Source: a virus | Taxonomy: Duplodnaviria > Caudoviricetes | DNA length: 64,000 nucleotides | IMG/VR virus record: IMGVR_UViG_3300028844_006787 | Reading direction: 5' to 3' (one strand) | Shown here: piece after piece, positions 1 through 64,000 of the stretch | Layout of the letters: each line of letters begins with the position of its first letter | How positions within the stretch are numbered: position 1 is the first letter of the stretch | Made by a program: the position numbers and the translations under genes | The notes under the pieces: generated by a model | Database searches by the model: none | Told to the model about the DNA's origin: nothing | The model's input: the letters and a program-made list of their open reading frames with translations, nothing else

Positions 1-65
1 AAACGAGTAGCAATATTTTCTAGTTTTTTAATAACTGACTTTTGTGTTTCACTTTGAATAATCAT
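1..65 (-). CDS. Partial hypothetical protein (N-terminus MIIQSETQKSVIKKLENIATR, runs off window)
   Basis: ATG at 63-65, open frame to window edge, sigma70 promoter directly upstream. Confidence 0.6.
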   Translation of the reverse strand, partial: MIIQSETQKSVIKKLENIATR

Positions 66-73
66 AATATAAT

Positions 74-102
74 ATAATAAATTTAAAAAAAGGTCTTGTC
101 AA
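74..102 (-). promoter_or_regulatory. sigma70-type promoter TTGACA-17-TATTAT
   Basis: Near-consensus hexamers with 17 bp spacing. Confidence 0.7.
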
Positions 103-105
103 GAT

Positions 106-1266
106 TTATTCATAATCACGAAAAGCAATCGCATAAGGAAATCTTGGAATTCCATCGGGTGTTAATTCAAAGTATTTAATAGTTGCTTGTTTACCAATAT
201 ACTTTTCTTTGTTTTCAAGAATTTCCGCAAGATACTCATGCGTTCCTTTAATGTTACTATTGAAAATCTTACCTGTCGTTTCATCTTTGCAAACAAGATG
301 CTTTGCAGTTCCAATGCGATTTCCGTCACCTTCGTGAATATCAATTACAAGATACTCTGAATCAGTGAAGTCTTTTCGTTTAAGCAACAACTTGCTTCGT
401 TTGTTTTCATACGCACCATTCACACGAACAATTTGCCCTTCGTATCCGAATTCCATGTAAGTGTCGTAATGCTCATCAAGTTCTTTTTCACTTCCAACAA
501 TTGCAGTTTTAACAATTACGCAACTTTCTGTCTGTGGAAATTCACAACCAAAAAACCTTGTATGAAAATCATCAGTTTCTTTGAACACTCCGTTGCGTGG
601 AACATCATAAATCCAATACTGAATTTTAGATTTTGCTTCTGCAAGTGCTTCTGTGAACTTCTCTTGTTTCTTTGCGAAAGTTTTGTCGGTATCTTTTTCA
701 CTACGAACTGGTTTCATTTTACGAACCAACGAAATGATTTTGTTAAAGTCATTTTTATAGTCGTGATTATACAATTCACCATCAAGTATTGTATTTGGAT
801 TTTCATCAAACACAGGTTGCAACTCTGCTAAAATGTGAGGAACTGTATCAATGGGTTTTCCTTGACGAGACTTAGCAACCAATTCTCCGTCCTGCATATA
901 CACAATACAACGCACTCCGTCTAACTTTGGTTGTGAATACAAAGGATAATTTAACCCACTTACTCTATCTTCGTATTTCTGAGCAAGCATTGGGTTATAC
1001 AATGTAATTTTATCTACATCCTCAATGTTTTCCACATAACCTTTATCAAGATACTTGGTGTACTTTGCTTTTGCTTCTAGTATTGCTTGTTCAGTGGCAG
1101 TTGTTGCATTTGCACGACCTTCATTCTTGGGAGTCGTGGTAGTGGGTTTGTTAACGACAATTTTACCACCTACTTGTCCTTGTTCAGTCCAAAAGGTATT
1201 ATCTTTTACTCTGATCGTCCATTGACGAATTTTACCTGTTGTATCTAATTTATATAGAGTTTGCAT
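106..1266 (-). CDS. lig: ATP-dependent DNA ligase with N-terminal WGR-like extension
   Basis: KxDG motif QPKLDGVR, ILDGELY, YEGQIVR, KRSKLLLKRK, C-terminal GIPRFP. Confidence 0.95.
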   Translation of the reverse strand: MQTLYKLDTTGKIRQWTIRVKDNTFWTEQGQVGGKIVVNKPTTTTPKNEGRANATTATEQAILEAKAKYTKYLDKGYVENIEDVDKITLYNPMLAQKYEDRVSGLNYPLYSQPKLDGVRCIVYMQDGELVAKSRQGKPIDTVPHILAELQPVFDENPNTILDGELYNHDYKNDFNKIISLVRKMKPVRSEKDTDKTFAKKQEKFTEALAEAKSKIQYWIYDVPRNGVFKETDDFHTRFFGCEFPQTESCVIVKTAIVGSEKELDEHYDTYMEFGYEGQIVRVNGAYENKRSKLLLKRKDFTDSEYLVIDIHEGDGNRIGTAKHLVCKDETTGKIFNSNIKGTHEYLAEILENKEKYIGKQATIKYFELTPDGIPRFPYAIAFRDYE

Positions 1267-1435
1267 CTTTTTTATTATCTTTGTTTTTTACTATTTTGAA
1301 ATTGCTTGTTCCGACATTTTTAAAATGAACCTGATAACCATCATGCCATATTGTAATTTGGTCACCCTTTTTTAGTTCAATCGTTAAATTGCGTAGAACT
1401 CGGTGAAGTTTATTATTTGGTTTCGTTTGTGACAT
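1250..1435 (-). CDS. Hypothetical protein
   Basis: Overlaps neighbours in a co-oriented string. Confidence 0.55.
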   Translation of the reverse strand: MSQTKPNNKLHRVLRNLTIELKKGDQITIWHDGYQVHFKNVGTSNFKIVKNKDNKKDANSI

Positions 1436-1637
1436 TTATTATCTCCGTTTCCCAATATCTGCACGGGAGATATCCCAAGTCAGATTGTTTCCATTTGTTA
1501 ATCACCTCATGTGGGTATCCATTTTCAATTAACCATTCGGTAACATCCTTACCTTCAAGTTCGTTTGGTAGTATCTTTGGAAATCCATATTTCCACCCTC
1601 CATCAGGATCAATCATTGTTACTTTTTTCATAAACAT
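1413..1637 (-). CDS. Conserved phage hypothetical protein (IDPxxGWKYGFPK)
   Basis: Motif resembles small phage ORFs; co-oriented. Confidence 0.65.
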   Translation of the reverse strand: MFMKKVTMIDPDGGWKYGFPKILPNELEGKDVTEWLIENGYPHEVINKWKQSDLGYLPCRYWETEIINVTNETK

Positions 1638-1658
1638 ATTAAATCAAAATTTGTTTAC

Positions 1659-1997
1659 CTACGCAAGACCAAGTTTAATATCTTCTTTGTAATTTAGTAT
1701 ACCAAACAATGTTTGCCTACCTAGTGAAAACGAATTACTTTCGGCATTATGAAAAGTATTCTCTGTAATAAATTGCTCGGTATCAAGACACAGATTAGGA
1801 TACTCGTTTGCAGTCGCAATAGTTTCTTCTCCGTTTCTTGCTTGGTTTACATCAATTTCATACACAAGCAACTCTCCGTGGATTCTGTGGGCATTAGATG
1901 CCAACCAACGATAACAAGCACTTTTATCACCGTAAGAAGGGGATTTCGCAGTTTTACGAACTCCCTTAAAAGTTGCTTTGTAAAGTTTTTCAGACAT
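1659..1997 (-). CDS. Hypothetical protein, paralog of 1990..2373
   Basis: Shared KxY..F.G.R....SP....HR...L...EID pattern. Confidence 0.7.
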   Translation of the reverse strand: MSEKLYKATFKGVRKTAKSPSYGDKSACYRWLASNAHRIHGELLVYEIDVNQARNGEETIATANEYPNLCLDTEQFITENTFHNAESNSFSLGRQTLFGILNYKEDIKLGLA

Positions 1998-2373
1998 TTG
2001 CCATGTTGGTCAGATTAGCAATCTTGGTAAATGGAATACTAAACGCATTCATAGAATAAAAAGAGTTTTCTTCACGATCACTTTGACCGATTGAGTTGAA
2101 TACATACTCGTTAGGGTCTTCACCTTCAGTCATACGAAATCCTACTTTTGCAGTATCAATATAAAGTCGTTGTACAACTGCATTTTCGTTGTTAACAATT
2201 CTATCTAAATCAATTTCAAGAAGTTGTAAATCTTCAACAACACGATGACCTTCACGAACAACGTAGTTTGCGGCTGCTTGTTTAGTTTTAAAAATTGGTG
2301 AATTTACATGAGTTCTAGTTCCCCAAAACTGAACGATATATGCTTTTCGTGTTTCTACCATTTCCATTGTCAT
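1990..2373 (-). CDS. Hypothetical protein, paralog of 1659..1997
   Basis: First gene after conserved promoter; GAGAGA 7 nt before ATG. Confidence 0.75.
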   Translation of the reverse strand: MTMEMVETRKAYIVQFWGTRTHVNSPIFKTKQAAANYVVREGHRVVEDLQLLEIDLDRIVNNENAVVQRLYIDTAKVGFRMTEGEDPNEYVFNSIGQSDREENSFYSMNAFSIPFTKIANLTNMANV

Positions 2374-2406
2374 TTTTATTTCTCTCGTAATTTATCTTAT
2401 AGAAAT

Positions 2407-2435
2407 ACCCTACCAAAATTATTATAATAAGTCAA
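2407..2435 (-). promoter_or_regulatory. Conserved-spacer early-type promoter copy 1 (TTGACT-17-TAGGGT)
   Basis: Member of 16-copy repeat. Confidence 0.8.
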
Positions 2436-2438
2436 GTA

Positions 2439-2627
2439 TTATTTGCGTTTAAGTTTACTTCTAATGGAATTTAGTTCTTTAAAATTATTGGATATAATCA
2501 AAATCAATGATTCAGCAACTTTATAGTGATTTTGTGCAATTGCGTTTTGTAATCTGTAATTAGATAACTGAATTATATTCTTTAACTGCCGAATACGTTG
2601 TCGTGCTTGCGTTTTGTTTCTATTCAT
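2439..2627 (-). CDS. Hypothetical basic protein
   Basis: TAATG-coupled to upstream ORF. Confidence 0.6.
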   Translation of the reverse strand: MNRNKTQARQRIRQLKNIIQLSNYRLQNAIAQNHYKVAESLILIISNNFKELNSIRSKLKRK

Positions 2628-2851
2628 TACTTAATAGTTTTGTATTTGCGTTTTCCACCATAATAGTATTCAGTTTGAATATTGGTGAAATTCATATCAT
2701 CGGCAATTCTAAGAGCAAGTGCTTCTGCTTCTTTGCGAGTATAACCAAACAAAGCATTATCGTTTGCGTCATACATAAGTCCTTTGTTTTCGTTGGTAAG
2801 AACCCAAGTGGAACTTCCTGTTTGAACGAAATGTTTGATAGTTACATTCAT
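2627..2851 (-). CDS. Hypothetical protein
   Basis: TAATG-coupled on both sides. Confidence 0.65.
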   Translation of the reverse strand: MNVTIKHFVQTGSSTWVLTNENKGLMYDANDNALFGYTRKEAEALALRIADDMNFTNIQTEYYYGGKRKYKTIK

Positions 2852-3072
2852 TAATTATTGATTGCAGTAAATCCAACCGACTCAAGAATATCACGAACTC
2901 GTTCACGATCAAATGAATCACCAACAAACTCAACATCAGTTCGTCTTGCAACTAAATTACAAGCATGAACAAAGTCAAGATGAGATACATTTTTCAAAGG
3001 ATAAATCGCATCATCTCCAAAATAGAAACCCTTGCAATAATTAATAAACTCATTTAATATTTTTTCACTCAT
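2851..3072 (-). CDS. Hypothetical protein (probable start MSEK; alternative ATG at 3087)
   Basis: Follows conserved promoter and GAGAGA leader. Confidence 0.7.
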   Translation of the reverse strand: MSEKILNEFINYCKGFYFGDDAIYPLKNVSHLDFVHACNLVARRTDVEFVGDSFDRERVRDILESVGFTAINN

Positions 3073-3096
3073 ATTTGTTTCTCTCATTATTTGTAT

Positions 3097-3125
3097 AGAT
3101 TACCAAAAATATTATAAAAAGTCAA
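3097..3125 (-). promoter_or_regulatory. Conserved-spacer promoter copy 2 (TTGACT-17-TAATCT)
   Basis: Member of 16-copy repeat. Confidence 0.85.
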
Positions 3126-3388
3126 GCATTAAATTCCTCAACATTTCTTAATTCAAGGATTTTTTCCAACTTGTTTCCATCGGGTTCTGTATTCAATTCA
3201 AGTATCCAATTCTTGGTTCCTGTGATAGGTTCAAATGACTCATCCCAATATTCTTGAACAAATCCAAGTGAATCTGCTTCAAGTATTTTAAATATTCTAA
3301 CATATGATCCATGATACTGATTGTTGTACCTTACGGTTCTTGGTTTGTGATTTTTAATTAGTAGTTTCATATGTGATTTAGAATCCAA
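3122..3388 (-). CDS. Hypothetical protein
   Basis: Co-oriented ORF; true start may be ATG at 3370. Confidence 0.6.
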   Translation of the reverse strand: MDSKSHMKLLIKNHKPRTVRYNNQYHGSYVRIFKILEADSLGFVQEYWDESFEPITGTKNWILELNTEPDGNKLEKILELRNVEEFNA

Positions 3389-3687
3389 TCTACGATGTCG
3401 TAGTTGCTACGATATGCTTCTGCACTATTGTGATGTGTTATGTGACCATCGTTACCACGAATCGTAAGAATAGTAGCAGAACGAGTTGCTCCATCAATGC
3501 AGTATCTACCGGTGCGTGTGCTTGATGTGTGGTAACTACTGCGAACGTTGGCAGTATATCCATCAATAAACTCATTGATGATACTCGCAAGAGTTTTAAG
3601 TCTTGGACATCTTATCGTTTTGGTGGAATCCCATTTTTGGGAACGAGCAGAATTTAATTTTTTTAATACTTCATCTCTCTCAAGCAT
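3367..3687 (-). CDS. Hypothetical protein
   Basis: ATG at 3687 downstream of promoter copy 3. Confidence 0.65.
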   Translation of the reverse strand: MLERDEVLKKLNSARSQKWDSTKTIRCPRLKTLASIINEFIDGYTANVRSSYHTSSTRTGRYCIDGATRSATILTIRGNDGHITHHNSAEAYRSNYDIVDWILNHI

Positions 3688-3693
3688 ACCTAT

Positions 3694-3722
3694 ATTCAAT
3701 CATAGATATTATAAAAAGTCAA
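3694..3722 (-). promoter_or_regulatory. Conserved-spacer promoter copy 3 (degenerate -10)
   Basis: TTGACTTTTTATAATA conserved, remainder diverged. Confidence 0.55.
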
Positions 3723-3961
3723 GCAATTAAAGCAGTCTTCTGATTATTTTCTTCTATTATTTCCACCGAATTCGCAAATCCACGCATAACGCAATGTGGT
3801 TGCGATTTCTGAGTATGAGATTCTATCGGTACATTTATCTTCAAATGATTTACAGGTATACAAGAGTTCTTCCAATGCACCGTTAGTACATTGCGATTTT
3901 GTTTACGACTTTCAGGTTTATTATAGTGAAAGAAAAATCTTTTAGGTTTCTTCGTTTCCAT
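3719..3961 (-). CDS. Conserved phage hypothetical protein (FFFHYNKP...QPHCVMRG)
   Basis: Motif resembles small phage ORF family. Confidence 0.65.
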   Translation of the reverse strand: METKKPKRFFFHYNKPESRKQNRNVLTVHWKNSCIPVNHLKINVPIESHTQKSQPHCVMRGFANSVEIIEENNQKTALIA

Positions 3962-4203
3962 CGTTATTTAAAGTCGGCAAATATTCAGGTAGTTGCTCGT
4001 CTAATAGTTTTTTGACTTTCTTTAAATCTTCGTGTTTTAACATTCTAGAAAGTGAATCTTCATTGAGATTATTCACAACTCTTAGTGCATTTGAGACTTC
4101 TATATATAAATTCATTACTAAATAACCATAAATTTAATTTTGTATTTTGTCAAATTTAATTTTAATAAGTGCTTCTTTAAAAGTTTGTATTGCCACGAAG
4201 TCA

Positions 4204-4959
4204 TCATAATTTATTTTTATTATAAAATTCATATCCTTTTATCAAATACTTCCTAAGAGGTTTGTATTCCCACGGAAACTTGGGAGGATTCTGAATATCC
4301 CAAATAACCTCGTTTGGATTAATACTTGCAGCCAAGAAACCGAATCCTTTGTATCCAGCAACATAACATTTGGCAGTTGCAAGACTAATGAAATCTTCAT
4401 CTACACCCCTAGATACAAATTTACAAGTAAGATTCAGTTCCTCTATTTTATTTTTTAATGTTTCTAAATAATTATTTGATTTATCAATGAGATCAGTTTT
4501 AATAAAACTTTTATGATTTCCATAAAATAACAAGCAATTTTTAAATCGTGTGTGAAGATTATATTTTTTTATTATTTTTATAAAAGTATCCAAATCAGGA
4601 GTACCTTTTTGGTTTATTGCATCAAAGACTCTAATATGAATAGCAAAAGTATCTTCATCTGCGATCCGTGAGCATCTTTTTTTAACAATATCAAGTAAGC
4701 ATTTGTAGTCAATTTCACACGGGTCTACTTCAAATGTTTTCGCACATTTTAGTGGATTGGAGATATTTGGATATTGCTCTGACAATTGTTTGTGCCACCC
4801 TTTAAAAAATCTTTTTTTATGAGGTAAGATGTAGTATGGAGGACCTTGTTTGACTAGGTATTCATATCCTATTGTGCCTTTCAAGTTTAAGTTGAGTCCA
4901 TGAATTTGTTTAAATCTTATCATATCACCTAAATTATACATATCATTCTCCAAATTCAT
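4204..4959 (-). CDS. Putative glycosyltransferase (fucosyltransferase-like)
   Basis: AIHIRxxD and DEDF..L motifs similar to GT11-type enzymes; glycan cluster context. Confidence 0.55.
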   Translation of the reverse strand: MNLENDMYNLGDMIRFKQIHGLNLNLKGTIGYEYLVKQGPPYYILPHKKRFFKGWHKQLSEQYPNISNPLKCAKTFEVDPCEIDYKCLLDIVKKRCSRIADEDTFAIHIRVFDAINQKGTPDLDTFIKIIKKYNLHTRFKNCLLFYGNHKSFIKTDLIDKSNNYLETLKNKIEELNLTCKFVSRGVDEDFISLATAKCYVAGYKGFGFLAASINPNEVIWDIQNPPKFPWEYKPLRKYLIKGYEFYNKNKL

Positions 4960-5636
4960 GCACCTTTTAAAAATTTATTGACATTGTATCTGCTATGTAA
5001 AATTATACTATTCTCGTCAATATCATTTCTCCAATTAAAAGTTTTTTTTATTTTTTGGAATTTAATTTTCATCGTATACAAACAATATCTAAATGCTCCT
5101 TGGTCAAGATGATTTTCGTAATTTTTAACAAAAAAGTTTAACCATCGTTTCATCAATCTTAATACTGTTTCGTTGGTATTTAAATATAATACTCCTGTGT
5201 TTAATTCCGTAAAATTTTTTGGTATTTTAACAAATTTACCAATGGAATCTATCTCACGTGAACTTGGACCGTATGGTACATTTGCTTGAACTCCTACTAC
5301 ATCAAATTCAGTCAGCATATCAAACGGAATCATAAAATCGTTTTTTAATATCACTGCGTCACTATCAATAAACAAAATCTTTTCATATTTTTTGTTTTTT
5401 AACAAAGTAATGATTCCATGTATTTTATATGCATGACCCTTTTTCTTTGAATAATTATTTGCCTCAACAACGACATCGTCAAATACTTTTTCTTTATTTT
5501 TATACTCAGCATCTGTATGCAATATCAGATCGCATTGTTTAGGAATAAATTGTTTGGAATACGTCGCACAACGCTCTGCTAAGTTGACGAACCCACGACC
5601 ATGTGCTGAATATAATATACAAATCTTTTTTTTCAT
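4956..5636 (-). CDS. GT-A nucleotide-diphospho-sugar transferase (GT8/GT77-like)
   Basis: LFIDSDA (DxD), LNTGV, DQGAF motifs. Confidence 0.8.
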   Translation of the reverse strand: MKKKICILYSAHGRGFVNLAERCATYSKQFIPKQCDLILHTDAEYKNKEKVFDDVVVEANNYSKKKGHAYKIHGIITLLKNKKYEKILFIDSDAVILKNDFMIPFDMLTEFDVVGVQANVPYGPSSREIDSIGKFVKIPKNFTELNTGVLYLNTNETVLRLMKRWLNFFVKNYENHLDQGAFRYCLYTMKIKFQKIKKTFNWRNDIDENSIILHSRYNVNKFLKGA

Positions 5637-5779
5637 ATTTTATTTTTTGTTAATTAAAAATTTAGTTTATATAAAAATAGCAAAACGATTTTCGTAAATA
5701 GCATGATCTACATCCCCATAGATAAATATTTAGGAACGGAGTTTTTTTATAAAAAAGAAGCTTCCTTATATTTATATCA

Positions 5780-6619
5780 ATGAGAAGTGAAGATGTCACA
5801 ATCACACTACCTAATAATGGTTTTTTTGCGAATTGTGCTCGTAGACTCATTTATATTATTGAATACTTTAACATAGCAAAAAAACTACCGAATAATGTTT
5901 TTGGCAAAACACAATTTAAAAGATTTAAAGATAGTCCCGAATTAGTAAATAAAGATATTACATTTAAGTATTTTACTCACTACAATGAAATAAAAACTGA
6001 TATTAAATTTAGTGAAGATATTGTATTCAATCACCGAACACAGTGGAACGATTATGATGAAATTAATTTTAATTTACTTTACCCATTCATTAAAAAATAC
6101 TTTTCATTGTCAACGGAGATATATAACGAATACAAAAAACTTCAGAATGAATATGCAATAGATTTTAAAAACACTTGTGTATTATTATACCGAGGCAATG
6201 ACAAAAAACGTGAAACAAACATCTGTTCGTATGAAGATTTTTTATCAAGAGCAAACGAAATTTATATGAAAAATAATAATGTTAAATTTTTGCTTCAAAG
6301 TGATGAAACTGAGTTTATTGATTTTTTCTCAGAAAAGTTTCCAAATAATAGTTTTTACTTTAAAGATAAAATTAGACACATCTCAAAATCAGACAAAAAA
6401 AATAATGTCGAACGAAATAATCCAGTTGGTTCTAATTTTATTTTTTCAAAATATTATTTAGCAATTACGTATCTTATGTCAAAATGTAAATATATGATAT
6501 GTCAAAGTGGCAACACTTCATTGTGGGTTCTTTTTTACAGAAATCATTTGAAAAATTTGTATGTTTTTTACGGAAGATACAACGGAGACCGTAAAATTCA
6601 GTTATGGAAAAAATATTAG
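5780..6619 (+). CDS. Putative O-fucosyltransferase (NodZ/GT23-like)
   Basis: GFF N-terminal motif, YRGNDK, LQSDE, MSKCKYMICQSGN; ATATTTATA directly upstream. Confidence 0.7.
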   Translation: MRSEDVTITLPNNGFFANCARRLIYIIEYFNIAKKLPNNVFGKTQFKRFKDSPELVNKDITFKYFTHYNEIKTDIKFSEDIVFNHRTQWNDYDEINFNLLYPFIKKYFSLSTEIYNEYKKLQNEYAIDFKNTCVLLYRGNDKKRETNICSYEDFLSRANEIYMKNNNVKFLLQSDETEFIDFFSEKFPNNSFYFKDKIRHISKSDKKNNVERNNPVGSNFIFSKYYLAITYLMSKCKYMICQSGNTSLWVLFYRNHLKNLYVFYGRYNGDRKIQLWKKY

Positions 6620-6654
6620 TATTTTTTAATAATGTTTGAGTATATCATAAAAAT

Positions 6655-7359
6655 CTATTTTTTTATAACAAGAAGCTTTCCTGTATTTGGTGCTTTGTGC
6701 CTCATGCAGGAAGTAAAAAACATAACATAACTAGCTTCTTTTTTTATTTTCTTCATCATTTCTACTGAAAGTAAATCGCTTCCGATATAACGATGTCCAT
6801 TATTAAAATATTCATTAAAGAGATCGAAGGTTTTTGGTTGATTGGGCACACCAAAGTTTATATTGCCTGGTTGCCAATGAAGATCTTCCACAATAAATAA
6901 ACCTCCTTGAGATAATTTTTCCCATAAATGTTTGATTGCGTTTTGCTGATGATAGGAGTTATGAGAGCCATCTTCTAGAATAATGTCATAGCTACTTCTA
7001 AAATCTGAAAGTCTTTGCATATCCTTATCTGAACCACTATCCCCCATAATGAAATCAAATTTTTCGTTTACTTGATGAGAAAAGTCTGAAATGTCAAATC
7101 CGACGAGATCAACCTCCCCAAAATATTCTTGCCACATCTGAACGGAGGGAGAATCTCCTCTTTTTGTTCCTCCAGGATTGCCGTGTTCGGGTCCACCTAT
7201 TTTTAGTCCAATTTCAAGAAAAGTGGGATTTTTGTCTCTAAATGGCCTGAGGAGGTCATCATAAAGCAAAGTGTAACCATGCTTACCTCTAAAAGTAGTA
7301 CCTTTATCGGAGATATATTTATTTGCTAATTGAGTTAAATTGAGTTTACATTCGTTCAT
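6655..7359 (-). CDS. SAM-dependent sugar O-methyltransferase (MycE/TylE-like)
   Basis: SDKG..HGYT..Y, FLEIG, DIILEDGSH, GGLFIVEDL. Confidence 0.8.
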   Translation of the reverse strand: MNECKLNLTQLANKYISDKGTTFRGKHGYTLLYDDLLRPFRDKNPTFLEIGLKIGGPEHGNPGGTKRGDSPSVQMWQEYFGEVDLVGFDISDFSHQVNEKFDFIMGDSGSDKDMQRLSDFRSSYDIILEDGSHNSYHQQNAIKHLWEKLSQGGLFIVEDLHWQPGNINFGVPNQPKTFDLFNEYFNNGHRYIGSDLLSVEMMKKIKKEASYVMFFTSCMRHKAPNTGKLLVIKK

Positions 7360-7368
7360 ATTGATATT

Positions 7369-7962
7369 TTATTCTCCGAATTTATAACCAAAATACTCAA
7401 TGTCTTTTGCGTATTTTTCCGCAACGATTTGTTTTGTTTCGTCATCATAGTATTCGGTATAATGTTTGTGTTTTGTTGCATTTTCGTGTGGAAGTTTTTG
7501 ATGTGGAATTCCAATTTTATCACACACAATATTAAAGTCTTCTTGGAGATTTTCAAAACGACCAATGAAATCAACTCCTATATTATCGTATTCGTCAGTA
7601 ATCCAATCAAGTTGATTAAAGTAACTAAGTTTATCATCATCAGTTTTAATCATGCTTAAATATTTTTTAAAAGATAAATACTCACAATTATTTCGTGTAG
7701 CAAATTTATACGCAGATACACTTCTATCATAAGGATTTCTTACAAATGTAAATTTGAAATAATCAAAGGGATTTCCGTTGCATTGTGAAAATAAGTTAAT
7801 TTGTCGTTTATTACTGAATCCATCGTACGGTAAAATTTTATGAAGCATTTCATGTTGTTGATCATCTTCACTATCGGAATATTTTTGCAATGCAGTTTCA
7901 ATACTTGTTCCTGCAGTTTTATTTATATGCACGAAAATAAATTTATGTGAATGACTTATCAT
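7369..7962 (-). CDS. Sulfotransferase family 2
   Basis: FIFVHINKTAGTSI (PAPS 5'-loop), FVRNPYDRSVSAY, GRFENLQEDF. Confidence 0.9.
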   Translation of the reverse strand: MISHSHKFIFVHINKTAGTSIETALQKYSDSEDDQQHEMLHKILPYDGFSNKRQINLFSQCNGNPFDYFKFTFVRNPYDRSVSAYKFATRNNCEYLSFKKYLSMIKTDDDKLSYFNQLDWITDEYDNIGVDFIGRFENLQEDFNIVCDKIGIPHQKLPHENATKHKHYTEYYDDETKQIVAEKYAKDIEYFGYKFGE

Positions 7963-7982
7963 AATATTAATATAAATATTAT

Positions 7983-9737
7983 TTAGAACGAATAATGCTT
8001 TTTATCAAACCACGTTTTCCACATCTTGATTACTTTCATACTTTCACAATTACAATGCTTAGTAATTTCTCCGACTCCTTGAATGATTGTATGATTACCA
8101 CACCAAACATCTCCTTCAACGACCAAGTCCAAAAATTTTCCATTGTCGTATCCAATTGTAATCATTCGTGATGTTTTACCAAACTTTCGTAAAGTACGAC
8201 TATTAGCAATTATACCACGAAACATATAAACATTCGGTTCATCTTCGTATGATTCAAGAAAACATCCAGGTAAAAACTCTTCACCTGTCCACCATCCTTG
8301 TTTAAGAAATTGATCTTTGCTACTCATAAAATGGTTTTTGTTCGGAACAAATACACCTGCTACTTGTGCTTCACGAATATGAACCCATTTACGATAACTG
8401 CTTTGATTGTTTTTCAAAGTGCTTTCCCAAAACTTTTCTGCGTGATAATGTTTGTTGTATGCTAATGCCCATACAAGTTGACCATACGCAAGAGCATGAC
8501 CTTTGCAAAACGAGTATTTATCTAGTTCATTAAGTTGATTATATTGTGTTTTGTCGTTGAATGTTCCTGATGTATTGGTAAGCATATTTGCATCGTAGGT
8601 TTTTTGAAACTCTTCTATGCGTGTTATTTCGTTTCGTTTGAATGCTCTGCGATAAGCATCAGCAGTTCCATAATCACATCCAAGAACTTCCGCAATATAA
8701 TAAATGCTATCATCGTCATATATCAACATACGATTTTTATTACCAGATGTATAATCTTCAAAGTAATTCTTTTTGCGTTTGTTATCAGCAGCCGCAGGAC
8801 GAATTATAGCAAGACACAATGCAAGGTCTTTGTAACTTTTAGGTTGAATTGCCATAACGCATTTACGCATCGTTCTTGATTCTGCTTGTGTTAATCCAAT
8901 AACATCTCCGTTTCTGAATAACTCTTCTACATTTTCATCGTTAACAGGATATTCGTGTACTAATTTTTTATCTATATCCCACAACTGACTTAATCCACGG
9001 TTACAAAGCAAATCTATTTTAATTAAATTTTGTTTCTCTACATCGTATTTTGTAAGTTTGATTTGATTGTCTTTGAGAATATCCTTTTCAGGCACTTTAT
9101 CATCATATACAATGATTCCACCACAATGCAAAGACCAATGACAATGTTCTCCGATCAATTTATCTGCTTCTGCATAAATCTTGGCAACATCATTTGGATC
9201 AAGAAAATAATGCTCCACTTTAAAATTTTTCGGAAGTTGTTTACGAAATCCGTATTTACGCATTACTTCTCGCAACGCAGTTTTCTCGGAATACTTTACA
9301 TCGTTGCTGATTCTTGCAACACGATTCGGATACTTTTCATATAAATGCTTTAATATTTCATCACGATAATAATGTGGAACATCTAAATCAATATCAGGTT
9401 GATCGTCACGATGAAAATTCATAAATCGTGCTAATGCCATATTCTCTTTCACAGGATCAATAGATGTAATACCAAGCAAATAACAAACTAAACTACAAGC
9501 ACCACTTCCACGCAAAACGTGCGGAATATTCTGTGAACGCATATAACCAACAATATAAGTTACTTGCTCGAAGCATTGAATAAAGTTCTTTTGCTGAATA
9601 ATATCAAATTCTTCACACAAACGATTTTCGTAAGTTTCGTCCCACTTTACTTCATTTACAAAATGCTCACACAAAGCACGAATATGTTCATCGTAATTCT
9701 CTACACAAGAATTTACAGTTTTAGGAAGAATAAGCAT
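7983..9737 (-). CDS. dnaE: Compact DNA polymerase III alpha subunit lacking PHP domain
   Basis: RGSGACSLVCYLLGIT, PDIDLD, HCGG, KIDLL, YSFCKGHALAY family C motifs in only 584 aa. Confidence 0.9.
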   Translation of the reverse strand: MLILPKTVNSCVENYDEHIRALCEHFVNEVKWDETYENRLCEEFDIIQQKNFIQCFEQVTYIVGYMRSQNIPHVLRGSGACSLVCYLLGITSIDPVKENMALARFMNFHRDDQPDIDLDVPHYYRDEILKHLYEKYPNRVARISNDVKYSEKTALREVMRKYGFRKQLPKNFKVEHYFLDPNDVAKIYAEADKLIGEHCHWSLHCGGIIVYDDKVPEKDILKDNQIKLTKYDVEKQNLIKIDLLCNRGLSQLWDIDKKLVHEYPVNDENVEELFRNGDVIGLTQAESRTMRKCVMAIQPKSYKDLALCLAIIRPAAADNKRKKNYFEDYTSGNKNRMLIYDDDSIYYIAEVLGCDYGTADAYRRAFKRNEITRIEEFQKTYDANMLTNTSGTFNDKTQYNQLNELDKYSFCKGHALAYGQLVWALAYNKHYHAEKFWESTLKNNQSSYRKWVHIREAQVAGVFVPNKNHFMSSKDQFLKQGWWTGEEFLPGCFLESYEDEPNVYMFRGIIANSRTLRKFGKTSRMITIGYDNGKFLDLVVEGDVWCGNHTIIQGVGEITKHCNCESMKVIKMWKTWFDKKHYSF

Positions 9738-9784
9738 AAAAATAACATTTTAACAAATTCTATTTAATTTATCAACACCTTTAT

Positions 9785-9822
9785 AAACAAAATGTACCCC
9801 AGACCATAAGGAAAGGGGTACA
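9785..9822 (-). terminator. Intrinsic terminator after 9872..10105
   Basis: TGTACCCC/GGGGTACA stem followed by T-rich run on minus strand. Confidence 0.6.
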
Positions 9823-9871
9823 AAACTACAGCCGGATTAAATTAATAACCAGACATATTCGTTGACTAATG

Positions 9872-10105
9872 TTACTCTTTTGAATCAGCAACAAGAGCAA
9901 GAATAACTACAAGAGTAATAACTCCTGCAAGACTTGCTCCAGCACCAACGAAACCATCAACCAATGCTTGAAGGTTTCCAATAACGTTAAGTCCAACTGC
10001 ATCACCAAGTACGATTTGCCCAGCAACTCCAAGACCAACTACGCCCAAGAGTACACCCGTCAATCCCTTGACGAATCCATTTACTTTTTCGAATATTGCT
10101 TTCAT
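9872..10105 (-). CDS. Small Gly/Val-rich two-helix membrane protein
   Basis: Two hydrophobic segments; own terminator. Confidence 0.8.
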   Translation of the reverse strand: MKAIFEKVNGFVKGLTGVLLGVVGLGVAGQIVLGDAVGLNVIGNLQALVDGFVGAGASLAGVITLVVILALVADSKE

Positions 10106-10229
10106 TTTGTTGTTTCCTTATGTTCTATGTTTTCTTAATTGAAAACTTGCCTTCTTTATGAAGGACTTTTTATAATTATAATAAATACAATAAATTTATT
10201 ATAATAATTAGCACTTTTTATAAAAAATG

Positions 10230-10427
10230 CCGAAAAAAGACACCCTAAATAAAAGTACCAAGGCATACTTCATAGAAATATGCATTGCGTTTACTCGTTT
10301 TTTTACTTCATGTGCTTGTAGACGACCCAAATCCTCCCCACAGTTTTCCACGAAATCAATGGATTTGGAACTTCCGCAAGTCCTCCTCGCAAGCACTTGA
10401 ATGGTTTTTTTGATTTTCACGAGTAAA
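10230..10427 (-). ncRNA. Candidate structured ncRNA (about 190 nt irregular rod)
   Basis: Nested complementary blocks 10290-10298/10419-10427, 10312-10318/10390-10396, 10327-10334/10361-10368, hairpin 10263-10283; dedicated promoter; GC-richer than flanks. Confidence 0.5.
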
Positions 10428-10456
10428 ATAATAGATGTTATTTACTTTATTGTCAA
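10428..10456 (-). promoter_or_regulatory. sigma70-type promoter TTGACA-17-TATTAT
   Basis: Near-consensus, points into the structured intergenic region. Confidence 0.75.
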
Positions 10457-10478
10457 CTTCAATGTTTATTGTAATATT

Positions 10479-11450
10479 TTACAATTTTTTATCGAATCCT
10501 TTCAAGTTTAAAATTTCGGTAGATATAAATTTATCATCAATTTTATTTATATCAAAATCATTTTTATATATTTCCACAAGTTTTGCCAACAAAAATTCCG
10601 AAAAACCATATTTTACATTATGTTTGAAAAACATATCATGAAATCTACGAATATTATTCTTCATAAATAATACACGTTCTTTGTCTTTTAATAACAATAA
10701 AACCTGTTGATGTATGTAATCCATGCTATGTTCTCTTAAATCAAATCTTAGCATATAATCATCAACGTTTTGAAATATATTTTCCCATCCATAGTCATTC
10801 ATAGAATTGATCATAATCGGAATACATCCACATCTTATAACATCAAAAAATGTATTGACCCAAATTCTATCTCCTCGTAATATATAAACTACATCTGATT
10901 TGGATAAGTTGTTCAGATAAGTTTCATAAGTTTCCGTTTTAAGACCGTCTTTATAAATTCTTTGATCAAAAAGAGAGACATTGAATCTTTCGTCATTTAT
11001 TGTGTTGTAAAAATACAAAAAATCTTTTCTTGTTGAGTGTGTTATTGCCCCCGACCAAAAAACTTTATTATTGAAAGTTTCGTTTTTAATTGTTTTTTTA
11101 TCAATAGTTCCGTCAATTGCTGGACCAAATGGACTAGGTATTATATAAGGAAAATCACACAAATCATTTGTTGTAAAGCAAAAATTATTAATATTTAGAT
11201 TGGGAAGAATTTTATTATCAACACAAAATCCATGCCGTGCATTAACTTTTCCCCAATCCACACCCAGACGGATATTTTTCATCAAAATAATATGATTAGG
11301 TTTTGTTGTATTGAAGTCAAACTTATTAATATCATCCATTGTGAAATGTACATCAGATTCCTCATTTAAACCTACAAAACTTATTTGTTCTGAAAAAGAA
11401 TCACTCAAATAAATATCTTTTAATTTTGGTCTAATGGATATTTTTATCAT
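10479..11450 (-). CDS. Exostosin-like glycosyltransferase (GT47)
   Basis: VFWSGA..H.TR, Y...L.KS....LRGD......FFD.IRCGCIPI motifs. Confidence 0.8.
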   Translation of the reverse strand: MIKISIRPKLKDIYLSDSFSEQISFVGLNEESDVHFTMDDINKFDFNTTKPNHIILMKNIRLGVDWGKVNARHGFCVDNKILPNLNINNFCFTTNDLCDFPYIIPSPFGPAIDGTIDKKTIKNETFNNKVFWSGAITHSTRKDFLYFYNTINDERFNVSLFDQRIYKDGLKTETYETYLNNLSKSDVVYILRGDRIWVNTFFDVIRCGCIPIMINSMNDYGWENIFQNVDDYMLRFDLREHSMDYIHQQVLLLLKDKERVLFMKNNIRRFHDMFFKHNVKYGFSEFLLAKLVEIYKNDFDINKIDDKFISTEILNLKGFDKKL

Positions 11451-11454
11451 TAAA

Positions 11455-11622
11455 TTACCTATTCAAACGAGCATTTCTGTCTTGAATTCGTTTTCTTTCT
11501 GCATCATCTGCTTCAATTCTTTTATTGAGTTCTCTCATTTGAATTAAATACATTGGATATGTAATTGGTAATAGTGCGTATTGCAAAAACACTATGAATA
11601 CATTTAATACTTTATCCCACAC
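11455..11622 (-). CDS. Small membrane-anchored hypothetical protein (55 aa, not in ORF track)
   Basis: GTG-start MWDKVLNVFIVFLQYALLP...; ATATTTATA just upstream. Confidence 0.55.
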   Translation of the reverse strand: MWDKVLNVFIVFLQYALLPITYPMYLIQMRELNKRIEADDAERKRIQDRNARLNR

Positions 11623-11652
11623 AAATTATAAATATTATTCAAAATAGATTTT

Positions 11653-12018
11653 TTATAATACTAAATAATCGTTGGAATTAAAGTTGTTGATTTTGTGAAT
11701 TCGTTTTGTTCGTTCTTTGCTGATATTAACTAATCCTGGTGTTTTAGTCGTTTTGACAAACTTCAAAGGACACATAGTAATTTGATTGTTTTTACCATTC
11801 TCGTTGCTTAACGATAACAAAATATTACCAATTATATTGATTTCAATGTTACTTAGAGAATCTTCCGACAAATAAAATCCATGACTACTACTACGATTCG
11901 TTAAATGAAACCAAGTAGCATCTTCGTGTTGCTTTTGAAATACTGATACTAAATGACTATTTTCTCGTGCATTACTTCCAAAGTAAACTATTTTATCGTT
12001 TATCTTAAACGTTTTCAT
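11653..12018 (-). CDS. Stand-alone NFACT RNA-binding domain protein (DUF814)
   Basis: GxNAxEN, DxxWFH...SSSH, V.TTKTPGLV motifs. Confidence 0.75.
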   Translation of the reverse strand: MKTFKINDKIVYFGSNARENSHLVSVFQKQHEDATWFHLTNRSSSHGFYLSEDSLSNIEINIIGNILLSLSNENGKNNQITMCPLKFVKTTKTPGLVNISKERTKRIHKINNFNSNDYLVL

Positions 12019-12673
12019 GTAGTTTCAACATTCTTTCACGTAGAATTTTCTTTCTAGCAGAAGTTTGCGGAATTCTATTACGATACTTAACATTAAAGTT
12101 TTTGTATCCATTTTTAAGAATATCATACGAACATTCTCCCATAAACTTTTTAACCATTTCTAAATAAATAAAAGCAAACATTCGTCCGTGTGTAGAATAA
12201 CTTTTACACATATTAACTACAAACGATAATCTATCAACGATGATATGACTTAACTCATGTAAAATAATAGGAACATTGCACATATGATAAGGAATGCTGA
12301 TAATATCAGTTCCATAAGCATATGCCATATTTTGATTACGAGGAGCATTCTCGATTTTAAGTTCTGTATCTGAAAATAATCTTCCGAACTTTTTACGAAA
12401 CCATGTATCGTTTATTACTTCCGCAATTTTTAATATTACTTCATCAAACGGAAGATTATCTTCTGCACCACTTGGAATCAAAGAATACTCCGCATCATAT
12501 AATTTCTGCATTTGTGAATCTCTTAAACCATTATCATAACGATTCTTTAGCATTTCCCAAGTAGAAACATTTTTATTCCACTTACAATTATCATGCTTGC
12601 TTTTTACAAAGGTCATTATTACACCTTTGTTGTATTCCTCTATTGCAGTTTTAGGAATCTTTGTTTCTCTCAT
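12005..12673 (-). CDS. Zincin-type metallopeptidase-like protein (SprT-like)
   Basis: ILHELSH then HGRMF third-ligand motif. Confidence 0.7.
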   Translation of the reverse strand: MRETKIPKTAIEEYNKGVIMTFVKSKHDNCKWNKNVSTWEMLKNRYDNGLRDSQMQKLYDAEYSLIPSGAEDNLPFDEVILKIAEVINDTWFRKKFGRLFSDTELKIENAPRNQNMAYAYGTDIISIPYHMCNVPIILHELSHIIVDRLSFVVNMCKSYSTHGRMFAFIYLEMVKKFMGECSYDILKNGYKNFNVKYRNRIPQTSARKKILRERMLKLHENV

Positions 12674-12682
12674 TATTCATAT

Positions 12683-12711
12683 ATACTACCAAAAATATTA
12701 TAAAAAGTCAA
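12683..12711 (-). promoter_or_regulatory. Conserved-spacer promoter copy 4 (TTGACT-17-TAGTAT)
   Basis: Member of 16-copy repeat. Confidence 0.85.
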
Positions 12712-12755
12712 TACTAAATTTTACATTCTATTTTTAGTTCTGCATATTTATATAC

Positions 12756-14135
12756 ATGGCATTTAATTTTAGACCCAAAAATAAAAAAGAAATAGTTTCC
12801 AAGAAAAAAAAGTTTTCACATCAAGTTGCTGAAGTATACGAGCATATAAACAAATCCTACGCAGAAACTATTGTATTAGACCCTACATCCACATTCTCTA
12901 AAGTTAAAATACCTCGTATTATTTCCGACAAAAAAAATATAAATCAAATCAAAAATGAACTTGCAAAGGTATCAAACATAAAAGGTCTTTCTATTGAGTT
13001 TGGTGATGGTTCGGGTGCAGGTGGCAGTAACATCAATGCAGCCGAAACTGCATTTCAAGAAAATGCAAGCAGAATGGTATGTGAATTCTATATTTCCAAC
13101 GGAAGAATGCCAAATGTTTGTGATATAAAAAAGATATATAAAAAATGCGATGATGATTGGTACGGAACATTCTATAAACAAGCAATAGCATCTAAAAAGT
13201 TTTTGTCGGGTAAAGGATACAAATTTTCTCGTGATACTGGTATTATGCCGTTTCTTGAAAAAACTGCTATGCAAAAGTGTGGTGTTACTAAAAAAGACTC
13301 GTGGAATCCTGCGGATATTTATGCAGTTAAATCAAGTCAAGAGAATACAATACGAAACAAAATAAAAGAAATAGGTGATCTAAGATGTGATGTAAATGAA
13401 AAACTCGATATATTAAATGAAGCAATGCGTGTGTGGTTTAAAAGTCGTGAACTTGTTGGAATTTCCTTAAAGAAAATTGCACCAAATAAAACTCAAGCAT
13501 CTCTTGAAGAAACAAATGCAAAAAGTAATAAAGATGTTGTTATTAATAACATCAAAATAGATGGAAAAGTAAATTGTAATCTTGATCTTAACAATAAAGG
13601 TGAATTTTCAACAGGTGAACTTATGTTTAAACTAAATGTTGAAGGAAACAGTGTAACCGTTCAAATTAGAGCATTTTCCGGTGGACAACGTGAAAACACT
13701 CAAATGGATATGTCAGAAGCAGGTGCGGCTGCTAAACTTGGTAAAGTTTCTTTAACACAAGCAATTGATCCTTATCTTGCTTCTAAACCAATTAAAAGAT
13801 TAATGGCAAATACTCTGCCTAAAGTCGGCAATTGGACAGAATCAGATATTAAGAAATACATTACTGAATATAAATCAGTTCGTAGTTTAAAAATTGGTGA
13901 TAGTGCTATTGACTTTGGAAACGATGATTGGGAAAATACACTAAGAAAAGCAATTGAAATTGAGACATCAAATGCAAGAACTGCATCTCAGTTAAGCACC
14001 AAATTGCAATGCTTTCAATGGATTAGGATTTTTAATCAATTCAAAGGTAACGAATTTAATAAATTCATTACAGTATTGTACTTCGGTGCTAAAAAGCAAT
14101 ATGCAAGTGCAGGACCGTTTGTTAAAATAAGTTAA
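12756..14135 (+). CDS. Phage protein with putative PD-(D/E)XK nuclease fold
   Basis: TAFQE, DSWNPADIY and GISLKK motifs typical of a marine phage nuclease-like family; ATATTTATA upstream. Confidence 0.6.
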   Translation: MAFNFRPKNKKEIVSKKKKFSHQVAEVYEHINKSYAETIVLDPTSTFSKVKIPRIISDKKNINQIKNELAKVSNIKGLSIEFGDGSGAGGSNINAAETAFQENASRMVCEFYISNGRMPNVCDIKKIYKKCDDDWYGTFYKQAIASKKFLSGKGYKFSRDTGIMPFLEKTAMQKCGVTKKDSWNPADIYAVKSSQENTIRNKIKEIGDLRCDVNEKLDILNEAMRVWFKSRELVGISLKKIAPNKTQASLEETNAKSNKDVVINNIKIDGKVNCNLDLNNKGEFSTGELMFKLNVEGNSVTVQIRAFSGGQRENTQMDMSEAGAAAKLGKVSLTQAIDPYLASKPIKRLMANTLPKVGNWTESDIKKYITEYKSVRSLKIGDSAIDFGNDDWENTLRKAIEIETSNARTASQLSTKLQCFQWIRIFNQFKGNEFNKFITVLYFGAKKQYASAGPFVKIS

Positions 14136-15124
14136 ATAAGAATTGAATCGTTTTGAGTTTGATATTCAGTAAGCAACTGACAAATAGCATAATCTTTTGC
14201 TTTTACTTCACACTCCCACTTAATTTCTCTAGTAGATTCAGGTGGAAAATAGTTGCTTGAAAAGTAATCACGATGTGAACGTGGTTTGTCGGGTATACCT
14301 TGCGACCAATGAAATACAGGTGTTACATTCTTAGGCCATGTTTTTACACAAAGGTTCATGTTGGTTTCTATATCGTTACCACAATCATTTTTGCATTCAT
14401 CGTGTAGATTGTCATAGCAAATAGGAATGCTTACATTGTATTTGCTTTTAAGATACTTGTGAAATCTAAGTATATTTTGTACACTAAAAAATCCTTTATC
14501 TTCATTTTCTATTGTTAAACGATTTCGCACAGATTCTGAACAACGACTAAATCCTTGATAAAATCTATCACCTAGTTCTTGTATTTGCTCGGATATTGAA
14601 GCATTTTTATTTTTGGGACTAGCATTTACATGAATATTAACAGGACAATTTAGATTGTTAGGCAATCGCATATAATCAAGTATGCTACTTTGAAAGTTAA
14701 GTTCTTCTATGGTTTTATCTACTGCATCGGTATTCAACGAAGCAAGTACATTGAACTGATCAGGATGACTACCGATACTTACATTGCTTTTTTGTATTTG
14801 CTTGCCAAGCAAATTGAGTTCTAGTTTGATATTCTCGGGGTCATGTAATTTATTAAACGATAAATCTAAAGTTGGATCTGTAATAAGAGGAAAACCTGCA
14901 CAAGTTAATCGGTAGTGTGCGATTCCTTTTTCTTCACAATGTTTAATTACAAGAGAAGTAACCTCAATGTTTGTAAGTATTCTATTCGTTAACTCTTTGA
15001 TAGCATACTCACGATTATGTAATTTTACAAGATCGTTGAATCTTTTGCGTGTCATAGTTTTGAACGCAATTTCTTTATTAATAGTTTTTAGTTGCTCTGA
15101 TATACAAACAAGTCCTAGTTTCAT
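14132..15124 (-). CDS. uvsE: UV damage endonuclease
   Basis: LGLVCIS, HPDQFNVLAS, RLTIENEDK, YDNLH, FHWS, ECEVKAKD. Confidence 0.93.
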   Translation of the reverse strand: MKLGLVCISEQLKTINKEIAFKTMTRKRFNDLVKLHNREYAIKELTNRILTNIEVTSLVIKHCEEKGIAHYRLTCAGFPLITDPTLDLSFNKLHDPENIKLELNLLGKQIQKSNVSIGSHPDQFNVLASLNTDAVDKTIEELNFQSSILDYMRLPNNLNCPVNIHVNASPKNKNASISEQIQELGDRFYQGFSRCSESVRNRLTIENEDKGFFSVQNILRFHKYLKSKYNVSIPICYDNLHDECKNDCGNDIETNMNLCVKTWPKNVTPVFHWSQGIPDKPRSHRDYFSSNYFPPESTREIKWECEVKAKDYAICQLLTEYQTQNDSILI

Positions 15125-15131
15125 ATTGATT

Positions 15132-15159
15132 ATAGTATAGTTTAATTATAATAAGTCAA
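15132..15159 (-). promoter_or_regulatory. Variant promoter copy 5 (TTGACT-16-TACTAT)
   Basis: TTGACTTATTATAAT half conserved. Confidence 0.55.
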
Positions 15160-15169
15160 TTATATTTTT

Positions 15170-15589
15170 TTAGGAATTTTTCCATTCATCACCTGTCATT
15201 TCATCATCATCCTCATCATCATTTTCCACAAAATCTTCATCATATATTTCATCAAACTCACCCAACGAATCTAATACCTTGCTTTCTTCCGCAGTAAAAT
15301 GATTTATATCGTGCAAATAAATGTGTCCATCAAAGGTTGGAAATTGCTCACGGAAATTTTTTTCAAAGTCCATAAATTTTTCAATTGTAAGTGTTTCATA
15401 TGGAAAGTCGATGCAGGCCTCGACATCTTCTCCGAATGTTCCTCCAGCAGAACCTTTGAATTTTTCTACAAAAGCAAGAATCTCATCAACACGTTTATCT
15501 ATTTCTTTGTTGGATATACCAAGAAATCCGTATTCTTTACCTCGTATAGATATTCCGTGCTTTACCTCAAATAAATTTAAGTCGTCCAT
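15170..15589 (-). CDS. Acidic hypothetical protein
   Basis: 139 aa ORF with ATATTTATA upstream. Confidence 0.7.
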   Translation of the reverse strand: MDDLNLFEVKHGISIRGKEYGFLGISNKEIDKRVDEILAFVEKFKGSAGGTFGEDVEACIDFPYETLTIEKFMDFEKNFREQFPTFDGHIYLHDINHFTAEESKVLDSLGEFDEIYDEDFVENDDEDDDEMTGDEWKNS

Positions 15590-15777
15590 TCGTATATATA
15601 AATATCACGAATAAAACGATTTACGACTTTTTTTAGAGTATCCTTGTATTAGTAAGCAATTACATTCGTTTCTTTCAGAAACGACATCAAACTCTCAAGA
15701 GTTTTTACACGAAGGTTATTCTTAAGATCAGTAACTCTTTTGTAATATGTTATGAATTCGTATTTATTGTTCATTTT

Positions 15778-15800
15778 GTAGTAGTAGTAGTAGTAGTAGT
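15778..15800. repeat. (GTA)7 trinucleotide microsatellite
   Basis: Directly visible; intergenic between two short minus-strand ORFs. Confidence 0.9.
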
Positions 15801-15935
15801 TTGTAGTTTGTTTATAGATAAAAGAATCTATTCCAAGGAAGTTCTCCGATGATACAATATAATAAATTGATCATCAACAATGCTCCGTATAAGGTCAACG
15901 CAACATATAAAGTGTTCTTGATGAAATTGAGTATT

Positions 15936-16169
15936 TTATGCTTCATTTATTTTTTGTTTCATTGCTTCAATTACTTCTTCACGACTACCTTCTGTAATCG
16001 TTCCGAAACCTTTGGTAAAAGCAGCCCAAGGCCACATAGAGCATGAACTTTCCATATAGCAAGTTTCTATGATATGACCCTTATACGTTATATTTTGATG
16101 ACTTGAAGTAGCATTGTATTCATCCAAATCAATTCCACTTTCCATTGCACATTCGTTTAAGTGTGACAT
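15936..16169 (-). CDS. Hypothetical protein
   Basis: Co-oriented early cassette. Confidence 0.65.
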   Translation of the reverse strand: MSHLNECAMESGIDLDEYNATSSHQNITYKGHIIETCYMESSCSMWPWAAFTKGFGTITEGSREEVIEAMKQKINEA

Positions 16170-16173
16170 AATA

Positions 16174-16392
16174 TTATATTGTTGCGATTTCTCTTTGTAA
16201 AGACCTCAAATCGTGAATGATGTCTTCAAGTGCTTCTTCTGCTGATGTAATGCAGTAACCTTCTTTTCCGGCATATGCATTTGCTTCCCATCCATGAAAC
16301 TTACTTGTATTCACATTATCTTTGGGATCAGCAAAACGAATATTCTCGTTGACGATTTCCTTGATTTTATTTCGTATTTCTGCTTGATTCAT
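16174..16392 (-). CDS. Hypothetical protein (probable start MNQAEIR)
   Basis: ATG after GAGAGA leader, downstream of promoter copy 6. Confidence 0.7.
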   Translation of the reverse strand: MNQAEIRNKIKEIVNENIRFADPKDNVNTSKFHGWEANAYAGKEGYCITSAEEALEDIIHDLRSLQREIATI

Positions 16393-16428
16393 ATTTTCTC
16401 TCTTTGTTTCTCTCAATCTTATACCTAA

Positions 16429-16457
16429 AGACTACCAAAATTATTATAAAAAGTCAA
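16429..16457 (-). promoter_or_regulatory. Conserved-spacer promoter copy 6 (TTGACT-17-TAGTCT)
   Basis: Member of 16-copy repeat. Confidence 0.85.
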
Positions 16458-16469
16458 GTACTAATTTTG

Positions 16470-16667
16470 CTAAAACCATGCCTCTATACCAAGTTCATTG
16501 CATCTTTTTCGTGCTTTATTGTATCGTTCTGAGTAATCGTCAGAAGCATCATCATACACCCTCAGATACGAGGAACGATGCTTACAAACGACCACACGAC
16601 ACTTGATATTAAACAACCTAAAAATTCTAGCAGCCTTGTTTGCTTCGGTTACTTCCCAAGGAATCAT
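16470..16667 (-). CDS. Hypothetical protein
   Basis: TAATG-coupled. Confidence 0.6.
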   Translation of the reverse strand: MIPWEVTEANKAARIFRLFNIKCRVVVCKHRSSYLRVYDDASDDYSERYNKARKRCNELGIEAWF

Positions 16668-16861
16668 TACTTACGGAAATTCTTGATATTCCGATTTAAA
16701 TTTCTTAACTCATTCAGCAAAAATTCAGCACCATCATAATTTCCAACAGACCTCATTTCCTTGATTTCCTTGGTAACTTCCTTACGACGTGCAATTTTCT
16801 CTGCTAATATATCACTCTTTTTAACGAACTCGTTCATATTTTTAATTTGGTTATCCCTCAT
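16667..16861 (-). CDS. Hypothetical protein (start corrected; track start lies in the -35 box)
   Basis: ATG downstream of promoter copy 7. Confidence 0.6.
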   Translation of the reverse strand: MRDNQIKNMNEFVKKSDILAEKIARRKEVTKEIKEMRSVGNYDGAEFLLNELRNLNRNIKNFRK

Positions 16862-16874
16862 TCTCAATACAAGT

Positions 16875-16903
16875 ATATTACCAAAATTATTATAAAAAGT
16901 CAA
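16875..16903 (-). promoter_or_regulatory. Conserved-spacer promoter copy 7 (TTGACT-17-TAATAT)
   Basis: Shares about 49 bp with copy 15. Confidence 0.85.
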
Positions 16904-16978
16904 GCATTATTTTATTTATTATAATGAAAGATAAACTTAAATTTATACCAAAATTTTTTTACCTATTTTTGCTTGTTA

Positions 16979-17064
16979 TATCATGCAAAATGTGTGTTTT
17001 CGGAAAAAATATAACCAATATAGAATTAAAACAAGTTTTTTGCATGATAGATCATGCAAAATGT
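16979..17064. repeat. Three copies of ATCATGCAAAA (direct plus inverted)
   Basis: 16980-16990 direct, 17038-17048 inverted, 17051-17061 direct; last two form a palindrome with 2 bp spacer. Confidence 0.8.
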
Positions 17065-17067
17065 ATA

Positions 17068-17754
17068 TCATTGAAACTTACTTCCTTTCAGATTTCTTAA
17101 ACCAACATAGTGACCTTCATAGTGACCTTGAAATCCACTTACATCTATTGTTTTAAAACTTAGTTTCTGAAAGTTTTGTATTAAAGTACCGTTTTTTACA
17201 TCAAACCACTTTGCACTAAACGATATATCGTCTTTATCACCCGTGGTGGATTCTTCATCGTAAACACACCTAACACTTGAATGCCATAACTGAAAGAAAC
17301 CAATTGGTATTTTGTTGCGTGACGGACGAAATTTCATTTTACGATTAGAACTCATTTCAATTCTTGCTGATGAACGATGTCCATATTCCATAGTTTTCCC
17401 ACGAGTTGTAACTCTATCGCATTTATACATTTTACTTTTATCTTTACACTCAGTTTCACATATTTCACGAAAATTAAATGGAAGTAATTGATCTGCATCT
17501 ATATGAAGCAACCAATCGTTTTTATCAAGAACTTTAAGAGCATCGTTTATTGCACGACCTTTAGCAAACTGAGCATTATCAAATACTCGTTCACTTAAAA
17601 TATAATTAATATCGTTATTCTCACAAACTTTGATTGTTTCTGTATCACTTTCGTGGGTTGCAATTACCCAATTATCAAGTCTTTGATTGTTTGTTACTAT
17701 CTTTTTAAGTTTGTCGGCAAAATCTATACAAACGGTTACTGCTTCAATCTTCAT
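17068..17754 (-). CDS. GT-A glycosyltransferase (GT2-like)
   Basis: FAKGRAIN, WLLHIDAD, PIGFFQLWH. Confidence 0.75.
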   Translation of the reverse strand: MKIEAVTVCIDFADKLKKIVTNNQRLDNWVIATHESDTETIKVCENNDINYILSERVFDNAQFAKGRAINDALKVLDKNDWLLHIDADQLLPFNFREICETECKDKSKMYKCDRVTTRGKTMEYGHRSSARIEMSSNRKMKFRPSRNKIPIGFFQLWHSSVRCVYDEESTTGDKDDISFSAKWFDVKNGTLIQNFQKLSFKTIDVSGFQGHYEGHYVGLRNLKGSKFQ

Positions 17755-19306
17755 TTGCAATCTCCGAAATTGCAACTAAATCAAGTTTACCTGAAGCAAG
17801 CACAGGAATTTTATCTATAAGTTTATGTATTTTTGGTGTCCATAGATTACCAAACTTTTCTGATAATGATTTGCTAATATGCTCAAGAGAGATTGGTGAT
17901 GATGTAATAACCACAAGTTGCTCACCTTTGCTTTCGTGTGGAATACCTGTAACTGCAACTTTAATATCATCTTCTTCGTTCCAATTCATTAAATTGATTA
18001 TTTCATGCTCAATCGTTTCGTGTGGAATCATTTCTCCACCTATTTTACTGAATCTTGATAAACGACCTTCTATATGCAAATATCCACCTTCATCTATGCG
18101 ACCTATGTCACCTGTAATCAACCATCCGTCTTTTAATACTTCTTGTGTTTTTTCTCTATCATTTAAATACCCACCGAATATATTAGGACCACGAAAGCAC
18201 AATAATCCTGCATCTAGTCTTTTTAATGGTTCACCGGTTTCTGGTGATATTGTTTTTACAAAAATGTCAGGTAACAATCTTCCTACACTTCCGTGCTTTA
18301 CTTTGTATTTAGGAGAGTTTATAGATATTACAGGTGATGCTTCGGTAAGACCATATCCTTCAAGATACACGCAACTTGCGATATTCTCCCAATGCGATAT
18401 AAATTCTAGTTTACTTTTTTCTGCTCCTGCAATTACATACTCTAAACTATTCAATTTACGACTTGAACCTTTTTTTAGATATCCTCTTAAAAATGTAGGA
18501 GTTCCAAGAAGCACCGTTACCGATTCGTTTTCTATTGCAAGAAGTGTTTTGTTTATTTCCAATGGACTTGGTACTGTAACTATTTTAATGTTGTTTAGTA
18601 TGCTAAACCACATAGTAATCGTAAATCCAAAACTATGAAACAATGGTAAATTCGCAAGTATCTTGGAATGCTCAGGAAATTCGTGTATTTGTGATATTCC
18701 TTTTATGTTACTTCGTATATTATCGTGACTAAGCATTACACCTTTTGGTTTGCCACTGCTTCCACTTGTAAATAACAATGCAAGTTCTTCGTTGGTAGCA
18801 TACTGAGGAATATTCAATAGATATTTTGATATGTTTTTTGGTAGCGAATGAATAAACGCATATTTTAAACACAATAGTTTATTTGCTTTATATGATTTAA
18901 GTAGTGTATCAATATTAATGGCATTTTCCCACGGAAAATCTCCAAACTTTTCTCGCATCTTTGAAACGGTTAATATGCATCTTGTTCCTGAAAGTTGTAT
19001 ACAATGCTGATTGATTTCCGAAGACAACGAAAAGTTCATATTAACAGGAATCTTATTCGCAAGAACAACTGCAATATTTGCAATCATTCCAATGCCACTA
19101 CTCGGAATTGCAATGCCAATGCGTTCACACGTTTCTTTTTTAAGTCTTTTAGCAAGAGCAGATGCCATTACTAGCATTTGAAACTTGTTTATTCGTATAG
19201 GTTTATCAAGACTATAATCAACTAAATACTCGGATTTAGCATCATTTCTCAACGAATCATATACATCATTGGCAAAGTGTTTCACACTTATAACTGTATT
19301 GTACAT
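17744..19306 (-). CDS. AMP-dependent acyl-[ACP] synthetase (Aas C-terminal-domain-like)
   Basis: LFTSGSSGKPKGV, LPLFHSFG, EGYGLTE, TGDIG, RFSKIGGEM, SGKLD. Confidence 0.9.
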   Translation of the reverse strand: MYNTVISVKHFANDVYDSLRNDAKSEYLVDYSLDKPIRINKFQMLVMASALAKRLKKETCERIGIAIPSSGIGMIANIAVVLANKIPVNMNFSLSSEINQHCIQLSGTRCILTVSKMREKFGDFPWENAINIDTLLKSYKANKLLCLKYAFIHSLPKNISKYLLNIPQYATNEELALLFTSGSSGKPKGVMLSHDNIRSNIKGISQIHEFPEHSKILANLPLFHSFGFTITMWFSILNNIKIVTVPSPLEINKTLLAIENESVTVLLGTPTFLRGYLKKGSSRKLNSLEYVIAGAEKSKLEFISHWENIASCVYLEGYGLTEASPVISINSPKYKVKHGSVGRLLPDIFVKTISPETGEPLKRLDAGLLCFRGPNIFGGYLNDREKTQEVLKDGWLITGDIGRIDEGGYLHIEGRLSRFSKIGGEMIPHETIEHEIINLMNWNEEDDIKVAVTGIPHESKGEQLVVITSSPISLEHISKSLSEKFGNLWTPKIHKLIDKIPVLASGKLDLVAISEIANED

Positions 19307-19332
19307 AAGAAAAACGCAGTTTTTGCTTTATA

Positions 19333-20616
19333 TTAAGCAAGTATCTTATTGATTATTTTACCATCGTGGGCAACCTTGAACGGACGACCACTTGGTGAAT
19401 AATGAGTTTTTTCTAATCTTAAACCAAGAGTATGAGCAATCGTCGCATTAAGGTCTTCTACGGATGCTCCTTCTTCTTCTATATAGTGTGCCCGTTTATC
19501 ACTAACTCCATATACACTTCCACCTTTAATGCCCCCTCCTGCAAGCAATGCACTAAATGCAGTAGGATGATGATCACGACCTACACGACCTGCTTTAACT
19601 TCAGGTGTTCTTCCGAATTCACTAGCAACAACAACCATTGTATCGTTTAGTTTGCCCCGTCTATCTAAATCCAATAATAATGCTGATAATCCTTGGTCAA
19701 GTGTAGCACCACGTGTTGCCATTCCACCGAATACATCATTGTGCATATCCCAACCACCAAGTTGTACTTCAACGAAACGTACACCGGTTTCCACCAAACG
19801 ACGTGCAAGCAAGCATCCTTGTCCAAAGTTATTGTCTCCATACAACTCACGTGTTGCTTCAGTTTCTTCACTTAAATCAAATGCTTTTAGATCGTTGCTA
19901 CTCATTAATTTTACAGCATCGTTATATAAATCAGTATAAGCACGAACTTGCTTTTGTGAATATTCATTCAAAAACATTTTGTTGAACTCTTTTGCAGTTG
20001 TTAAACGATCATCATAAAGATTCTGCTCAAGATAATCTGCTACACGTGAGTTTTGAATTCCACTACCAGGACGACCGATGGGAAGTGGTCCATGTTTGCT
20101 TTCAAGAAATCCTGCACCAAGAACATCACTTCCTCCGTTGATGCGTACATGAGCAGGAAGAGTTGCATTTAATTTACCTGATAAATGACTTACCCAACTA
20201 CCTAAAGTTGGATGTTTGATTGTTCCTCTGCGTTGATATGATGTATGAAGCAAGTAATTTGCTTGTTGGTGTGCTCCTTGATTACTTGTTAAACTACGAA
20301 TCAAAGAAGCATTGTGCATTTGCTTTGCAGTATTCGGCAACCAATGTCCTAATTGAATTCCATCGGCACTTGTTGAAATCGCAGTTGTTTCACCCATTAC
20401 ATCAGGATTCTCAGGTTTAGGATCAAATGTATCTACATGAGTCATTCCACCTGACATATACAAAAAGATTACATGACGAGCAGTAGGTACTTTTCCAGGT
20501 ACCTCAAACGCAAGTAAATCTTCCGTACTTAAAATAGCACCAACTCCTAAACAAGTTTTTGCTATTCCTTTAATAAAACTTCTTCTTGATAATTCGTCTT
20601 TTAATAGATTTTCCAT
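19333..20616 (-). CDS. DUF1501 family Tat-exported protein
   Basis: SRRSFIK Tat motif, GGMTHVDTFDPKP, GCLLARRLVE.GV, GGWDMH, SEFGRTP, GRDHH. Confidence 0.92.
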   Translation of the reverse strand: MENLLKDELSRRSFIKGIAKTCLGVGAILSTEDLLAFEVPGKVPTARHVIFLYMSGGMTHVDTFDPKPENPDVMGETTAISTSADGIQLGHWLPNTAKQMHNASLIRSLTSNQGAHQQANYLLHTSYQRRGTIKHPTLGSWVSHLSGKLNATLPAHVRINGGSDVLGAGFLESKHGPLPIGRPGSGIQNSRVADYLEQNLYDDRLTTAKEFNKMFLNEYSQKQVRAYTDLYNDAVKLMSSNDLKAFDLSEETEATRELYGDNNFGQGCLLARRLVETGVRFVEVQLGGWDMHNDVFGGMATRGATLDQGLSALLLDLDRRGKLNDTMVVVASEFGRTPEVKAGRVGRDHHPTAFSALLAGGGIKGGSVYGVSDKRAHYIEEEGASVEDLNATIAHTLGLRLEKTHYSPSGRPFKVAHDGKIINKILA

Positions 20617-20640
20617 GATATTTCTTTCTTTATAAGTATT

Positions 20641-22764
20641 TTATCGTATAAAAATGAATTCGTGTGAGTTCATAAGAATCCACGCAACGTGTCTTGCTCC
20701 GTTTGGTTCATCTATATACTTTTTGAGTAAACGCAGTTCGGCACTATTTGGTTTGCGATTTAGTATACTCATAAAAATGTCCTCAATTTTTCCTGTTTCA
20801 CGTTTTTCTTGTGCCATTTGTTTCATAAAGTCTGCGTTTTTGTTATTGATAATACGTTTTTCCACGAAACCATTCAGCAGATTAAGAACCTGTGGTGTTG
20901 TTGCTTCAAAGTTTGAGTTTTCAATAAGTGCTTTGTCACTTCCACCAAACTGACGAATAAGATGCCCACCAGGAGCAGGATAACCCACATAACTGCTTCT
21001 TATTAAATCACGATCTTTTAATTTCTTTGCTTCGTATTTACCTTCTGCTTCATTTAATTGCTGAACCACATCCGCAAGATTACGACTTGGTTTTTCTGTG
21101 TTTGCTAGATACTCTTTAAGTTCCGCAAAAATGTCACTTGCGTTTTGATCTTTGTAACGATCATAAACTGCTTGATACTTTTCATCGTAATTGCTCGGAA
21201 ATCGTTCAGGTGAATCAATATCATTATATACCAATGTTACCAATGAATCCCAAATTTGTTCTCCTGTCATTCTTTGAAGAGGAGGTCCTGCAAAGTAAAA
21301 TGTTTCGGGACTTGCATAATCATCTTTAACACTATCACGTGTAAATAAATCCATGCTATAAAGAACCCTCATAAATTCTTTTACATCATAATCAACCGAT
21401 GCCATAATTTTCTCAAGATAACTAAGTAGTTTCGGATTGCTTGACTCGGTGTTGTCGTTCATATCATCCACGGGTTCAATCAATCCAATTCCAAATGCTC
21501 GTTTCCATAAACGATTCACAATAACAGTAGTAAATCGTGGATTTGCTTCTGATGTAATCCATTCCGCAAATTGTTTGCGACTTTTAGGTAAATCAGTTCC
21601 TTGCTCAATTTTCAATGGTGGTGCAAATATTGCTTTCGCATGAAGTGTATCACCAGGTTTAGCATCATCTTCCATAAACGAATCATTAAGTTTGATTGTT
21701 CCTTTTCCAAGTTCATCGTCTAGTCCGTATCCAAGAATATCACGAATATAATTTCGATATTGTTGTAGTGTGTTATTTTCCGGTGATGTATCTTGACGAA
21801 CAAGACGATTAAATTCATTTACCAATTTAGAGTTTTCTTTGTATTGAACACGACTAACTCCGTCTGTGAATGCGGCCATTTCATAAAACTGCTTTTGTGT
21901 CCATTTATCAAATGGATGATTATGACACATAGCACATTCTAAACGAGTTCCAAGAAACACTTGTACCGTGTTTGCAAGGTTATCTAATGGCATACCACGA
22001 TCACGAAGATAAAAACCTATTGCTTCGTTGCCTGGTTCATAATAAGCACCTTCTGATGCAATTAGTTTTTGCACGAACTCATCAAACGGAGTATTATTGC
22101 GAATTTCATTGCGAACAAACTCACGATAACGAAATCCACTATTAATGTTTGTATCATTAAGTTTGTTTTGAATACGAAGAATATCACTATAATAATTCAA
22201 CTGATGACTAATATAACCTTCACTATTCAACAACTTATTGATTAGTTTGAGTTTATTTCCACGCATTTCATTTTTAAATTCATCTATTTCAGATTTACCA
22301 GGAATCCTACCTATTATTTTAAGATATGCTCTACGCATAAATGTATAATCATCAGTATCACGAGTTGGTCTTTGACGTTCACTACGAAGTTTCTCAAGAA
22401 CCAACGCATCTGCATAAGCCGCAAACTGCTTGATTTGCTTTTCTTTTAGTGGTCTTTCTAATTTAGGCACATTGTAATCTGCCGTCATATAATCATCTTT
22501 GATCATGCGTTGCGAAACTAAAGCAAGAGCATTTACATTTAAACGAAACAACTGCAAATCACCTTCTCGTTGAAACAATACAGATTCTCCGTCAAACTCG
22601 ATAACTTTACCGGTTTGCTCCTTTCCGTTGGCACTAATAATCGTAACTATCTTTCTTTCCTGAGATAGTTCATCAAGTTTATCTTTGTCAATTCTACTAC
22701 CCGACTCTGAATATACTGGAACACAAATCAATAGCAATGTTGCTATAAACGTAATATATTTCAT
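20641..22764 (-). CDS. DUF1549/DUF1553 (PSD1-type) secreted protein with CxxCH
   Basis: Signal peptide, FMRRAYL..IGRIP, FLGTRLECAMCHNHPFDKW, VNRLWKRAFG.GLIEPVDD, EQIWDSL. Confidence 0.92.
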   Translation of the reverse strand: MKYITFIATLLLICVPVYSESGSRIDKDKLDELSQERKIVTIISANGKEQTGKVIEFDGESVLFQREGDLQLFRLNVNALALVSQRMIKDDYMTADYNVPKLERPLKEKQIKQFAAYADALVLEKLRSERQRPTRDTDDYTFMRRAYLKIIGRIPGKSEIDEFKNEMRGNKLKLINKLLNSEGYISHQLNYYSDILRIQNKLNDTNINSGFRYREFVRNEIRNNTPFDEFVQKLIASEGAYYEPGNEAIGFYLRDRGMPLDNLANTVQVFLGTRLECAMCHNHPFDKWTQKQFYEMAAFTDGVSRVQYKENSKLVNEFNRLVRQDTSPENNTLQQYRNYIRDILGYGLDDELGKGTIKLNDSFMEDDAKPGDTLHAKAIFAPPLKIEQGTDLPKSRKQFAEWITSEANPRFTTVIVNRLWKRAFGIGLIEPVDDMNDNTESSNPKLLSYLEKIMASVDYDVKEFMRVLYSMDLFTRDSVKDDYASPETFYFAGPPLQRMTGEQIWDSLVTLVYNDIDSPERFPSNYDEKYQAVYDRYKDQNASDIFAELKEYLANTEKPSRNLADVVQQLNEAEGKYEAKKLKDRDLIRSSYVGYPAPGGHLIRQFGGSDKALIENSNFEATTPQVLNLLNGFVEKRIINNKNADFMKQMAQEKRETGKIEDIFMSILNRKPNSAELRLLKKYIDEPNGARHVAWILMNSHEFIFIR

Positions 22765-22840
22765 CTTAATAAGTTATAATACCATAAATATATACAATTA
22801 TGACTTATTTTGCAACTTTTTTTGTTGCGTTACGACATTT

Positions 22841-23902
22841 TTACTTGAATTCTTTTTTAATTTTTGCTTCAGATGGATTTCTTAACTTTTTTCCGTTCGG
22901 TAAAACTACATTATGAAATGTCGTGGGATACCGATAAAAAGGTTTTCCATAAACACTATAACTTAATACAATAGAATTCTGAATAGTGAACTTACTTCCA
23001 TCTTCAAACTCAAATGACATTGTGTTGCGATTATGATTTCCGTCAACATTTACACCAATGCCACGACCACCAACAATCACACTAAGTTTCATTTTCATTT
23101 TGTAAACAAACTTTTCAACACCTTCTTTGGCATTTTGTTTTGCAGTATCTTTTAATATCTTTTTGTAATCTGATTTAAGTGTATACGCATATCCACCTCG
23201 TTCGTTACTATCATACTTGTTATCAAGAAAACGATTTAATATTTTGTTAAGATGATAATTTGATTTAGATTTATATAAATCGTAAGTGCTTGTGACTTTA
23301 TGCTTTTTTGCATCTTTTTGATATTGATCAATGATCATTTCATAATAATCTTCAAAGTTTTCTTGCAACTCTTTTTCAAATCCTTTACCGATTTTTTCAA
23401 GTTCTTCTTCAATTTCTTTGCTAATAGCACCTTTAGGTATACTTGGTTTATTTGATCCCACACCAATCTGACGTTTAACAACATCATTTTTCATTGCTTT
23501 TAAAGTAATCGCAATTTTTTCCCAAGGTTCACACGCAGTCATTGCATCTTTAACCATCTTACTTGCTCTAGGACCTCTGATTGTTCTTTTAAGTTGCTTT
23601 GCAGTTCTTTTAAGATATCCGGGAACATGAAGAACACTATTCGGAAAAGAATATTTGTATTCTTCTGTTTCACCTGCTTCTTTTTGTGCATTCCAAACCG
23701 TAAATTCGTTTGCTCCACTTAACCTAGATCCATTCGTTGCAATATCAAATGCACGTGAAACATCACTTTTGATTTTCTGAAATTGTGGATTTGGAATTTT
23801 TTGTCCTGATTTCCAATTCTGAACAAACTCTATCGAGTCTTTGTGTTTTGCATCAACCGTTTGAGATAATCGTATCTCGTTAACTATTCTCATGTATCTC
23901 AT
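22841..23902 (-). CDS. Conserved phage hypothetical protein
   Basis: 353 aa ORF after promoter copy 8; C-terminal FYRYPTTFHNV motif. Confidence 0.75.
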   Translation of the reverse strand: MRYMRIVNEIRLSQTVDAKHKDSIEFVQNWKSGQKIPNPQFQKIKSDVSRAFDIATNGSRLSGANEFTVWNAQKEAGETEEYKYSFPNSVLHVPGYLKRTAKQLKRTIRGPRASKMVKDAMTACEPWEKIAITLKAMKNDVVKRQIGVGSNKPSIPKGAISKEIEEELEKIGKGFEKELQENFEDYYEMIIDQYQKDAKKHKVTSTYDLYKSKSNYHLNKILNRFLDNKYDSNERGGYAYTLKSDYKKILKDTAKQNAKEGVEKFVYKMKMKLSVIVGGRGIGVNVDGNHNRNTMSFEFEDGSKFTIQNSIVLSYSVYGKPFYRYPTTFHNVVLPNGKKLRNPSEAKIKKEFK

Positions 23903-23911
23903 TCTTTATAT

Positions 23912-23940
23912 AATCTAGCAAAATTATTATAAAAAGTCAA
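23912..23940 (-). promoter_or_regulatory. Conserved-spacer promoter copy 8 (TTGACT-17-TAGATT)
   Basis: Member of 16-copy repeat. Confidence 0.85.
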
Positions 23941-24085
23941 GATAATTATTTGCATTTACAATCAGAGCAATTTATTTTACAAGGTTCGCAATAGCAGTAA
24001 TTATCTCCGTTACATTTCTTAAGAGTTCTTACATTAGAAGTATTGCAACCCAATAAAAATAAAGAAAATATAGCAATTAAGTATT

Positions 24086-24802
24086 TCATTTTTTATTAAG
24101 AAGTTTTTCGGAGTTCCATAAATCAGCAGGATTCTGTGCAAGATCAAGAACTTGAATTCTTGCTTTTGTAACTCCATGTTTATCAGTTAAAATTTTTACA
24201 ATCTTTTTTGCTTCTGCGTGAGATTTTGCTTTGGTGTAAAGTAACTCTTCACGTTTTGCTCCTGGTGGTATTCCCCAAATTGGAAACTCTTTTTCAGATT
24301 CGTGTATTCCTCCTGCAGGATTTACATCTAGATCATTAGTCATATCAGAGGCAAGATAATCACGAGCAATATTAAGATAGTCCGCAGATTTGCTTACTTT
24401 ATCCATTAACCAATTTGGTATATCTTCATCGTCATTCATATTCGCAAGCATTTGTAATATGTTTTCTGAATCTTCACACGCAAGTTTAAGTTTTCTTCTA
24501 AGATAAGAAGCATCTCCTTTACCTGAATGATCTTCATTTATATCCTCGGAAAAACTTACTTTTTTATCTTTTGCATTTACAACATAAGTTGTTTGTTTTG
24601 CATTGTGCTTTTTAGCACTTTTTATTGCATCTTTTTGATTTGAAAACTTTTTACGATTGTCATAATCTGTGAACTTATTGTTGTCCCCAAGATACATTTC
24701 ATCGTTTTGTGCATTTGGACGTTTAACAAAAAATTCTGCTTCTGTTAATGCAGATAATTCTTCTCGGACAATTTCTTTGAGTTTTTGCTTTGTAATTTTC
24801 AT
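24086..24802 (-). CDS. MKITK-leader modular protein (three modules)
   Basis: MKITKQKLKEIVREELSALTE leader; internal INE and IHE junctions. Confidence 0.8.
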   Translation of the reverse strand: MKITKQKLKEIVREELSALTEAEFFVKRPNAQNDEMYLGDNNKFTDYDNRKKFSNQKDAIKSAKKHNAKQTTYVVNAKDKKVSFSEDINEDHSGKGDASYLRRKLKLACEDSENILQMLANMNDDEDIPNWLMDKVSKSADYLNIARDYLASDMTNDLDVNPAGGIHESEKEFPIWGIPPGAKREELLYTKAKSHAEAKKIVKILTDKHGVTKARIQVLDLAQNPADLWNSEKLLNKK

Positions 24803-25104
24803 TATTTAATTCCATGTTTCACAAGAAACTTTTTTGCAAGAATCACACCACTATGAGGTGTTTCCATTTTGTATCTTTCGGTATTACTTAACTTTTGATA
24901 TGCTCTAAAAACATTTTTAAGTTTATCTACATCATATGAAGTTTCTTTTGATAAATGATCAACAAATTTTTTTTCATTACTATATCGTCTCATATCAAAT
25001 GAAATCTGATTGATAATGAATTGAAAGTCGGTCAATTGCTCATTTAGAACTGCAAATTCCTCTCGGACAATTTGCTTGATTCTGTTTTTGGAAATTTTCA
25101 TCAA
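24802..25104 (-). CDS. MKISK-leader protein
   Basis: MKISKNRIKQIVREEFAVLNE leader; payload homologous to C-terminus of 26880..27782. Confidence 0.8.
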   Translation of the reverse strand: MMKISKNRIKQIVREEFAVLNEQLTDFQFIINQISFDMRRYSNEKKFVDHLSKETSYDVDKLKNVFRAYQKLSNTERYKMETPHSGVILAKKFLVKHGIK

Positions 25105-25685
25105 TGATCTCTTGCTTTCTTACGAAGACGTTTAAGTGCATTAAATACTTCTCCAATTGCAAGACGATCTTGTTCTACAAAATACAATAAATCACAAACT
25201 GCGTGAGTAACTTCACCAGCATATCCTTTTAGTTTATTGTTTTTTGATACTTTGCGGATTGCAGTATGCATATCAAAATACAGTGATTGAAACTCTTTAA
25301 ATTCTGATTTACCGTTTGCTGAACTTTCATCAACGTCTGCTTCACTTATATTAAGTTTTGCTTTGATTGCTTTTTTAAGAATTGTATCACGTTGAGCATC
25401 GTTTTGTGACATCCATACACTATCGTATGTATTGCCATCTCCGTTGTCGTACAAATCTGTATTAAGTTTTTTTGGAAGAATTTTATGAAATAGACGATTG
25501 TTGTAACTATCTTTTCCACCTGCAATTTTAGCAAATACCATACGCAGAGTATTTTTAACAGTTTTGAAATCTGTATCTTTATCAACAAGATTTGCTTTTT
25601 TCATATTATCAAGAATCACAAGTGCGTCTTTTAAAAACTGCTTTTTGTGTTCAGGTGATACTTTTACTTCATTTACTTTTTTCAT
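25101..25685 (-). CDS. Modular protein of leader array (short MKKVNE leader)
   Basis: VNE at N-terminus, internal ISE junction. Confidence 0.75.
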   Translation of the reverse strand: MKKVNEVKVSPEHKKQFLKDALVILDNMKKANLVDKDTDFKTVKNTLRMVFAKIAGGKDSYNNRLFHKILPKKLNTDLYDNGDGNTYDSVWMSQNDAQRDTILKKAIKAKLNISEADVDESSANGKSEFKEFQSLYFDMHTAIRKVSKNNKLKGYAGEVTHAVCDLLYFVEQDRLAIGEVFNALKRLRKKARDH

Positions 25686-25978
25686 TTGTCATCGGGTCCT
25701 ATTGCTAAATGATTTTTGAATATTCCGAAGATTTCATTGCTAGGAATATATCCAGGAAGAAGTTTGCTTAAATCAGTTGCAGACATTCTTTTTTTCTTTT
25801 TTAAATCTTTTTCAAGTTGTTTCATTCCTTTTGAACCAAGATACTCATCTTCCCAATCAAGATTCTTTTTGATGGTGTCAAGAATAGTTTGTGTTGGTAA
25901 GTCCTTGGAAGTATGAGGACGCATTTCGTTGAGTTCCTCACGAACGATTTGTTTAAGTTGTTCTTTTGTAATTTTCAT
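25682..25978 (-). CDS. MKITK-leader protein
   Basis: MKITKEQLKQIVREELNE leader. Confidence 0.8.
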   Translation of the reverse strand: MKITKEQLKQIVREELNEMRPHTSKDLPTQTILDTIKKNLDWEDEYLGSKGMKQLEKDLKKKKRMSATDLSKLLPGYIPSNEIFGIFKNHLAIGPDDK

Positions 25979-25984
25979 TTTAAA

Positions 25985-26344
25985 TTATTTTTTTAAAATA
26001 CTTTCTATTTTGTTGATATAAGTTTTAAGTGTTTTTAAATAAATTTTTGAATCAGTAACTATATTACCTGTTGGTTTAAATTTAAAAGTTTTACTGAAAA
26101 CTACATTACCATCTTCATCGTTTACTTGAATTGGTATTACTTCTTGTCCGTCCCATCCTAGTGTGGCATAAATTGTACAATCAGGAAACTTTGGATTTTC
26201 CCATGCCCAACTTCCACTCATTCCTTCTACTTCGAGTTTCCAACCCATAAGATTTACTCGTTTTTGTAAAAGAAATTTTTTAAGATTTACATTATCTACT
26301 TCTTCACGAATAATTTCTTTTAATCTGTTTTTTGAAATTTTCAT
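25985..26344 (-). CDS. MKISK-leader protein
   Basis: MKISKNRLKEIIREE leader. Confidence 0.8.
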   Translation of the reverse strand: MKISKNRLKEIIREEVDNVNLKKFLLQKRVNLMGWKLEVEGMSGSWAWENPKFPDCTIYATLGWDGQEVIPIQVNDEDGNVVFSKTFKFKPTGNIVTDSKIYLKTLKTYINKIESILKK

Positions 26345-26883
26345 AACGAAGTTCTAAGACCTGTATGTTGTTCAAACGCATCACGAAGCATATCCGCATA
26401 AATTCCTTTTGCCTTGCTTTTTACTTTTTCTTTGTAGTTTCTTACCGAAAGAAATTCAACATCGTAAGTGTCCATGCTATTCAAATTAATACGAACATAA
26501 TTTACACCTTTTGAATTTCTTCCGATTTTAAATACAACTCCTTTTGGTCCCAAAAAGAAATCTTTTGCTCCAGTCATTGCAATGAAACGACCACCACCTA
26601 GTTGTTTAATAACTTCAGCACCTTGTCGTTTATCCATTCCTTCTGTTATGGATTTCAATTCTTCCTTAATAATTTCTTTGAGTTTTTCTTTGATGTCACT
26701 TATAGGAATAATATCTTCTTCACCCGAAGATGGTTTTACTTTTACAAAGTTGTGTGCGAAACCTTTTCCTTTTCCACCGAGTTTAAGCACTTTTGCTTTT
26801 TTATTATTTTTAAGAGTTACAGTATCTCCGACTTTTAATTCTTCACGAATTATTTCTTTTAGTTTTTGTTTTGTGATTTTCAT
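26341..26883 (-). CDS. MKITK-leader protein with SH3/KOW-like module, second leader copy and QLGGxRF module
   Basis: Leader at N-terminus and again as KEKLKEIIKEELKSITE. Confidence 0.8.
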   Translation of the reverse strand: MKITKQKLKEIIREELKVGDTVTLKNNKKAKVLKLGGKGKGFAHNFVKVKPSSGEEDIIPISDIKEKLKEIIKEELKSITEGMDKRQGAEVIKQLGGGRFIAMTGAKDFFLGPKGVVFKIGRNSKGVNYVRINLNSMDTYDVEFLSVRNYKEKVKSKAKGIYADMLRDAFEQHTGLRTSL

Positions 26884-27782
26884 TTTTTGATTCCTAACTT
26901 TGCAAGAAACTTTTTCATTTTACCTACATCAGTTTGCAGTTCAAATCTATCTTTAGCATTTACTTTCCAATATGCTTTAAACAACTTGATAAGTGTTTTT
27001 TCATCGTATTGAGTATCATCTGACATAAATTTAGCAAAATCACGTTCGGTGTAGTGATCCATTGCATTACTAAGTTGATCAATTAGAAAATCATAATCGG
27101 ACATTGCTTCCGTTACAAAATCTTCTTTAAGTGATGCTTGTAGTTTTTTTAAAATCTTAGCAATGTGTTTTTTAACATCACCTCTAAGTCTACTTTTGTT
27201 TTTTGCAACAATGTCGGCAAGATAATCTACTTTGAAATACTTTAATCCTTTTGTAGTTGCCATAGGATGTGATTCATATCCAAGTGCGTTGATTAAACCA
27301 ACTGCAAGTTGTTGCTCAAGTGAAGATAAAGCACTTGCGTCTATATTTGCTCCACCTTCTTCTGAAATGCCTTCACGTCTCATGCGTTTTCCACGTTTAT
27401 TGGTTTTTCCACCACGTTCATCCCAAACAGAACCCTTGCATTGTTTCATTGCCTCGGAATAAGAATAACCCATTCCCATGTAATCTTGAATGCAGTCGTG
27501 CATTTCTTCGTTGATTGCTTCTGCAAGACGAACTTCACGTTTGTCTCCACCATAAAGTGTTACAGTTGAAGTGCGACCTTTTTTTTGTACATCAACGTGA
27601 CCTTTTAGTTTTCCACTATCATGCACCTTAACAACAACTCCATCGTGGTTACCATTAAATTTTACTTCATCACCAACTTTAAACTTTTGGTTTTCATTAA
27701 CAAGTTCTAATAACACTTCACGAATAATATCTTTAATCTTGTGATGTGATTCTGTTTCATTTGTTTCCTGTGAATTTTCCAT
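26880..27782 (-). CDS. Multi-module protein heading the leader array (start corrected to MENSQ)
   Basis: KIKDIIREVLLELVNE leader variant; ATATTTAT 5 nt upstream of ATG. Confidence 0.8.
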   Translation of the reverse strand: MENSQETNETESHHKIKDIIREVLLELVNENQKFKVGDEVKFNGNHDGVVVKVHDSGKLKGHVDVQKKGRTSTVTLYGGDKREVRLAEAINEEMHDCIQDYMGMGYSYSEAMKQCKGSVWDERGGKTNKRGKRMRREGISEEGGANIDASALSSLEQQLAVGLINALGYESHPMATTKGLKYFKVDYLADIVAKNKSRLRGDVKKHIAKILKKLQASLKEDFVTEAMSDYDFLIDQLSNAMDHYTERDFAKFMSDDTQYDEKTLIKLFKAYWKVNAKDRFELQTDVGKMKKFLAKLGIKK

Positions 27783-27841
27783 AACAATAAATATATATTT
27801 GTTTGATAAAGAATTCAACCAAATATAGTGAATTATGGATA

Positions 27842-28411
27842 TTATTCGTTCATTTCAGGAATATCTAAGTATAATTTGGTAGTTGGATTGCCATTGGCAT
27901 CTTTATCAACTACTTTGATTATCTTACACTTCTTTGGATTTGCTACAAATTTCTTTGGTTCTCCATCTGAATCAAGTAATCTATGTAGTCCTGGTTTTGG
28001 GTTGATTTCAACACACTCTAATAAGTCTTTTCCATTGTGTTCACCTGCATCATATGAATGAGGATATAATCCTTCTTCTTGATTTAAGTAACCAATTATT
28101 CGTCCGTATTTTAATGTACTTCCAATTTTATACGAAACATACTTACCAACATCAAATGTTTCTTTTTTAAATAGATTTCTTCTTGGTGTATATCGTTTTA
28201 GTTTGCTTCGTTTTGTTTTGAATCTTTTTAATTGAGAAGATGCAGTTTCAATTTGCTCAAGTGTTTTGGGATCAATCTCAATACACTCTATCGTTGGATC
28301 ACTTGGATCGTCTGATAATATTGCTACAATTTCTCCGATTCTTTTTTTACCTTTTACGGATACGGTTTCTTTTATCGTATCTCCGATTTTCAATGATCTC
28401 TTTTTAGTCAT
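27842..28411 (-). CDS. Hypothetical protein with two SH3/KOW-like repeats
   Basis: KIGDTI..G.I...IECIEIDP and DVGKYV..G.I...LECVEINP. Confidence 0.7.
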   Translation of the reverse strand: MTKKRSLKIGDTIKETVSVKGKKRIGEIVAILSDDPSDPTIECIEIDPKTLEQIETASSQLKRFKTKRSKLKRYTPRRNLFKKETFDVGKYVSYKIGSTLKYGRIIGYLNQEEGLYPHSYDAGEHNGKDLLECVEINPKPGLHRLLDSDGEPKKFVANPKKCKIIKVVDKDANGNPTTKLYLDIPEMNE

Positions 28412-28429
28412 GCTATTCTTTCTTTAATA

Positions 28430-31400
28430 TTATTCAGTAACTACATCAAACTCAGTCCATGTTTGAGTTGCAAAGTTGTAGTACATTTCAGGTGTAACAT
28501 ACAACCAATTATTTTCGTGTGGAAGATACACATAAGGAAAATAAGCACTACTTGTCCAAATCCACCCTAGTGTATCTTGGTACAACCAAAAGGAATCAAA
28601 TGAAGTAGTCCAATCAGCATACATCCATCCTAAATCAACTTGATAAATCCAACTTGAGGAAGTCTCCTTGAAGTAATAACCGAACCACTCTGTGTAGTAC
28701 CAATTGTTTCCTACGGAAGTAGCAGTTTCCCACGCACTCTTAACAACAGGAGGAGCATCAGGAGCAACTGAATAATCATAGGTTACATTCTCTACAATAG
28801 TTTCTTCTTGAGTACCATTTACATCCTCACCATAGAATTCTTCTTGAGTATCTTCTTCATACACGGTGGTGTTAGCATCTTCATAAACCTCTTCGGTAGT
28901 ATCTTCGTAAGTAGAATTATCTTCTTCAAAATAAATCTCTTCGGTGGTAATAACCACAACCGAATCACTTGAATTCATTTCATAGGTATCTTCTTCGTTG
29001 GTGTATAGTGTTACGTTATCATCAACAATAATTACTACATTATCATCGGTAGTGTAAGTAACATTATCTTCATCAAACTCATATACACTTTCTGTATTCT
29101 CAATGATAATAACATTAGTTTCAGTATTAACGATAGTGGTATTATCTTCGGTGATTGCAACATCAACAACGTTATCAATTACTACCACCGAATTTTCAGT
29201 TTCAATTTGAATAGTCTCAGGAATCTCTGAAGTGTAATTAGCAAGATTCAATTCAAAACCACCCACATAATCAATGAACTCGGAAGTTTCATTAGAGTAT
29301 TCCAAGAACTTTCCGTGCAATACTTCAGTTCCAAGCAGATTGTGGTCTGCAAAAATTAAGTCTGTTTTGCCTTCGGAATGACCACCATAAATAAGTTGCT
29401 CACCGGCATTATCAAGTGCAAGATAATAAGTAGAAGTATCAGAAGTATTCCATGAGATTTCAATTCCACCTTCAATCGTATTAAAGTAAACTCCGAAAAG
29501 TGGTTGTTCTTCAGTTTCTTCAATTACTTCATTGTTTACATCTTCATAAACATATTCTTCTTCAGTTGTTTCAAAACTTGCGTTATCGTCTTCGTAAACA
29601 TACTCGGTTGCAGAACCATTGTCATCGGTAGCAACAGGATCAACACCAATTCCAATCGTACCAACTCCAACAAATGCTTCTACTTCACCTTGAGTTTCGT
29701 ATAAATCCTCAATTCCGTTGAAGTTTTTGTCTATAATAAGAAACGATTGATGACGAACTCCATCGTTGGTTCCTGCGTTTAATGCAGTTCTAACATAATT
29801 GTGAGTAGTTTCTCCGTTGGTAACCGAAACAACAAACATTCCTTCAAAGTTTGATGGAAAATGATTTAGTTCAAACACCGCACAATTGTTTTGAGCAGTT
29901 GCCATGTGCATTTCATTGTTGATTACCAAAGTAACATCAGTTTGATATGGAGTATCAATTCCAACAAAGATAGAATAATCATCAGCAGACTGATAATGAT
30001 TCTTGTAACCAAAGAAATAATAATCTTCGGTATAACGACTTGTGTGTTGCTTGTATTGTGGGAATTGCAAAGTTTGCTTGTATAATCCAATATCAAACCT
30101 TGAGGAACTTAAATCATTTGAAGTACCCAACGCAATATTGCTTGGACTTCCATCACCATAGGATCCTGCTTCAAGAGTACCACTAATAGTTTTAACGTGT
30201 TCTCCTGTAACCTTGCTTACAATAACATCATAGTTAACTCCACGATTGTCGGTATAATAATAACCATCACTTCCAAGATGCTTACCAAACCAAGATGGAA
30301 TTCCAAAACTATCTACACTATGCTTACGAATAGGACTTGACCACCAAAACTCTCCTTTGTTGTTGTCAGCAAAAGCACAAAACACCTTGCTAGTTCCACG
30401 AAACCTTGAGTCGTTTACAAGAACTGCATAAAACTCGTTTGCAAGTTGCTCACCATTCATAAACGGAAGAGCATCTATATAACTACGAGTAGGAATTCCG
30501 TTTACCTCAGGAACAACTGAAGCATATAAATCAATTAGATTATCACGACTAGGACGAAACTCAGAATCTGCTTCGATTTTATCATAGTAACTTGCAAGCA
30601 CCTTCTTGATAAAGTTTTCATCGTGCTTTTGTAAGATTTGTTGTAATACCGCAGAAGCATTGTATCTATCATAGGTAGTAATATTATCAACCCAAAAACT
30701 ACCACCACCAAGAAACCTTTGGTGCTTTGATAAATCAAAAGTAGAAGTCTTAGAAGACCAATTAACCCAAGAACCACCCTCTACAATATCTTCGGATAAT
30801 TCATCACTTGGATATGCTTCTACATAGTCGTGTAGAATTTCATAAGCAAGACCTTCAGCACCTTCTTCAAATCCATAAAGTTCTTCTGAGAATCTCCAAT
30901 AATAATCGTTACTTGCGAAGTCGTATTTACCCTTCCACACATGAACAAGTTCGTGAACAAGCAATCGTGGATTCCATGAATTATCACATAGCATTCTGCG
31001 ACCTTGTTCAGTACACATCCAAGAACCATAGTTACCACCACGATTATAGAATTCACATACAAATGTTTCCGCAGGATTTCCAAGAGTATTCCGAATAATA
31101 GGAATAATCTTTTTTAGAAACTCACTTGTTCTATAAATCTCGTAACTAGTAAAATTAGTAAACTTAAAATAAACAACATCGTTATCAGAACCGATTTCAG
31201 CATCGTCTTCAATCAACATACTTGAAGAAACAACATACGTTTCTGTTGGAAGACTATTAGAATCGTTGGGATCAAATCCGTAACGAAGTTCTGCAACATC
31301 AGTCATTCCATCGTTATCACTATCAGTAAAGTCACCGATATAATTCTGAAGATAACTTAGATTTGTAGTAGAATTTGCAAACGCATTAAACGCAAACAAA

Positions 31401-31441
31401 ATTCCAATTAGGGTGTAGTTTATTATTTTCATATCTCTCAT
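28430..31441 (-). CDS. Large secreted HExxH metalloprotease-like surface protein (start corrected to 31441 or 31432)
   Basis: Signal peptide, DSDNDG Ca-binding repeat, LVHELVH..E, acidic Thr/Glu stalk, Trp/Tyr-rich C-terminal domain. Confidence 0.75.
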   Translation of the reverse strand: MRDMKIINYTLIGILFAFNAFANSTTNLSYLQNYIGDFTDSDNDGMTDVAELRYGFDPNDSNSLPTETYVVSSSMLIEDDAEIGSDNDVVYFKFTNFTSYEIYRTSEFLKKIIPIIRNTLGNPAETFVCEFYNRGGNYGSWMCTEQGRRMLCDNSWNPRLLVHELVHVWKGKYDFASNDYYWRFSEELYGFEEGAEGLAYEILHDYVEAYPSDELSEDIVEGGSWVNWSSKTSTFDLSKHQRFLGGGSFWVDNITTYDRYNASAVLQQILQKHDENFIKKVLASYYDKIEADSEFRPSRDNLIDLYASVVPEVNGIPTRSYIDALPFMNGEQLANEFYAVLVNDSRFRGTSKVFCAFADNNKGEFWWSSPIRKHSVDSFGIPSWFGKHLGSDGYYYTDNRGVNYDVIVSKVTGEHVKTISGTLEAGSYGDGSPSNIALGTSNDLSSSRFDIGLYKQTLQFPQYKQHTSRYTEDYYFFGYKNHYQSADDYSIFVGIDTPYQTDVTLVINNEMHMATAQNNCAVFELNHFPSNFEGMFVVSVTNGETTHNYVRTALNAGTNDGVRHQSFLIIDKNFNGIEDLYETQGEVEAFVGVGTIGIGVDPVATDDNGSATEYVYEDDNASFETTEEEYVYEDVNNEVIEETEEQPLFGVYFNTIEGGIEISWNTSDTSTYYLALDNAGEQLIYGGHSEGKTDLIFADHNLLGTEVLHGKFLEYSNETSEFIDYVGGFELNLANYTSEIPETIQIETENSVVVIDNVVDVAITEDNTTIVNTETNVIIIENTESVYEFDEDNVTYTTDDNVVIIVDDNVTLYTNEEDTYEMNSSDSVVVITTEEIYFEEDNSTYEDTTEEVYEDANTTVYEEDTQEEFYGEDVNGTQEETIVENVTYDYSVAPDAPPVVKSAWETATSVGNNWYYTEWFGYYFKETSSSWIYQVDLGWMYADWTTSFDSFWLYQDTLGWIWTSSAYFPYVYLPHENNWLYVTPEMYYNFATQTWTEFDVVTE

Positions 31442-31475
31442 TTTTAATTCTCTAATAATCATTCTCAATACAAGT

Positions 31476-31504
31476 ACTGTACCAAAAATATTATAAAAAG
31501 TCAA
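31476..31504 (-). promoter_or_regulatory. Conserved-spacer promoter copy 9 (TTGACT-17-TACAGT)
   Basis: Member of 16-copy repeat. Confidence 0.85.
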
Positions 31505-31512
31505 GCATTATT

Positions 31513-31824
31513 TTAACTCTCAATAATTTCTTCAATAGCATAATATGCCATTTTAGATTTTGCTCCAACATTCCAATTTAGAATCTCTACAGGATTTTTA
31601 CCCTTGTTTCCAAGATAAGCATTTCCGTTTTTCCAATTGTAGATTGTAGCAACTTTTCCATCGGATAATTCAATGTGCCATTCACAATCTACTTTTTTAT
31701 CAGGTGAAGCACCAAGTGGTGTTCCGAATGTTTTTAATAAATGTTCAAATGTAACAGATAACTCACCTTGAAGTGAAGTTCCGTTTACATTAATTTTTTT
31801 GTCGTTGTGTGTAAAAAAATTCAT
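31513..31824 (-). CDS. Conserved phage hypothetical protein (GTSLQG...ATIYNWK)
   Basis: Motif resembles widespread small phage family. Confidence 0.75.
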   Translation of the reverse strand: MNFFTHNDKKINVNGTSLQGELSVTFEHLLKTFGTPLGASPDKKVDCEWHIELSDGKVATIYNWKNGNAYLGNKGKNPVEILNWNVGAKSKMAYYAIEEIIES

Positions 31825-32102
31825 TATGAATTTGCTACAAGTTCATCAAAGTGCTTATCATAATCAATCCAATATGCAGTAAATTCTTCCGCAAGAAATT
31901 CTCTTGCCCAACTTGGACTTTGATTATCAAAAGTAGGAAACCATCCTGCATCGTTTTTTACTTGATTATTGATCATCCACAATTTAACGGTTGTTGGAAC
32001 ATTTGCACTCATTAAACGATAACCACGACTTAAAGCAAATGCTTTTCCTGTGTCGTTGTGTTGAATAAGCACATAAGGAATATCTTTTGGATTCTTTGTC
32101 AT
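31824..32102 (-). CDS. Hypothetical protein
   Basis: TAATG-coupled. Confidence 0.65.
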   Translation of the reverse strand: MTKNPKDIPYVLIQHNDTGKAFALSRGYRLMSANVPTTVKLWMINNQVKNDAGWFPTFDNQSPSWAREFLAEEFTAYWIDYDKHFDELVANS

Positions 32103-32107
32103 TTTAA

Positions 32108-32725
32108 TTAGTTGTATGCTGAATACGAATAAGTTTTTGCTTTTAAGTTAGCACGTTTTTTCAGTTCAGATTGTTCAGTTAAATAAGTTTCAAAGTTAAT
32201 AACATCGCAATTATAGTCGTAAGCAAAAACAATGTTCTTGAACTTTCCGGTGTCGTCACGTTCATCGTTCAACTTGATACCGATGGTGTGATATTCTTTT
32301 GAATGATAAGAAAACTTTTCAGGACGACCCACCCAAAATACTTCTCCGATAGTTCCACGATTTTTGCGACCACGAGTTACTTCAACTCGTTTTCCGATTT
32401 TAATAGACTTAGCATTTTCTATATCACTTTCAATCGCAAACTTTAAAAAGTATTTTTCTTTTTCTGCTTTTGCTTTTTCAATAATCTCAGGAGTCGCATC
32501 AACTTTTGCTCCGTAACCTTCTGAGTAAAAACGAGTTGTTGCATATTGTTTGTGAATCAAACAATTTTGTTCGTCATCCCAAACAACTGCATAAAAATCA
32601 GAATCGTTGTATCCGTTGTCTTCGTAAACTTCAAGAACACGTTCGGTATAAGTTTCTTTGGTTTCAATGATCTCAGCAAGACCACCATCACGTTTGTCGG
32701 AATAAATCGGTGTGTATATTGGCAT
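32108..32725 (-). CDS. Conserved phage hypothetical protein with KOW-like C-terminus
   Basis: NGYNDSDFYAVVWD; GKRVEVTRGRK..GTIGEVFW. Confidence 0.75.
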   Translation of the reverse strand: MPIYTPIYSDKRDGGLAEIIETKETYTERVLEVYEDNGYNDSDFYAVVWDDEQNCLIHKQYATTRFYSEGYGAKVDATPEIIEKAKAEKEKYFLKFAIESDIENAKSIKIGKRVEVTRGRKNRGTIGEVFWVGRPEKFSYHSKEYHTIGIKLNDERDDTGKFKNIVFAYDYNCDVINFETYLTEQSELKKRANLKAKTYSYSAYN

Positions 32726-32775
32726 TGTTTTTCTCTCGTTATTTAAGTTTCTCTTTTCTCACTCTCAATATAAAT

Positions 32776-32804
32776 ACATTACCAAAATTATTATAAAAAG
32801 TCAA
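32776..32804 (-). promoter_or_regulatory. Conserved-spacer promoter copy 10 (TTGACT-17-TAATGT)
   Basis: Member of 16-copy repeat. Confidence 0.85.
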
Positions 32805-32818
32805 CACCTAAATGCAAA

Positions 32819-33481
32819 TTAAGCAAAAATAAATTCAGTATTTTCAATTTTATTGTGCAAAATAGTTTGCTTTTGATCATTACGTTCATTGTGACCTTTG
32901 ATTTTAAAAGTTCCTTTGATTTTCGTTCCTTTGGGCATAGGAGCATTTTCATCGTTGTTCCAAAATTCTCTCCAAATAACGAATACATTGTCGTCTGAAT
33001 CTTTGAGTGTAGTTAAATGTCCTGTTCCCCAATTTGTGGAAAAACTATTTTGAAACATAATGCTAAGTTCTTTTTCTATAGATTGATTTATTTCACCAAT
33101 AAATTGACTTTTTGCTTTCCACTTTTTAATGTTGTTTGCTTTGCGTTCATCTGCTTCAGCAACAAGTCTTTCGTTGTTTTTAAAGAAATTGATTTTGTTT
33201 TGACGTTCTTTTTCAGTAACTTCTTTATCAATAAAGTACCAACGACCTGTGAACTTGCCTGTTTTAAATAATCCACTTGGTTCAATCTCAGCAGGATGAT
33301 TAGTGCATTTAGAAGATGGATGAAATGCTTTAACACGACCATGTTCCTTAACCACAAAAAATTCATCACAATCAGAATCAGGAACATGAATGTAATATCC
33401 ATCATCCGTCATACCAACGGGATTAAACATTGTTTCTTTGTATCCTTTTAGAAACTTACCGTTTTTAAATATTCTTGCCAT
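32819..33481 (-). CDS. Hypothetical protein with C-terminal OB-fold-like domain (start corrected to MARIF)
   Basis: SQFIGE...WG..L.D.D.N.FV.W...KGT.K.H...KQT pattern. Confidence 0.7.
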   Translation of the reverse strand: MARIFKNGKFLKGYKETMFNPVGMTDDGYYIHVPDSDCDEFFVVKEHGRVKAFHPSSKCTNHPAEIEPSGLFKTGKFTGRWYFIDKEVTEKERQNKINFFKNNERLVAEADERKANNIKKWKAKSQFIGEINQSIEKELSIMFQNSFSTNWGTGHLTTLKDSDDNVFVIWREFWNNDENAPMPKGTKIKGTFKIKGHNERNDQKQTILHNKIENTEFIFA

Positions 33482-33503
33482 AATCTCTCTTAACTCTATA
33501 ATA

Positions 33504-33532
33504 ACCTTACCAAAGTTATTATAAAAAGTCAA
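33504..33532 (-). promoter_or_regulatory. Conserved-spacer promoter copy 11 (TTGACT-17-TAAGGT)
   Basis: Member of 16-copy repeat. Confidence 0.85.
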
Positions 33533-33541
33533 CAAAAAAGA

Positions 33542-34183
33542 TCATGTCCACAAATATTCTCTGATTTCTATAATTTGAATTAGTTTTTGTTGAATCTCTG
33601 TATCAAGTTCAGTTTCTAAATTTTTTAATCTATCAAACGAATCTTTGTCGTAATCAGGATCACCAAGAAGTTGCTCAAACGATTTTTCTGCATATAATGC
33701 ACTTCTCAATTTTTCTATTCTTGCTTCTTTGTATGGAAGTAATTGTTTCACGAACTTGTAAATTTCATCTATCTTGTTTTTAACTTCCAACATAGTTTCG
33801 TTTGCTTCCCAATCTGTTAAATGTATATCTTCGTTTTCCACGAAATCTACAATACTAGCAAACAAAAACTCCTTGATAAGTTCTGTTTTATCGCAGTATG
33901 TATGAGGAATTGTTTTTCTTGCCCATGAATTTCTTGGAACTAATTTTCTCCAAGTGTTATCAATTATTTTATCTTTAATTACCTCAACAGAAATTAAAAT
34001 ATTTTCAATGGTATTTCTAATAAAAAATTGAAAAGGATATTTGCGTTTCCAATATTCCTCAAATGTTTCATCTTGATTTATTTCATAATACATCGGAAGA
34101 CGATACCAAAATCCAAGAAAGTGTCTTTCTGAAAAAGAAAGTTTTTCATATTCTTTGACATTGCTAACATTTATGTATTTCAT
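33542..34183 (-). CDS. Conserved phage hypothetical protein (ends IREYLWT)
   Basis: TAATG-coupled start at 34183. Confidence 0.7.
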   Translation of the reverse strand: MKYINVSNVKEYEKLSFSERHFLGFWYRLPMYYEINQDETFEEYWKRKYPFQFFIRNTIENILISVEVIKDKIIDNTWRKLVPRNSWARKTIPHTYCDKTELIKEFLFASIVDFVENEDIHLTDWEANETMLEVKNKIDEIYKFVKQLLPYKEARIEKLRSALYAEKSFEQLLGDPDYDKDSFDRLKNLETELDTEIQQKLIQIIEIREYLWT

Positions 34184-34737
34184 TACCACGGAAGTATTTT
34201 TTGCTCGTACCGAAACCAATTAGAAATTAGTGTTTGTAACGACTTATAAATATATCTTGAAGTTTTCTGAATCGGAGTTTTGTATAAACTTTTGTAAATG
34301 GGAAACCACCAAGATTTTGTTAATTGATTGTATCGTTCTCGTTCTGCATCGTATTCTGCTTGATAACGTTTACGTTCATTGTTTGAATGCTTTTCAAATT
34401 CTTTTAATTTAATGTCATCTAAGTTTCCACCTGAAAATTTAGCAAGAAACGAAACCGTATAATCGTATTTATCTCGCAGTTCGTATGTATAAAATTCAAG
34501 TTCTCCGTGATAATTAGATTCTACTTCTTCAAGTATTTGTGTATGATCATCAAAAAAATCTGTTCTTCCTGCACGAACCATCAACTTACCTTGTTTGCTG
34601 ATTCGATAATCATCCATTAGACAATTCATAGTTTTGCTTTGAAACGCAAGTTTATTCCATTCCAAGTTTTCTAACTCTTTACAATTTTTCGGAAGTGGTA
34701 AATCATATTCACACACTACATAATCAAACATTCCCAT
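34183..34737 (-). CDS. Conserved phage hypothetical protein (MGMFD family)
   Basis: MGMFDY..C, FQSKT..C.M..Y.I motifs. Confidence 0.75.
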   Translation of the reverse strand: MGMFDYVVCEYDLPLPKNCKELENLEWNKLAFQSKTMNCLMDDYRISKQGKLMVRAGRTDFFDDHTQILEEVESNYHGELEFYTYELRDKYDYTVSFLAKFSGGNLDDIKLKEFEKHSNNERKRYQAEYDAERERYNQLTKSWWFPIYKSLYKTPIQKTSRYIYKSLQTLISNWFRYEQKILPW

Positions 34738-34979
34738 TATCTTAATCTTTCTGCAATATCAATTATTAAATCATCTTCTGTGACACTTGTATTTAATTCT
34801 TGTGATAATAAAACATATTCTTCGGTAGTTAAATTATAATCTGCAAATGCACTTAAATCAGTAACAATAGATTGATCCCATCCTTGTTCAATTTTTTCAA
34901 GTGCAGATAATATTCTTTGCACTTCATCACGATATTCAAATACTTTTTCTCGTGATGCAACTTCAATATTATCAATCAT
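34737..34979 (-). CDS. Hypothetical protein
   Basis: Coupled ORF. Confidence 0.6.
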   Translation of the reverse strand: MIDNIEVASREKVFEYRDEVQRILSALEKIEQGWDQSIVTDLSAFADYNLTTEEYVLLSQELNTSVTEDDLIIDIAERLR

Positions 34980-35278
34980 ATTAAATCTTTCTTTGTTACA
35001 CTTTTGGCAGACGAGTCAACCGAAAAAATATCATCGTCAATGTCATCATAATCGTCAACTGATTCTGTATACTCAAATTCATCTTCATCATCTTGTTCAT
35101 TTTTTATTATATACGGTTCAATAGCATCACTATCAAAAATTCTATCTATATTTTCTGGATGATATCCAGAAGCAACTAAAAGTCCTCTGATTTTATCAAC
35201 GACCGTGTAAATATCATAATCATGGGATTCAGATTCCCATGTAAATTTTTCTCCATATAATTCTATTTCTATTTTCAT
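34976..35278 (-). CDS. Acidic hypothetical protein
   Basis: Coupled ORF. Confidence 0.65.
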   Translation of the reverse strand: MKIEIELYGEKFTWESESHDYDIYTVVDKIRGLLVASGYHPENIDRIFDSDAIEPYIIKNEQDDEDEFEYTESVDDYDDIDDDIFSVDSSAKSVTKKDLI

Positions 35279-35316
35279 GGTTATATTTTAATTCATACCA
35301 CAAAATAAATCAAGCC

Positions 35317-35355
35317 AAAAAAAAGGTGGGACTCCCGAGAGAAAGGAGTCCCACC
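35317..35355 (-). terminator. Intrinsic terminator after AAA+ gene
   Basis: 11 bp stem GGTGGGACTCC/GGAGTCCCACC followed by T8 on minus strand. Confidence 0.9.
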
Positions 35356-35378
35356 GAGTGAGAGAACCGACTACTTAA

Positions 35379-36575
35379 TCAGTATGGAACTGATTCATTT
35401 TCATCGGGATTGAGAGAAAATAATTCCTCGGGAGTATCTTCACTCTGAACATACTTTTGCACGAATTGCTTCATGTATGTTCTTTCGGAATCTGCTCCAC
35501 CATCTTCAGAGAAGTGAGGATAAATTGCGGCCTCGGCAATTTCAAGAAGAGTAAATCCGTCATAAGCAAGACCTGCCATTTCTACTGCACTACGAGTAGA
35601 AAGTGAATCGGTAATTTTTGCCTCTGCACTACGAACAACCTTACGAGTATGAGTAGTAATTTCGGAAATTGTTCCGATCATATTAATGTCGGCATCAGGA
35701 TAAAGCAACTTCAACAAAGAAACTTCTTCTTCGTAATCAAGTTCATCCATTTCTACGGTTACAAAACGATCAAGCAATGCTCTGTCCATTACTCGTGTAG
35801 AAGTATATTCGTTACCTACATTTGCAGTTGCTACGAATGTAACTCCATCTGCGACAGGTACAACTTCTGAATCTTCTGATTCATCTAAACGAACATAACG
35901 TTGAAGTGGATCAAGTGGAGTCATCAAAATGTTCCACGCATCAGGATGTGCTCTTGATAATTCATCAAGAAGAATAATAGAATTAGGAGTACGAATTGCT
36001 TTAATAAAAGAACTTTCAGCAAATACGGTTCCGGTTTCCTTCTTGAAATGAGTATTACCAATCAAAGAACTACGAGGATCTTGAGTTGCTCCAAGATTGA
36101 AATAATAAAAAGGACGATCAAGAACTTCTGCAAGAGTCTTACTTGCAAGAGTTTTACCGCAACCGGAATTACCGGTCATAATAACATTCTTACCACGAAC
36201 TGCTGAACGAACCAAATACTTCCACTTGGTTTCATTCATAAACAATTTTTGTGGTTTAAGATTAAAGCACTTGCCAAGAAAATCTACAATCTCTGTGTGC
36301 TTTTCAGGAACCTCAACGATTTCCATGTTTGCTTCGTCACGTGAAGTAGTAGGAGAAGACTTGGTATCAACTGATACAAACTCTTCAATGTTTACCAATC
36401 TCCAAAACGGACGACCTGTTTTTCCAATAGCACGTTGAAGTGCTTGGTTGTTGTTAAATGCTTTTTTACGCATCGTGGAAGAAATTCCTTTTATCACATT
36501 TCCATCTGCATCTACTGCATTGAAACGAGTTTTATTTTTCTGCACTCTTACTACAATCTCACTAATATTTTCCAT
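35379..36575 (-). CDS. MoxR/CbbQ/CobS-like AAA+ ATPase
   Basis: Walker A GNSGCGKT, Walker B ILLDE, ATAN, DRALLDRF, STR. Confidence 0.9.
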   Translation of the reverse strand: MENISEIVVRVQKNKTRFNAVDADGNVIKGISSTMRKKAFNNNQALQRAIGKTGRPFWRLVNIEEFVSVDTKSSPTTSRDEANMEIVEVPEKHTEIVDFLGKCFNLKPQKLFMNETKWKYLVRSAVRGKNVIMTGNSGCGKTLASKTLAEVLDRPFYYFNLGATQDPRSSLIGNTHFKKETGTVFAESSFIKAIRTPNSIILLDELSRAHPDAWNILMTPLDPLQRYVRLDESEDSEVVPVADGVTFVATANVGNEYTSTRVMDRALLDRFVTVEMDELDYEEEVSLLKLLYPDADINMIGTISEITTHTRKVVRSAEAKITDSLSTRSAVEMAGLAYDGFTLLEIAEAAIYPHFSEDGGADSERTYMKQFVQKYVQSEDTPEELFSLNPDENESVPY

Positions 36576-36613
36576 AATTTTTTTTGTTTAATGTTCTCTC
36601 AGTTTGTTTATAT

Positions 36614-36642
36614 AGATTACTAAATTTATTATAAAAAGTCAA
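36614..36642 (-). promoter_or_regulatory. Conserved-spacer promoter copy 12 (TTGACT-17-TAATCT)
   Basis: Member of 16-copy repeat. Confidence 0.85.
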
Positions 36643-36646
36643 GCCC

Positions 36647-36901
36647 TTATTTTTCCATTAACTCTTCAATTCCGAAAATTTTATCTTGGCAAGTTTGGCA
36701 CAAACCAGAGATATGAAATTCACGTAATGCTATATCATCACGAAATGAATTTTCTGTGAGTTCTTCTACTCCACAAGAAACGCAAGTTCTATTGGTAATT
36801 GCAGTTTTGCGATCAACTCCATATAAACTTTTAAAGAGGTCATTTACTTTCTCACTTTTAAGTGATGGAACTGGTTGCCACTTTAATTCATCGTCTCTCA
36901 T
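36647..36901 (-). CDS. Small CxxC...CxxC zinc-binding phage protein
   Basis: CVSC and SGLCQTCQD. Confidence 0.75.
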   Translation of the reverse strand: MRDDELKWQPVPSLKSEKVNDLFKSLYGVDRKTAITNRTCVSCGVEELTENSFRDDIALREFHISGLCQTCQDKIFGIEELMEK

Positions 36902-36910
36902 TATTCTTAA

Positions 36911-36939
36911 ATCCTACAAAATTTATTATAAAAAGTCAA
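36911..36939 (-). promoter_or_regulatory. Conserved-spacer promoter copy 13 (TTGACT-17-TAGGAT)
   Basis: Member of 16-copy repeat. Confidence 0.85.
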
Positions 36940-36947
36940 CACCTAAA

Positions 36948-39248
36948 TTACACTTTCTCAAGAAACTTTTTGTTCATTGTCTTGGCAACTTCGTGAATAT
37001 TATTAACATTAATAAATTGAGAATCTTTGCCATACATATTTCTGAATGTTCTTGCAAGAGATTCACGATGCCAACTACTATCTTCTACAAAATAACTCGA
37101 AACACGAATTCCTTTTTTACGAAGTGCATCTACTTGACGTTTGGTATGAGAAACCGCAGAGTTTCCTGCGTAATCAAAACCATTAACACCTTTAACACTA
37201 AAATAAGGTTGGCCATCTGAAATATTAACGAAATAAACATCTCGTTCATTTGTTGAAGGAACAAAAGTTTTGCTTAATGCTTCAAAGCACAATCCTTCCG
37301 GAGTATAACCACTTGGACTAAGCATCGGAAACAAATTCTTGATTTTTGCAAATGAATCTTTTGTTGAATCATAAGCAATTGCAACATAAGGAAAGTTTCC
37401 ATGAGTTGTACGAAAATCAATGCGAACATCAAGATTATCAATCATGCTTGCGGCCTTTGCCATTGCAACACTGGCAGACATTGTACGATGCCACTTGCTA
37501 TTTTCATTGGAATGACTTCCACTAAACATACTTGAACTGGCATCAATGCTGATATACAACATTGCTTTTTTGAATTTGCTGATTTCAAGATGACCAAATA
37601 CATTTTCCATTCCGTAACCAAGTTCATTGATTAAACGTCTTTCAATTCTTCCGGTGCGTTGACGCATAGTACGAAGTTCACGAACCTCACTACGAATTTT
37701 AAGTTTCTTTCCAAGAACAACACCCATTGTAATTCCTCGTTCAACACTTTTAGATGAAAAGTTAGGACGCATATAAACTTTCATTGGAAAATCTTCTGCA
37801 TCAATTACTGCTTTTGTAAGATTCTTAACAACGATACAATCAATAGGATTTACTTTTGAATCACTATGATAACCTTCATAATCAGAGCCAACTTGAACAA
37901 CTTCAGAACCACTCTGTTCGGCTGCTTTCATTGCTTCTTGATCTTTTTTAGAAGCACTTTTTTTCTTGAGATTACCATTCAAAAAGTCTTTTTGTTTTTG
38001 AAGTTGGTTTTCTATACGTTTCTTGGCAGACTTGCTGAGTTCTTTTTTCTTTTTGTTTCCGTTGTCTTCATCAGAATCTTCAGATGAACTAGAAGTTTCA
38101 TTGTCACCATCAGAATCAGAATTTGATGATTTGTTTTTTGCATCATCACCTGACTTCATATTAGATGAAGATTTTCCATCAGAATCGTTATCACCCGAAG
38201 ATGAAGATTTTCCATCAGAATCGTTATCACCCGAAGATGAAGACTTTGATTCGGAATTATCGTCATCAGATTCTTCATTGTCTTTAAAATCATTGTTCTG
38301 AAAGTCAACATCAGGATCACCTTCCTTACTGCTTTTGTTGTTTTTGGCATCGTTCATTGAAGATTCCCAATCAACATTTTTGACCACAACTTCAACAATA
38401 TCAACTGCGACTTCAAGAGCATCAAATGAATTTTTGATACGAGAAATATTATTTAAATCAAGAATCTTAACAATCTCACGAAGACCTTTAAGAGCATCTA
38501 AATCACGTGCTTCGTTAAGAAGATTGATAATACGCATACTATAACTACCAAGTGTTTCATCGCAATATTCACCACTTTCAAGTGCCTTAGATACATCTTT
38601 GGTAAGAAAATATTTGTTGTATAATGCCATATAATACTCACGATATCCTGGAGCATTTGTAAACACATAATTATCAATGCGTCTATCTTCCACCCAATTC
38701 CACATATCTTTGATATATCCAACCATTTGACGTTGAAGTTTAATCAAACCACTTTCATTTAAATGCTTTTTAATATCTTCAATTTCAATTAAATCTTGCA
38801 GAAACTTTTGCATTTTTTCTTCTGCTTTATTATCAGATTTAAAATCGTCACGTAGAATAGGAAAACGATACTCTGCATATCGTGCAGTTTCTTCACCGAT
38901 GATTCTTGATATTACTTTAAAATCACTCAATAAAATATGAGATGCTTCATGAAGAGCAAGTCCTACATCCGAATCAAATGTGTCGTTATTAGCATCTGCT
39001 GAAATAACAACCTTTTTACCATCGGTATAATTTTGACCTTTACAATTAAACTCAACAGGAATTTGTTGACCAGTTAAAATACTAACAAAGTTGGCAATAG
39101 CACGACGTCTACCCGACAACTTAATTAAGTCTCCGTAACTAATTCCACCTTTGCGTACTTGATGCGAACCATCAGCAAGCAAATCATCATCTTCAAATTC
39201 ATCTTCATCCATCCAAAACGAACTATGCAAATCTTTTAATAAACTCAT
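36948..39248 (-). CDS. CobT-like protein: HExxH domain, low-complexity linker, vWA domain
   Basis: ALHEASH, NWVEDRRI, MIDAS DASSSM, TPEG, ISDGQP. Confidence 0.88.
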   Translation of the reverse strand: MSLLKDLHSSFWMDEDEFEDDDLLADGSHQVRKGGISYGDLIKLSGRRRAIANFVSILTGQQIPVEFNCKGQNYTDGKKVVISADANNDTFDSDVGLALHEASHILLSDFKVISRIIGEETARYAEYRFPILRDDFKSDNKAEEKMQKFLQDLIEIEDIKKHLNESGLIKLQRQMVGYIKDMWNWVEDRRIDNYVFTNAPGYREYYMALYNKYFLTKDVSKALESGEYCDETLGSYSMRIINLLNEARDLDALKGLREIVKILDLNNISRIKNSFDALEVAVDIVEVVVKNVDWESSMNDAKNNKSSKEGDPDVDFQNNDFKDNEESDDDNSESKSSSSGDNDSDGKSSSSGDNDSDGKSSSNMKSGDDAKNKSSNSDSDGDNETSSSSEDSDEDNGNKKKKELSKSAKKRIENQLQKQKDFLNGNLKKKSASKKDQEAMKAAEQSGSEVVQVGSDYEGYHSDSKVNPIDCIVVKNLTKAVIDAEDFPMKVYMRPNFSSKSVERGITMGVVLGKKLKIRSEVRELRTMRQRTGRIERRLINELGYGMENVFGHLEISKFKKAMLYISIDASSSMFSGSHSNENSKWHRTMSASVAMAKAASMIDNLDVRIDFRTTHGNFPYVAIAYDSTKDSFAKIKNLFPMLSPSGYTPEGLCFEALSKTFVPSTNERDVYFVNISDGQPYFSVKGVNGFDYAGNSAVSHTKRQVDALRKKGIRVSSYFVEDSSWHRESLARTFRNMYGKDSQFINVNNIHEVAKTMNKKFLEKV
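38164..38243. repeat. 36 bp in-frame tandem duplication (SSSSGDNDSDGK x2)
   Basis: GATGAAGATTTTCCATCAGAATCGTTATCACCCGAA repeated exactly. Confidence 0.95.
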
Positions 39249-39284
39249 ATTTTTTTAATTACCTTTCTCACTCTTAATACACAT

Positions 39285-39313
39285 AGATTACCAAAATTAT
39301 TATAAAAAGTCAA
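39285..39313 (-). promoter_or_regulatory. Conserved-spacer promoter copy 14 (TTGACT-17-TAATCT)
   Basis: Member of 16-copy repeat. Confidence 0.85.
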
Positions 39314-39363
39314 CACCTAAATTTCATTTTCGTGAAAAAAGTTGAAACTTTTTAATTCGGCAA

Positions 39364-39546
39364 TCACAAATGTATGTTGGGATTTGGTGGTAATTGTTTT
39401 TTGAGTTCTTTGATTCTATGACGGATACCACCTATGGTTGTTTTCATCCAACCACAATCGTGCGGAAGAATTTGTGCTTCATACCATTTTATGGTTTCTT
39501 CCAAAACCTTAATGTGATCTTCTATTGTGAGTTTCTTGCTTTTCAC
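39364..39546 (-). CDS. Hypothetical protein
   Basis: Coupled ORF. Confidence 0.6.
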   Translation of the reverse strand: MKSKKLTIEDHIKVLEETIKWYEAQILPHDCGWMKTTIGGIRHRIKELKKQLPPNPNIHL

Positions 39547-39725
39547 TTGTTGATTTTAACGATGCCAACTAATGATAATGTCACACTTAAAATATAAAGT
39601 GTGCGAAATGCAAGTTGCTGAGTTGGATCAATTGGTTCAAACGATGCAAGAAATCCATATATTGAAAAACACAACAAACAACCAAGCAATAAACTAGATA
39701 ATAAACGATATAGAATTTTTATCAT
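39543..39725 (-). CDS. Small two-helix membrane protein
   Basis: Hydrophobic; GFLASFEP motif. Confidence 0.65.
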   Translation of the reverse strand: MIKILYRLLSSLLLGCLLCFSIYGFLASFEPIDPTQQLAFRTLYILSVTLSLVGIVKINK

Positions 39726-40396
39726 TTTAGTATAATGTTACGATAATAAACTTTCATTGGAGGTCCTGCGTGAACTTGCAACGCAAGAAGTCCTTCTGAT
39801 TTTCGGTGCTTGGTATCATTATCTATTACTTCACACATTTTTTTGTTGTTGATGTAATGTTCAAAGTGAAATTCATTTGCTACGATGCGATAATGATTCC
39901 ATTGATTCTTTTTAATGTAACTTCCAAGTTCAGTTGCATTTCCAATTTTAGTGATTTTTTTGATTAACTTTCCATCAGAAGTTCTTGATAATATAGTAGA
40001 ATCTCCTCGCAATGATAATATTCCACGAAATGATTCTCCGTAGCATATTCCTGAGAATTTATCTCCTGATTCAAAATCAGCCTGATACCCACCCACTCGG
40101 AATCCATCGTTATTACCAGGTTTCAAAAAACTTCTGTATTGAATTCCACTATTTCCAGTTTCTATTTTACACTCAAGACTTAACTCAAAGTTTTTTAATG
40201 TTCCGTTTTTCCAAATTAGAAATGTGTTTCCTTTTGTTGGATTTTGTTTTGTATTTGTTCCAACGATTGATTGATTTTGTACACTCCAATGTTGTGAATT
40301 ACCTGACCATCCATTTAAAGTTTTTCCGTCAAATAATGATTGCTCGGCAATTAGTGCATTACACAATAAAACTTTTAAAATAAAGATACTTCTCAC
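39722..40396 (-). CDS. DUF1080 (3-keto-disaccharide hydrolase family) secreted protein
   Basis: [38 protein letters not shown]. Confidence 0.92.
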
Positions 40397-41010
40397 TTTT
40401 CAGAATCTGATATGCGTTCTACAACTTCGTCAATCAAACCATATTCTTTTGCTTCAATAGCAGTCATGTAATAATCACGATCTGTATCCTTTTCAATTTT
40501 TTTGTAAGGTTGACCACTATTATCAGCAAGAACTTGATTTAGAATTCTTCTCCAACGAAGAATCTCTTGTGCTGAAATACTAATATCACTTGCTTGTCCT
40601 TGTGCTCCACCACTTGGTTGATGAATCATTACCCTACTATTCGGAAGAGCAAAACGTTTGCCTTTAGTTCCACTTGATAATAATACTGCTCCCATGCTTG
40701 CAGCCATACCAATGCAATAAGTTGTTACATCACACTCCATAAATCGTAGTGTATCATAAATTGCCATTCCATCTGCAACACTTCCTCCGGGTGAATTGAT
40801 ATAAACATGAACATCCTTCTTGGGGTCTTCCATTTGCAAAAACAAAAGTTGAGCAATAATAGAGTTGGTTACATACGAATCAATTTGTGTTCCGATAAAA
40901 ATAATTCTATCACGAAGCAAACGACTATAAATGTCCCACGCACGTTCTTGACGACCCTCACGTTCATAAACGTGTGGAAGAGGTAAATAAACATTATTTT
41001 GAATTTCCAT
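40393..41010 (-). CDS. clpP: ATP-dependent Clp protease proteolytic subunit (start corrected to MEIQ)
   Basis: [45 protein letters not shown]. Confidence 0.96.
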
Positions 41011-41099
41011 ATCTAACTTAGAATAATGCAACAATCATCTTTGTCAAATGTTTTTATTTTTTTATATTTTTCGTTTTATCACCCATACATTTGCCTATG

Positions 41100-41831
41100 T
41101 TATACATACCAACAACCATGCTCTTTCATAAGGTTAATCTTTTGTTGTTCTCCTACAACACAATTAAAATGTATTATTTTACAAATTGATTCTATTCTTT
41201 TTGAATGATTATAGTACCAGGATCCATTTGGGTATAAATCTTTATCAAGCAAGGTTAATTTAATTTTCTTTTCAGATGATAGTTGATGCAAAAAATTTTG
41301 ATCAGTTTGTTTCAGTTTAGTTTGTTTTATGAATAAGTTTAAAATATTTTGATCAAAACTAGGAGAGAGACTAAAAAATCCTGCACATGATGCCCCATTA
41401 TGATTGCTTTGTATTAATAAATAGTCTTTATTTTGATTGAGTTTATTTAATATATCGTCTTGAAAATTATTTTTAACAACAATATCTGTATCTAAATAAG
41501 TTAATGTTCTTCCACTTTCTAAAATTGCCTTGGCTATATGGTACTTAGCAAAACAAATCCAGATAAATTCTTGAGTATTAAATTTTAAAAAATGGGAATG
41601 AATATCAAATCCTAAGTTTGATGCATCTACGACATCGCAGAGACCTTTCATTTTGCCTATGGACTCTTTGTCTAGAGCAAAAAAAACAATCGGAAGGTTC
41701 TGAAGGTTACAACTTTTTGCTAAATTGATTGCTAATTCTATACCACCAATGTTACAGTAAAAGTAATTAACATGATCGTATTCATACAGATTAACAAAAG
41801 AATTTATATCATTAAAATTATTCACTTCCAT
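41100..41831 (-). CDS. Nucleotide-diphospho-sugar transferase (GT77-like)
   Basis: YLDTDIV, CAGF, DQ, YPNG, IHFNC.VG..K. Confidence 0.85.
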   Translation of the reverse strand: MEVNNFNDINSFVNLYEYDHVNYFYCNIGGIELAINLAKSCNLQNLPIVFFALDKESIGKMKGLCDVVDASNLGFDIHSHFLKFNTQEFIWICFAKYHIAKAILESGRTLTYLDTDIVVKNNFQDDILNKLNQNKDYLLIQSNHNGASCAGFFSLSPSFDQNILNLFIKQTKLKQTDQNFLHQLSSEKKIKLTLLDKDLYPNGSWYYNHSKRIESICKIIHFNCVVGEQQKINLMKEHGCWYV

Positions 41832-41879
41832 AACTATTATATATATAGTAAAATACTATTCCAAAGATGTCAAATTTAA

Positions 41880-42200
41880 TTACAAAGGAAACAATTCAAC
41901 TTTGATATTAACTTCCGACACAGGACGATTCGCAACTATTGCTTTTTGAGTTGCATCAAAATCAAAATTTTCAGGTGAATACAAATCAATTACTTCTTGT
42001 TCTGTGAATGTATATTGACCATTACTTTGCTCGGTCATGGTATTTGCTAGATCCTTGAAAGTAGTATTCAAAGCAATCAATCCATCGTATCCTGCTTCGG
42101 TCATTTGCATTTGTCCTATTAAAGTACCTGTGATACCTGCAAATGGATGCGTTGTATCTTCATCTAAATTATCTTTTCCGTTAAATACGTAGTTACTCAT
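41880..42200 (-). CDS. Hypothetical protein
   Basis: 106 aa co-oriented ORF. Confidence 0.65.
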   Translation of the reverse strand: MSNYVFNGKDNLDEDTTHPFAGITGTLIGQMQMTEAGYDGLIALNTTFKDLANTMTEQSNGQYTFTEQEVIDLYSPENFDFDATQKAIVANRPVSEVNIKVELFPL

Positions 42201-42226
42201 AATATCTTGTTATCAAATTTTCTTTT

Positions 42227-42475
42227 TTATGTCAATCTGCAAGTTGCACCTCTCCACATATGCTTCGCAGTAATTAAACCTCTTGCTTCAAGACCACGAA
42301 TTGCTGATACATGAGTTACTCCACCATAACCACCATCAGGATTTGGAGTGGCCTCAGTTCCATACATTGTTGTGTGAAAAAAGGTTTCTTTTCCGTCTTC
42401 ATCTATTCCAACAATAATTAACTTTTGCTTTTCGGTCAATTTTTCTGTTGCTAATATTTTCTCTTTTCTTGTCAT
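42227..42475 (-). CDS. Hypothetical protein
   Basis: Early cassette. Confidence 0.6.
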   Translation of the reverse strand: MTRKEKILATEKLTEKQKLIIVGIDEDGKETFFHTTMYGTEATPNPDGGYGGVTHVSAIRGLEARGLITAKHMWRGATCRLT

Positions 42476-42482
42476 TTTAAAT

Positions 42483-42656
42483 TTACGAATCGTTATTTGC
42501 TTTTACCCTAACAATCCAAGGAGCAAGTGCATTCCACTCAATTCTTTCATATATTGCAGTCTCACGATGTGGGACTCCTTGGTTTTTAATTTCTGTTAAC
42601 TTGTATGTTCCACACTCAGGAACTTCTATTGTATTTGAAAAATTATGTAAACTCAT
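42483..42656 (-). CDS. Hypothetical protein (start corrected to MSLHN)
   Basis: TAATG-coupled to 42656..42814. Confidence 0.55.
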   Translation of the reverse strand: MSLHNFSNTIEVPECGTYKLTEIKNQGVPHRETAIYERIEWNALAPWIVRVKANNDS

Positions 42657-42814
42657 TATGAATTTAATGTTTCTGAAATTTGTTCCACCAAATCGTGTGG
42701 AGATTCTCCCCAAAAAGGTTCACCTTGAAACAAAACCGCATATGGTTCAAATGAATCATCATCGTAGTATCTTGCGTTATTTTGTACGAACTCAATTATT
42801 TCTTGTTGTGTCAT
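42656..42814 (-). CDS. Small acidic hypothetical protein (52 aa, not in ORF track)
   Basis: MTQQEIIEFVQNNARYYDDD..., TAATG coupling. Confidence 0.55.
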   Translation of the reverse strand: MTQQEIIEFVQNNARYYDDDSFEPYAVLFQGEPFWGESPHDLVEQISETLNS

Positions 42815-42834
42815 AATTAGTAATTTAATTGCGA

Positions 42835-42978
42835 TTAGAATCTACCAAACGCAAAACTCAACTTGGGCATCTTTGTAAAATAAAAAGCACCCCTCTTACT
42901 AGTAGACTTGGTTTGAGTGTAACGATTAACGATACGATATACTTTCTTGATTTGATTAATTTGATTTTGTTCTCTCAT
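42835..42978 (-). CDS. Small basic hypothetical protein (start MREQ)
   Basis: First ORF after promoter copy 15. Confidence 0.5.
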   Translation of the reverse strand: MREQNQINQIKKVYRIVNRYTQTKSTSKRGAFYFTKMPKLSFAFGRF

Positions 42979-43024
42979 TGTTTTTTTATTTTTAGTGTTT
43001 ATTCTCTCAATCATCAATACAAGT

Positions 43025-43053
43025 ATATTACCAAAATTATTATAAAAAGTCAA
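43025..43053 (-). promoter_or_regulatory. Conserved-spacer promoter copy 15 (TTGACT-17-TAATAT)
   Basis: Shares about 49 bp with copy 7. Confidence 0.85.
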
Positions 43054-43064
43054 GCATTATTTAT

Positions 43065-43096
43065 AAAAAAATGACCCCCTTCGGGGAAAGGGGGTC
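43065..43096 (-). terminator. Intrinsic terminator
   Basis: GACCCCCTT/AAGGGGGTC stem with T7 on minus strand. Confidence 0.85.
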
Positions 43097-43243
43097 TCAT
43101 GTTAATCGGTTCGTTGCGGACGATGCCAGATTTCTCTGACTAGGTTCAGAACCACTCGACTTCTTTCAATGAATGATTGATATACATGATTTAAATTAGT
43201 ATGAAGATAAATTTAATAATTGCAACAAAAAGTTATTAACACC

Positions 43244-43274
43244 AAAAAAAAGTGGTCAATAACTTGACCACTTT
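43244..43274 (-). terminator. Intrinsic terminator after 43313..43609
   Basis: AAAGTGGTCAA/TTGACCACTTT stem with T-run on minus strand. Confidence 0.8.
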
Positions 43275-43312
43275 AGGGATGCCACGAATGTGAGGTGACA
43301 CGACTCCACCAT

Positions 43313-43609
43313 TTACTTGTCGTTTAAACGATTCTGTAAATTGTCTTTTTTAAATGGTGGTTTGGTTAAATGTCCATTTTTTCCATTGTTAATATTTGGA
43401 GAAATTCCACGAAGATCAAAATACACATCATCATCTTCTTCATCGGCTTCCTCTTCACAATATAACTCATCATATGTTCCGTTTTGACGTGCAATGAATT
43501 CTTCTACTATATCTTCAATACAAGCATCCCACTCGGATTGAGAATTGCGTTTATTTTCAAAAATGGAATCAAGTTCACTTACAAGTTTGTCGTCTAAATT
43601 AATATTCAT
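43313..43609 (-). CDS. Hypothetical protein, possible ribbon-helix-helix N-terminus
   Basis: MNINLDDKLVSELD...IEDIVEEFI. Confidence 0.6.
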   Translation of the reverse strand: MNINLDDKLVSELDSIFENKRNSQSEWDACIEDIVEEFIARQNGTYDELYCEEEADEEDDDVYFDLRGISPNINNGKNGHLTKPPFKKDNLQNRLNDK

Positions 43610-43670
43610 GGAATTATTATTCCACAAACATATTTTATAGTCAAGGTAAATCTAGAATAGTCTCAAGTAA

Positions 43671-44324
43671 CTACCCATTGTAACCCATGACCTCTATAAG
43701 TTCTTTATCAAGAAAACCGATATGATCAATTATATTTTGTGGAAATATATCACGATAAGTAAAATCGTAATTTTTACTTTTGTTTGAAACCGGAAGTTTT
43801 AAAGTTGGATAACCAATAAAATCAGCAACTTTTTGAAACTCAGTTTCTAAGTTTTCAAATTTTAAAAGATTATCTACGATAATATCACCATATTTATCTG
43901 CAACAAATTGAAATTGTGTTTTATTATTTTTCAAAATAGGCCACATTATTTTTTCAATATCATTTTTATCAAATAATACTTTCAGTGATTCTGCCTGCTG
44001 AATTGAATGCGTGTCCCAATATATTGAAGTATCTTTGTTTTTATATTTTTCTACATACTCTTTATAGTAAGTATAAAAACTAAAATATCTTTCCCACGGA
44101 TTTCTAATAACCGCAAAGTTACTAAAGTCAGAATAATCTACACCTTCATTTTCAAGATCCAAGGCAATTCGTTGAATAGTTGCGTGTTGATAAAACGCAA
44201 GACCTTCATTTGGTTGTCCAACATGACTTAAAATACCGGTAGGTTCTATACTCTTTCTGAATGCACTTGATGCAGTCTTAGGTATATCTACCATAATAAA
44301 TTTTTTGAATTTTGAAATTAACAT
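43671..44324 (-). CDS. Sulfotransferase family 2
   Basis: IPKTASS, IRNPWERYFSFY, KFENLETEF. Confidence 0.88.
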   Translation of the reverse strand: MLISKFKKFIMVDIPKTASSAFRKSIEPTGILSHVGQPNEGLAFYQHATIQRIALDLENEGVDYSDFSNFAVIRNPWERYFSFYTYYKEYVEKYKNKDTSIYWDTHSIQQAESLKVLFDKNDIEKIMWPILKNNKTQFQFVADKYGDIIVDNLLKFENLETEFQKVADFIGYPTLKLPVSNKSKNYDFTYRDIFPQNIIDHIGFLDKELIEVMGYNG

Positions 44325-44371
44325 CTTCTTTCTCTCCCTGTTTTATTATAAATATTAAATTAACTCAATTT

Positions 44372-45547
44372 TTAACTCGGTTTACCCCATATTTTATTCA
44401 AAGCATCATGCAGATCATCAATATCTATAAATGTCTTTTCACTTACAGAATCATCTGTATAAAGTAGTATGTTGTGGTTTATTCCAAGTCCTTGTATTGC
44501 CATGTGATAACCGTTAAATGGTTCTTGGACTTCAGCACATTCATAACTAGGTATAAATTCAACTAGGTTTACATTATCTAAATTTGAATACAATATATTT
44601 ATGAGTCCCGAACTATGTGGTCCAATTATAGTATGAGCATTTCTGAATATATTAATTTGTTCTTCAACGGAAAGTGTGTTTCCTTCAGAATCTTTTCCGG
44701 AAAATATCTTTAAATCTCCCTTTATTTTATTTTTTTCCATTAAAACTTTAATTGTCTCGATTATGTGCTTTTCATGTTCTTGATCTAGCAATCGTCTATT
44801 GGTAGTACCGTGCCTTGAATGATAAATTATATCACCACACTTTGTTTTACCTTCACCACATTTATTCAACCACTCTTTAAGATATTTTTGAAACTTTTTT
44901 CCCATTATACACGGATGCATATCAGGTGTAGAAACAATAAGTTCTCCGTCAATCTCAGCAGTTTCACCTAAATTTAACCAAACAATAGAATTATACAAAT
45001 CCAAATCAAGATTTTTAATTATATCTTTTTTGACAGGATCATTGAGCATTATATACTTACAATCACCACTAACTTGACTTTTCAACCACAAGAAGTATGG
45101 AAGTGCATCGTGTAATATATGCCCATAATTATGACTCCACCATGTATGAAATCCTACGTATTTACCAGACAATTTTATAATTTTTGAAGTTTCTTTGATT
45201 TTTGATTTGGTATACACAGGCCAATTTACAAATCCGGTGAATTCACCCCGTTCTTCATGCCATCCTGTAGATTTATAGTCTCTATCGTCTATAATTGAAG
45301 AACTTACCCATCCTGCTCCTTCTATTTCTATTGAGTTATTCCACGCACTCTGTGGCCAACTTATTCCTCCATTCCAAATTGCATATTTGCCATTTTTTAA
45401 TACATGAAGTGTTGGATATTCACGATCTTTACCGATGCTTGCTCCGATTAGCTTTTCATAGCAATAGTCTTTATATTCATTTAATATATTTTCTTTTTTA
45501 GAGAATATATTTGGCCAATTTATATCAAAATTATTATTATTTTCCAC
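44372..45547 (-). CDS. Glycosyltransferase family 61 (DUF563)
   Basis: NYGHILHDALP, SR....RRL, EQINIFRNAHTIIGPHSSGLIN. Confidence 0.85.
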   Translation of the reverse strand: MENNNNFDINWPNIFSKKENILNEYKDYCYEKLIGASIGKDREYPTLHVLKNGKYAIWNGGISWPQSAWNNSIEIEGAGWVSSSIIDDRDYKSTGWHEERGEFTGFVNWPVYTKSKIKETSKIIKLSGKYVGFHTWWSHNYGHILHDALPYFLWLKSQVSGDCKYIMLNDPVKKDIIKNLDLDLYNSIVWLNLGETAEIDGELIVSTPDMHPCIMGKKFQKYLKEWLNKCGEGKTKCGDIIYHSRHGTTNRRLLDQEHEKHIIETIKVLMEKNKIKGDLKIFSGKDSEGNTLSVEEQINIFRNAHTIIGPHSSGLINILYSNLDNVNLVEFIPSYECAEVQEPFNGYHMAIQGLGINHNILLYTDDSVSEKTFIDIDDLHDALNKIWGKPS

Positions 45548-45609
45548 AATTTAATTATTCCCTAGTCAGTATCGTGTCTATAAATATTACACACAACTAC
45601 TTCAGATTT

Positions 45610-45678
45610 TTATTCTCCCCACCATCTTACATAAACGTTTCCATATGAATGTCGTCCGAATGTTGGTTTTATTTCCAT
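45610..45678 (-). pseudogene. Possible remnant of hexapeptide-repeat (CatB/Vat-like) acetyltransferase N-terminus
   Basis: MEIKPTFGRHSYGNVYVRWWGE*KSEVVVCN resembles GxxSYG...WGE...iGnFCS starts. Confidence 0.35.
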
Positions 45679-45692
45679 TAAGAAAACTTCTA

Positions 45693-46475
45693 TTAATTGT
45701 TCTTATTTATTAAGTTTACTATAAAATCCCACTCCTGCACACGACTTAAGGTTCTATTATATGGATAATCAAAAACCAGAATATCTTTGATTGCTGGATC
45801 ACGCAATCCACCGTGCAAATGAATCAAATGAAATCGTTTGATATGTTCTTGGAATGTTTCTTTTAATTCAGGATTTAATATTAAACTAGATGCTATAATA
45901 TTTAAACGAGGTGTTGGAACACGATATGCACATTGTATAATATACATATCAGACAATTCGTCACCAGCATTTTCAAACCATTCACGTTCAAACTCTGTTA
46001 AATCAGAAATTTCACTTAAATCCGATGCATTGGAAAATTTTTTAAATAAATTCAACAAATAATCCGCAACATCAGGTGTTAGTTTTCCACACGAACCAGC
46101 ACCACAATACAACTCATCGTGATATGGAAATTTTTTAAATAATTCTGTACTAAAACTTTTATTATATACATCATAGTCACTCCAAACACTATCACCATGT
46201 TCTTTGACGAATTGAATATACGCAATCCAACGCATATAGCATTGTTTCATATAATCTTTATTTTGAATTTTTTTTGCACGATTATACAATAAAGAATTAT
46301 AGTTATTTAAGTTTATTTCGGAAAATTCTGAATGTAACTCTGCTGAACTTTGATCCAAAACAATTGGATTCCAACCTTTTGATTTCCAGCAAGATTCCCA
46401 TTTTTTTAATAATTTGAAACTTTCCGTTGAAAATGGAAGTCCAGCAATCGGTTGAAAATAAGATATCACATTCAT
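45693..46475 (-). CDS. Putative GT-A glycosyltransferase, paralog of 47743..48519
   Basis: GWNPIVL, CYMRWIAY, SDYDVYN (DxD). Confidence 0.65.
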   Translation of the reverse strand: MNVISYFQPIAGLPFSTESFKLLKKWESCWKSKGWNPIVLDQSSAELHSEFSEINLNNYNSLLYNRAKKIQNKDYMKQCYMRWIAYIQFVKEHGDSVWSDYDVYNKSFSTELFKKFPYHDELYCGAGSCGKLTPDVADYLLNLFKKFSNASDLSEISDLTEFEREWFENAGDELSDMYIIQCAYRVPTPRLNIIASSLILNPELKETFQEHIKRFHLIHLHGGLRDPAIKDILVFDYPYNRTLSRVQEWDFIVNLINKNN

Positions 46476-46500
46476 TTAATATAAATATAACTTTTTTATA

Positions 46501-47139
46501 TTATTTTAAAAATTGGTCAACCGAGATAAGATTCAACCAGTTTTTTCTATTTTTTTCTAAATTCTCATAAGTTAAATCAGAAAACTTTACATCCAACTTG
46601 TTTTGTTTTCCTTTTTGAATAATTCCTACACCAAAATCAGTATCAATAGTTTTCATGCTAAGATCGTCACGATAAATCTTTAATTTTACAAATGCTTTCC
46701 AACAATCACCGTTCCATAGACCATATTCTTGATTACCCTTTTCTTTTTCCCGCAATACATATTCGTGGCGTTTAGGATCTGTTTTTAACAATTGACGTTC
46801 ATAAATAATAGGATTCATGTCGTGACATACTATATAACCACCTTCATTTAAACGATCAAGTGAGTTTAATATATCACATTCAACTTGTTCTGCTTCATGC
46901 AGTCCGTCAATAAAAATTAAATCAAATTTTTCGTAATTAAATTGAAAATATTCATCTGATGTAATTTTGTGGGTAGGGTCACGATCACATTGTAATTCCG
47001 TATCAGGATCGACTCCTACTTTATATTCTATGTCAATTTTATCATAGTTTTCTTTATGATCCCTAACACCAATTTCTAGGTATGTTTTTGCTTCAATTTT
47101 TTTTGCAAGTAAATTTATAATATCTGTTCTCAATAGCAT
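46501..47139 (-). CDS. Class I SAM methyltransferase (Methyltransf_24-like; start corrected to MLLRTD)
   Basis: YLEIGV, VGVDP, DLIFIDGLH, GGYIVCHD, WNGDCWKA. Confidence 0.88.
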   Translation of the reverse strand: MLLRTDIINLLAKKIEAKTYLEIGVRDHKENYDKIDIEYKVGVDPDTELQCDRDPTHKITSDEYFQFNYEKFDLIFIDGLHEAEQVECDILNSLDRLNEGGYIVCHDMNPIIYERQLLKTDPKRHEYVLREKEKGNQEYGLWNGDCWKAFVKLKIYRDDLSMKTIDTDFGVGIIQKGKQNKLDVKFSDLTYENLEKNRKNWLNLISVDQFLK

Positions 47140-47152
47140 TTTTTTATCTCCT

Positions 47153-47746
47153 TTATTTAATTTCGTCTCCAAACGGATATTCTTGTTTTTCAATGTCGTG
47201 GTATTCTGTATCATTAAAAAACTTCCAATTAAATCTTCGACTAATTTCTCTTAATATTTCAAGAAACAATGTTGAATTAAAGTGAATTCCACCTTTTGCA
47301 AATTTAAACATATTTTTTTTTGGATGGTTTAGAATCATTTCACTAACAGGAATATCAAGATTTAGTTTTGATTCTCTTTCTTGCATACCTTTTAGATCAT
47401 CGTCTGTTTCGTTTTGAATGAAACTAAATGTAGTAGTTTTTGCTGTTTGTTTTTTATACGATTCTATTTTCATATAATTAAAATTTTCTGATGTGTTTAT
47501 ATCTATTTTCTGGTAAACAATATAATCAGCAGATTTGATGTAATTTATGCATTCTCTGATTGAATAAATATTATCCTTTGCCTGAGTTCCCCATTGTGAG
47601 TTTATATCATTATATGGTTTCGGAGGATGCTCCCAAAAATGCCACAATTCGGCACAACACCATTTAACTTCATCCTTCGGTCGCAATTGTCGGATGTACC
47701 AATTTAATGCCATGGCTTGACAACTGCCGATTGTTGCTATTTTCAT
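47153..47746 (-). CDS. WcbI-like polysaccharide biosynthesis protein
   Basis: IGSCQA N-terminus, ADYIVYQ, RE..DI..S..I, H. Confidence 0.6.
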   Translation of the reverse strand: MKIATIGSCQAMALNWYIRQLRPKDEVKWCCAELWHFWEHPPKPYNDINSQWGTQAKDNIYSIRECINYIKSADYIVYQKIDINTSENFNYMKIESYKKQTAKTTTFSFIQNETDDDLKGMQERESKLNLDIPVSEMILNHPKKNMFKFAKGGIHFNSTLFLEILREISRRFNWKFFNDTEYHDIEKQEYPFGDEIK

Positions 47747-48519
47747 TTTAGTAAACTTTCTACATATTTCATAATACCAAGTCTTGATAAATTTTTATTA
47801 TACGGAAAATCAAATGCAAGTTCAGATTTATTACTTGGATCAGAGATACCCCCACTTATGTGATATAAGTCAAACTCATAAAAGTCTTTATTGGCATCCG
47901 TCCAGCACTCTGTACATCTTTGATCTATCAACTGATTTGCATCAACAAGAAAAGCACATTGAGTCAATATCATATCCGAAACAAAAGTTGTGTGTTTATC
48001 TATATGTAATTGTTGGTTTTCTGACAACCCTTTTATATTAGAATAATCATCCGAATTATTAAATTTTTCATATATTCCAATTAAATTATTCGAATGAAAT
48101 TTATCCATAACTCCTGATGATCCTGAGTATGAAATCATATTAGTTTTTGGTGGAAATTTTACAAAATCGTCAAATGTAAGTGATTTATTATACACATCAT
48201 AATCGCTCCAAAGTGTCGCACCATTTTCATTTGAAAATTGTGAATACGCAAACCAACGACTATAACATTCCATTTGATACTCTTTGGTATGTGCTGGATT
48301 AAATAAAAGACCATCAGTTTCAAATGAATCCTGTAATACTTTATATTTTGGATGGGTTTTGGCATACTCTCTGTTTAATATTATTGGATTCCAACCCCTT
48401 GATCTCCAGTTTTCTGACCAAAAATCTATTAATTCTTCACTTTGCGACGACAAAGCAGGTTGGTTATTTATTTTGTTAAAATAACATACAACACTGTTAT
48501 TTTTTAACGAAATACTCAT
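47743..48519 (-). CDS. Putative GT-A glycosyltransferase, paralog of 45693..46475
   Basis: GWNPIIL, CYSRWFAY, SDYDVYN. Confidence 0.65.
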   Translation of the reverse strand: MSISLKNNSVVCYFNKINNQPALSSQSEELIDFWSENWRSRGWNPIILNREYAKTHPKYKVLQDSFETDGLLFNPAHTKEYQMECYSRWFAYSQFSNENGATLWSDYDVYNKSLTFDDFVKFPPKTNMISYSGSSGVMDKFHSNNLIGIYEKFNNSDDYSNIKGLSENQQLHIDKHTTFVSDMILTQCAFLVDANQLIDQRCTECWTDANKDFYEFDLYHISGGISDPSNKSELAFDFPYNKNLSRLGIMKYVESLLK

Positions 48520-48527
48520 ATAATTTT

Positions 48528-49472
48528 CTATAATCGTTTTGCTAGAAATATTTTAAGATCGTTATATAGTTTACGTAGTTTTGGATCATTATAGTCCATA
48601 AAATTTACTTCAGGTATATCTCGTTCTATCATATTATATTCATACATTTTACCGACCAAATGCTTAGTTAATTCATTAAATATAGGTGCGTTAATAAGTG
48701 TATTTAAGAATTTGCGAGTATCATTTAATTCATCAATATTATTGCTTCTTGCACAAGATTGTAAACAAGGCAATGCTTCCCACTTATTTTTGGTTGTATC
48801 TACAAATTCATACAAATCTTTGTGATGTTTATGAATATACTCACCGAGAACATTATACTCAGAAAAGAAAGTTCTTTCTGCAAGATAAGATTTTAATGTC
48901 ATTTTTGTATTTTTTTCAATAACACTTCTTAATTCTTTAATTACACTTACAGGATAAACTAGAGGTGAACGACGTGCATATTCGTATCGTAAATCAAGTC
49001 CTAGTGTCTCGGAAGTAACCTGCTTCCAATCCTGAATCCAGTCTGGAATATTGTTAATATCTTCATAAAAATAATTTAATGGAGTCATCAACATTGTTAA
49101 TTTGCCACTTTCATTATCAATAAAATCCGCAGGTGAGTGTTTTTCGTAAAACATTGAGTCACTATCCATGAAAGCAACATATTCAATATTATCCGGAATA
49201 TAATCATTAATTGTTAATTTCATATATTGTTGTCTCATGTGTCCTGACATTATTTCCTGAGCACCATCGACAATTTCATATGAATATCCTTTATTTTGTA
49301 GAAATAACTTGGTAAGTAAGCAATCATCTGCGTTTTCATCAATTAATACCAAATGGTCATAGTATCCTGTACAATAAGTTTCATATGATTTGATATTGTA
49401 TTTCAACCACTCCAAATGCTTATCGTATGATGGAGTAACTAATAGTGTATTTTCTTTTGTTAGTTCTATCAT
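48528..49472 (-). CDS. GT-A family glycosyltransferase (DUF6492-like)
   Basis: G..RQQYMKL, MDSD, FSEYNVLG. Confidence 0.7.
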   Translation of the reverse strand: MIELTKENTLLVTPSYDKHLEWLKYNIKSYETYCTGYYDHLVLIDENADDCLLTKLFLQNKGYSYEIVDGAQEIMSGHMRQQYMKLTINDYIPDNIEYVAFMDSDSMFYEKHSPADFIDNESGKLTMLMTPLNYFYEDINNIPDWIQDWKQVTSETLGLDLRYEYARRSPLVYPVSVIKELRSVIEKNTKMTLKSYLAERTFFSEYNVLGEYIHKHHKDLYEFVDTTKNKWEALPCLQSCARSNNIDELNDTRKFLNTLINAPIFNELTKHLVGKMYEYNMIERDIPEVNFMDYNDPKLRKLYNDLKIFLAKRL

Positions 49473-49473
49473 T

Positions 49474-50400
49474 TTATTGCCCTCCGTCTCTAAATATTAT
49501 TTTTTGTCTACCGAGTAGGTTACGATACAATAATCTATCCCAGTGAGTTACTTCATTGAATGTATCTAAAACTTCAAATTCAATATACTCGTCTTCAGTA
49601 TCTTCTCGTTTATTGTATGTTATATCTCCCTGCCAAGTTCCAAGTTCTTCTTGAGTAATTTCAAGATTCTTGTGTTTCTTGTAGAATTGTCTTAGAAATT
49701 CACCACATTTACTAATATCACATAAATCAAAATCATCTAATATATTTTTTGTTTTACGAAAATCATACCATCGAATTTTATTTCCAATTTCCACATTTGT
49801 AAACTGACGAATTACCCAACTATCTTCGTATAAGTGTCCCGATGACGCATGACTTAAAAATTCAGAGATACTGATACCTGCAGGAATCGTACCATGCCCA
49901 GGTTCATGCTTTGCTTTGTCTGAAGTTATATACTTAAAAAATGACTTTGCTCGTTCAAGAGCATCTCGTAAAATTATAAACTTTTTAAAGTTAAATTTAG
50001 GAAATTTACTGAGAATATCTTCATGTATTTGAAATCCCTCAGATTCAATTATTATCGAGAAAACATTTATCTGCGACATTAAATCTGCATTTACATTCTC
50101 AAGTTTTATGCAGTATGCGGTTTCATCGGACGTGGGCAAGTCTCCTTTAAATAATTCTTTTGTATTATTACAAAACTCATTTGGATCACCTGCGATAATT
50201 CTTGCAACTTGATGTTTACCGTTTAAAACAATAATGTTCCTTGCAGATTCTCGCATGGTATCCTCTGTTACCCATCCTGTATTTTTTCTCCATTTTCTAA
50301 AATAAAGAAACATTGTACTTATTGCAAACGTACCTGCATTTTTTGGTATATGGTAAAAAACTGGTACAGTACTATCTTGATATAATTCGTAATCCATCAT
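49474..50400 (-). CDS. Sulfotransferase-like protein
   Basis: FYHIPKNAGT, ILRDALERAKSFF, WDRLLY. Confidence 0.8.
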   Translation of the reverse strand: MMDYELYQDSTVPVFYHIPKNAGTFAISTMFLYFRKWRKNTGWVTEDTMRESARNIIVLNGKHQVARIIAGDPNEFCNNTKELFKGDLPTSDETAYCIKLENVNADLMSQINVFSIIIESEGFQIHEDILSKFPKFNFKKFIILRDALERAKSFFKYITSDKAKHEPGHGTIPAGISISEFLSHASSGHLYEDSWVIRQFTNVEIGNKIRWYDFRKTKNILDDFDLCDISKCGEFLRQFYKKHKNLEITQEELGTWQGDITYNKREDTEDEYIEFEVLDTFNEVTHWDRLLYRNLLGRQKIIFRDGGQ

Positions 50401-50509
50401 CTATTATAAATATTATTAAAACTTGTTTTTATAGAAATAAATCACCATATAATATAATGTTATTTCTAATCTTTTGTTATCTTATAATAAATATAATAAA
50501 AACTATATT

Positions 50510-51136
50510 TTAAGATGAAATCTTTGAATATCCAAACTCTTCAAAGTCTGAATTGAATATTTCGTTTGTAATATTAATTGATCTTTTATTATGATATTTT
50601 TGCCAACATTTTCGTTTCGTGGTATTTGAATGTGGTGGTTTTTTATATGGTATATCAAGTTTTGTACAGATTCTCGTCAAGTCTTCGGTTATGCTTTCAA
50701 GACGAATATAATCATCCATTATTAAGTTATTGTTTAATGAAAAATAATCAAAATATGTTTGTTTTGCCCAATCGTTCTTTTTAAGACTTCGCAACCACCA
50801 CCACAAACTTAATCCATATATAATTCGGTTTAAAAAACTAACTTTGCATGACCATCTCCAAAACGATACTACACGATCATAGGGATTTCTAATGCAACCT
50901 ATTTTATAGTATTCATCAAAGTTATTGATATGTGAATATGCAGAAATTTTATTGTGCTTGGAGTGTGTGTATTTAAATTCAGGATCAATTAAACCTTCAT
51001 CGATGAAATCAAAATTATCATCTTTTTGCTGAATTATTTCTTGAATATCAGAGTATGGTAAAAAGAAAGTAGACAACGTTACTGATCCAGTTTTTGGTGG
51101 AGTTATTAAAATAAACTTTTTATCGTGACTAATCAT
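50510..51136 (-). CDS. Sulfotransferase family 2
   Basis: PPKTGSVT, IRNPYDRVVSFW, RLESITED, DFEEFGY. Confidence 0.88.
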   Translation of the reverse strand: MISHDKKFILITPPKTGSVTLSTFFLPYSDIQEIIQQKDDNFDFIDEGLIDPEFKYTHSKHNKISAYSHINNFDEYYKIGCIRNPYDRVVSFWRWSCKVSFLNRIIYGLSLWWWLRSLKKNDWAKQTYFDYFSLNNNLIMDDYIRLESITEDLTRICTKLDIPYKKPPHSNTTKRKCWQKYHNKRSINITNEIFNSDFEEFGYSKISS

Positions 51137-51713
51137 CTATATAAAATTCTTTTTGAAGTTCTTCATGTGAAGGCAAATCCTCAGAATCAAATATTGCATC
51201 ATAGTTTTCTTCGGGTACAATTTCTTCTACTTTATTTGGAACAAATTGCTCTAACGACTTTCTCTGTGCTTCATTTTCTTTTGCTTTAATCTTCATTTGT
51301 GACTTTAAGTCGTCTTGATAATCAGAGATTGTGCTTGTGTATAATTTATTATCACGAATCTTTTCCCAAATATTATCAGGATCAACTTTATTAGGCCATT
51401 CGGGTGTAATTAAATAGGATATAACATTCGGAGCAGGAGAATATGTCCATTGATATTCATAAAGCATTTTCTTTTCTGCTTCATTTTCAGGCTTAAATAA
51501 CAAATTAAATCCCCAACCTTTTCGTGGAAAATATCCTGTATCGTTTTTCTGACGAACCCATAATATTAAGTGACCTTTCCATTTGCTGAGTTTAGGATTT
51601 ACCCATCGTTCATCACCACATTTAATACTAACACGATATAATTTATCTTCTACAAGTGTAGAAAATTCTACTTCTCCAAATTCACCTTTGTGCATTCCGA
51701 ATATTGCTTTCAT
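51129..51713 (-). CDS. Hypothetical protein
   Basis: 194 aa co-oriented ORF. Confidence 0.7.
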   Translation of the reverse strand: MKAIFGMHKGEFGEVEFSTLVEDKLYRVSIKCGDERWVNPKLSKWKGHLILWVRQKNDTGYFPRKGWGFNLLFKPENEAEKKMLYEYQWTYSPAPNVISYLITPEWPNKVDPDNIWEKIRDNKLYTSTISDYQDDLKSQMKIKAKENEAQRKSLEQFVPNKVEEIVPEENYDAIFDSEDLPSHEELQKEFYIDD

Positions 51714-51714
51714 A

Positions 51715-52344
51715 TTAACTCCATATATTAATTATATGCTCAGAATTATTTATTGACTGATTTCCTTGTGTATTTGATTCAACAAGAATATCAATTTCAT
51801 TCAAACTTGAATTATATTGCAATCCACGCATTCTTCCTTGGTGCAACGATTCAAATTTCAAATCCGCAGTTTTATATCCACAAGAAGCAATATAAAAATC
51901 TGCATCAACATCAAGCATTTTATGATTCAATAGCATTGCACCTGTTGAATTTATAATATTATGTGTTTTATCAGAAAACTCTGTATGCAACTTATATTCT
52001 ATTTCTAATAGTTGCTTATCGTATCCTGATTTTTGCATTTTTACATAGTCAAGTTGAATATCAGATAACGCATATCCAAAAAAAGAAGCATTATTACGCA
52101 ATCCTATAAAATCTGTTGATTTCTGTGATCTAAATTTTGTTGGAATTATACTAAATTTATTAAATTCAAGTCCACGAACTTTATATGTTCTATTTTTTAC
52201 TCTAGGATTTTTAAATGAAAATCGTTTTCCACAAAAAAACTTTTCGTATTTTTGTAGTTTTTTACTCAAAGCAACCGTCATTAAACGATGCTCGGTTCGT
52301 GCTTCATTTACAATCTTCTGAAATAGTTTTGCTTTTGATTCCAC
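51715..52344 (-). CDS. Hypothetical protein
   Basis: 209 aa co-oriented ORF. Confidence 0.65.
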   Translation of the reverse strand: MESKAKLFQKIVNEARTEHRLMTVALSKKLQKYEKFFCGKRFSFKNPRVKNRTYKVRGLEFNKFSIIPTKFRSQKSTDFIGLRNNASFFGYALSDIQLDYVKMQKSGYDKQLLEIEYKLHTEFSDKTHNIINSTGAMLLNHKMLDVDADFYIASCGYKTADLKFESLHQGRMRGLQYNSSLNEIDILVESNTQGNQSINNSEHIINIWS

Positions 52345-52581
52345 TTTAATATTGATAATATTTTTGATTGTGATATATTTTACAGAATATTTACAAAAAT
52401 ATCAATATAAATGTTACTTTTAGTCGATATTTATATGTATATAATTAACGCAGTGTGTATAAAAAACATACAACAACCAATTAAATTTAAAACAACATCG
52501 TATAAAATATATCCAAAATTTTTAAAACAAGCAATGATGCATTGTGTATTTGGTAATTATAATTGGTTTTCTTAAAATATA

Positions 52582-53295
52582 ATGAAAAATTATTCTGATA
52601 TTCAAGATGGTAATATATCCTCTATAAAAGATGATGATGGTTGGGTGTTGGGTCCTTTTAAAAACAAAATGTGCAAAACATACACAGAAAGTGTACACTT
52701 TAGGTGGTGTGACTGGAAAGCAGGAGAAATTCGCAATCAAACTCACATCGGAAGAGACCACGATTGGTGTGAAGCAGTTTTTTTAATAAAAGGAGAAATG
52801 TTTGTTAAATATAATTCTGAAACCGTGGTTCTGCACGAATATGGAGATTATGCTATCCACGATTCAAATCGATGGCCAAAGTTTCGTATTACTCGTGATT
52901 GCGTTGCTATTGTTTTGAGATGGAAAAGCAAATACGAAGGTAAGCGATATGGAAATGTTTCTAATTACACAAAATTCTACAACAATTGGGTTGTAGGACC
53001 ATTTGTAGATAAAGAAGAACATCCTCATTTTTACTCAGATGATTTGGAATTTAAGTGGTCAATTCGTCACGAAGTGCCTTATATAAGAGGTGCTAAAGAA
53101 GACAAAGATATTCAGAATAAATCTTGGAAAAGTATGTGTGTTCTTACAGATGGTGATTTTTCAATCAACTTCGGCAATGATGTTTGTAAAATGAATAAAC
53201 AAGGAGACTTTGTTTATTGGCATCCAAATGTTCCACATATAAATCACACAAACACAAAATCTACATTGTTTACGATTCGTTGGAACGATTCTTGA
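52582..53295 (+). CDS. Tandem cupin-like protein
   Basis: Two repeats WV(L/V)GPF...F(R/K)W...G.....GD(Y/F)...(L/I)RW. Confidence 0.7.
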   Translation: MKNYSDIQDGNISSIKDDDGWVLGPFKNKMCKTYTESVHFRWCDWKAGEIRNQTHIGRDHDWCEAVFLIKGEMFVKYNSETVVLHEYGDYAIHDSNRWPKFRITRDCVAIVLRWKSKYEGKRYGNVSNYTKFYNNWVVGPFVDKEEHPHFYSDDLEFKWSIRHEVPYIRGAKEDKDIQNKSWKSMCVLTDGDFSINFGNDVCKMNKQGDFVYWHPNVPHINHTNTKSTLFTIRWNDS

Positions 53296-53324
53296 TTTAA
53301 TTGCATAATATTTATTACAAAGCA

Positions 53325-54242
53325 ATGAATATACTTTGTGATAAAATACAAAATGGTCCTTTGATGATTATTCACGGAGGAGCAAGTCCGATTGATCCAA
53401 AAGGAGATGCTTTAATTGAAGCACTTGATGCTATCCAGAATATGGCAGATGTTTGTATGAAAGATTTAAGCAATGGAGCAACTGCTATTAAAACTGTTGT
53501 AAAATGTTTACAGATGCTTGAAAACGATGAACGTTTCAATGCAGGTATCGGAAGTGCTTTGCAAAGTGATGGTCTTCCTCGTTTAACTTCAAGTATTATG
53601 GATGGATACAAACAAAATATAAGTGGAGTAATATCAGTTCCGTATTTAAGCAATCCAAGTAAACTTGCTGAGAAACTTCAAAACCGCAGAGCAAAAATAT
53701 TAACATCTCCTGGTGCTGAACTTCTTGCACGTGAAATGAAACTTCCTATATCAAGCAATCTTACTGAAAAACGAAGTGAAAAATGGTTACATAAAATGAA
53801 GCAAAAAGATTTTCCTAGTTCTGTTGGATTTGAATGTGATACTGTTGGTTGTGTGATTATAGATGCAAAAGGAAAACTTGCAAGTGGTTCATCAACAGGT
53901 GGAGTTGGAAATGAATATCCTGGTAGAGTAAGTGATAGTGGAACTGTATCAGGAAATTTTGCAAGTCGTTATGCAGCCATTACAGTTACAGGAAAGGGTG
54001 AACAAATCAATAACGATGCAGTTGCTAGTAAAACTGAAACTCGTGTTCGTGATGGAATGAGTTTATCAGATGCTTTTGCTAAAACTTTCAAAGAAGCAAA
54101 ATCACGCAAACATTCGTATGGTTTTATCGGTGTAGATGCAAAGCATCACTATGGAATTGCTCATACAACAAATGCGATGCCGTATGTAATATACGGAGCA
54201 AACGGACTAATTGCTAAATTTGAAAATCAATCAATTGGATGA
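53325..54242 (+). CDS. Isoaspartyl peptidase / type-2 L-asparaginase (Ntn hydrolase)
   Basis: IHGGA, FNAGIGS, DTVG autocleavage Thr, STGG, GRVSDS, TGKGE; ATATTTAT upstream of ATG 53325. Confidence 0.92.
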   Translation: MNILCDKIQNGPLMIIHGGASPIDPKGDALIEALDAIQNMADVCMKDLSNGATAIKTVVKCLQMLENDERFNAGIGSALQSDGLPRLTSSIMDGYKQNISGVISVPYLSNPSKLAEKLQNRRAKILTSPGAELLAREMKLPISSNLTEKRSEKWLHKMKQKDFPSSVGFECDTVGCVIIDAKGKLASGSSTGGVGNEYPGRVSDSGTVSGNFASRYAAITVTGKGEQINNDAVASKTETRVRDGMSLSDAFAKTFKEAKSRKHSYGFIGVDAKHHYGIAHTTNAMPYVIYGANGLIAKFENQSIG

Positions 54243-54448
54243 TTCTTCAAAGTTTCAAGCAAAGATAAAGCATCATCTAATTTTTTGTATTCATCAAGAA
54301 TCGTTTCCGCAAGAATTTGGTGTTCTCCGATTCCAACCAGGTTGTCACCTGAATAAACCGCAAGGTTTGCTTTTGCCATATCAACTTCTGCTTCTGCTTT
54401 TTTGACCAACGCAGAATGAATATTTTTTGTTAGATTTTGTTTTGCCAT
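54227..54448 (-). CDS. Conserved small phage protein (VGIGEH)
   Basis: Motif typical of marine phage small ORFs. Confidence 0.7.
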   Translation of the reverse strand: MAKQNLTKNIHSALVKKAEAEVDMAKANLAVYSGDNLVGIGEHQILAETILDEYKKLDDALSLLETLKNHPID

Positions 54449-54487
54449 AATAATTTTATTTAATCAGATTATATAACGATTGTCAAC

Positions 54488-54796
54488 TCAATCGTGATTA
54501 TAATAATTTCCATTTTGAAATTCGTACATAATGCTTTCAAGATCATTTGCAGTTTTATTAGATAAATCTTCTGCAAGTTCTTGCATCAAACTATAAACTG
54601 ATAATCGTTGTCTTAAAGTTTCATTTAGTTCATCAAGTTTATCCGGATGCTTTTCGTAATATTCTGAATCATGTGATTCGTATTCTGAAACGATTTCGTT
54701 AAACTCTGTGTTCAATGACGCAACTTTTTTGGTAATTGCATTCAAAGTGTTTTCTGTTTGTTTTGCGTTGTTTTGTATTTTATTTATATCAAACAT
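54488..54796 (-). CDS. Coiled-coil hypothetical protein
   Basis: Overlaps upstream ORF. Confidence 0.65.
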   Translation of the reverse strand: MFDINKIQNNAKQTENTLNAITKKVASLNTEFNEIVSEYESHDSEYYEKHPDKLDELNETLRQRLSVYSLMQELAEDLSNKTANDLESIMYEFQNGNYYNHD

Positions 54797-55160
54797 ATAA
54801 TATCATCCATTTATTGTTAATACTTGTGTAAGCATAATGACTTGCTTTTTTGGGTGCATGGGGATGAAACATTGCATTCCGACTTGGATGCTCTGTTTTA
54901 CGATTTTGCCAAATCATAGGATTATCATCATTGTAATACAACCACGGACGAATACTACGATTCCACGGACCACGCAAAGTCAACAATGGATCATTCAATC
55001 CAAATGCAGGTTCATAATACAAATAACAATGATTCTTATTTTGTTGAACAACCCATCCAAAAACTTTCACAGGATAATCCACTACGAGTTGCTTCAACTC
55101 TGTTAAAGAATAAAAATTGTTTGCAACCATTATTGATGAACTCATGGTTTTTTTCTCCAT
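54789..55160 (-). CDS. DPWxR-family paralog 12
   Basis: YPV..W, GPWNRSIRPW, YTSINNK...LY. Confidence 0.75.
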   Translation of the reverse strand: MEKKTMSSSIMVANNFYSLTELKQLVVDYPVKVFGWVVQQNKNHCYLYYEPAFGLNDPLLTLRGPWNRSIRPWLYYNDDNPMIWQNRKTEHPSRNAMFHPHAPKKASHYAYTSINNKWMILYV

Positions 55161-55486
55161 AATTTAATTCTTTTACCAGCAACTGTTGTCCAACGAAATT
55201 GATATTCAAGATTCTCTGCTAAATCATAAACAGGTTCTGTATCAGACCACGCAAATGTAGTAGTATCTGTATCATTTTTTCTCCAAGGACGCATAACACG
55301 ATCCCAGGGATCTTTTGCTTCATGCAAATTATTTTCATCTAGAACAATATATCGTTCGTATGCAATATCTTCGTGTCTGCCGATATGCCAAGCATCGTTG
55401 GTTGTAGGATATTGTTTTATCAAACGAGGTTCTGCCCATTGCTTACCCGAATAAAAGTTTATGTTTATGCTATTATTCGGTTTCAT
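55142..55486 (-). CDS. DPWxR-family paralog 11
   Basis: YPTTNDAW, DPWDRVMRPW, RWTTVAGKRIKLW. Confidence 0.8.
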   Translation of the reverse strand: MKPNNSININFYSGKQWAEPRLIKQYPTTNDAWHIGRHEDIAYERYIVLDENNLHEAKDPWDRVMRPWRKNDTDTTTFAWSDTEPVYDLAENLEYQFRWTTVAGKRIKLWRKKP

Positions 55487-55793
55487 GTTTTCTGTATAAT
55501 CTAATTAGTTTGCCATGAACAGATGTAATTCGTTTATCATAATCTTCATAGAAATCATCTTGTACCCATTCAAAAAACATATCTTCAAATTTCCACGGAA
55601 CGAGTGGTCGTTTCCAAGGATCTAATAATGGTTGTGAAGTAGTTGCAATTATATAACGACCCTCTGCAAGATCCAACTCAGTTCTTCCGTGTACACCCCA
55701 TATCCAAGCATAATGATTTAAAGGAGGATATTTGCTTAATAGTTCTATTTCACTCCAAAAACTTGGAGTGCTTGATAGTGTAACATAATCCAT
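55473..55793 (-). CDS. DPWxR-family paralog 10
   Basis: YPPLN..W, DPWKRPLVPW, RITSVHGKLIRLY. Confidence 0.8.
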   Translation of the reverse strand: MDYVTLSSTPSFWSEIELLSKYPPLNHYAWIWGVHGRTELDLAEGRYIIATTSQPLLDPWKRPLVPWKFEDMFFEWVQDDFYEDYDKRITSVHGKLIRLYRKHETE

Positions 55794-55801
55794 TGTTCTA
55801 T

Positions 55802-55830
55802 ATAGTAGAATCAGTGGGTATTTATGTCAA
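55802..55830 (-). promoter_or_regulatory. sigma70-type promoter TTGACA-17-TACTAT driving the three-gene DPWxR array
   Basis: Near-consensus, immediately upstream of ATG 55793. Confidence 0.75.
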
Positions 55831-55844
55831 CGAAAATATTCAAA

Positions 55845-56657
55845 TTAAAACTTATTGGTTTTCCAATATTCATATTGTTCGGATGATATAAATTCTTCAA
55901 GTTCTTTTTCTGTACAAAAATTCCAATCTTTCATTCCGTCTTTTAATATATCTGACTTCTGTTGCTGAGAAAACAATCCGATTTTTCTCATGAACTTTAT
56001 ACGCAGTTTTTTATCTTCATGTAAATTTGGATGAGCACAAAATCCTGCTAATTTATCAACTGGACACGATATGGAATTTGGAGAACTCCAATATTGCATA
56101 GGTTCGTTTTTAAATATTTTTGCACCTCTAAGGTGTGGTGAAATGTTTATTGTATTTGGACTAAATGATATAATTCCGTTAAAATGCTCACGATTATGAG
56201 TAGCATCTACCATTATTTTTGCACCACGTTGCGTCACAACATAACTTTCAAATCCATCAAAGTTATTCCAATAATCGTTTGCATGATATCTTTTATTTAA
56301 TTGATAAAAGTCTGAGGAATCATTGAATGTAGGTTCATTTTCTAAAAAATATTTTACATCGTTAAATTTTGCATCGTCTTCTAAAATCATTGCACAATTT
56401 ATATTATTTAATAGAATATCTTGCCATATTGAAAAATGACTTAGATATGCTCCAATTGCACCAGGACACTGTGAAAAATATAATTTAAACGCAAGACCTA
56501 CAGGATCAAACGATAAATTTTTATCTTTATATACAAACGGATTTGTTCTTGAATCTATTGCCGAGAATCTATTAAATCTTTTATCTAAAAATTTAAATTT
56601 TCTCCAACGATGATACTTGTCAGAAAGATTTATTACATATATTTTTTCAATTCTCAC
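55845..56657 (-). CDS. Glycosyltransferase family 25
   Basis: IYVINL, RFSAID, GAIGAYLSH, ILEDDA, PVD. Confidence 0.9.
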   Translation of the reverse strand: MRIEKIYVINLSDKYHRWRKFKFLDKRFNRFSAIDSRTNPFVYKDKNLSFDPVGLAFKLYFSQCPGAIGAYLSHFSIWQDILLNNINCAMILEDDAKFNDVKYFLENEPTFNDSSDFYQLNKRYHANDYWNNFDGFESYVVTQRGAKIMVDATHNREHFNGIISFSPNTINISPHLRGAKIFKNEPMQYWSSPNSISCPVDKLAGFCAHPNLHEDKKLRIKFMRKIGLFSQQQKSDILKDGMKDWNFCTEKELEEFISSEQYEYWKTNKF

Positions 56658-56709
56658 TTGTAATAAATATTAAACGTATTATATATTTCACTCGGACAAT
56701 GTTAAAGTC

Positions 56710-57468
56710 TTATTTAAGTTTAACTTCAGAGAATAAACTTTTGAATGTTTCCAAGTGAGTCCAAAATTTATGAGGCACTTCTTGCTTATAGTTGGTTTCG
56801 TTTACATAATCGTATACTATATTTGCCATTAGATCACGATGCTCTTTTACGTCTTCAGTCCAGTTGCTTGGTGTGTTAGGTATAAATTTCGGTTGTAATA
56901 AAGTTATTGAACACGGATGAACTAAATGTAAACTTGTTTCAATATGTTTCATTTCTTTAAATTTTATGTAAGGAAATGTGTGTACCCTAGCATGATCTCT
57001 GACCCATCCATCACATGGCATATTAGATTTTTCATATTTACATAAGAAGTTGTTTGTCATCATCGGAAATGTTTTAACTGGATTTTTTTCATAATGATAT
57101 TCATTTGAATCAGTAATACTAAAGTGATAATAACCGAGAACTATTAAATTACAATTTTCATTAAAATTAGATACACACTCTTCATATTCTTTTTCTGTAA
57201 TCATAAAAATATCATCATCATCCATCGGAGCATAAATGTTGTTTTTATATTTAGTCGGTTGGGGAGAGTGTACTTTTTTAATACAAGTTTGAGACTCCAA
57301 TATGTCACTTGATATTCTTCTTAATTTTTTTCGTAAAGTGAAAAAATCAATATTAAAAGTTTTATTCCAAAAATCTACCGCAGTTTTGAATACAGTGACA
57401 TCTCCACCTCCACAATGAGTTAGTTTTCCGTTCAAATAGTTTTGATTGATTCTAAATACGACTTCCAT
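56710..57468 (-). CDS. Putative GT-A glycosyltransferase-like protein
   Basis: PMDDDD motif, glycan cluster context. Confidence 0.5.
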   Translation of the reverse strand: MEVVFRINQNYLNGKLTHCGGGDVTVFKTAVDFWNKTFNIDFFTLRKKLRRISSDILESQTCIKKVHSPQPTKYKNNIYAPMDDDDIFMITEKEYEECVSNFNENCNLIVLGYYHFSITDSNEYHYEKNPVKTFPMMTNNFLCKYEKSNMPCDGWVRDHARVHTFPYIKFKEMKHIETSLHLVHPCSITLLQPKFIPNTPSNWTEDVKEHRDLMANIVYDYVNETNYKQEVPHKFWTHLETFKSLFSEVKLK

Positions 57469-57519
57469 TATTTAATAAATATAAATGAACATAGTTTTAC
57501 TATCCGTACTCATATGTTT

Positions 57520-59019
57520 TTAGTTTTCATTTAGTATCCAATTTATTGATTTTTTTAGTGAATATTCATCATTAAAGTTGTGAACTTTATATCGAAATAT
57601 GCTACCGATTTCTTTTGGCCAATTTGTTGAAATAGGTTTGCCAATTTCTGTTGACCAAGCAAAATCAATAATTTTTATTTTTCCATCAAGTATCAACAAC
57701 TCAGATGGTTTTATATCGTTGTGACTACAATTATATTGTTTTAAAACATCAATTATGTTTTTAATTTGTTCTTCGTAGTCTTTTGGCATATTTTGCTTTG
57801 TAAGATATTCTCCAGCATAACTCATTGTAACTGATTTCAACCGCTTATCACTTGAAATATATCCCGGAGTAATTCCAGAATCACTTAATTTTTTTAACCA
57901 ATGTTCTTCTCGGTCATACATATCTGGAAACACTTTGGCAAAGCAATATGTATTCGGTTTACAAGTAAATTTTTTGATAACCACATCGTTTTCTATGTCT
58001 ATCTTTACATCAGAAGTTGCATTTATTGATCGTGAGTATTTCATTGTAGCAACCCAATCAATATGAAAACCGACTGAGTCATCGTTTGGTTTAACATAGT
58101 TAAATTTTTTCGAACTCATGTAATCATCCAGTAATTTTCTTAGTTCTTTTTTTCGTGTTGGTAAACCTAACTTTTTAAAAATATTCTTGTATGTTTCAGA
58201 AATTTTAGGTTTATGAATCAAGGCATGATAAATTAAAGTGTATTTGTGTGTATTTGCTCCTGGTATATAAAAATTTTTGCAAGGCACCCGTTTGTTTAAT
58301 AATTCGTTTTCCAAGTTTATTTCATAGTAATCATCTCCAATATGTCTCAAATCAAACCAAACTGCCTTTCCATCTATCAACACACTGTTCAAAATTCTCC
58401 AACCTCCGTCTTCAAGTGATTGTTTTCCCGTAAAAACTGATGTGGCATCTAACGCACACTTTGCCTTATAATAATCCGAAACCATCAAATCTACATCAAG
58501 ATGTTCGTCTATCGTTATATCATCAGGAATACCTTCAAAGTTTCTCATAATAACATACTTGAAATCTTCTAATTTATTCAAGACATCAAAAACTTCTGAT
58601 ATATCTTTGAACTCTCTGCGAATGTAATGTTTTTCATACAAACCAAGCACTTTTAGATTATCTTTCGTTTCTTGTATATTATCCGTTGCGTGAATTTGTG
58701 AGCTCACTTTTTTTCTAAGAAATTTTTTCAAATCAAATAGTTTTGTGTTTACTAACCGGTCTCCCTTTGTAGTTTTTCTATAACCGTAACAACACGGACT
58801 ATTTACAAGGTACAACGTAAAATCAGTTGCACCTCTTTCATCATTAACTTTAAAACCAACATTATAAAATTCAGTTATAGTTTTACACTTATTTTCTAAC
58901 TTTGGTATCTTGATAATATCAGTTAAATTTAATCCGTGTTCATTAATATGAGTTTTCATATTATCCTCGGAAATTGCGTTAGACCAGTCTATTATTAAAT
59001 GTTGCTCTACTAATTCCAT
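57520..59019 (-). CDS. Three-domain fusion: NDK-like, nucleotidyltransferase-like, protein-kinase-like
   Basis: IHATDN..ET; YVIMRNFE..HLDVDLMV; HNDIKPSELL..IKIIDFAW. Confidence 0.7.
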   Translation of the reverse strand: MELVEQHLIIDWSNAISEDNMKTHINEHGLNLTDIIKIPKLENKCKTITEFYNVGFKVNDERGATDFTLYLVNSPCCYGYRKTTKGDRLVNTKLFDLKKFLRKKVSSQIHATDNIQETKDNLKVLGLYEKHYIRREFKDISEVFDVLNKLEDFKYVIMRNFEGIPDDITIDEHLDVDLMVSDYYKAKCALDATSVFTGKQSLEDGGWRILNSVLIDGKAVWFDLRHIGDDYYEINLENELLNKRVPCKNFYIPGANTHKYTLIYHALIHKPKISETYKNIFKKLGLPTRKKELRKLLDDYMSSKKFNYVKPNDDSVGFHIDWVATMKYSRSINATSDVKIDIENDVVIKKFTCKPNTYCFAKVFPDMYDREEHWLKKLSDSGITPGYISSDKRLKSVTMSYAGEYLTKQNMPKDYEEQIKNIIDVLKQYNCSHNDIKPSELLILDGKIKIIDFAWSTEIGKPISTNWPKEIGSIFRYKVHNFNDEYSLKKSINWILNEN

Positions 59020-59050
59020 TACTTTTTATCCCATTTATTGTTTTTAGTTT

Positions 59051-59722
59051 TCATTCTCCAAATTCATAACCGAAATACTCAATGTCTTTTGCATACTTTT
59101 CCGCAACGATTTGTCTTGTTTCATCATCGTAATATTCGGTATAGTGTTTGTGTTTTGTTTTATTTTTATGCGGAAGTTTTTGTTTTGGAATTCCGATTTT
59201 GTCACAGACGATGTCGAAGTCTGCTTGAAGGGTTTCAAATCTTCCGATGAAATCAACTTCTCTGGCCCAATGGAATTGTTCGGTGTCCCAGTGATAATCG
59301 TTCAACCAACCACATTTTTTTTTGTTTATTATCCACTCTTTAAATGTAGAACATCCAGTCAACTCCTTAGTATATGCATTGTATACATCTATAAATAGTT
59401 CCTTTTCCCCCGGGTCCGTGTCCCAAAACTCAATAGATTTTTGGAAAAATAAATAATTACTCAACGAAAGTTCAAATGGATTCCTTGCAAAACAAAAACT
59501 GAAATGGTTATTAACCTTTAAAACTTCTTCAACATCCGAAAGTCGTGCGTGTTCAAAAACTTTAGTTCTAAATTTAGCCGTAGGTTTTTGGTGAATTATC
59601 AAGTTTTCCTTGTCTCCGTGATACCAAGTATCGGCATAATTTTTCAAGCAGTATCGTATGGATGTACTTGCGGTTTTTGGTACAGAAACGAACACAAACT
59701 TATGCTTATGTGAAATAATCAT
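59051..59722 (-). CDS. Sulfotransferase family 2
   Basis: VPKTASTSI, ARNPF..LSNY, GRFETLQADF. Confidence 0.9.
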   Translation of the reverse strand: MIISHKHKFVFVSVPKTASTSIRYCLKNYADTWYHGDKENLIIHQKPTAKFRTKVFEHARLSDVEEVLKVNNHFSFCFARNPFELSLSNYLFFQKSIEFWDTDPGEKELFIDVYNAYTKELTGCSTFKEWIINKKKCGWLNDYHWDTEQFHWAREVDFIGRFETLQADFDIVCDKIGIPKQKLPHKNKTKHKHYTEYYDDETRQIVAEKYAKDIEYFGYEFGE

Positions 59723-59723
59723 T

Positions 59724-60662
59724 TTAATATGTTTTTAATCCAAATGACGTTAAAAAAGATAAAAGTTTAACCACCTTCAATTTAATTGAAAATTCTTCTT
59801 TGGTTACTGACTCTGAAAAAATAAATTTAATGTTTTCTTTTACATAATCACAACATTTTTTGTGGTCTGACCAAGGTCCTGGATTTCGCAAATAATCTAA
59901 ATTTAACATTACATCTGAAATCGATTGCCATGCAACTCTTTTTACAAACCATTCTTGATTTAATCTGTCTGGTTGAATTATGTGTTCTACAACAGAAGCA
60001 GGTGAATATACAATTTTATGGTCAGATTGCATTGCATACACAAGTTCCATTTCTTCTGATCCAAGAAGACCTCCATCTGAACCCTTTCTTCCAAGTTTGA
60101 CAGAAAATCCATTAAACTTTCTAAGTGTTTCTGCATCAAATGCTATATTTGCTCCTGCAAACCACATTCCTTGTCTTTGTTTGTATACAAGTTCCGAATC
60201 ACCAAAGTCTAATACAGACAAATAACCAAGAGCATCTTCGGATAACCATTCAGGACGAGGCGACTCACTCCAGTTTGCAGTTACTTTACCTCCCATGATT
60301 GAAAGATTTTCATGCTTGTCAAAGCATTTAATTGTTTCTTCAACAAACTTTTTACAAACCAAAGCATCATCATCAATGTAATGAATTATTTTCGTGGTAC
60401 ATATGCCCAAGCATTCATTTCTTGCTCCAGATAAACCATCGGTCAATTTATTCATATACTTGAAATTAGGTAATGTTTTTGAGAATGACTTGCATTTCTC
60501 ATATAAATCACCACACGGAGATGGTGTATTATCTAAAATTATTACATTATATAAATCACAAGATACTTCCTGCTCTGCAATTGATTTTAAACATCGCAAC
60601 AAATATTTATAATTATTGTATGTACACACACATAATGTTATTTTTTTCTCACCAACCATCAA
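59724..60662 (-). CDS. Glycosyltransferase family 2
   Basis: VCTYN, GLSGARN, YIDDDA, GANIAF, GF...LGR, EE. Confidence 0.92.
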   Translation of the reverse strand: MMVGEKKITLCVCTYNNYKYLLRCLKSIAEQEVSCDLYNVIILDNTPSPCGDLYEKCKSFSKTLPNFKYMNKLTDGLSGARNECLGICTTKIIHYIDDDALVCKKFVEETIKCFDKHENLSIMGGKVTANWSESPRPEWLSEDALGYLSVLDFGDSELVYKQRQGMWFAGANIAFDAETLRKFNGFSVKLGRKGSDGGLLGSEEMELVYAMQSDHKIVYSPASVVEHIIQPDRLNQEWFVKRVAWQSISDVMLNLDYLRNPGPWSDHKKCCDYVKENIKFIFSESVTKEEFSIKLKVVKLLSFLTSFGLKTY

Positions 60663-60706
60663 AAAACCTCTTTTTATAATAAATATGAGGTTTTGGATTT
60701 ATTTTT

Positions 60707-61105
60707 TCATTTAGTCAATGACTTTTGTGACAAAAAATTATACTCTCGTTTATATAATCGTATGTGCTTTCCATTAACTGAGGTGTATCTTTCTGAAAGT
60801 GCGTAAGTCTTTTTTCCGTTTAAAAACGAATGAGGTGTTGGTAAATCCCATTCACGTCCTTTTTCATAATCTCTCCATTTCCACGGAATCATTTTACGAA
60901 ACCACGGATCATATTCCGTTTCTGATATACAAGTTATTTTTCTAACAACATCTTGATCAAGTTTTACATCCATTGGATCACATACATATGCCCAATGTTC
61001 GTGATTTATAATTGGATGCGTTTGCATCAACTCAACTGTTCCCCAGTGATCCCCCATAGAAAAATTTTCTAATAAAATTTCTGTTGGTGATGTTTGGGTT
61101 ATCAT
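60707..61105 (-). CDS. DPWxR-family paralog 9
   Basis: HPIIN..W, DPWFRKMIPW, RYTSVNGKHIRLY. Confidence 0.8.
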   Translation of the reverse strand: MITQTSPTEILLENFSMGDHWGTVELMQTHPIINHEHWAYVCDPMDVKLDQDVVRKITCISETEYDPWFRKMIPWKWRDYEKGREWDLPTPHSFLNGKKTYALSERYTSVNGKHIRLYKREYNFLSQKSLTK

Positions 61106-61437
61106 TCTAATCTAAATAAACGAACCGATTTTCCTGCTACGGTTGTAAAACGAACCTCAAATGTAATTTCAAGTTTGTCTTCGTATAACCAACTCCAACC
61201 ACCTGTTAATATTTCACCATCTTTATCTTTATATTCCCATGCACGAATTAATCTTGACCACGGATCAATATCATAGTTTTTTGACGCAAATGGTTTTAAC
61301 ATAATTTTATTGTATTTGGATGAATATTCCCAACCTCTATCTGATATAGGATATATTTCAATCAACTTACCCGAATCCCAAAATTCATCGTTATATGATA
61401 TACACAATGGCATACTTTGCAAATAACCGATGGTCAT
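61102..61437 (-). CDS. DPWxR-family paralog 8
   Basis: YPIS..W, DPWSRLIRAW, RFTTVAGKSVRLF. Confidence 0.8.
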   Translation of the reverse strand: MTIGYLQSMPLCISYNDEFWDSGKLIEIYPISDRGWEYSSKYNKIMLKPFASKNYDIDPWSRLIRAWEYKDKDGEILTGGWSWLYEDKLEITFEVRFTTVAGKSVRLFRLE

Positions 61438-61440
61438 CGT

Positions 61441-61728
61441 TTAACTACACAAAAAAATTGGTACTTTTTTACCCTCAACCTTCACCCAACGAAACAGAAC
61501 ATCTTTATACGCATCGTAAGTTAACCAGGATGTTCCAGTTTCCCAACCACGATTCCAAGGATCTGCAATTACATCTTTATTGAATGTAACAATCTGCGAT
61601 TTCATACCAGGATAATAATATTCATCTCCGTAACCAATTACATAATTCGGAGAATATTCCGAATTTTTTATAGGATATTTATTTAACAATTTATTTTTAT
61701 TCCATTCTTCCATTTTTAGCAACTCCAT
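61441..61728 (-). CDS. DPWxR-family paralog 7
   Basis: YPIKN, DPWNR, RWVKVEGKKVPIF. Confidence 0.8.
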   Translation of the reverse strand: MELLKMEEWNKNKLLNKYPIKNSEYSPNYVIGYGDEYYYPGMKSQIVTFNKDVIADPWNRGWETGTSWLTYDAYKDVLFRWVKVEGKKVPIFLCS

Positions 61729-61958
61729 AATCTTACTCGTTTATTGTTTATTGTTGTGTATCCATAAATTAAAATACCTGCTTCGTCTGATATAAATGTT
61801 TTTCTACTTTCTGTAAAATCACGAAACCAAGGATCTAGTGTTATTTCATTTAACTTTACATATGAATTGATAAGTGTACCTGTGAATTTCCATTCCGCAT
61901 TATTGCGAATTGGATATAAGTTCATTAACTCAGATATATCCCAATAATCAACTGTCAT
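61716..61958 (-). CDS. DPWxR-family paralog 6 (minimal, 80 aa)
   Basis: YPIRN..W, DPWFR, YTTINNKRVRLW. Confidence 0.8.
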   Translation of the reverse strand: MTVDYWDISELMNLYPIRNNAEWKFTGTLINSYVKLNEITLDPWFRDFTESRKTFISDEAGILIYGYTTINNKRVRLWSC

Positions 61959-62397
61959 TTTTTTGCTCCTTTGTTTTCATCATGTCGTAATATTCAGTTA
62001 AAGTCAATCCAAAGATTTGGCGTTCAGCACGATGCCAAGGATCTTTCCAATCTGCTTTTCTACGATATAATTTAACCGCAAATCCATTTACCGAGGTTAT
62101 AGTCATGCAATTATCAGAATCCATATCTTTAAGTGGTGGATGTGGCCATCCTGCTTTTCCCCAAAATCTTGGAGTTTCATTGAATTCACTTACATAAGGT
62201 AGCATCGGACGTTTCCAAGGATCCAGTTTCGGTTCGTGTACAAGTGCAATTAAATGACTACGATAGATTACAGGTTCAACCCATCGTTCCCATTCTTCTG
62301 TATTGGTAATTGGAAACGCATCATCACCTACAATCTTAGGATAAATGTCCCAAAATTGCCATTTCTTAATTTCAATAAAATCGTTGTTTGTTACCAT
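61948..62397 (-). CDS. DPWxR-family paralog 5
   Basis: FPITN..W, DPWKRP, ITSVNGFAVKLY, second DPWHR. Confidence 0.8.
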   Translation of the reverse strand: MVTNNDFIEIKKWQFWDIYPKIVGDDAFPITNTEEWERWVEPVIYRSHLIALVHEPKLDPWKRPMLPYVSEFNETPRFWGKAGWPHPPLKDMDSDNCMTITSVNGFAVKLYRRKADWKDPWHRAERQIFGLTLTEYYDMMKTKEQKNDS

Positions 62398-62804
62398 GTT
62401 AATTTAGCAAATATTATACCTTTGTTTTCAATGGTAGTCCAACGAAAATCTATTCCATCGTGTGTATCCAACCATTTGTATGGTCCACATCCGTATTTTC
62501 TTGCAAATGAGGAATCTGCATCAACCGTTACCGCAGGTTTCCATTGTCTTACGGGACGCATCCACGGATCATACTTTAATCCGATTTTTTGCCGTTTTGT
62601 TAATTTACTCTCAGGAGCAAGTGTTCTTATTCTATAAAACGGATTATCAGTATATTCATATAAAGGATTTCGTATCGGATATTCAGTGATAATATAATCC
62701 ATTTCTTCGTTCCATGTATGAAAATGCTCTTGGTTTGTATCGTATATCAACTGACCATAGTTGTTCATACGAAGATTTCCGTTTATTGTAATCGCATTGC
62801 TCAT
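62391..62804 (-). CDS. DPWxR-family paralog 4
   Basis: YPIRN, DPWMRPVRQW, RWTTIENK. Confidence 0.8.
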   Translation of the reverse strand: MSNAITINGNLRMNNYGQLIYDTNQEHFHTWNEEMDYIITEYPIRNPLYEYTDNPFYRIRTLAPESKLTKRQKIGLKYDPWMRPVRQWKPAVTVDADSSFARKYGCGPYKWLDTHDGIDFRWTTIENKGIIFAKLTW

Positions 62805-63184
62805 CTCTCAATAATCATATGCAATTTCACAAATTTTCCTTCTACGGTTACATACCGATAAAAATGTTTTCCTTCGTATGGACTTGAAGCAATTCCCCCG
62901 TGTGTATCGTAAGTAATGCAAGTCCATTCGTGTGGTTCATTAAATTCTTCACCGGGTTGTGCGTATGCGTATCTCCATTCTTTGAAACTACGATTCCAAG
63001 GATCACCAATAACATCATCAAATTTAGGAATATCAGTTCGGTTTGAATAGTTTGTTCGCACATACACATAATAATCATTACCATGTGCAATCCATTGTTT
63101 ATTGATTATTGGATATTTAATTGATATTTCATCTGCATTGCCAGGAACCAGCAAATCTATTTGTAATATTTTTTCAATACTCAT
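62801..63184 (-). CDS. DPWxR-family paralog 3
   Basis: YPIINKQW, DPWNRSFKEW, RYVTVEGKFVKL. Confidence 0.8.
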   Translation of the reverse strand: MSIEKILQIDLLVPGNADEISIKYPIINKQWIAHGNDYYVYVRTNYSNRTDIPKFDDVIGDPWNRSFKEWRYAYAQPGEEFNEPHEWTCITYDTHGGIASSPYEGKHFYRYVTVEGKFVKLHMIIER

Positions 63185-63498
63185 TTAAACAAAGGATGAT
63201 TAGATGATGGATGCATCCACAAAGCAACCGTTTTTCGCATAACCGATGTTAACCGATAATATGATCCTTTGGTTTCGGTATACACCCAATCATTAATTTC
63301 AGTTTGTCCGATGCGATTCCACGAAGTTAGTTTTCGTCCCCACGGATCAGTTTCAATGTGTTCATCCAACTCATAAAAATATTCAAATAAATCTCCATTG
63401 CGTTGCCACCGTTTATTAACAATCGGAAATCTAAATGTCAACTCTTGAAGTGAATACCAATGAACATTAGGATTAATTTCTATTACTTCTTCTGCCAT
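63181..63498 (-). CDS. DPWxR-family paralog 2
   Basis: FPIVNKRW, DPWGRKLTSW, RLTSVMRKTVALW. Confidence 0.8.
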   Translation of the reverse strand: MAEEVIEINPNVHWYSLQELTFRFPIVNKRWQRNGDLFEYFYELDEHIETDPWGRKLTSWNRIGQTEINDWVYTETKGSYYRLTSVMRKTVALWMHPSSNHPLFK

Positions 63499-63800
63499 AA
63501 CTTAATTGCCGTTTGATTAATTGTTGTATAACGAAAATGTGTGTATTTTTTAATAGGAACTGCACCACGAATCCATCCATAATTATTACCATCACCTTGA
63601 TTAAAATTCCAAGGAATAGTATCACGATTCCAGGGATCGCATATTGGTTCTGCAATCTTGGAAACAATCATCGGATAACGATTGCTTGTATTGTCAACTT
63701 CCCACTCAGTATCATTTTTAATAGGAAACTTTTCAAGCAATTTATCGGTTTGCCAAGAGATTCCACCATCAATTAAAACTTTATCTCTTTTATCTCTCAT
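63483..63800 (-). CDS. DPWxR-family paralog 1
   Basis: FPIKN..W, DPWNRDTIPW, RYTTINQTAIKLW. Confidence 0.8.
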   Translation of the reverse strand: MRDKRDKVLIDGGISWQTDKLLEKFPIKNDTEWEVDNTSNRYPMIVSKIAEPICDPWNRDTIPWNFNQGDGNNYGWIRGAVPIKKYTHFRYTTINQTAIKLWQKK

Positions 63801-63809
63801 TCTTTAGTA

Positions 63810-63838
63810 ACATTACCAAAAAAATTATAAAAAGTCAA
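63810..63838 (-). promoter_or_regulatory. Conserved-spacer promoter copy 16 (TTGACT-17-TAATGT), heads nine-gene DPWxR array
   Basis: Member of 16-copy repeat. Confidence 0.85.
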
Positions 63839-63858
63839 CCACAAACTTGATTGAAGTG

Positions 63859-63894
63859 AAAAAAAGTTGTTGATGAAATCAACAAGTTTTTTTT
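63859..63894. terminator. Bidirectional intrinsic terminator
   Basis: TTGTTGAT/ATCAACAA stem flanked by A-run and T-run. Confidence 0.65.
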
Positions 63895-63904
63895 GCGGAA
63901 ATCC

Positions 63905-64000
63905 TTAAATGATAGGATCAGGTTCCCAGGGAAATACAATCCAATCTTTACCGATAATATCTGTATGATAATAATCCGGTATAAAACTACTGCTTCTTCG
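63905..64000 (-). CDS. Partial purine phosphoribosyltransferase (C-terminus)
   Basis: PDYY...WIVFPWE C-terminal motif of Gpt-like PRTases. Confidence 0.7.
   Translation of the reverse strand, partial: RRSSSFIPDYYHTDIIGKDWIVFPWEPDPII

Follow-up and report, generated by a model that had tools for sequence, protein, structure and literature searches.

A portable N-terminal leader on unrelated small proteins of marine T4-type phages: a candidate capsid-targeting tag

Introduction

Why should neighbouring phage genes that encode unrelated proteins begin with one and the same peptide? The question is posed by a stretch of 64,000 nucleotides from an uncultured marine phage (the window, meaning the whole stretch of DNA that was analysed), in which seven adjoining genes (p1 to p7; Table 1) form an array that repeats a short N-terminal leader. 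The initial annotation took this leader for a cargo tag that targets small proteins to the capsid and is released by a protease. In phage T4, internal proteins that are otherwise diverse carry capsid-targeting (CTS) propeptides of 10-19 residues (PMC9026906, PMC3012670), and in the giant phages phiKZ, 201phi2-1 and SPN3US a gp21-related protease cleaves propeptide-bearing ejection or inner-body proteins C-terminal to Glu (PMC9026906, PMC7411985).

Results

One leader on unrelated payloads

The ORF listing and a six-frame motif scan both place the leader MKI(T/S)KxxLKxI(I/V)REE at the N-terminus of five of the seven array genes (p1, p2, p4, p5 and p6), as the initial annotation had stated; the extended form reads MKI(T/S)KxxLKxII(R/K)EE(L/I)xx(L)xE, and the tag is 16-21 residues long. 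Two further copies lie within the array, namely the internal copy that had been reported in p6 (core KEKLKEIIKEELKSITE) and a degenerate copy in p7 (KIKDIIREVLLELVNE). The scan, which covered the whole 64-kb window, found no leader motif outside the array. The identical seven genes were called independently by JGI on the source contig, a 205-kb record (Ga0309783_1000079, sample 3300028829) located by exact protein look-up; no exact 47-mer of the window turned up in IMG/VR or in the JGI metagenome collection. Synonymous codons differ between the leader copies in the window, so that what is conserved, and under selection, is the peptide and not a DNA repeat. The leader is predicted to be helical (pLDDT ~77), and on this model it is an N-terminal amphipathic helix.

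Table 1. Features of the leader array and its surroundings in the window.
Feature	Position	Strand	Length	Composition
Array p1-p7	24086-27782	-		Seven adjoining genes
p1	24086-24802	-	238 aa	Leader (24740-24802) ending LTE21; three modules; junctions INE90 (24533-24541) and IHE168 (24299-24307)
p2	24802-25101	-	99 aa	Leader (25039-25101) ending LNE21; module D
p3	25101-25685	-	194 aa	Leaderless; two modules, junction ISE115
p4	25682-25978	-	98 aa	Leader (25925-25978) ending LNE18; one payload
p5	25985-26344	-	119 aa	Leader (26297-26344; leader HMM 37 bits); one payload of no recognisable family
p6	26341-26883	-	180 aa	Leader (26836-26883); small beta module; internal leader (26641-26691) ending ITE81; phrog_9437 domain (residues 82-180)
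p7	26880-27782	-	300 aa	Four-module chain: degenerate leader (27693-27740; residues 15-30) ending VNE30; module A (beta-rich); INE92; module B; ISE141; module C; VTE225; module D
23-nt element	27783-27805	-	23 nt	CAAACAAATATATATTTATTGTT; directly upstream of first array gene; contains ATATTTAT; candidate promoter or start region
Early-type promoter	31476-31504	-		TTGACT...; nearest upstream copy; fronts gene for 1010/1024-aa secreted protein
ClpP gene	40393-41034			PF00574, 275 bits

The payloads are unrelated to one another with the exception of the pairs p2/p7 and p6/p7, and to this extent the proposal of a portable leader in front of unrelated payloads holds. Low-confidence models predict different fold classes for them (beta-rich, helical or mixed), the AlphaFold single-sequence models of array proteins being too weak to serve in fold searches (mean pLDDT 49 and 47.5). 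Sequence searches of Pfam, PHROGs and the PDB assigned no function to the array proteins; the p6 C-terminal domain matched phrog_9437 (function unknown), and in the ESM Atlas this domain found viral hypothetical proteins only. A weak match of p3 to phrog_308 ('internal virion protein', E 0.003) raised the possibility of a relative of T4 IPII or IPIII, and was set aside, p3 showing no similarity to either.

Spread of the tag and shuffling of its cassettes

A strict DNA pattern matched 48 IMG/VR contigs with 123 tagged ORFs, the payloads again unrelated, and a profile search gave 1,106 tagged proteins, many with 2-4 copies of the tag per chain; single contigs carry up to about ten tagged genes. 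The same 16 residues and their amino-acid periodicity are conserved across genomes of 31-47% G+C. By these sequence matches, ocean T4-type phages commonly carry the tag. Four cultured marine T4-like phages (HTVC008M, P-SSM2, Syn9 and S-PM2; cyanophages and a pelagiphage) do not have it, in a DNA pattern search whose positive control worked and which replaced a control-less six-frame profile search of five cultured phages that had also come back empty. A tblastn search of cultured phages with the 21-residue leader, a query too short for the purpose, gave no match. A search of the accessible literature found no paper describing the tag.

Comparison with the syntenic relative L189 shows that payloads are exchanged between the two phages and that the same modules are split or fused differently, always at the end of the tag. 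The counterpart of p6 residues 65-180 is in L189 a separate gene of 120 residues with a full N-terminal leader (84% identical), while the p4 payload is placed there behind another module, after VTE108, and the p3 C-terminal module (residues 116-190) follows in one chain after a leader-tagged protein. In the case of p1, a leader ending LNE21 is joined in L189 straight to the part that follows INE90; module 3 of p1 matches a 68-residue stand-alone Rhodobacter phage protein from residue 4 of that protein, and no close relative of p1 was found in IMG/VR. Each of the four modules of p7 is known elsewhere as a single leader-plus-module protein (P0136, P0176/P0174, P0141 and P0128), the last leader [LIV]xE of which aligns on the p7 junctions. 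Within the array itself p2 residues 7-99 align with p7 residues 213-299 (E 1.5e-14). Two of the payloads have homologues that are small untagged proteins of non-T4 phages.

Glutamate motifs at tag ends and module junctions

Among 77 non-redundant IMG/VR tags, 57 (74%, against an expected ~13%) have the gp21 cleavage motif [LIVM]xE with its Glu at residues 17-24, and Ala or Gly follows directly in 24 of these 57, as at the T4 sites IAE-A and ITE-A. Internal leader copies retain the site in 90 of 118 cases, and eroded internal copies have kept the end of the peptide and lost its start. The tag-end sites in the window are LTE21, LNE21, LNE18, ITE81 and VNE30, while in p5 and in the first leader of p6 [LIV]xE is missing beyond residue 16, the one such site being I-R-E at residues 12-14. 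The internal leader copies have retained both an ATG and a Shine-Dalgarno sequence, and a Glu-x-Lys ahead of them, considered as a second cleavage site, is better read as an in-frame Shine-Dalgarno sequence with an A-rich spacer.

All junctions of p1, p3, p6 and p7 carry [LIV]xE, and in alignments each coincides with the end of a leader or with the opening residues of a stand-alone homologue, so that homology bears out the initial placing of module boundaries at these tripeptides. Within the modules the motif occurs once in 1,050 residues against 9.5 occurrences expected, a depletion of about ten-fold that none of 5,000 shuffles equalled, whereas ordinary proteins of the same genomes carry it at 1.12-1.25 times expectation. 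Across IMG/VR the depletion in payloads is modest (ratio 0.90). The motifs stand at domain junctions and are avoided within domains, an arrangement of polyprotein type with predicted cleavage sites.

T4-type head genes in tag-bearing relatives

The initial annotation called for a gp21-like protease in the same genome, and such a protease (PF03420, Peptidase_S77) was found in relatives of the window phage, in 10 of the 15 tag-bearing contigs tested and in all four tag-bearing genomes of 89% completeness or more. T4-type capsid and portal genes accompany it in the first five contigs tested (G001-G005). A capsid propeptide ending in [ILV]xE, likewise called for, was met with in tag-bearing phages as L-(R/D)-E at the position of the T4 LTE-A cut.

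In G002 and G015 the tagged genes adjoin the protease gene, between the portal and capsid genes. A T4-type head gene is present in 26 of 48 loci of ~9 kb, a count inflated by the bias of short IMG/VR contigs towards hallmark genes; of the 10 tag clusters on the four large genomes, only 4-6 have head genes within 5-10 kb. No T4-type head gene was recognised among the window proteins searched, and the array sits there among accessory genes.

Promoter context of the array

The operon had been described as headed by ATATTTAT, and this sequence was indeed found directly upstream of the first gene, within the 23-nt element, which also includes TATATATTTAT. The whole element is identical in L189, though the flanking proteins are only ~63-67% identical. 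Over the window as a whole ATATTTAT is not over-represented (27 copies against ~22 expected). The early promoter consensus is absent from the gap directly before the array, and its nearest upstream copy lies ~3.7 kb away. No terminator-like minus-strand site was found between that copy and the array, so early read-through is possible, and on this sequence evidence the array may be transcribed in that way.

Discussion

The best explanation of the leader, and the most likely one, is capsid targeting followed by release by protease, on three indirect lines of evidence: co-occurrence with the protease, [LIVM]xE at tag ends together with its depletion within modules, and frequent placement in the head module of relatives. 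We give somewhat better than an even chance that the leader acts as a T4-like capsid-targeting propeptide cut by a gp21-type protease. The portable leader, unrelated payloads, polyprotein-like fusions and [ILV]xE junctions of the original proposal all stand as observations, and its targeting and cleavage steps are what we infer from them. In these steps, the leader would bring its protein to the scaffolding core of a T4-type prohead and dock it there, and would then be removed by the gp21-type head protease, which would cut after the Glu of [L/I/V]-x-Glu, so that the mature, mostly basic domains would remain in the head and exit with the DNA. The unit of evolution is a cassette of leader and domain, and cassettes duplicate, move and fuse in frame with their neighbours. 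Since each junction of a fused chain retains a leader remnant ending [LIV]xE, the protease could release the domains singly. The wider proposal, that many uncultured marine T4-type phages load a large and fast-shuffling library of small effector domains (protease-cut polyproteins included) into the capsid for injection by means of one portable 21-residue leader, with in-frame fusion and fission at the leader Glu, seems to us a tentative one, at a little under an even chance; such a cargo system would greatly exceed the three internal proteins of T4 in size and modularity.

The system is a variation on the known theme of the T4 CTS and internal proteins. In both, a short N-terminal peptide is common to otherwise unrelated, mostly basic small proteins and ends (L/I)-x-Glu, with Ala or Gly often next; a gp21-type protease and a T4-type capsid accompany both (here, in the tag-bearing relatives), and both kinds of locus are highly variable between relatives. 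The comparison is one of sequence on the side of the present leader and of established packaging on that of T4, and the two peptides are not significantly similar in sequence (T4 CTS: MKTYQEFIAE or MKTFKEF...ITE), sharing only the MK start and an E-hydrophobic-I-x-E flavour. Unlike the T4 CTS, the leader is 16-21 residues long, up to about ten tagged genes per contig compare with three internal proteins in T4, and chains of 2-4 tags, common here, are not described for the T4 internal proteins. The tagged genes of G002 and G015 fill the portal-protease and protease-capsid intervals, the site in T4 of genes 67, 68 and 22, whose products are prohead core proteins. These T4 proteins, encoded around gene 21, are cut at several (L/I)xE sites and provide a precedent for multi-site cleavage of one chain. 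No similarity of gp67 or gp68 to the tagged genes was seen by eye, and unlike the T4 core genes the array in the window is not beside head genes. The giant phages named above resemble the present system in having paralogous arrays and many head-internal proteins that are cut after the Glu of a short motif, but they have no single portable N-terminal tag and a different cutting motif, and the tag-bearing genomes are T4-type, not phiKZ-type.

The leader could instead be a helix of general use in docking or oligomerisation, with a partner other than the capsid, perhaps a phage or host complex encountered early in infection, in which case the terminal [LIV]xE would merely be part of the helix. Its predicted amphipathic helicity and the tolerance of internal copies would suit such a role, as would a position among accessory and early-promoter genes, where the array may be transcribed early, and the fact that payload homologues in other phages are small, untagged and in early-type regions. 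However, this leaves unexplained the survival of [LIV]xE at junctions where the remaining leader has decayed, the near-absence of the motif within modules and the placement beside protease and portal genes in relatives, and we consider it rather unlikely. Descent from one old paralogous family, in which the N-terminus was conserved without a targeting role while the remainder diverged, would agree with the tandem arrangement and the related pairs of payloads; it is quite improbable in view of payloads that differ in predicted fold class, that in several cases occur leaderless in unrelated phages, and that swap between two syntenic relatives while the same 16 residues are kept at 31-47% G+C.

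We think it highly improbable that a cytoplasmic protease (Clp-type or other) or a chaperone recognises the leader, which would thereby set how long the tagged protein lasts: the window encodes a genuine ClpP, as do three of the five tag-bearing records tested, but G003, 91% complete, lacks it, and neither the junction sites nor the head-module placement would be predicted. Least credible of all is a role of the conserved stretch in mRNA or DNA, as an A-rich translation-boosting start or a homology patch for cassette recombination. In its favour, the first leader codons are A-rich, cassettes shuffle at leader positions and internal copies retain their Shine-Dalgarno sequence and ATG; against it, synonymous positions vary freely among the window copies, genomes that differ greatly in G+C have the amino-acid periodicity in common, and eroded internal copies retain the end of the peptide and not its start.

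Should the tag do something other than load capsids, it would still be among the most widespread unexplained short motifs of marine phage proteins. If the capsid-targeting reading is true, the cargo of these phages evolves in cassettes of leader and domain, with a protease site as the point of fusion and splitting. The T4 CTS serves in the laboratory for packaging foreign proteins, and the tag would be a natural handle for doing the same in marine T4-type capsids. As a capsid-loading signal it would provide a simple sequence rule for finding injected cargo, and would mark hundreds of ocean virome proteins that are annotated without function as likely injected first-strike proteins, for example anti-defence or takeover factors.

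Leader copies in the array and promoters of the window

Seven tightly packed and for the most part overlapping genes occupy 24086-27818 on the minus strand in the ORF listing, and the JGI gene calls on the 205-kb source contig give the identical seven. In a six-frame scan of the 64-kb window the full leader, K[IVL][TS]KxxLKxIIxEE, is confined to the N-termini of p1, p2, p4, p5 and p6, with a copy of its core inside p6 and a degenerate copy close to the start of p7, bearing out the initial annotation, which had placed the leader on five of seven ORFs with a second copy inside 26341-26883. The suggested search for the leader elsewhere in the genome was covered as far as the window extends, and no further copy was found outside the array. 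Synonymous codons differ at most positions among the copies, thus the leader is conserved as a peptide and not as a DNA repeat. The shared leader is a solid observation that reaches well beyond the window.

Immediately upstream of the array lies an untagged 189-aa gene with 67% identity to its counterpart in the syntenic relative. Two 'IGD/VGK' beta-like segments in it recall module A, the first of the four modules (A-D) of p7; a comparison with p6 gives no significant similarity (E 0.58). A 47-aa ORF with an ATGA overlap with the p1 stop, a lipoprotein-like signal (LLGC) and a Cys-rich tail is present in the ENA assembly gene calls and absent from the JGI calls.

A clear, highly conserved early-type promoter consensus, TTGACTTTTTATAATAATTTTGGTA, precedes many genes of the window, among them the genes on either side of the array, at about 31.5 kb (upstream) and 23.9 kb (downstream). 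This consensus is not in the 59-nt gap before p7, which ends in a 23-nt element containing TATATATTTAT and identical in the syntenic relative, L189. The DUF1549 gene has a similar motif in front of it, and TATATATTTAT is not enriched window-wide. As noted initially, TATATATTTAT and not the early promoter lies directly before the array, but no terminator-like site was found between the array and the upstream early promoter, so transcription may read through from there and the array may be early or late.

Features of the window and of tag-bearing IMG/VR loci
Feature	Sequence	Coordinates	Strand	Length
p7	window	26880-27782	-	300 aa
p6	window	26341-26883	-	180 aa
p5	window	25985-26344	-	119 aa
p4	window	25682-25978	-	98 aa
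p3	window	25101-25685	-	194 aa
p2	window	24802-25101	-	99 aa
p1	window	24086-24802	-	238 aa
Untagged upstream gene	window	27842-28411	-	189 aa
Small ORF after p1	window	23946-24089	-	47 aa
ClpP gene	window	40393-41034	-	
Early-type promoter	window	43036-43053	-	
Early-type promoter	window	39296-39313	-	
Early-type promoter	window	32787-32804	-	
Early-type promoter	window	23923-23940	-	
Early-type promoter	window	16886-16903	-	
Early-type promoter	window	16440-16457	-	
Early-type promoter	window	2418-2435	-	
MIKLKDLL(T/Y)E genes	L178 (G015)	6833-11720		
Portal homologue ORF	L178/L179 (G015)	19949-24262		1,437 aa
Shared N-termini	L144 (G002)	5867-6169, 12387-13430		
Shared N-termini	L129	964-1407		
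Shared N-termini	L133	2031-2474		
Shared N-termini	L136	12669-13133		

Spread of the tag and exchange of cassettes

The strict back-translated leader pattern matches 48 IMG/VR contigs, and a relaxed scan of these loci yields 123 tagged ORFs, often arrayed, whose continuations are unrelated, as had been noted for the payloads of the array. Of the 8,000 candidates scored with a profile built from 90 leaders, 1,106 proteins reach E<=10. The tag is absent from the four cultured marine T4-like phages searched (HTVC008M, P-SSM2, Syn9 and S-PM2; the positive control worked), and a literature search found no publication with the leader motif and none connecting a capsid-targeting sequence (CTS) with marine T4-like phages. 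Database searches found no known function for any payload; 13 of 14 modules are basic, which counts for little in an AT-rich genome.

Other shared N-termini were also seen. MIKLKDLL(T/Y)E, a second leader family of ten residues ending in LxE as the T4 CTS does, stands at the start of about eight genes in a row in contig G015, whose bodies are unrelated. More are present within head modules, where MDKKTWNKILNENTL..E is common to several small genes, and MKK(S/A)ELKxxLKPLIxECIKE begins the gene directly after the protease in G003 and G004, a gene two downstream in G001, and the protein P0147, there fused to module D.

Within the array, p2 residues 7-99 align with p7 213-299 (E 1.5e-14), decayed leader included, and p6 7-76 with p7 15-94. 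For each of the four p7 modules an exhaustive search with p7 finds proteins elsewhere that consist of a leader and this one module, and the last [LIV]xE of the leader in these proteins falls exactly on p7 VNE30, INE92, ISE141 and VTE225 (numbered by the Glu), confirming that module boundaries lie at such tripeptides. Untagged stand-alone forms of module D start at the p7 junction, the same point as the leader end. Stand-alone homologues and an Atlas model agree that the p6 domain begins at residue 82, and p1 module 3 aligns with a 68-aa Rhodobacter-phage protein, starting at residue 4 of the latter.

L189 (CobS-like ATPase, 992-aa protein, array, DUF1549/DUF1501) has the same modules in a different arrangement. 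Residues 65-180 of p6 are encoded there by a gene of their own (120 aa, 84% identity) whose product begins with a full leader, a leader ending LNE21 is joined directly to the part of p1 after INE90, the p4 payload and the p3 C-terminal module stand behind other modules, and the p7 homologue is fused to a second copy of module D.

Most of the best 120 protein-database matches carry 2-4 full leaders per chain, the internal copies usually retaining Met with Glu-x-Lys before it. Glu-x-Lys resembled a second cleavage site but is better read as an in-frame Shine-Dalgarno and A-rich spacer, the same DNA pattern preceding free-standing tagged genes, so the multi-leader chains are in-frame fusions of neighbouring cassettes. 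P0127 (320 aa), whose N-terminus appears by eye to resemble a sugar aminotransferase, has a complete internal leader at residue 228, followed by module B; the fusion may be real, or the gene call may be broken.

The tag end and the gp21 cleavage motif

T4 propeptides of 10-19 residues are CTSs removed by the prohead protease gp21 (PMC9026906), and T-even internal proteins are diverse except for the CTS (PMC3012670). T4 IPII and IPIII start MKTYQEFIAE↓A and IPI starts MKTFKEF...ITE↓A; the marine tag has no significant sequence similarity to them. In the marine tags, 57 of 77 non-redundant tagged ORFs have [LIVM]xE with the Glu at residues 17-24, mostly 21 or 22, against a background of 1.7% per position or about 13% over this interval, residues beyond 15 being outside the pattern that picked these ORFs. 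Ala or Gly directly follows the Glu in 24 of the 57, and 90 of 118 internal leader copies keep the site. In four tag-bearing phages the capsid propeptide can be aligned with T4 gp23 and terminates in L-(R/D)-E at the T4 LTE↓A cut position, the [ILV]xE ending that had been predicted, which suggests the same protease specificity as in T4.

In single-sequence AlphaFold models of p1 and p7 (weak; mean pLDDT 49 and 47.5) the leader is helical (p1 residues 5-25, pLDDT about 77; p7 residues 6-29), and every junction site falls at the end of a helix or within a low-confidence linker, none inside a beta core. With leaders and junctions excluded, the window modules contain a single [LIV]xE over 1,050 residues in total where composition-preserving shuffles give 9.5 (0 of 5,000 as low), while the motif occurs at 1.12-1.25 times shuffle expectation in ordinary proteins of the window and four tag-bearing genomes and at 0.90 in IMG/VR payloads as a whole. 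This depletion, strong for the array and modest in general, is the pattern that would be expected of proteins exposed to a protease of that specificity. The main rival, in which the leader helix would dock onto a non-capsid partner, leaves unexplained both this avoidance and the retention of [LIV]xE at junctions, as well as the neighbourhood of head modules. The phage ClpP is a minor alternative lead: the window gene is genuine (PF00574, 275 bits), and ClpP-like genes occur in 3 of 5 tag-bearing records tested. The window gene adjoins a 3-keto-disaccharide hydrolase-like gene.

Protease and head genes of tag-bearing phages

All five large tag-bearing contigs (105-194 kb) encode a gp21-type protease, a gp23-type capsid protein and a gp20-type portal. 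Among 15 contigs of tag-bearing relatives in IMG/VR, ten have the protease, including all four estimated at least 89% complete, and the other five are 29-71% fragments missing the capsid gene too. In G002 the portal-protease interval, occupied in T4 by genes 67 and 68, contains two tagged genes immediately upstream of the protease, and a third is found just ahead of the scaffold-like and capsid genes; G015 has one tagged gene before the protease and about ten after it. G015, a 37-kb contig rated 97% complete by CheckV, nevertheless ends mid tagged array and is without a capsid gene, and its portal homologue is part of a longer ORF.

A protease, portal, capsid or terminase gene is present in 26 of the 48 tagged loci of about 9 kb, a figure inflated because short viral contigs are biased towards these genes. 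Of the 10 tag clusters on the four large genomes, 4 are no more than 5 kb from head genes and 6 no more than 10 kb, against a rough chance expectation of 16-22%. Among the window proteins searched, no recognised head gene lies near the array, which has as neighbours a secreted 1,010-aa protein, the DUF1549/DUF1501 pair and other accessory genes.

The best explanation, which is somewhat favoured, is that the leader would act as a T4-CTS-like capsid-targeting propeptide on the shuffling leader-plus-domain cassettes of cargo, and that polyprotein chains would be cut apart by a protease. This candidate system would function as the T4 CTS system does, and its scale and polyprotein forms would be new in comparison.

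Follow-up and report, generated by a model that had tools for sequence, protein, structure and literature searches.

What a phage gains from a row of small, Trp-rich proteins built on one scaffold is the question raised by a locus on the minus strand of a 64,000-nucleotide stretch of Caudoviricetes DNA (IMG/VR record IMGVR_UViG_3300028844_006787), the whole of which is called the window here. The initial annotation had proposed a diversified repertoire of early binding proteins. We reexamined the extent of the array, its promoters, its protein family, and its history among related loci, and we weighed the functions that it could have.

Gene content of the array

Nine consecutive minus-strand open reading frames between positions 63800 and 60707 belong to one paralog family and lie where the initial annotation had placed them, with neighbors overlapping by 4 to 16 nt or separated by a 3-nt gap. 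They are copy 1 (slot A, 105 aa, 63483 to 63800), copy 2 (slot B, 105 aa, 63181 to 63498), copy 3 (slot C, 127 aa, 62801 to 63184), copy 4 (slot E, 137 aa, 62391 to 62804), copy 5 (slot F, 149 aa, 61948 to 62397), copy 6 (slot G, 80 aa, 61716 to 61958), copy 7 (slot H, 95 aa, 61441 to 61728), copy 8 (slot j, 111 aa, 61102 to 61437), and copy 9 (slot K, 132 aa, 60707 to 61105). Copies 1 to 7 and copy 9 were assigned by hidden Markov model (HMM) and alignment, with orthologs as additional support for copies 1 to 4, 6, 7, and 9; those of copy 1 are 64 to 74% identical in three related loci (L003, L005, and L009). Slot F is the best conserved, and copy 6 is the shortest member in the window. Copy 8 is a divergent alternative with 35% identity to the slot J gene of the relatives, and its place is taken by two genes (I and J) in L003, L011, and L009.

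An HMM built from the nine proteins picked up three further minus-strand genes outside the training set (55793 to 54789), so that the count of nine held for the genes described and fell short for the array, which has 12 members in two blocks. These are copy 10 (slot L, 106 aa, 55473 to 55793; E value of 2e-13) and copy 11 (slot M, 114 aa, 55142 to 55486; 2e-18), both of which have orthologs, and copy 12 (slot N, 123 aa, 54789 to 55160; 2e-10), which could be aligned and has GPWNR in place of DPWNR. The next best open reading frame in the window scored an E value of 0.14, and no family copy beyond the 12 was found there. Two small co-oriented genes outside the family (102 and 73 aa, 54227 to 54796, minus strand) follow the array in all relatives and have 80% and 96% amino acid identity in L011. 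The first of them was considered as a degenerate member and ruled out (hhalign probability against the family, 0.2%), as was a 101-aa gene within the L005 array (0.2% or less).

The two blocks are separated by a 4.9-kb cassette outside the family (55810 to 60745, minus strand), delimited by Pfam matches and comparison with relatives. On the same strand, it encodes a GT2 glycosyltransferase (59724 to 60662), a sulfotransferase (59051 to 59722), a 499-aa protein with a weak kinase-like match (57520 to 59019), and a GT25 glycosyltransferase (55845 to 56657), all recognized with Pfam, and a 252-aa open reading frame (56710 to 57468). In six relatives (L011, L012, L009, L003, L014, and L016), the orthologs of copies 9 and 10 adjoin, approximately 38 nt apart. 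L014, which is approximately 90% identical in DNA to the window, lacks the cassette, and L015 has it in a shorter form. Judged from these comparisons, the locus is one ancestral 12-gene tandem array (9 + 3) that was split by a recent insertion of glycan genes.

Promoters and predicted expression

The promoter reported ahead of the nine genes is present: TTGACT and TAATGT hexamers with a 17-nt spacer ending in TGG (63810 to 63838, minus strand), with the ATG 9 nt past the −10 hexamer. It holds an exact copy of the conserved 25-mer of the window (63814 to 63838), which occurs 14 times there when up to 3 mismatches are allowed, each time on the minus strand, versus 0 expected by chance; its designation as copy 16 does not fit this count. 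In L003, L005, and L009, the array is likewise preceded by this 25-mer. Between the array promoter and the upstream phosphoribosyltransferase-type gene is a terminator-like hairpin (63859 to 63894, minus strand), consisting of an A-run, a predicted 8-pair stem with a 3-nt loop, and a T-run. The 60 nt upstream of the promoter folded at −12.4 kcal/mol in RNAfold (z = −3.3 versus shuffles). Of the 14 promoter copies, no more than 2 or 3 have such a hairpin upstream.

The last three copies have a promoter of their own, TTGACA and TACTAT with a 17-nt spacer (55802 to 55830, minus strand; ATG 8 nt past the −10 hexamer), and a TTGACA-N17/18 promoter is found at the equivalent place in L011, L003, and L009. 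The idea of one promoter for the array therefore stands for the first nine genes and not for the last three. Early promoters of T4-like phages have a sigma-70-like consensus (PMC4122927), and the classification of the array promoter as early type agrees with its sigma-70 consensus, of the kind that T4-like early genes use. The array would then be transcribed as two polycistronic units from promoters of this early kind, and the overlapping reading frames suggest translational coupling.

Conserved scaffold and paralog-specific segments

The ordered scaffold with a DPWxR motif that had been seen by eye was borne out. P-I and D-P-W-x-R are invariant in the alignment of the nine proteins, and in an alignment of 76 sequences, the P, W, and R of DPWxR are the only invariant residues, while the D of this motif, the Pro of YPI, and two further Trp residues are at least 90% conserved. 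Polar residues (the N of YPIxN, the D and R of DPWxR, R-x-T-T, and G-K) are kept at an overall identity of 25%, although the alignment of the 12 window copies contains no run of 7 conserved residues. DNA similarity between copies is limited to matches of 24 to 31 nt over the DPW codons (families D8 and D15), in line with the remark that none was evident by eye. The copies contain 3.1 to 6.1% Trp. The absence of a signal peptide was also confirmed, no hydrophobic segment or signal-like N terminus being present in the copies, and the proteins are soluble. Their N termini are unalignable, with 1 to 50 aa ahead of the first conserved Trp. The pI ranges from 5.2 to 9.5 among the window copies and from 4.5 to 9.6 in L011, and the family does not have the uniformly strong acidity of the Ocr/ArdA DNA-mimic antirestriction proteins.

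In slot F, the C-terminal tail contains W.DPW.R once more, exactly 60 residues downstream of the first occurrence. This second motif occurs in all 55 slot F proteins found and is invariant in a 17-sequence alignment (A4). Since it is kept even where tail length differs, a DPWxR-type motif is retained as a unit outside the domain.

AlphaFold models of copy 1 (pLDDT, 77) and copy 8 (pLDDT, 85; pTM, 0.75), predicted independently, have the same order of strand, helix, and strands, which supports a constant scaffold across members. In both models, the two regions called loops contain predicted β-strands, and the DPWxR stretch is mostly coil by DSSP. On these models, all members would share a Trp-rich α/β scaffold with an invariant DPWxR stretch. 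Cofolding of copy 8 as a homodimer gave a score of 0.08, which speaks neither for nor against a dimer.

Age of the duplications and selection on the paralogs

Complete arrays contain 12 to 19 copies; copy number is thus not invariant. Gene order is collinear across the 21 related loci mapped, with approximately ten core slots present in every phage compared and slots D, I, J, L, and n coming and going between close relatives. In the tree, copies cluster by position (SH-aLRT, 94 to 100) and never by genome, and the duplications are therefore old; on this phylogeny, all shared duplications predate the split of the phages compared. Matches to Pfam among the neighbors across loci were a phosphoribosyltransferase-type gene, a ResIII helicase, an asparaginase, and DUF1501, and nearby small genes had no Pfam match. 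No toxin gene adjoined the array in any locus examined.

The view that the loops are hypervariable did not survive this comparison. The variable segments are only 10% identical between paralogs but 64% and 51% identical between orthologs. Pairwise NG86 estimates of dN/dS were 0.08 to 0.33 across 11 ortholog pairs, which shows that the genes are coding, and the variable segments, with values of 0.15 to 0.29, were close to the neighboring enzymes and under purifying selection. Within ortholog groups, the variable segments did not consistently exceed the scaffold in per-site entropy. Positive selection in the loops was not seen with pairwise NG86, a blunt test at the dS values of 0.8 to 1.6 that apply here. 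These sequence comparisons indicate a repertoire that is long fixed rather than diversifying now.

Database and structure searches

The family had been described as unrecognized, and it remained without an enzyme, structural-protein, or defense-family match in Pfam, PHROGs, NCBIfam, PADLOC, and PDB sequences. In Pfam, a single member gave a chance match at an E value of 0.062, and there was no other match at an E value of ≤1, the SUKH and Imm immunity families included. PHROGs v4 gave three unnamed families with one member each (best E value, 0.002) and PADLOC 2.0 gave two families with one member each (0.007 and 0.012), all below a usable level; NCBIfam 20 gave none. The 76-sequence profile reached an E value of 0.27 at best against PDB sequences.

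Neither model had a Foldseek match in the PDB at an E value of ≤0.001, and VIA-align against 48,161 chains gave best Z scores of 2.7 and 2.8, which are not significant. The VOC (glyoxalase-bleomycin-resistance) fold is characterized by paired β-α-β-β-β modules with a metal or ligand cleft. Its entries scored Z values of 2.0 to 2.5 over 49 to 63 residues, far below the background quoted for the tool, and TM scores of 0.36 to 0.39 in a shape search of the ESM Atlas. The Atlas gave no significant match by shape and, with two members, no usable match by features. BFVD gave no significant match, its three best entries being uncharacterized proteins of "uncultured Caudovirales phage" (best E value, 2.5e-3; TM scores, 0.28 to 0.30). 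An absent structural match does not prove a new fold, and from the models, the family is a candidate for one.

An exhaustive search of 1.84 billion representative proteins returned 63 true clusters, all unnamed and 64 to 181 residues long, and every traceable source was a marine metagenome. No fused form occurred among these clusters; a search among longer proteins, which is weak evidence, gave none either. Two candidate fusions were rejected: P0040 (1,340 aa, with ankyrin repeats) was a spurious profile hit, and P0197, in which the N-terminal part of FtsZ is joined to half of a family member, appears to come from a chimeric contig of 1.7 kb. Searches of INPHARED phages with blastn and tblastn, scans of IMG/VR with two members, and a search of LR756508, the 484-kb uncultured phage with the nearest DnaE relative (43% identity), gave no match. 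Judged by these searches, the range of the family to date is limited to a clade of T4-like phages, uncultured and marine.

Possible functions

Taken jointly with the array history and the expression proposed above, the reading that we favor, and hold tentatively, is that the family proteins may be nonenzymatic binders made early, each paralog directed at a host-cell target of its own that was fixed long ago, and that they may serve host takeover or counterdefense in a broad sense. Each paralog carries its own pair of variable segments, unalignable between paralogs and conserved between orthologs, and each phage would retain approximately ten core slots, with accessory slots gained and lost between lineages. 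Binders of this kind are consistent with the paralog-specific yet conserved surfaces and their range of pI (4.5 to 9.6), the small size (80 aa for the smallest window member), the lack of enzyme or structural matches, and the lack of fusions. Other observations speak against them. The same 25-mer precedes large genes (1,024 aa, 766 aa, and an AAA ATPase) and is not specific to small takeover genes. Purifying selection is strong and collinearity strict, whereas rapid turnover marks most of the known antidefense loci. The most conserved part, a polar and aromatic stretch (D, W, and R) predicted as coil, could be a shared active or docking site and not scaffold.

If it is a docking site, the family could consist of adaptors, with the invariant DPWxR docking all paralogs on one phage or host protein and the specific segments bringing different clients, in the manner of the substrate-receptor families of ubiquitin ligases or the adaptors of proteases and modifying enzymes. 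We regard this as somewhat unlikely. It draws on the restriction of invariance to P, W, and R among 76 sequences (D, at least 90%), on the coil assignment in both models, and on the slot F tail motif; however, D-P, W, and R could equally form a turn, a buried Trp, and a salt bridge and be purely structural, and no conserved neighbor suggests itself as the partner save the phosphoribosyltransferase-type gene, which lies upstream behind the terminator-like hairpin. A more specific version, in which the proteins are a new fold for modular targeting, DPWxR (present twice in slot F, once in the free tail) plugs the paralogs into one shared phage or host machine, and 12 to 19 surfaces deliver different host proteins to it, is unlikely. 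Strict order across the 21 loci, overlapping start and stop codons that suggest coupled translation, and core slots that are always present would also suit subunits of one hetero-oligomeric assembly, cotranslated in fixed order. That is improbable, since a copy number of 12 to 19 and slots that vary between close relatives are hard to fit to a fixed stoichiometry and vertical inheritance of a tandem array conserves its order by default.

The persistence of polar residues (N, D, R, R-x-T-T, and G-K) at 25% identity would be explained if the members were small enzymes or proteins acting on nucleic acids, such as nucleases or RNA-binding regulators, with DPWxR and the conserved N, T-T, and K as the site. 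This is very improbable given the lack of an enzyme family or fold match, a member of only 80 aa, a pI range that leaves no uniform basic surface, and no evident reason for encoding one activity 12 to 19 times over. Immunity gene clusters typically take the form of tandem arrays in which small paralogs containing Trp have diverged, and each paralog here might neutralize one toxin variant, be it a host abortive-infection effector or a polymorphic toxin; with no toxin gene beside the array, no SUKH or Imm match, and orthologs under purifying and not diversifying selection, we consider this very unlikely too. Least probable, and only barely conceivable, is that the proteins are packaged inside the virion and enter the cell along with the DNA, as the T4 IP proteins do. 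Internal proteins of the T4 type share an N-terminal capsid-targeting sequence with a protease cleavage site. The N termini here are not conserved, so there is no shared leader or cleavage site, and the promoters are of the early and not the late type; what speaks for this explanation is that clusters of small and variable genes for internal proteins are maintained in T4-like phages (PMC4122927).

Comparison with known systems

The closest setting is that of the PeSLs, a stem-loop plus an early promoter, which bound early gene modules in the hyperplastic regions of T4-like phages (Comeau, Arbiol and Krisch 2014, PMC4122927). The array resembles such modules in its T4-like genome, small ORFan genes, promoter near the sigma-70 consensus with 17-nt spacing, and terminator-like hairpin before the array promoter, as well as in the indels of the array region, where the cassette was inserted, and slots were gained or lost, at junctions between genes. 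PeSL modules, however, usually hold unrelated ORFans shuffled between phages, whereas the array holds 12 to 19 paralogs of one family in fixed order with a conserved core, and the hairpin is rare among the promoter copies of the window.

The host takeover module of Bacillus phage SPO1 comprises approximately 24 small early genes behind strong early promoters, transcribed by host RNA polymerase, and its products are thought to be stoichiometric inhibitors. It has in common with the array, as far as expression of the latter can be predicted, densely packed small early-type genes, overlapping frames, and transcription by host RNA polymerase. In contrast, the SPO1 genes are not mutual paralogs, have no sequence or fold relation to the family, and act in a different type of host. 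Orphan immunity gene arrays of polymorphic toxin systems, for example SUKH/Imm, reportedly described by Zhang, Iyer and Aravind in 2011, are likewise tandem diverged small paralogs with a constant fold, variable surfaces, and copy numbers that differ between relatives. The DPWxR array differs from them in having no nearby toxin gene or profile match, in residing in a lytic-type phage, and in having orthologs that are conserved rather than rapidly diversifying. Giant viruses have expanded families of binders and adaptors (ankyrin, BTB, F-box, and MORN) that use known repeat folds acquired from hosts and whose genes are scattered in the genome. The two have in common many paralogs of one small scaffold per viral genome, with presumed different host protein targets, but for the single-domain DPWxR scaffold no relative is known, and its genes form one collinear operon.

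Significance

The family is absent from every curated library searched and has no significant match in the PDB, BFVD, or the ESM Atlas representatives, and an alignment of approximately 200 natural sequences is ready. Phage accessory genes are usually viewed as fast-turnover ORFans; the array is the opposite, being old, collinear, and under purifying selection, with some slots exchanged. If modular targeting is true, the array would be to phages what substrate-receptor families are to eukaryotes and giant viruses. The array is a well-defined lead rather than a mechanism, directly testable paralog by paralog, and offers a natural experiment on the need of a phage for numerous fixed variants of a single small protein.

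Results

DPWxR genes and proteins

The nine consecutive minus-strand ORFs reported in the initial annotation, 80 to 149 amino acids long, are present at 63800 to 60707, and neighboring ORFs overlap by 4 to 16 nucleotides or are separated by gaps of 3 nucleotides. The nine-member alignment displays the ordered scaffold listed there, with two variable segments set between conserved stretches and with invariant P-I and D-P-W-x-R. A profile built from these nine copies detected three further ORFs that were absent from it, at 55473 to 55793 (E value of 2e-13), 55142 to 55486 (2e-18), and 54789 to 55160 (2e-10), here called copies 10 to 12. It found no fourth additional member in the window, the best remaining ORF having an E value of only 0.14. 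Since three unused ORFs matched strongly and the next did not, the DPWxR family is not a chance pattern. The members are, as described, Trp rich (3.1 to 6.1%), and their pI values lie between 5.2 and 9.5; hydrophobic segments and signal-like N termini are lacking throughout, and the similarity among the copies at the DNA level is as weak as had been claimed, being confined to 24 to 31 nucleotides across the DPW codons. The family consists of real, coding, soluble, stand-alone proteins.

The window has a G+C content of 32%, and nearly all of its genes are read from the minus strand. These include a piece of a DnaE-type polymerase, a DNA ligase, a UvdE endonuclease, several glycosyl- and sulfotransferases, and a PSCyt2/PSD1 and DUF1501 pair, and a conserved 459-amino-acid protein has relatives solely in T4-like cyanomyoviruses among phages with deposited sequences. 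A second paralog set (families D4 and D5), five successive minus-strand genes whose 5' ends are conserved over about 48 nucleotides, occupies 24755 to 26915.

No member had a significant match in Pfam, PHROGs, NCBIfam, or PADLOC, which bears out the description of the family as unrecognized, and a 76-sequence family profile found no match among PDB sequences. AlphaFold2 models of copy 1 (12-row alignment; pLDDT, 77; pTM, 0.70) and copy 8 (76 rows; pLDDT, 85; pTM, 0.75) had the same predicted order of elements, namely, a short strand, a helix, and six to seven strands. Strands were predicted inside both segments that had been called loops, and the DPWxR stretch was predicted to be mostly coil. 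Foldseek returned no significant structural match in PDB, BFVD, or Atlas, and the best Z scores from VIA-align against 48,161 chains were 2.7 and 2.8, far under the background level quoted for the tool. The family thus has no match in the sequence libraries, and its predicted fold, judging from these models, has none in the structure libraries searched.

When 1.84 billion representative proteins were searched exhaustively with a profile, 64 matched, one of which, an ankyrin-repeat protein, was rejected as a false positive; the remaining 63 were 64 to 181 amino acids in length. In word-indexed searches, 63 and 82 matches were obtained from 5.8 billion clusters, none with a functional annotation. 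The matches came from ENA, JGI, Tara, Logan, and NCBI metagenome records, and no family member was found in cultured phages. A search of longer proteins turned up no fused form, which is weak evidence. A protein from a 1.7-kb metagenome contig (P0197) that joins the N-terminal part of FtsZ to the C-terminal half of a member was set aside as probably a chimeric assembly; this half belongs to slot C, the slots being ortholog positions in the array. In another protein (P0065), from a 5.5-kb metagenome contig, slots A and B are fused, consistent with a frameshift in their 16-nucleotide overlap.

Promoters of the array

The 25-nucleotide motif TTGACTTTTTATAATWWTTTTGGTA occurs 14 times in the window at up to three mismatches, always on the minus strand, where 0 occurrences are expected by chance. 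The array promoter is an exact copy at 63814 to 63838 (minus strand) that parses as a sigma-70 promoter, with TTGACT, 17 nucleotides ending in TGG, and TAATGT, and the ATG of copy 1 lies 9 nucleotides downstream of the -10 hexamer. Just upstream of it, an A-run, a hairpin, and a T-run span 63859 to 63894 (z = -3.3). In T4-like phages, early promoters are near the sigma-70 consensus with 17-nucleotide spacing, and in PeSL elements such a promoter is preceded by a hairpin (PMC4122927), a layout that the array promoter and its hairpin share. The array promoter is thus of the sigma-70 type, like T4-like early promoters, as had been proposed; from the promoter type we infer that the array would be expressed early, and translation of its genes is presumably coupled.

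Copies 10 to 12 have an internal promoter at 55830 to 55802 (minus strand; TTGACA-17-TACTAT), with 8 nucleotides from the -10 hexamer to the ATG, and it is kept at the equivalent position in three relatives. The spacing of 8 to 9 nucleotides at both array promoters (63798 to 63838 and 55791 to 55830) would give leaderless or almost leaderless mRNAs. At six other copies of the 25-mer (ends at 3125, 12711, 16903, 23940, 31504, and 36939), the downstream ORF has its first ATG 9 or 13 nucleotides past the -10 hexamer, and altogether an ATG close behind this hexamer is found in 7 of the 14 copies. A conserved (A)TGAGAGA element is present in many copies as well; it includes the start codon in some and elsewhere is Shine-Dalgarno-like, 7 to 20 nucleotides ahead of a later ATG.

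Elsewhere in the window, a strong G+C-rich hairpin with a T-run (-18.1 kcal/mol; z = -3.7) stands ahead of one promoter copy at 42970 to 43053 and is the clearest terminator-plus-promoter (PeSL-like) element of the window. A second upstream motif of 38 nucleotides, distinct from the 25-mer, is found at 44343 to 44380 and 56658 to 56695 (74% identity), preceding the gene at 43671 to 44324 and the GT25 gene of the inserted cassette described below, and may represent another promoter class for glycan genes.

The array in related phages

Copies were counted by running the family HMM over six-frame translations of contigs from related phages. Copy number is not invariant: the arrays hold 12 copies in the window and L016, 13 in L015, L022, and L023, 14 in L011 and L025, 15 in L003, 17 in L028, and 19 in L005 and L030. 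Every array has a single orientation and is contiguous except for insertions. In a maximum-likelihood tree and best-hit tables, copies cluster by position and never by genome (SH-aLRT, 94 to 100), with identities of 25 to 36% between paralogs and 43 to 93% between orthologs. The slot map reads A B C (D) E F G H (I) (J or j) K (L) M (n) N, with lineage-specific extras, and the 21 related loci mapped are all collinear with it, which indicates about ten core slots, the remainder being gained or lost. The order in the window is A B C E F G H j K, an insert, and L M N. No recent tandem duplication was visible in the arrays mapped; the duplications are old, the order is fixed, and the number of slots is variable. 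In a 224.5-kb relative with a pilon-polished assembly (L009, 10250 to 12300), several copies are split into short frames, which are most likely uncorrected indel errors and not pseudogenes.

The insert of the window (55810 to 60745; 4.9 kb) encodes a GT2, a sulfotransferase, a weak kinase-like protein, a 252-amino-acid ORF, and a GT25, with an 8-bp-stem hairpin at its edge between the copy 9 stop and the GT2 start. The orthologs of copies 9 and 10 lie about 38 nucleotides apart in L011, L012, L009, L003, L014, and L016, and L014, whose DNA shares about 90% identity with that of the window, has no insert (1915 to 1953). In L015 (about 88% identity), the insert at the same junction is shorter, at 2.5 kb (6238 to 8696), and comprises a GT2, a 198-amino-acid protein, and a GT25. 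The nine and three copies are one ancestral array, divided by a recent nested insertion just ahead of the internal promoter. A direct repeat of 213 nucleotides (84% identity; 7367 to 7579 and 59049 to 59261) forms the 3' part of both the cassette sulfotransferase gene and the gene at 7369 to 7962, and the gene for the 198-amino-acid protein of L015 matches both at 81%.

Variable segments and selection

The first variable segment is 11 to 27 and the second 12 to 59 amino acids long. Their description as hypervariable loops holds between window paralogs, with 10% identity versus 32% in the scaffold, but not between orthologs, with 64% versus 77% for the window and L011 and 51% versus 63% for the window and L003. 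Variable segments are under purifying selection, with NG86 dN/dS values of 0.29 versus 0.18 in the scaffold (window and L011) and 0.15 versus 0.14 (L003 and L005), although these tests are blunt because dS was 0.8 to 1.6; neighboring genes (asparaginase, UvdE, and three others) gave 0.06 to 0.19. Per-site entropy was compared within five ortholog groups (7 to 58 sequences): the variable segments exceeded the scaffold in two groups, fell below it in one, and equaled it in the other two. Dozens of population variants occur in ENA, Tara, and JGI contigs, and groups A, B, F, and N are represented by 16 to 58 protein variants. Within the reach of these blunt tests, nothing points to ongoing diversification, and each paralog retains its own surfaces.

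Discussion

The observation of a paralog array was confirmed, with amendments. Its initial interpretation was partly supported: what stood was the scaffold, the family's novelty, and the type of promoter, whereas "hypervariable" did not extend beyond the comparison of paralogs, and anti-defense is a putative role.

Several readings can be set beside that of a binder repertoire. In slot F (copy 5), the best-conserved slot (mean column identity of 74% in 17 sequences), W.DPW.R recurs in the C-terminal tail, exactly 60 residues past the first motif, and each of the 55 slot-F proteins found has this second motif regardless of tail length. As the second motif is kept across tail lengths, DPWxR is retained as a unit outside the domain, and this pattern keeps alive the idea that it may be a docking element rather than a mere turn. 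That the proteins are adaptors, all joined to one partner via DPWxR, is unlikely. It is improbable that they are subunits of a single assembly, slightly more so that they are enzymes or nucleic-acid-acting proteins or, equally, immunity-type proteins, and we give very little credence to their being internal virion proteins.

The array belongs to a known kind of locus, the blocks of small, early-type genes in hyperplastic regions of T4-like phages. Its form is unusual in belonging to a single family absent from every library searched, in a predicted fold unmatched in the libraries searched, and in its 12 to 19 ancient collinear paralogs. We tentatively favor, with somewhat less than even confidence, a fixed repertoire of early binders, in which the mode of action would be binding rather than catalysis and each paralog would have a different target.
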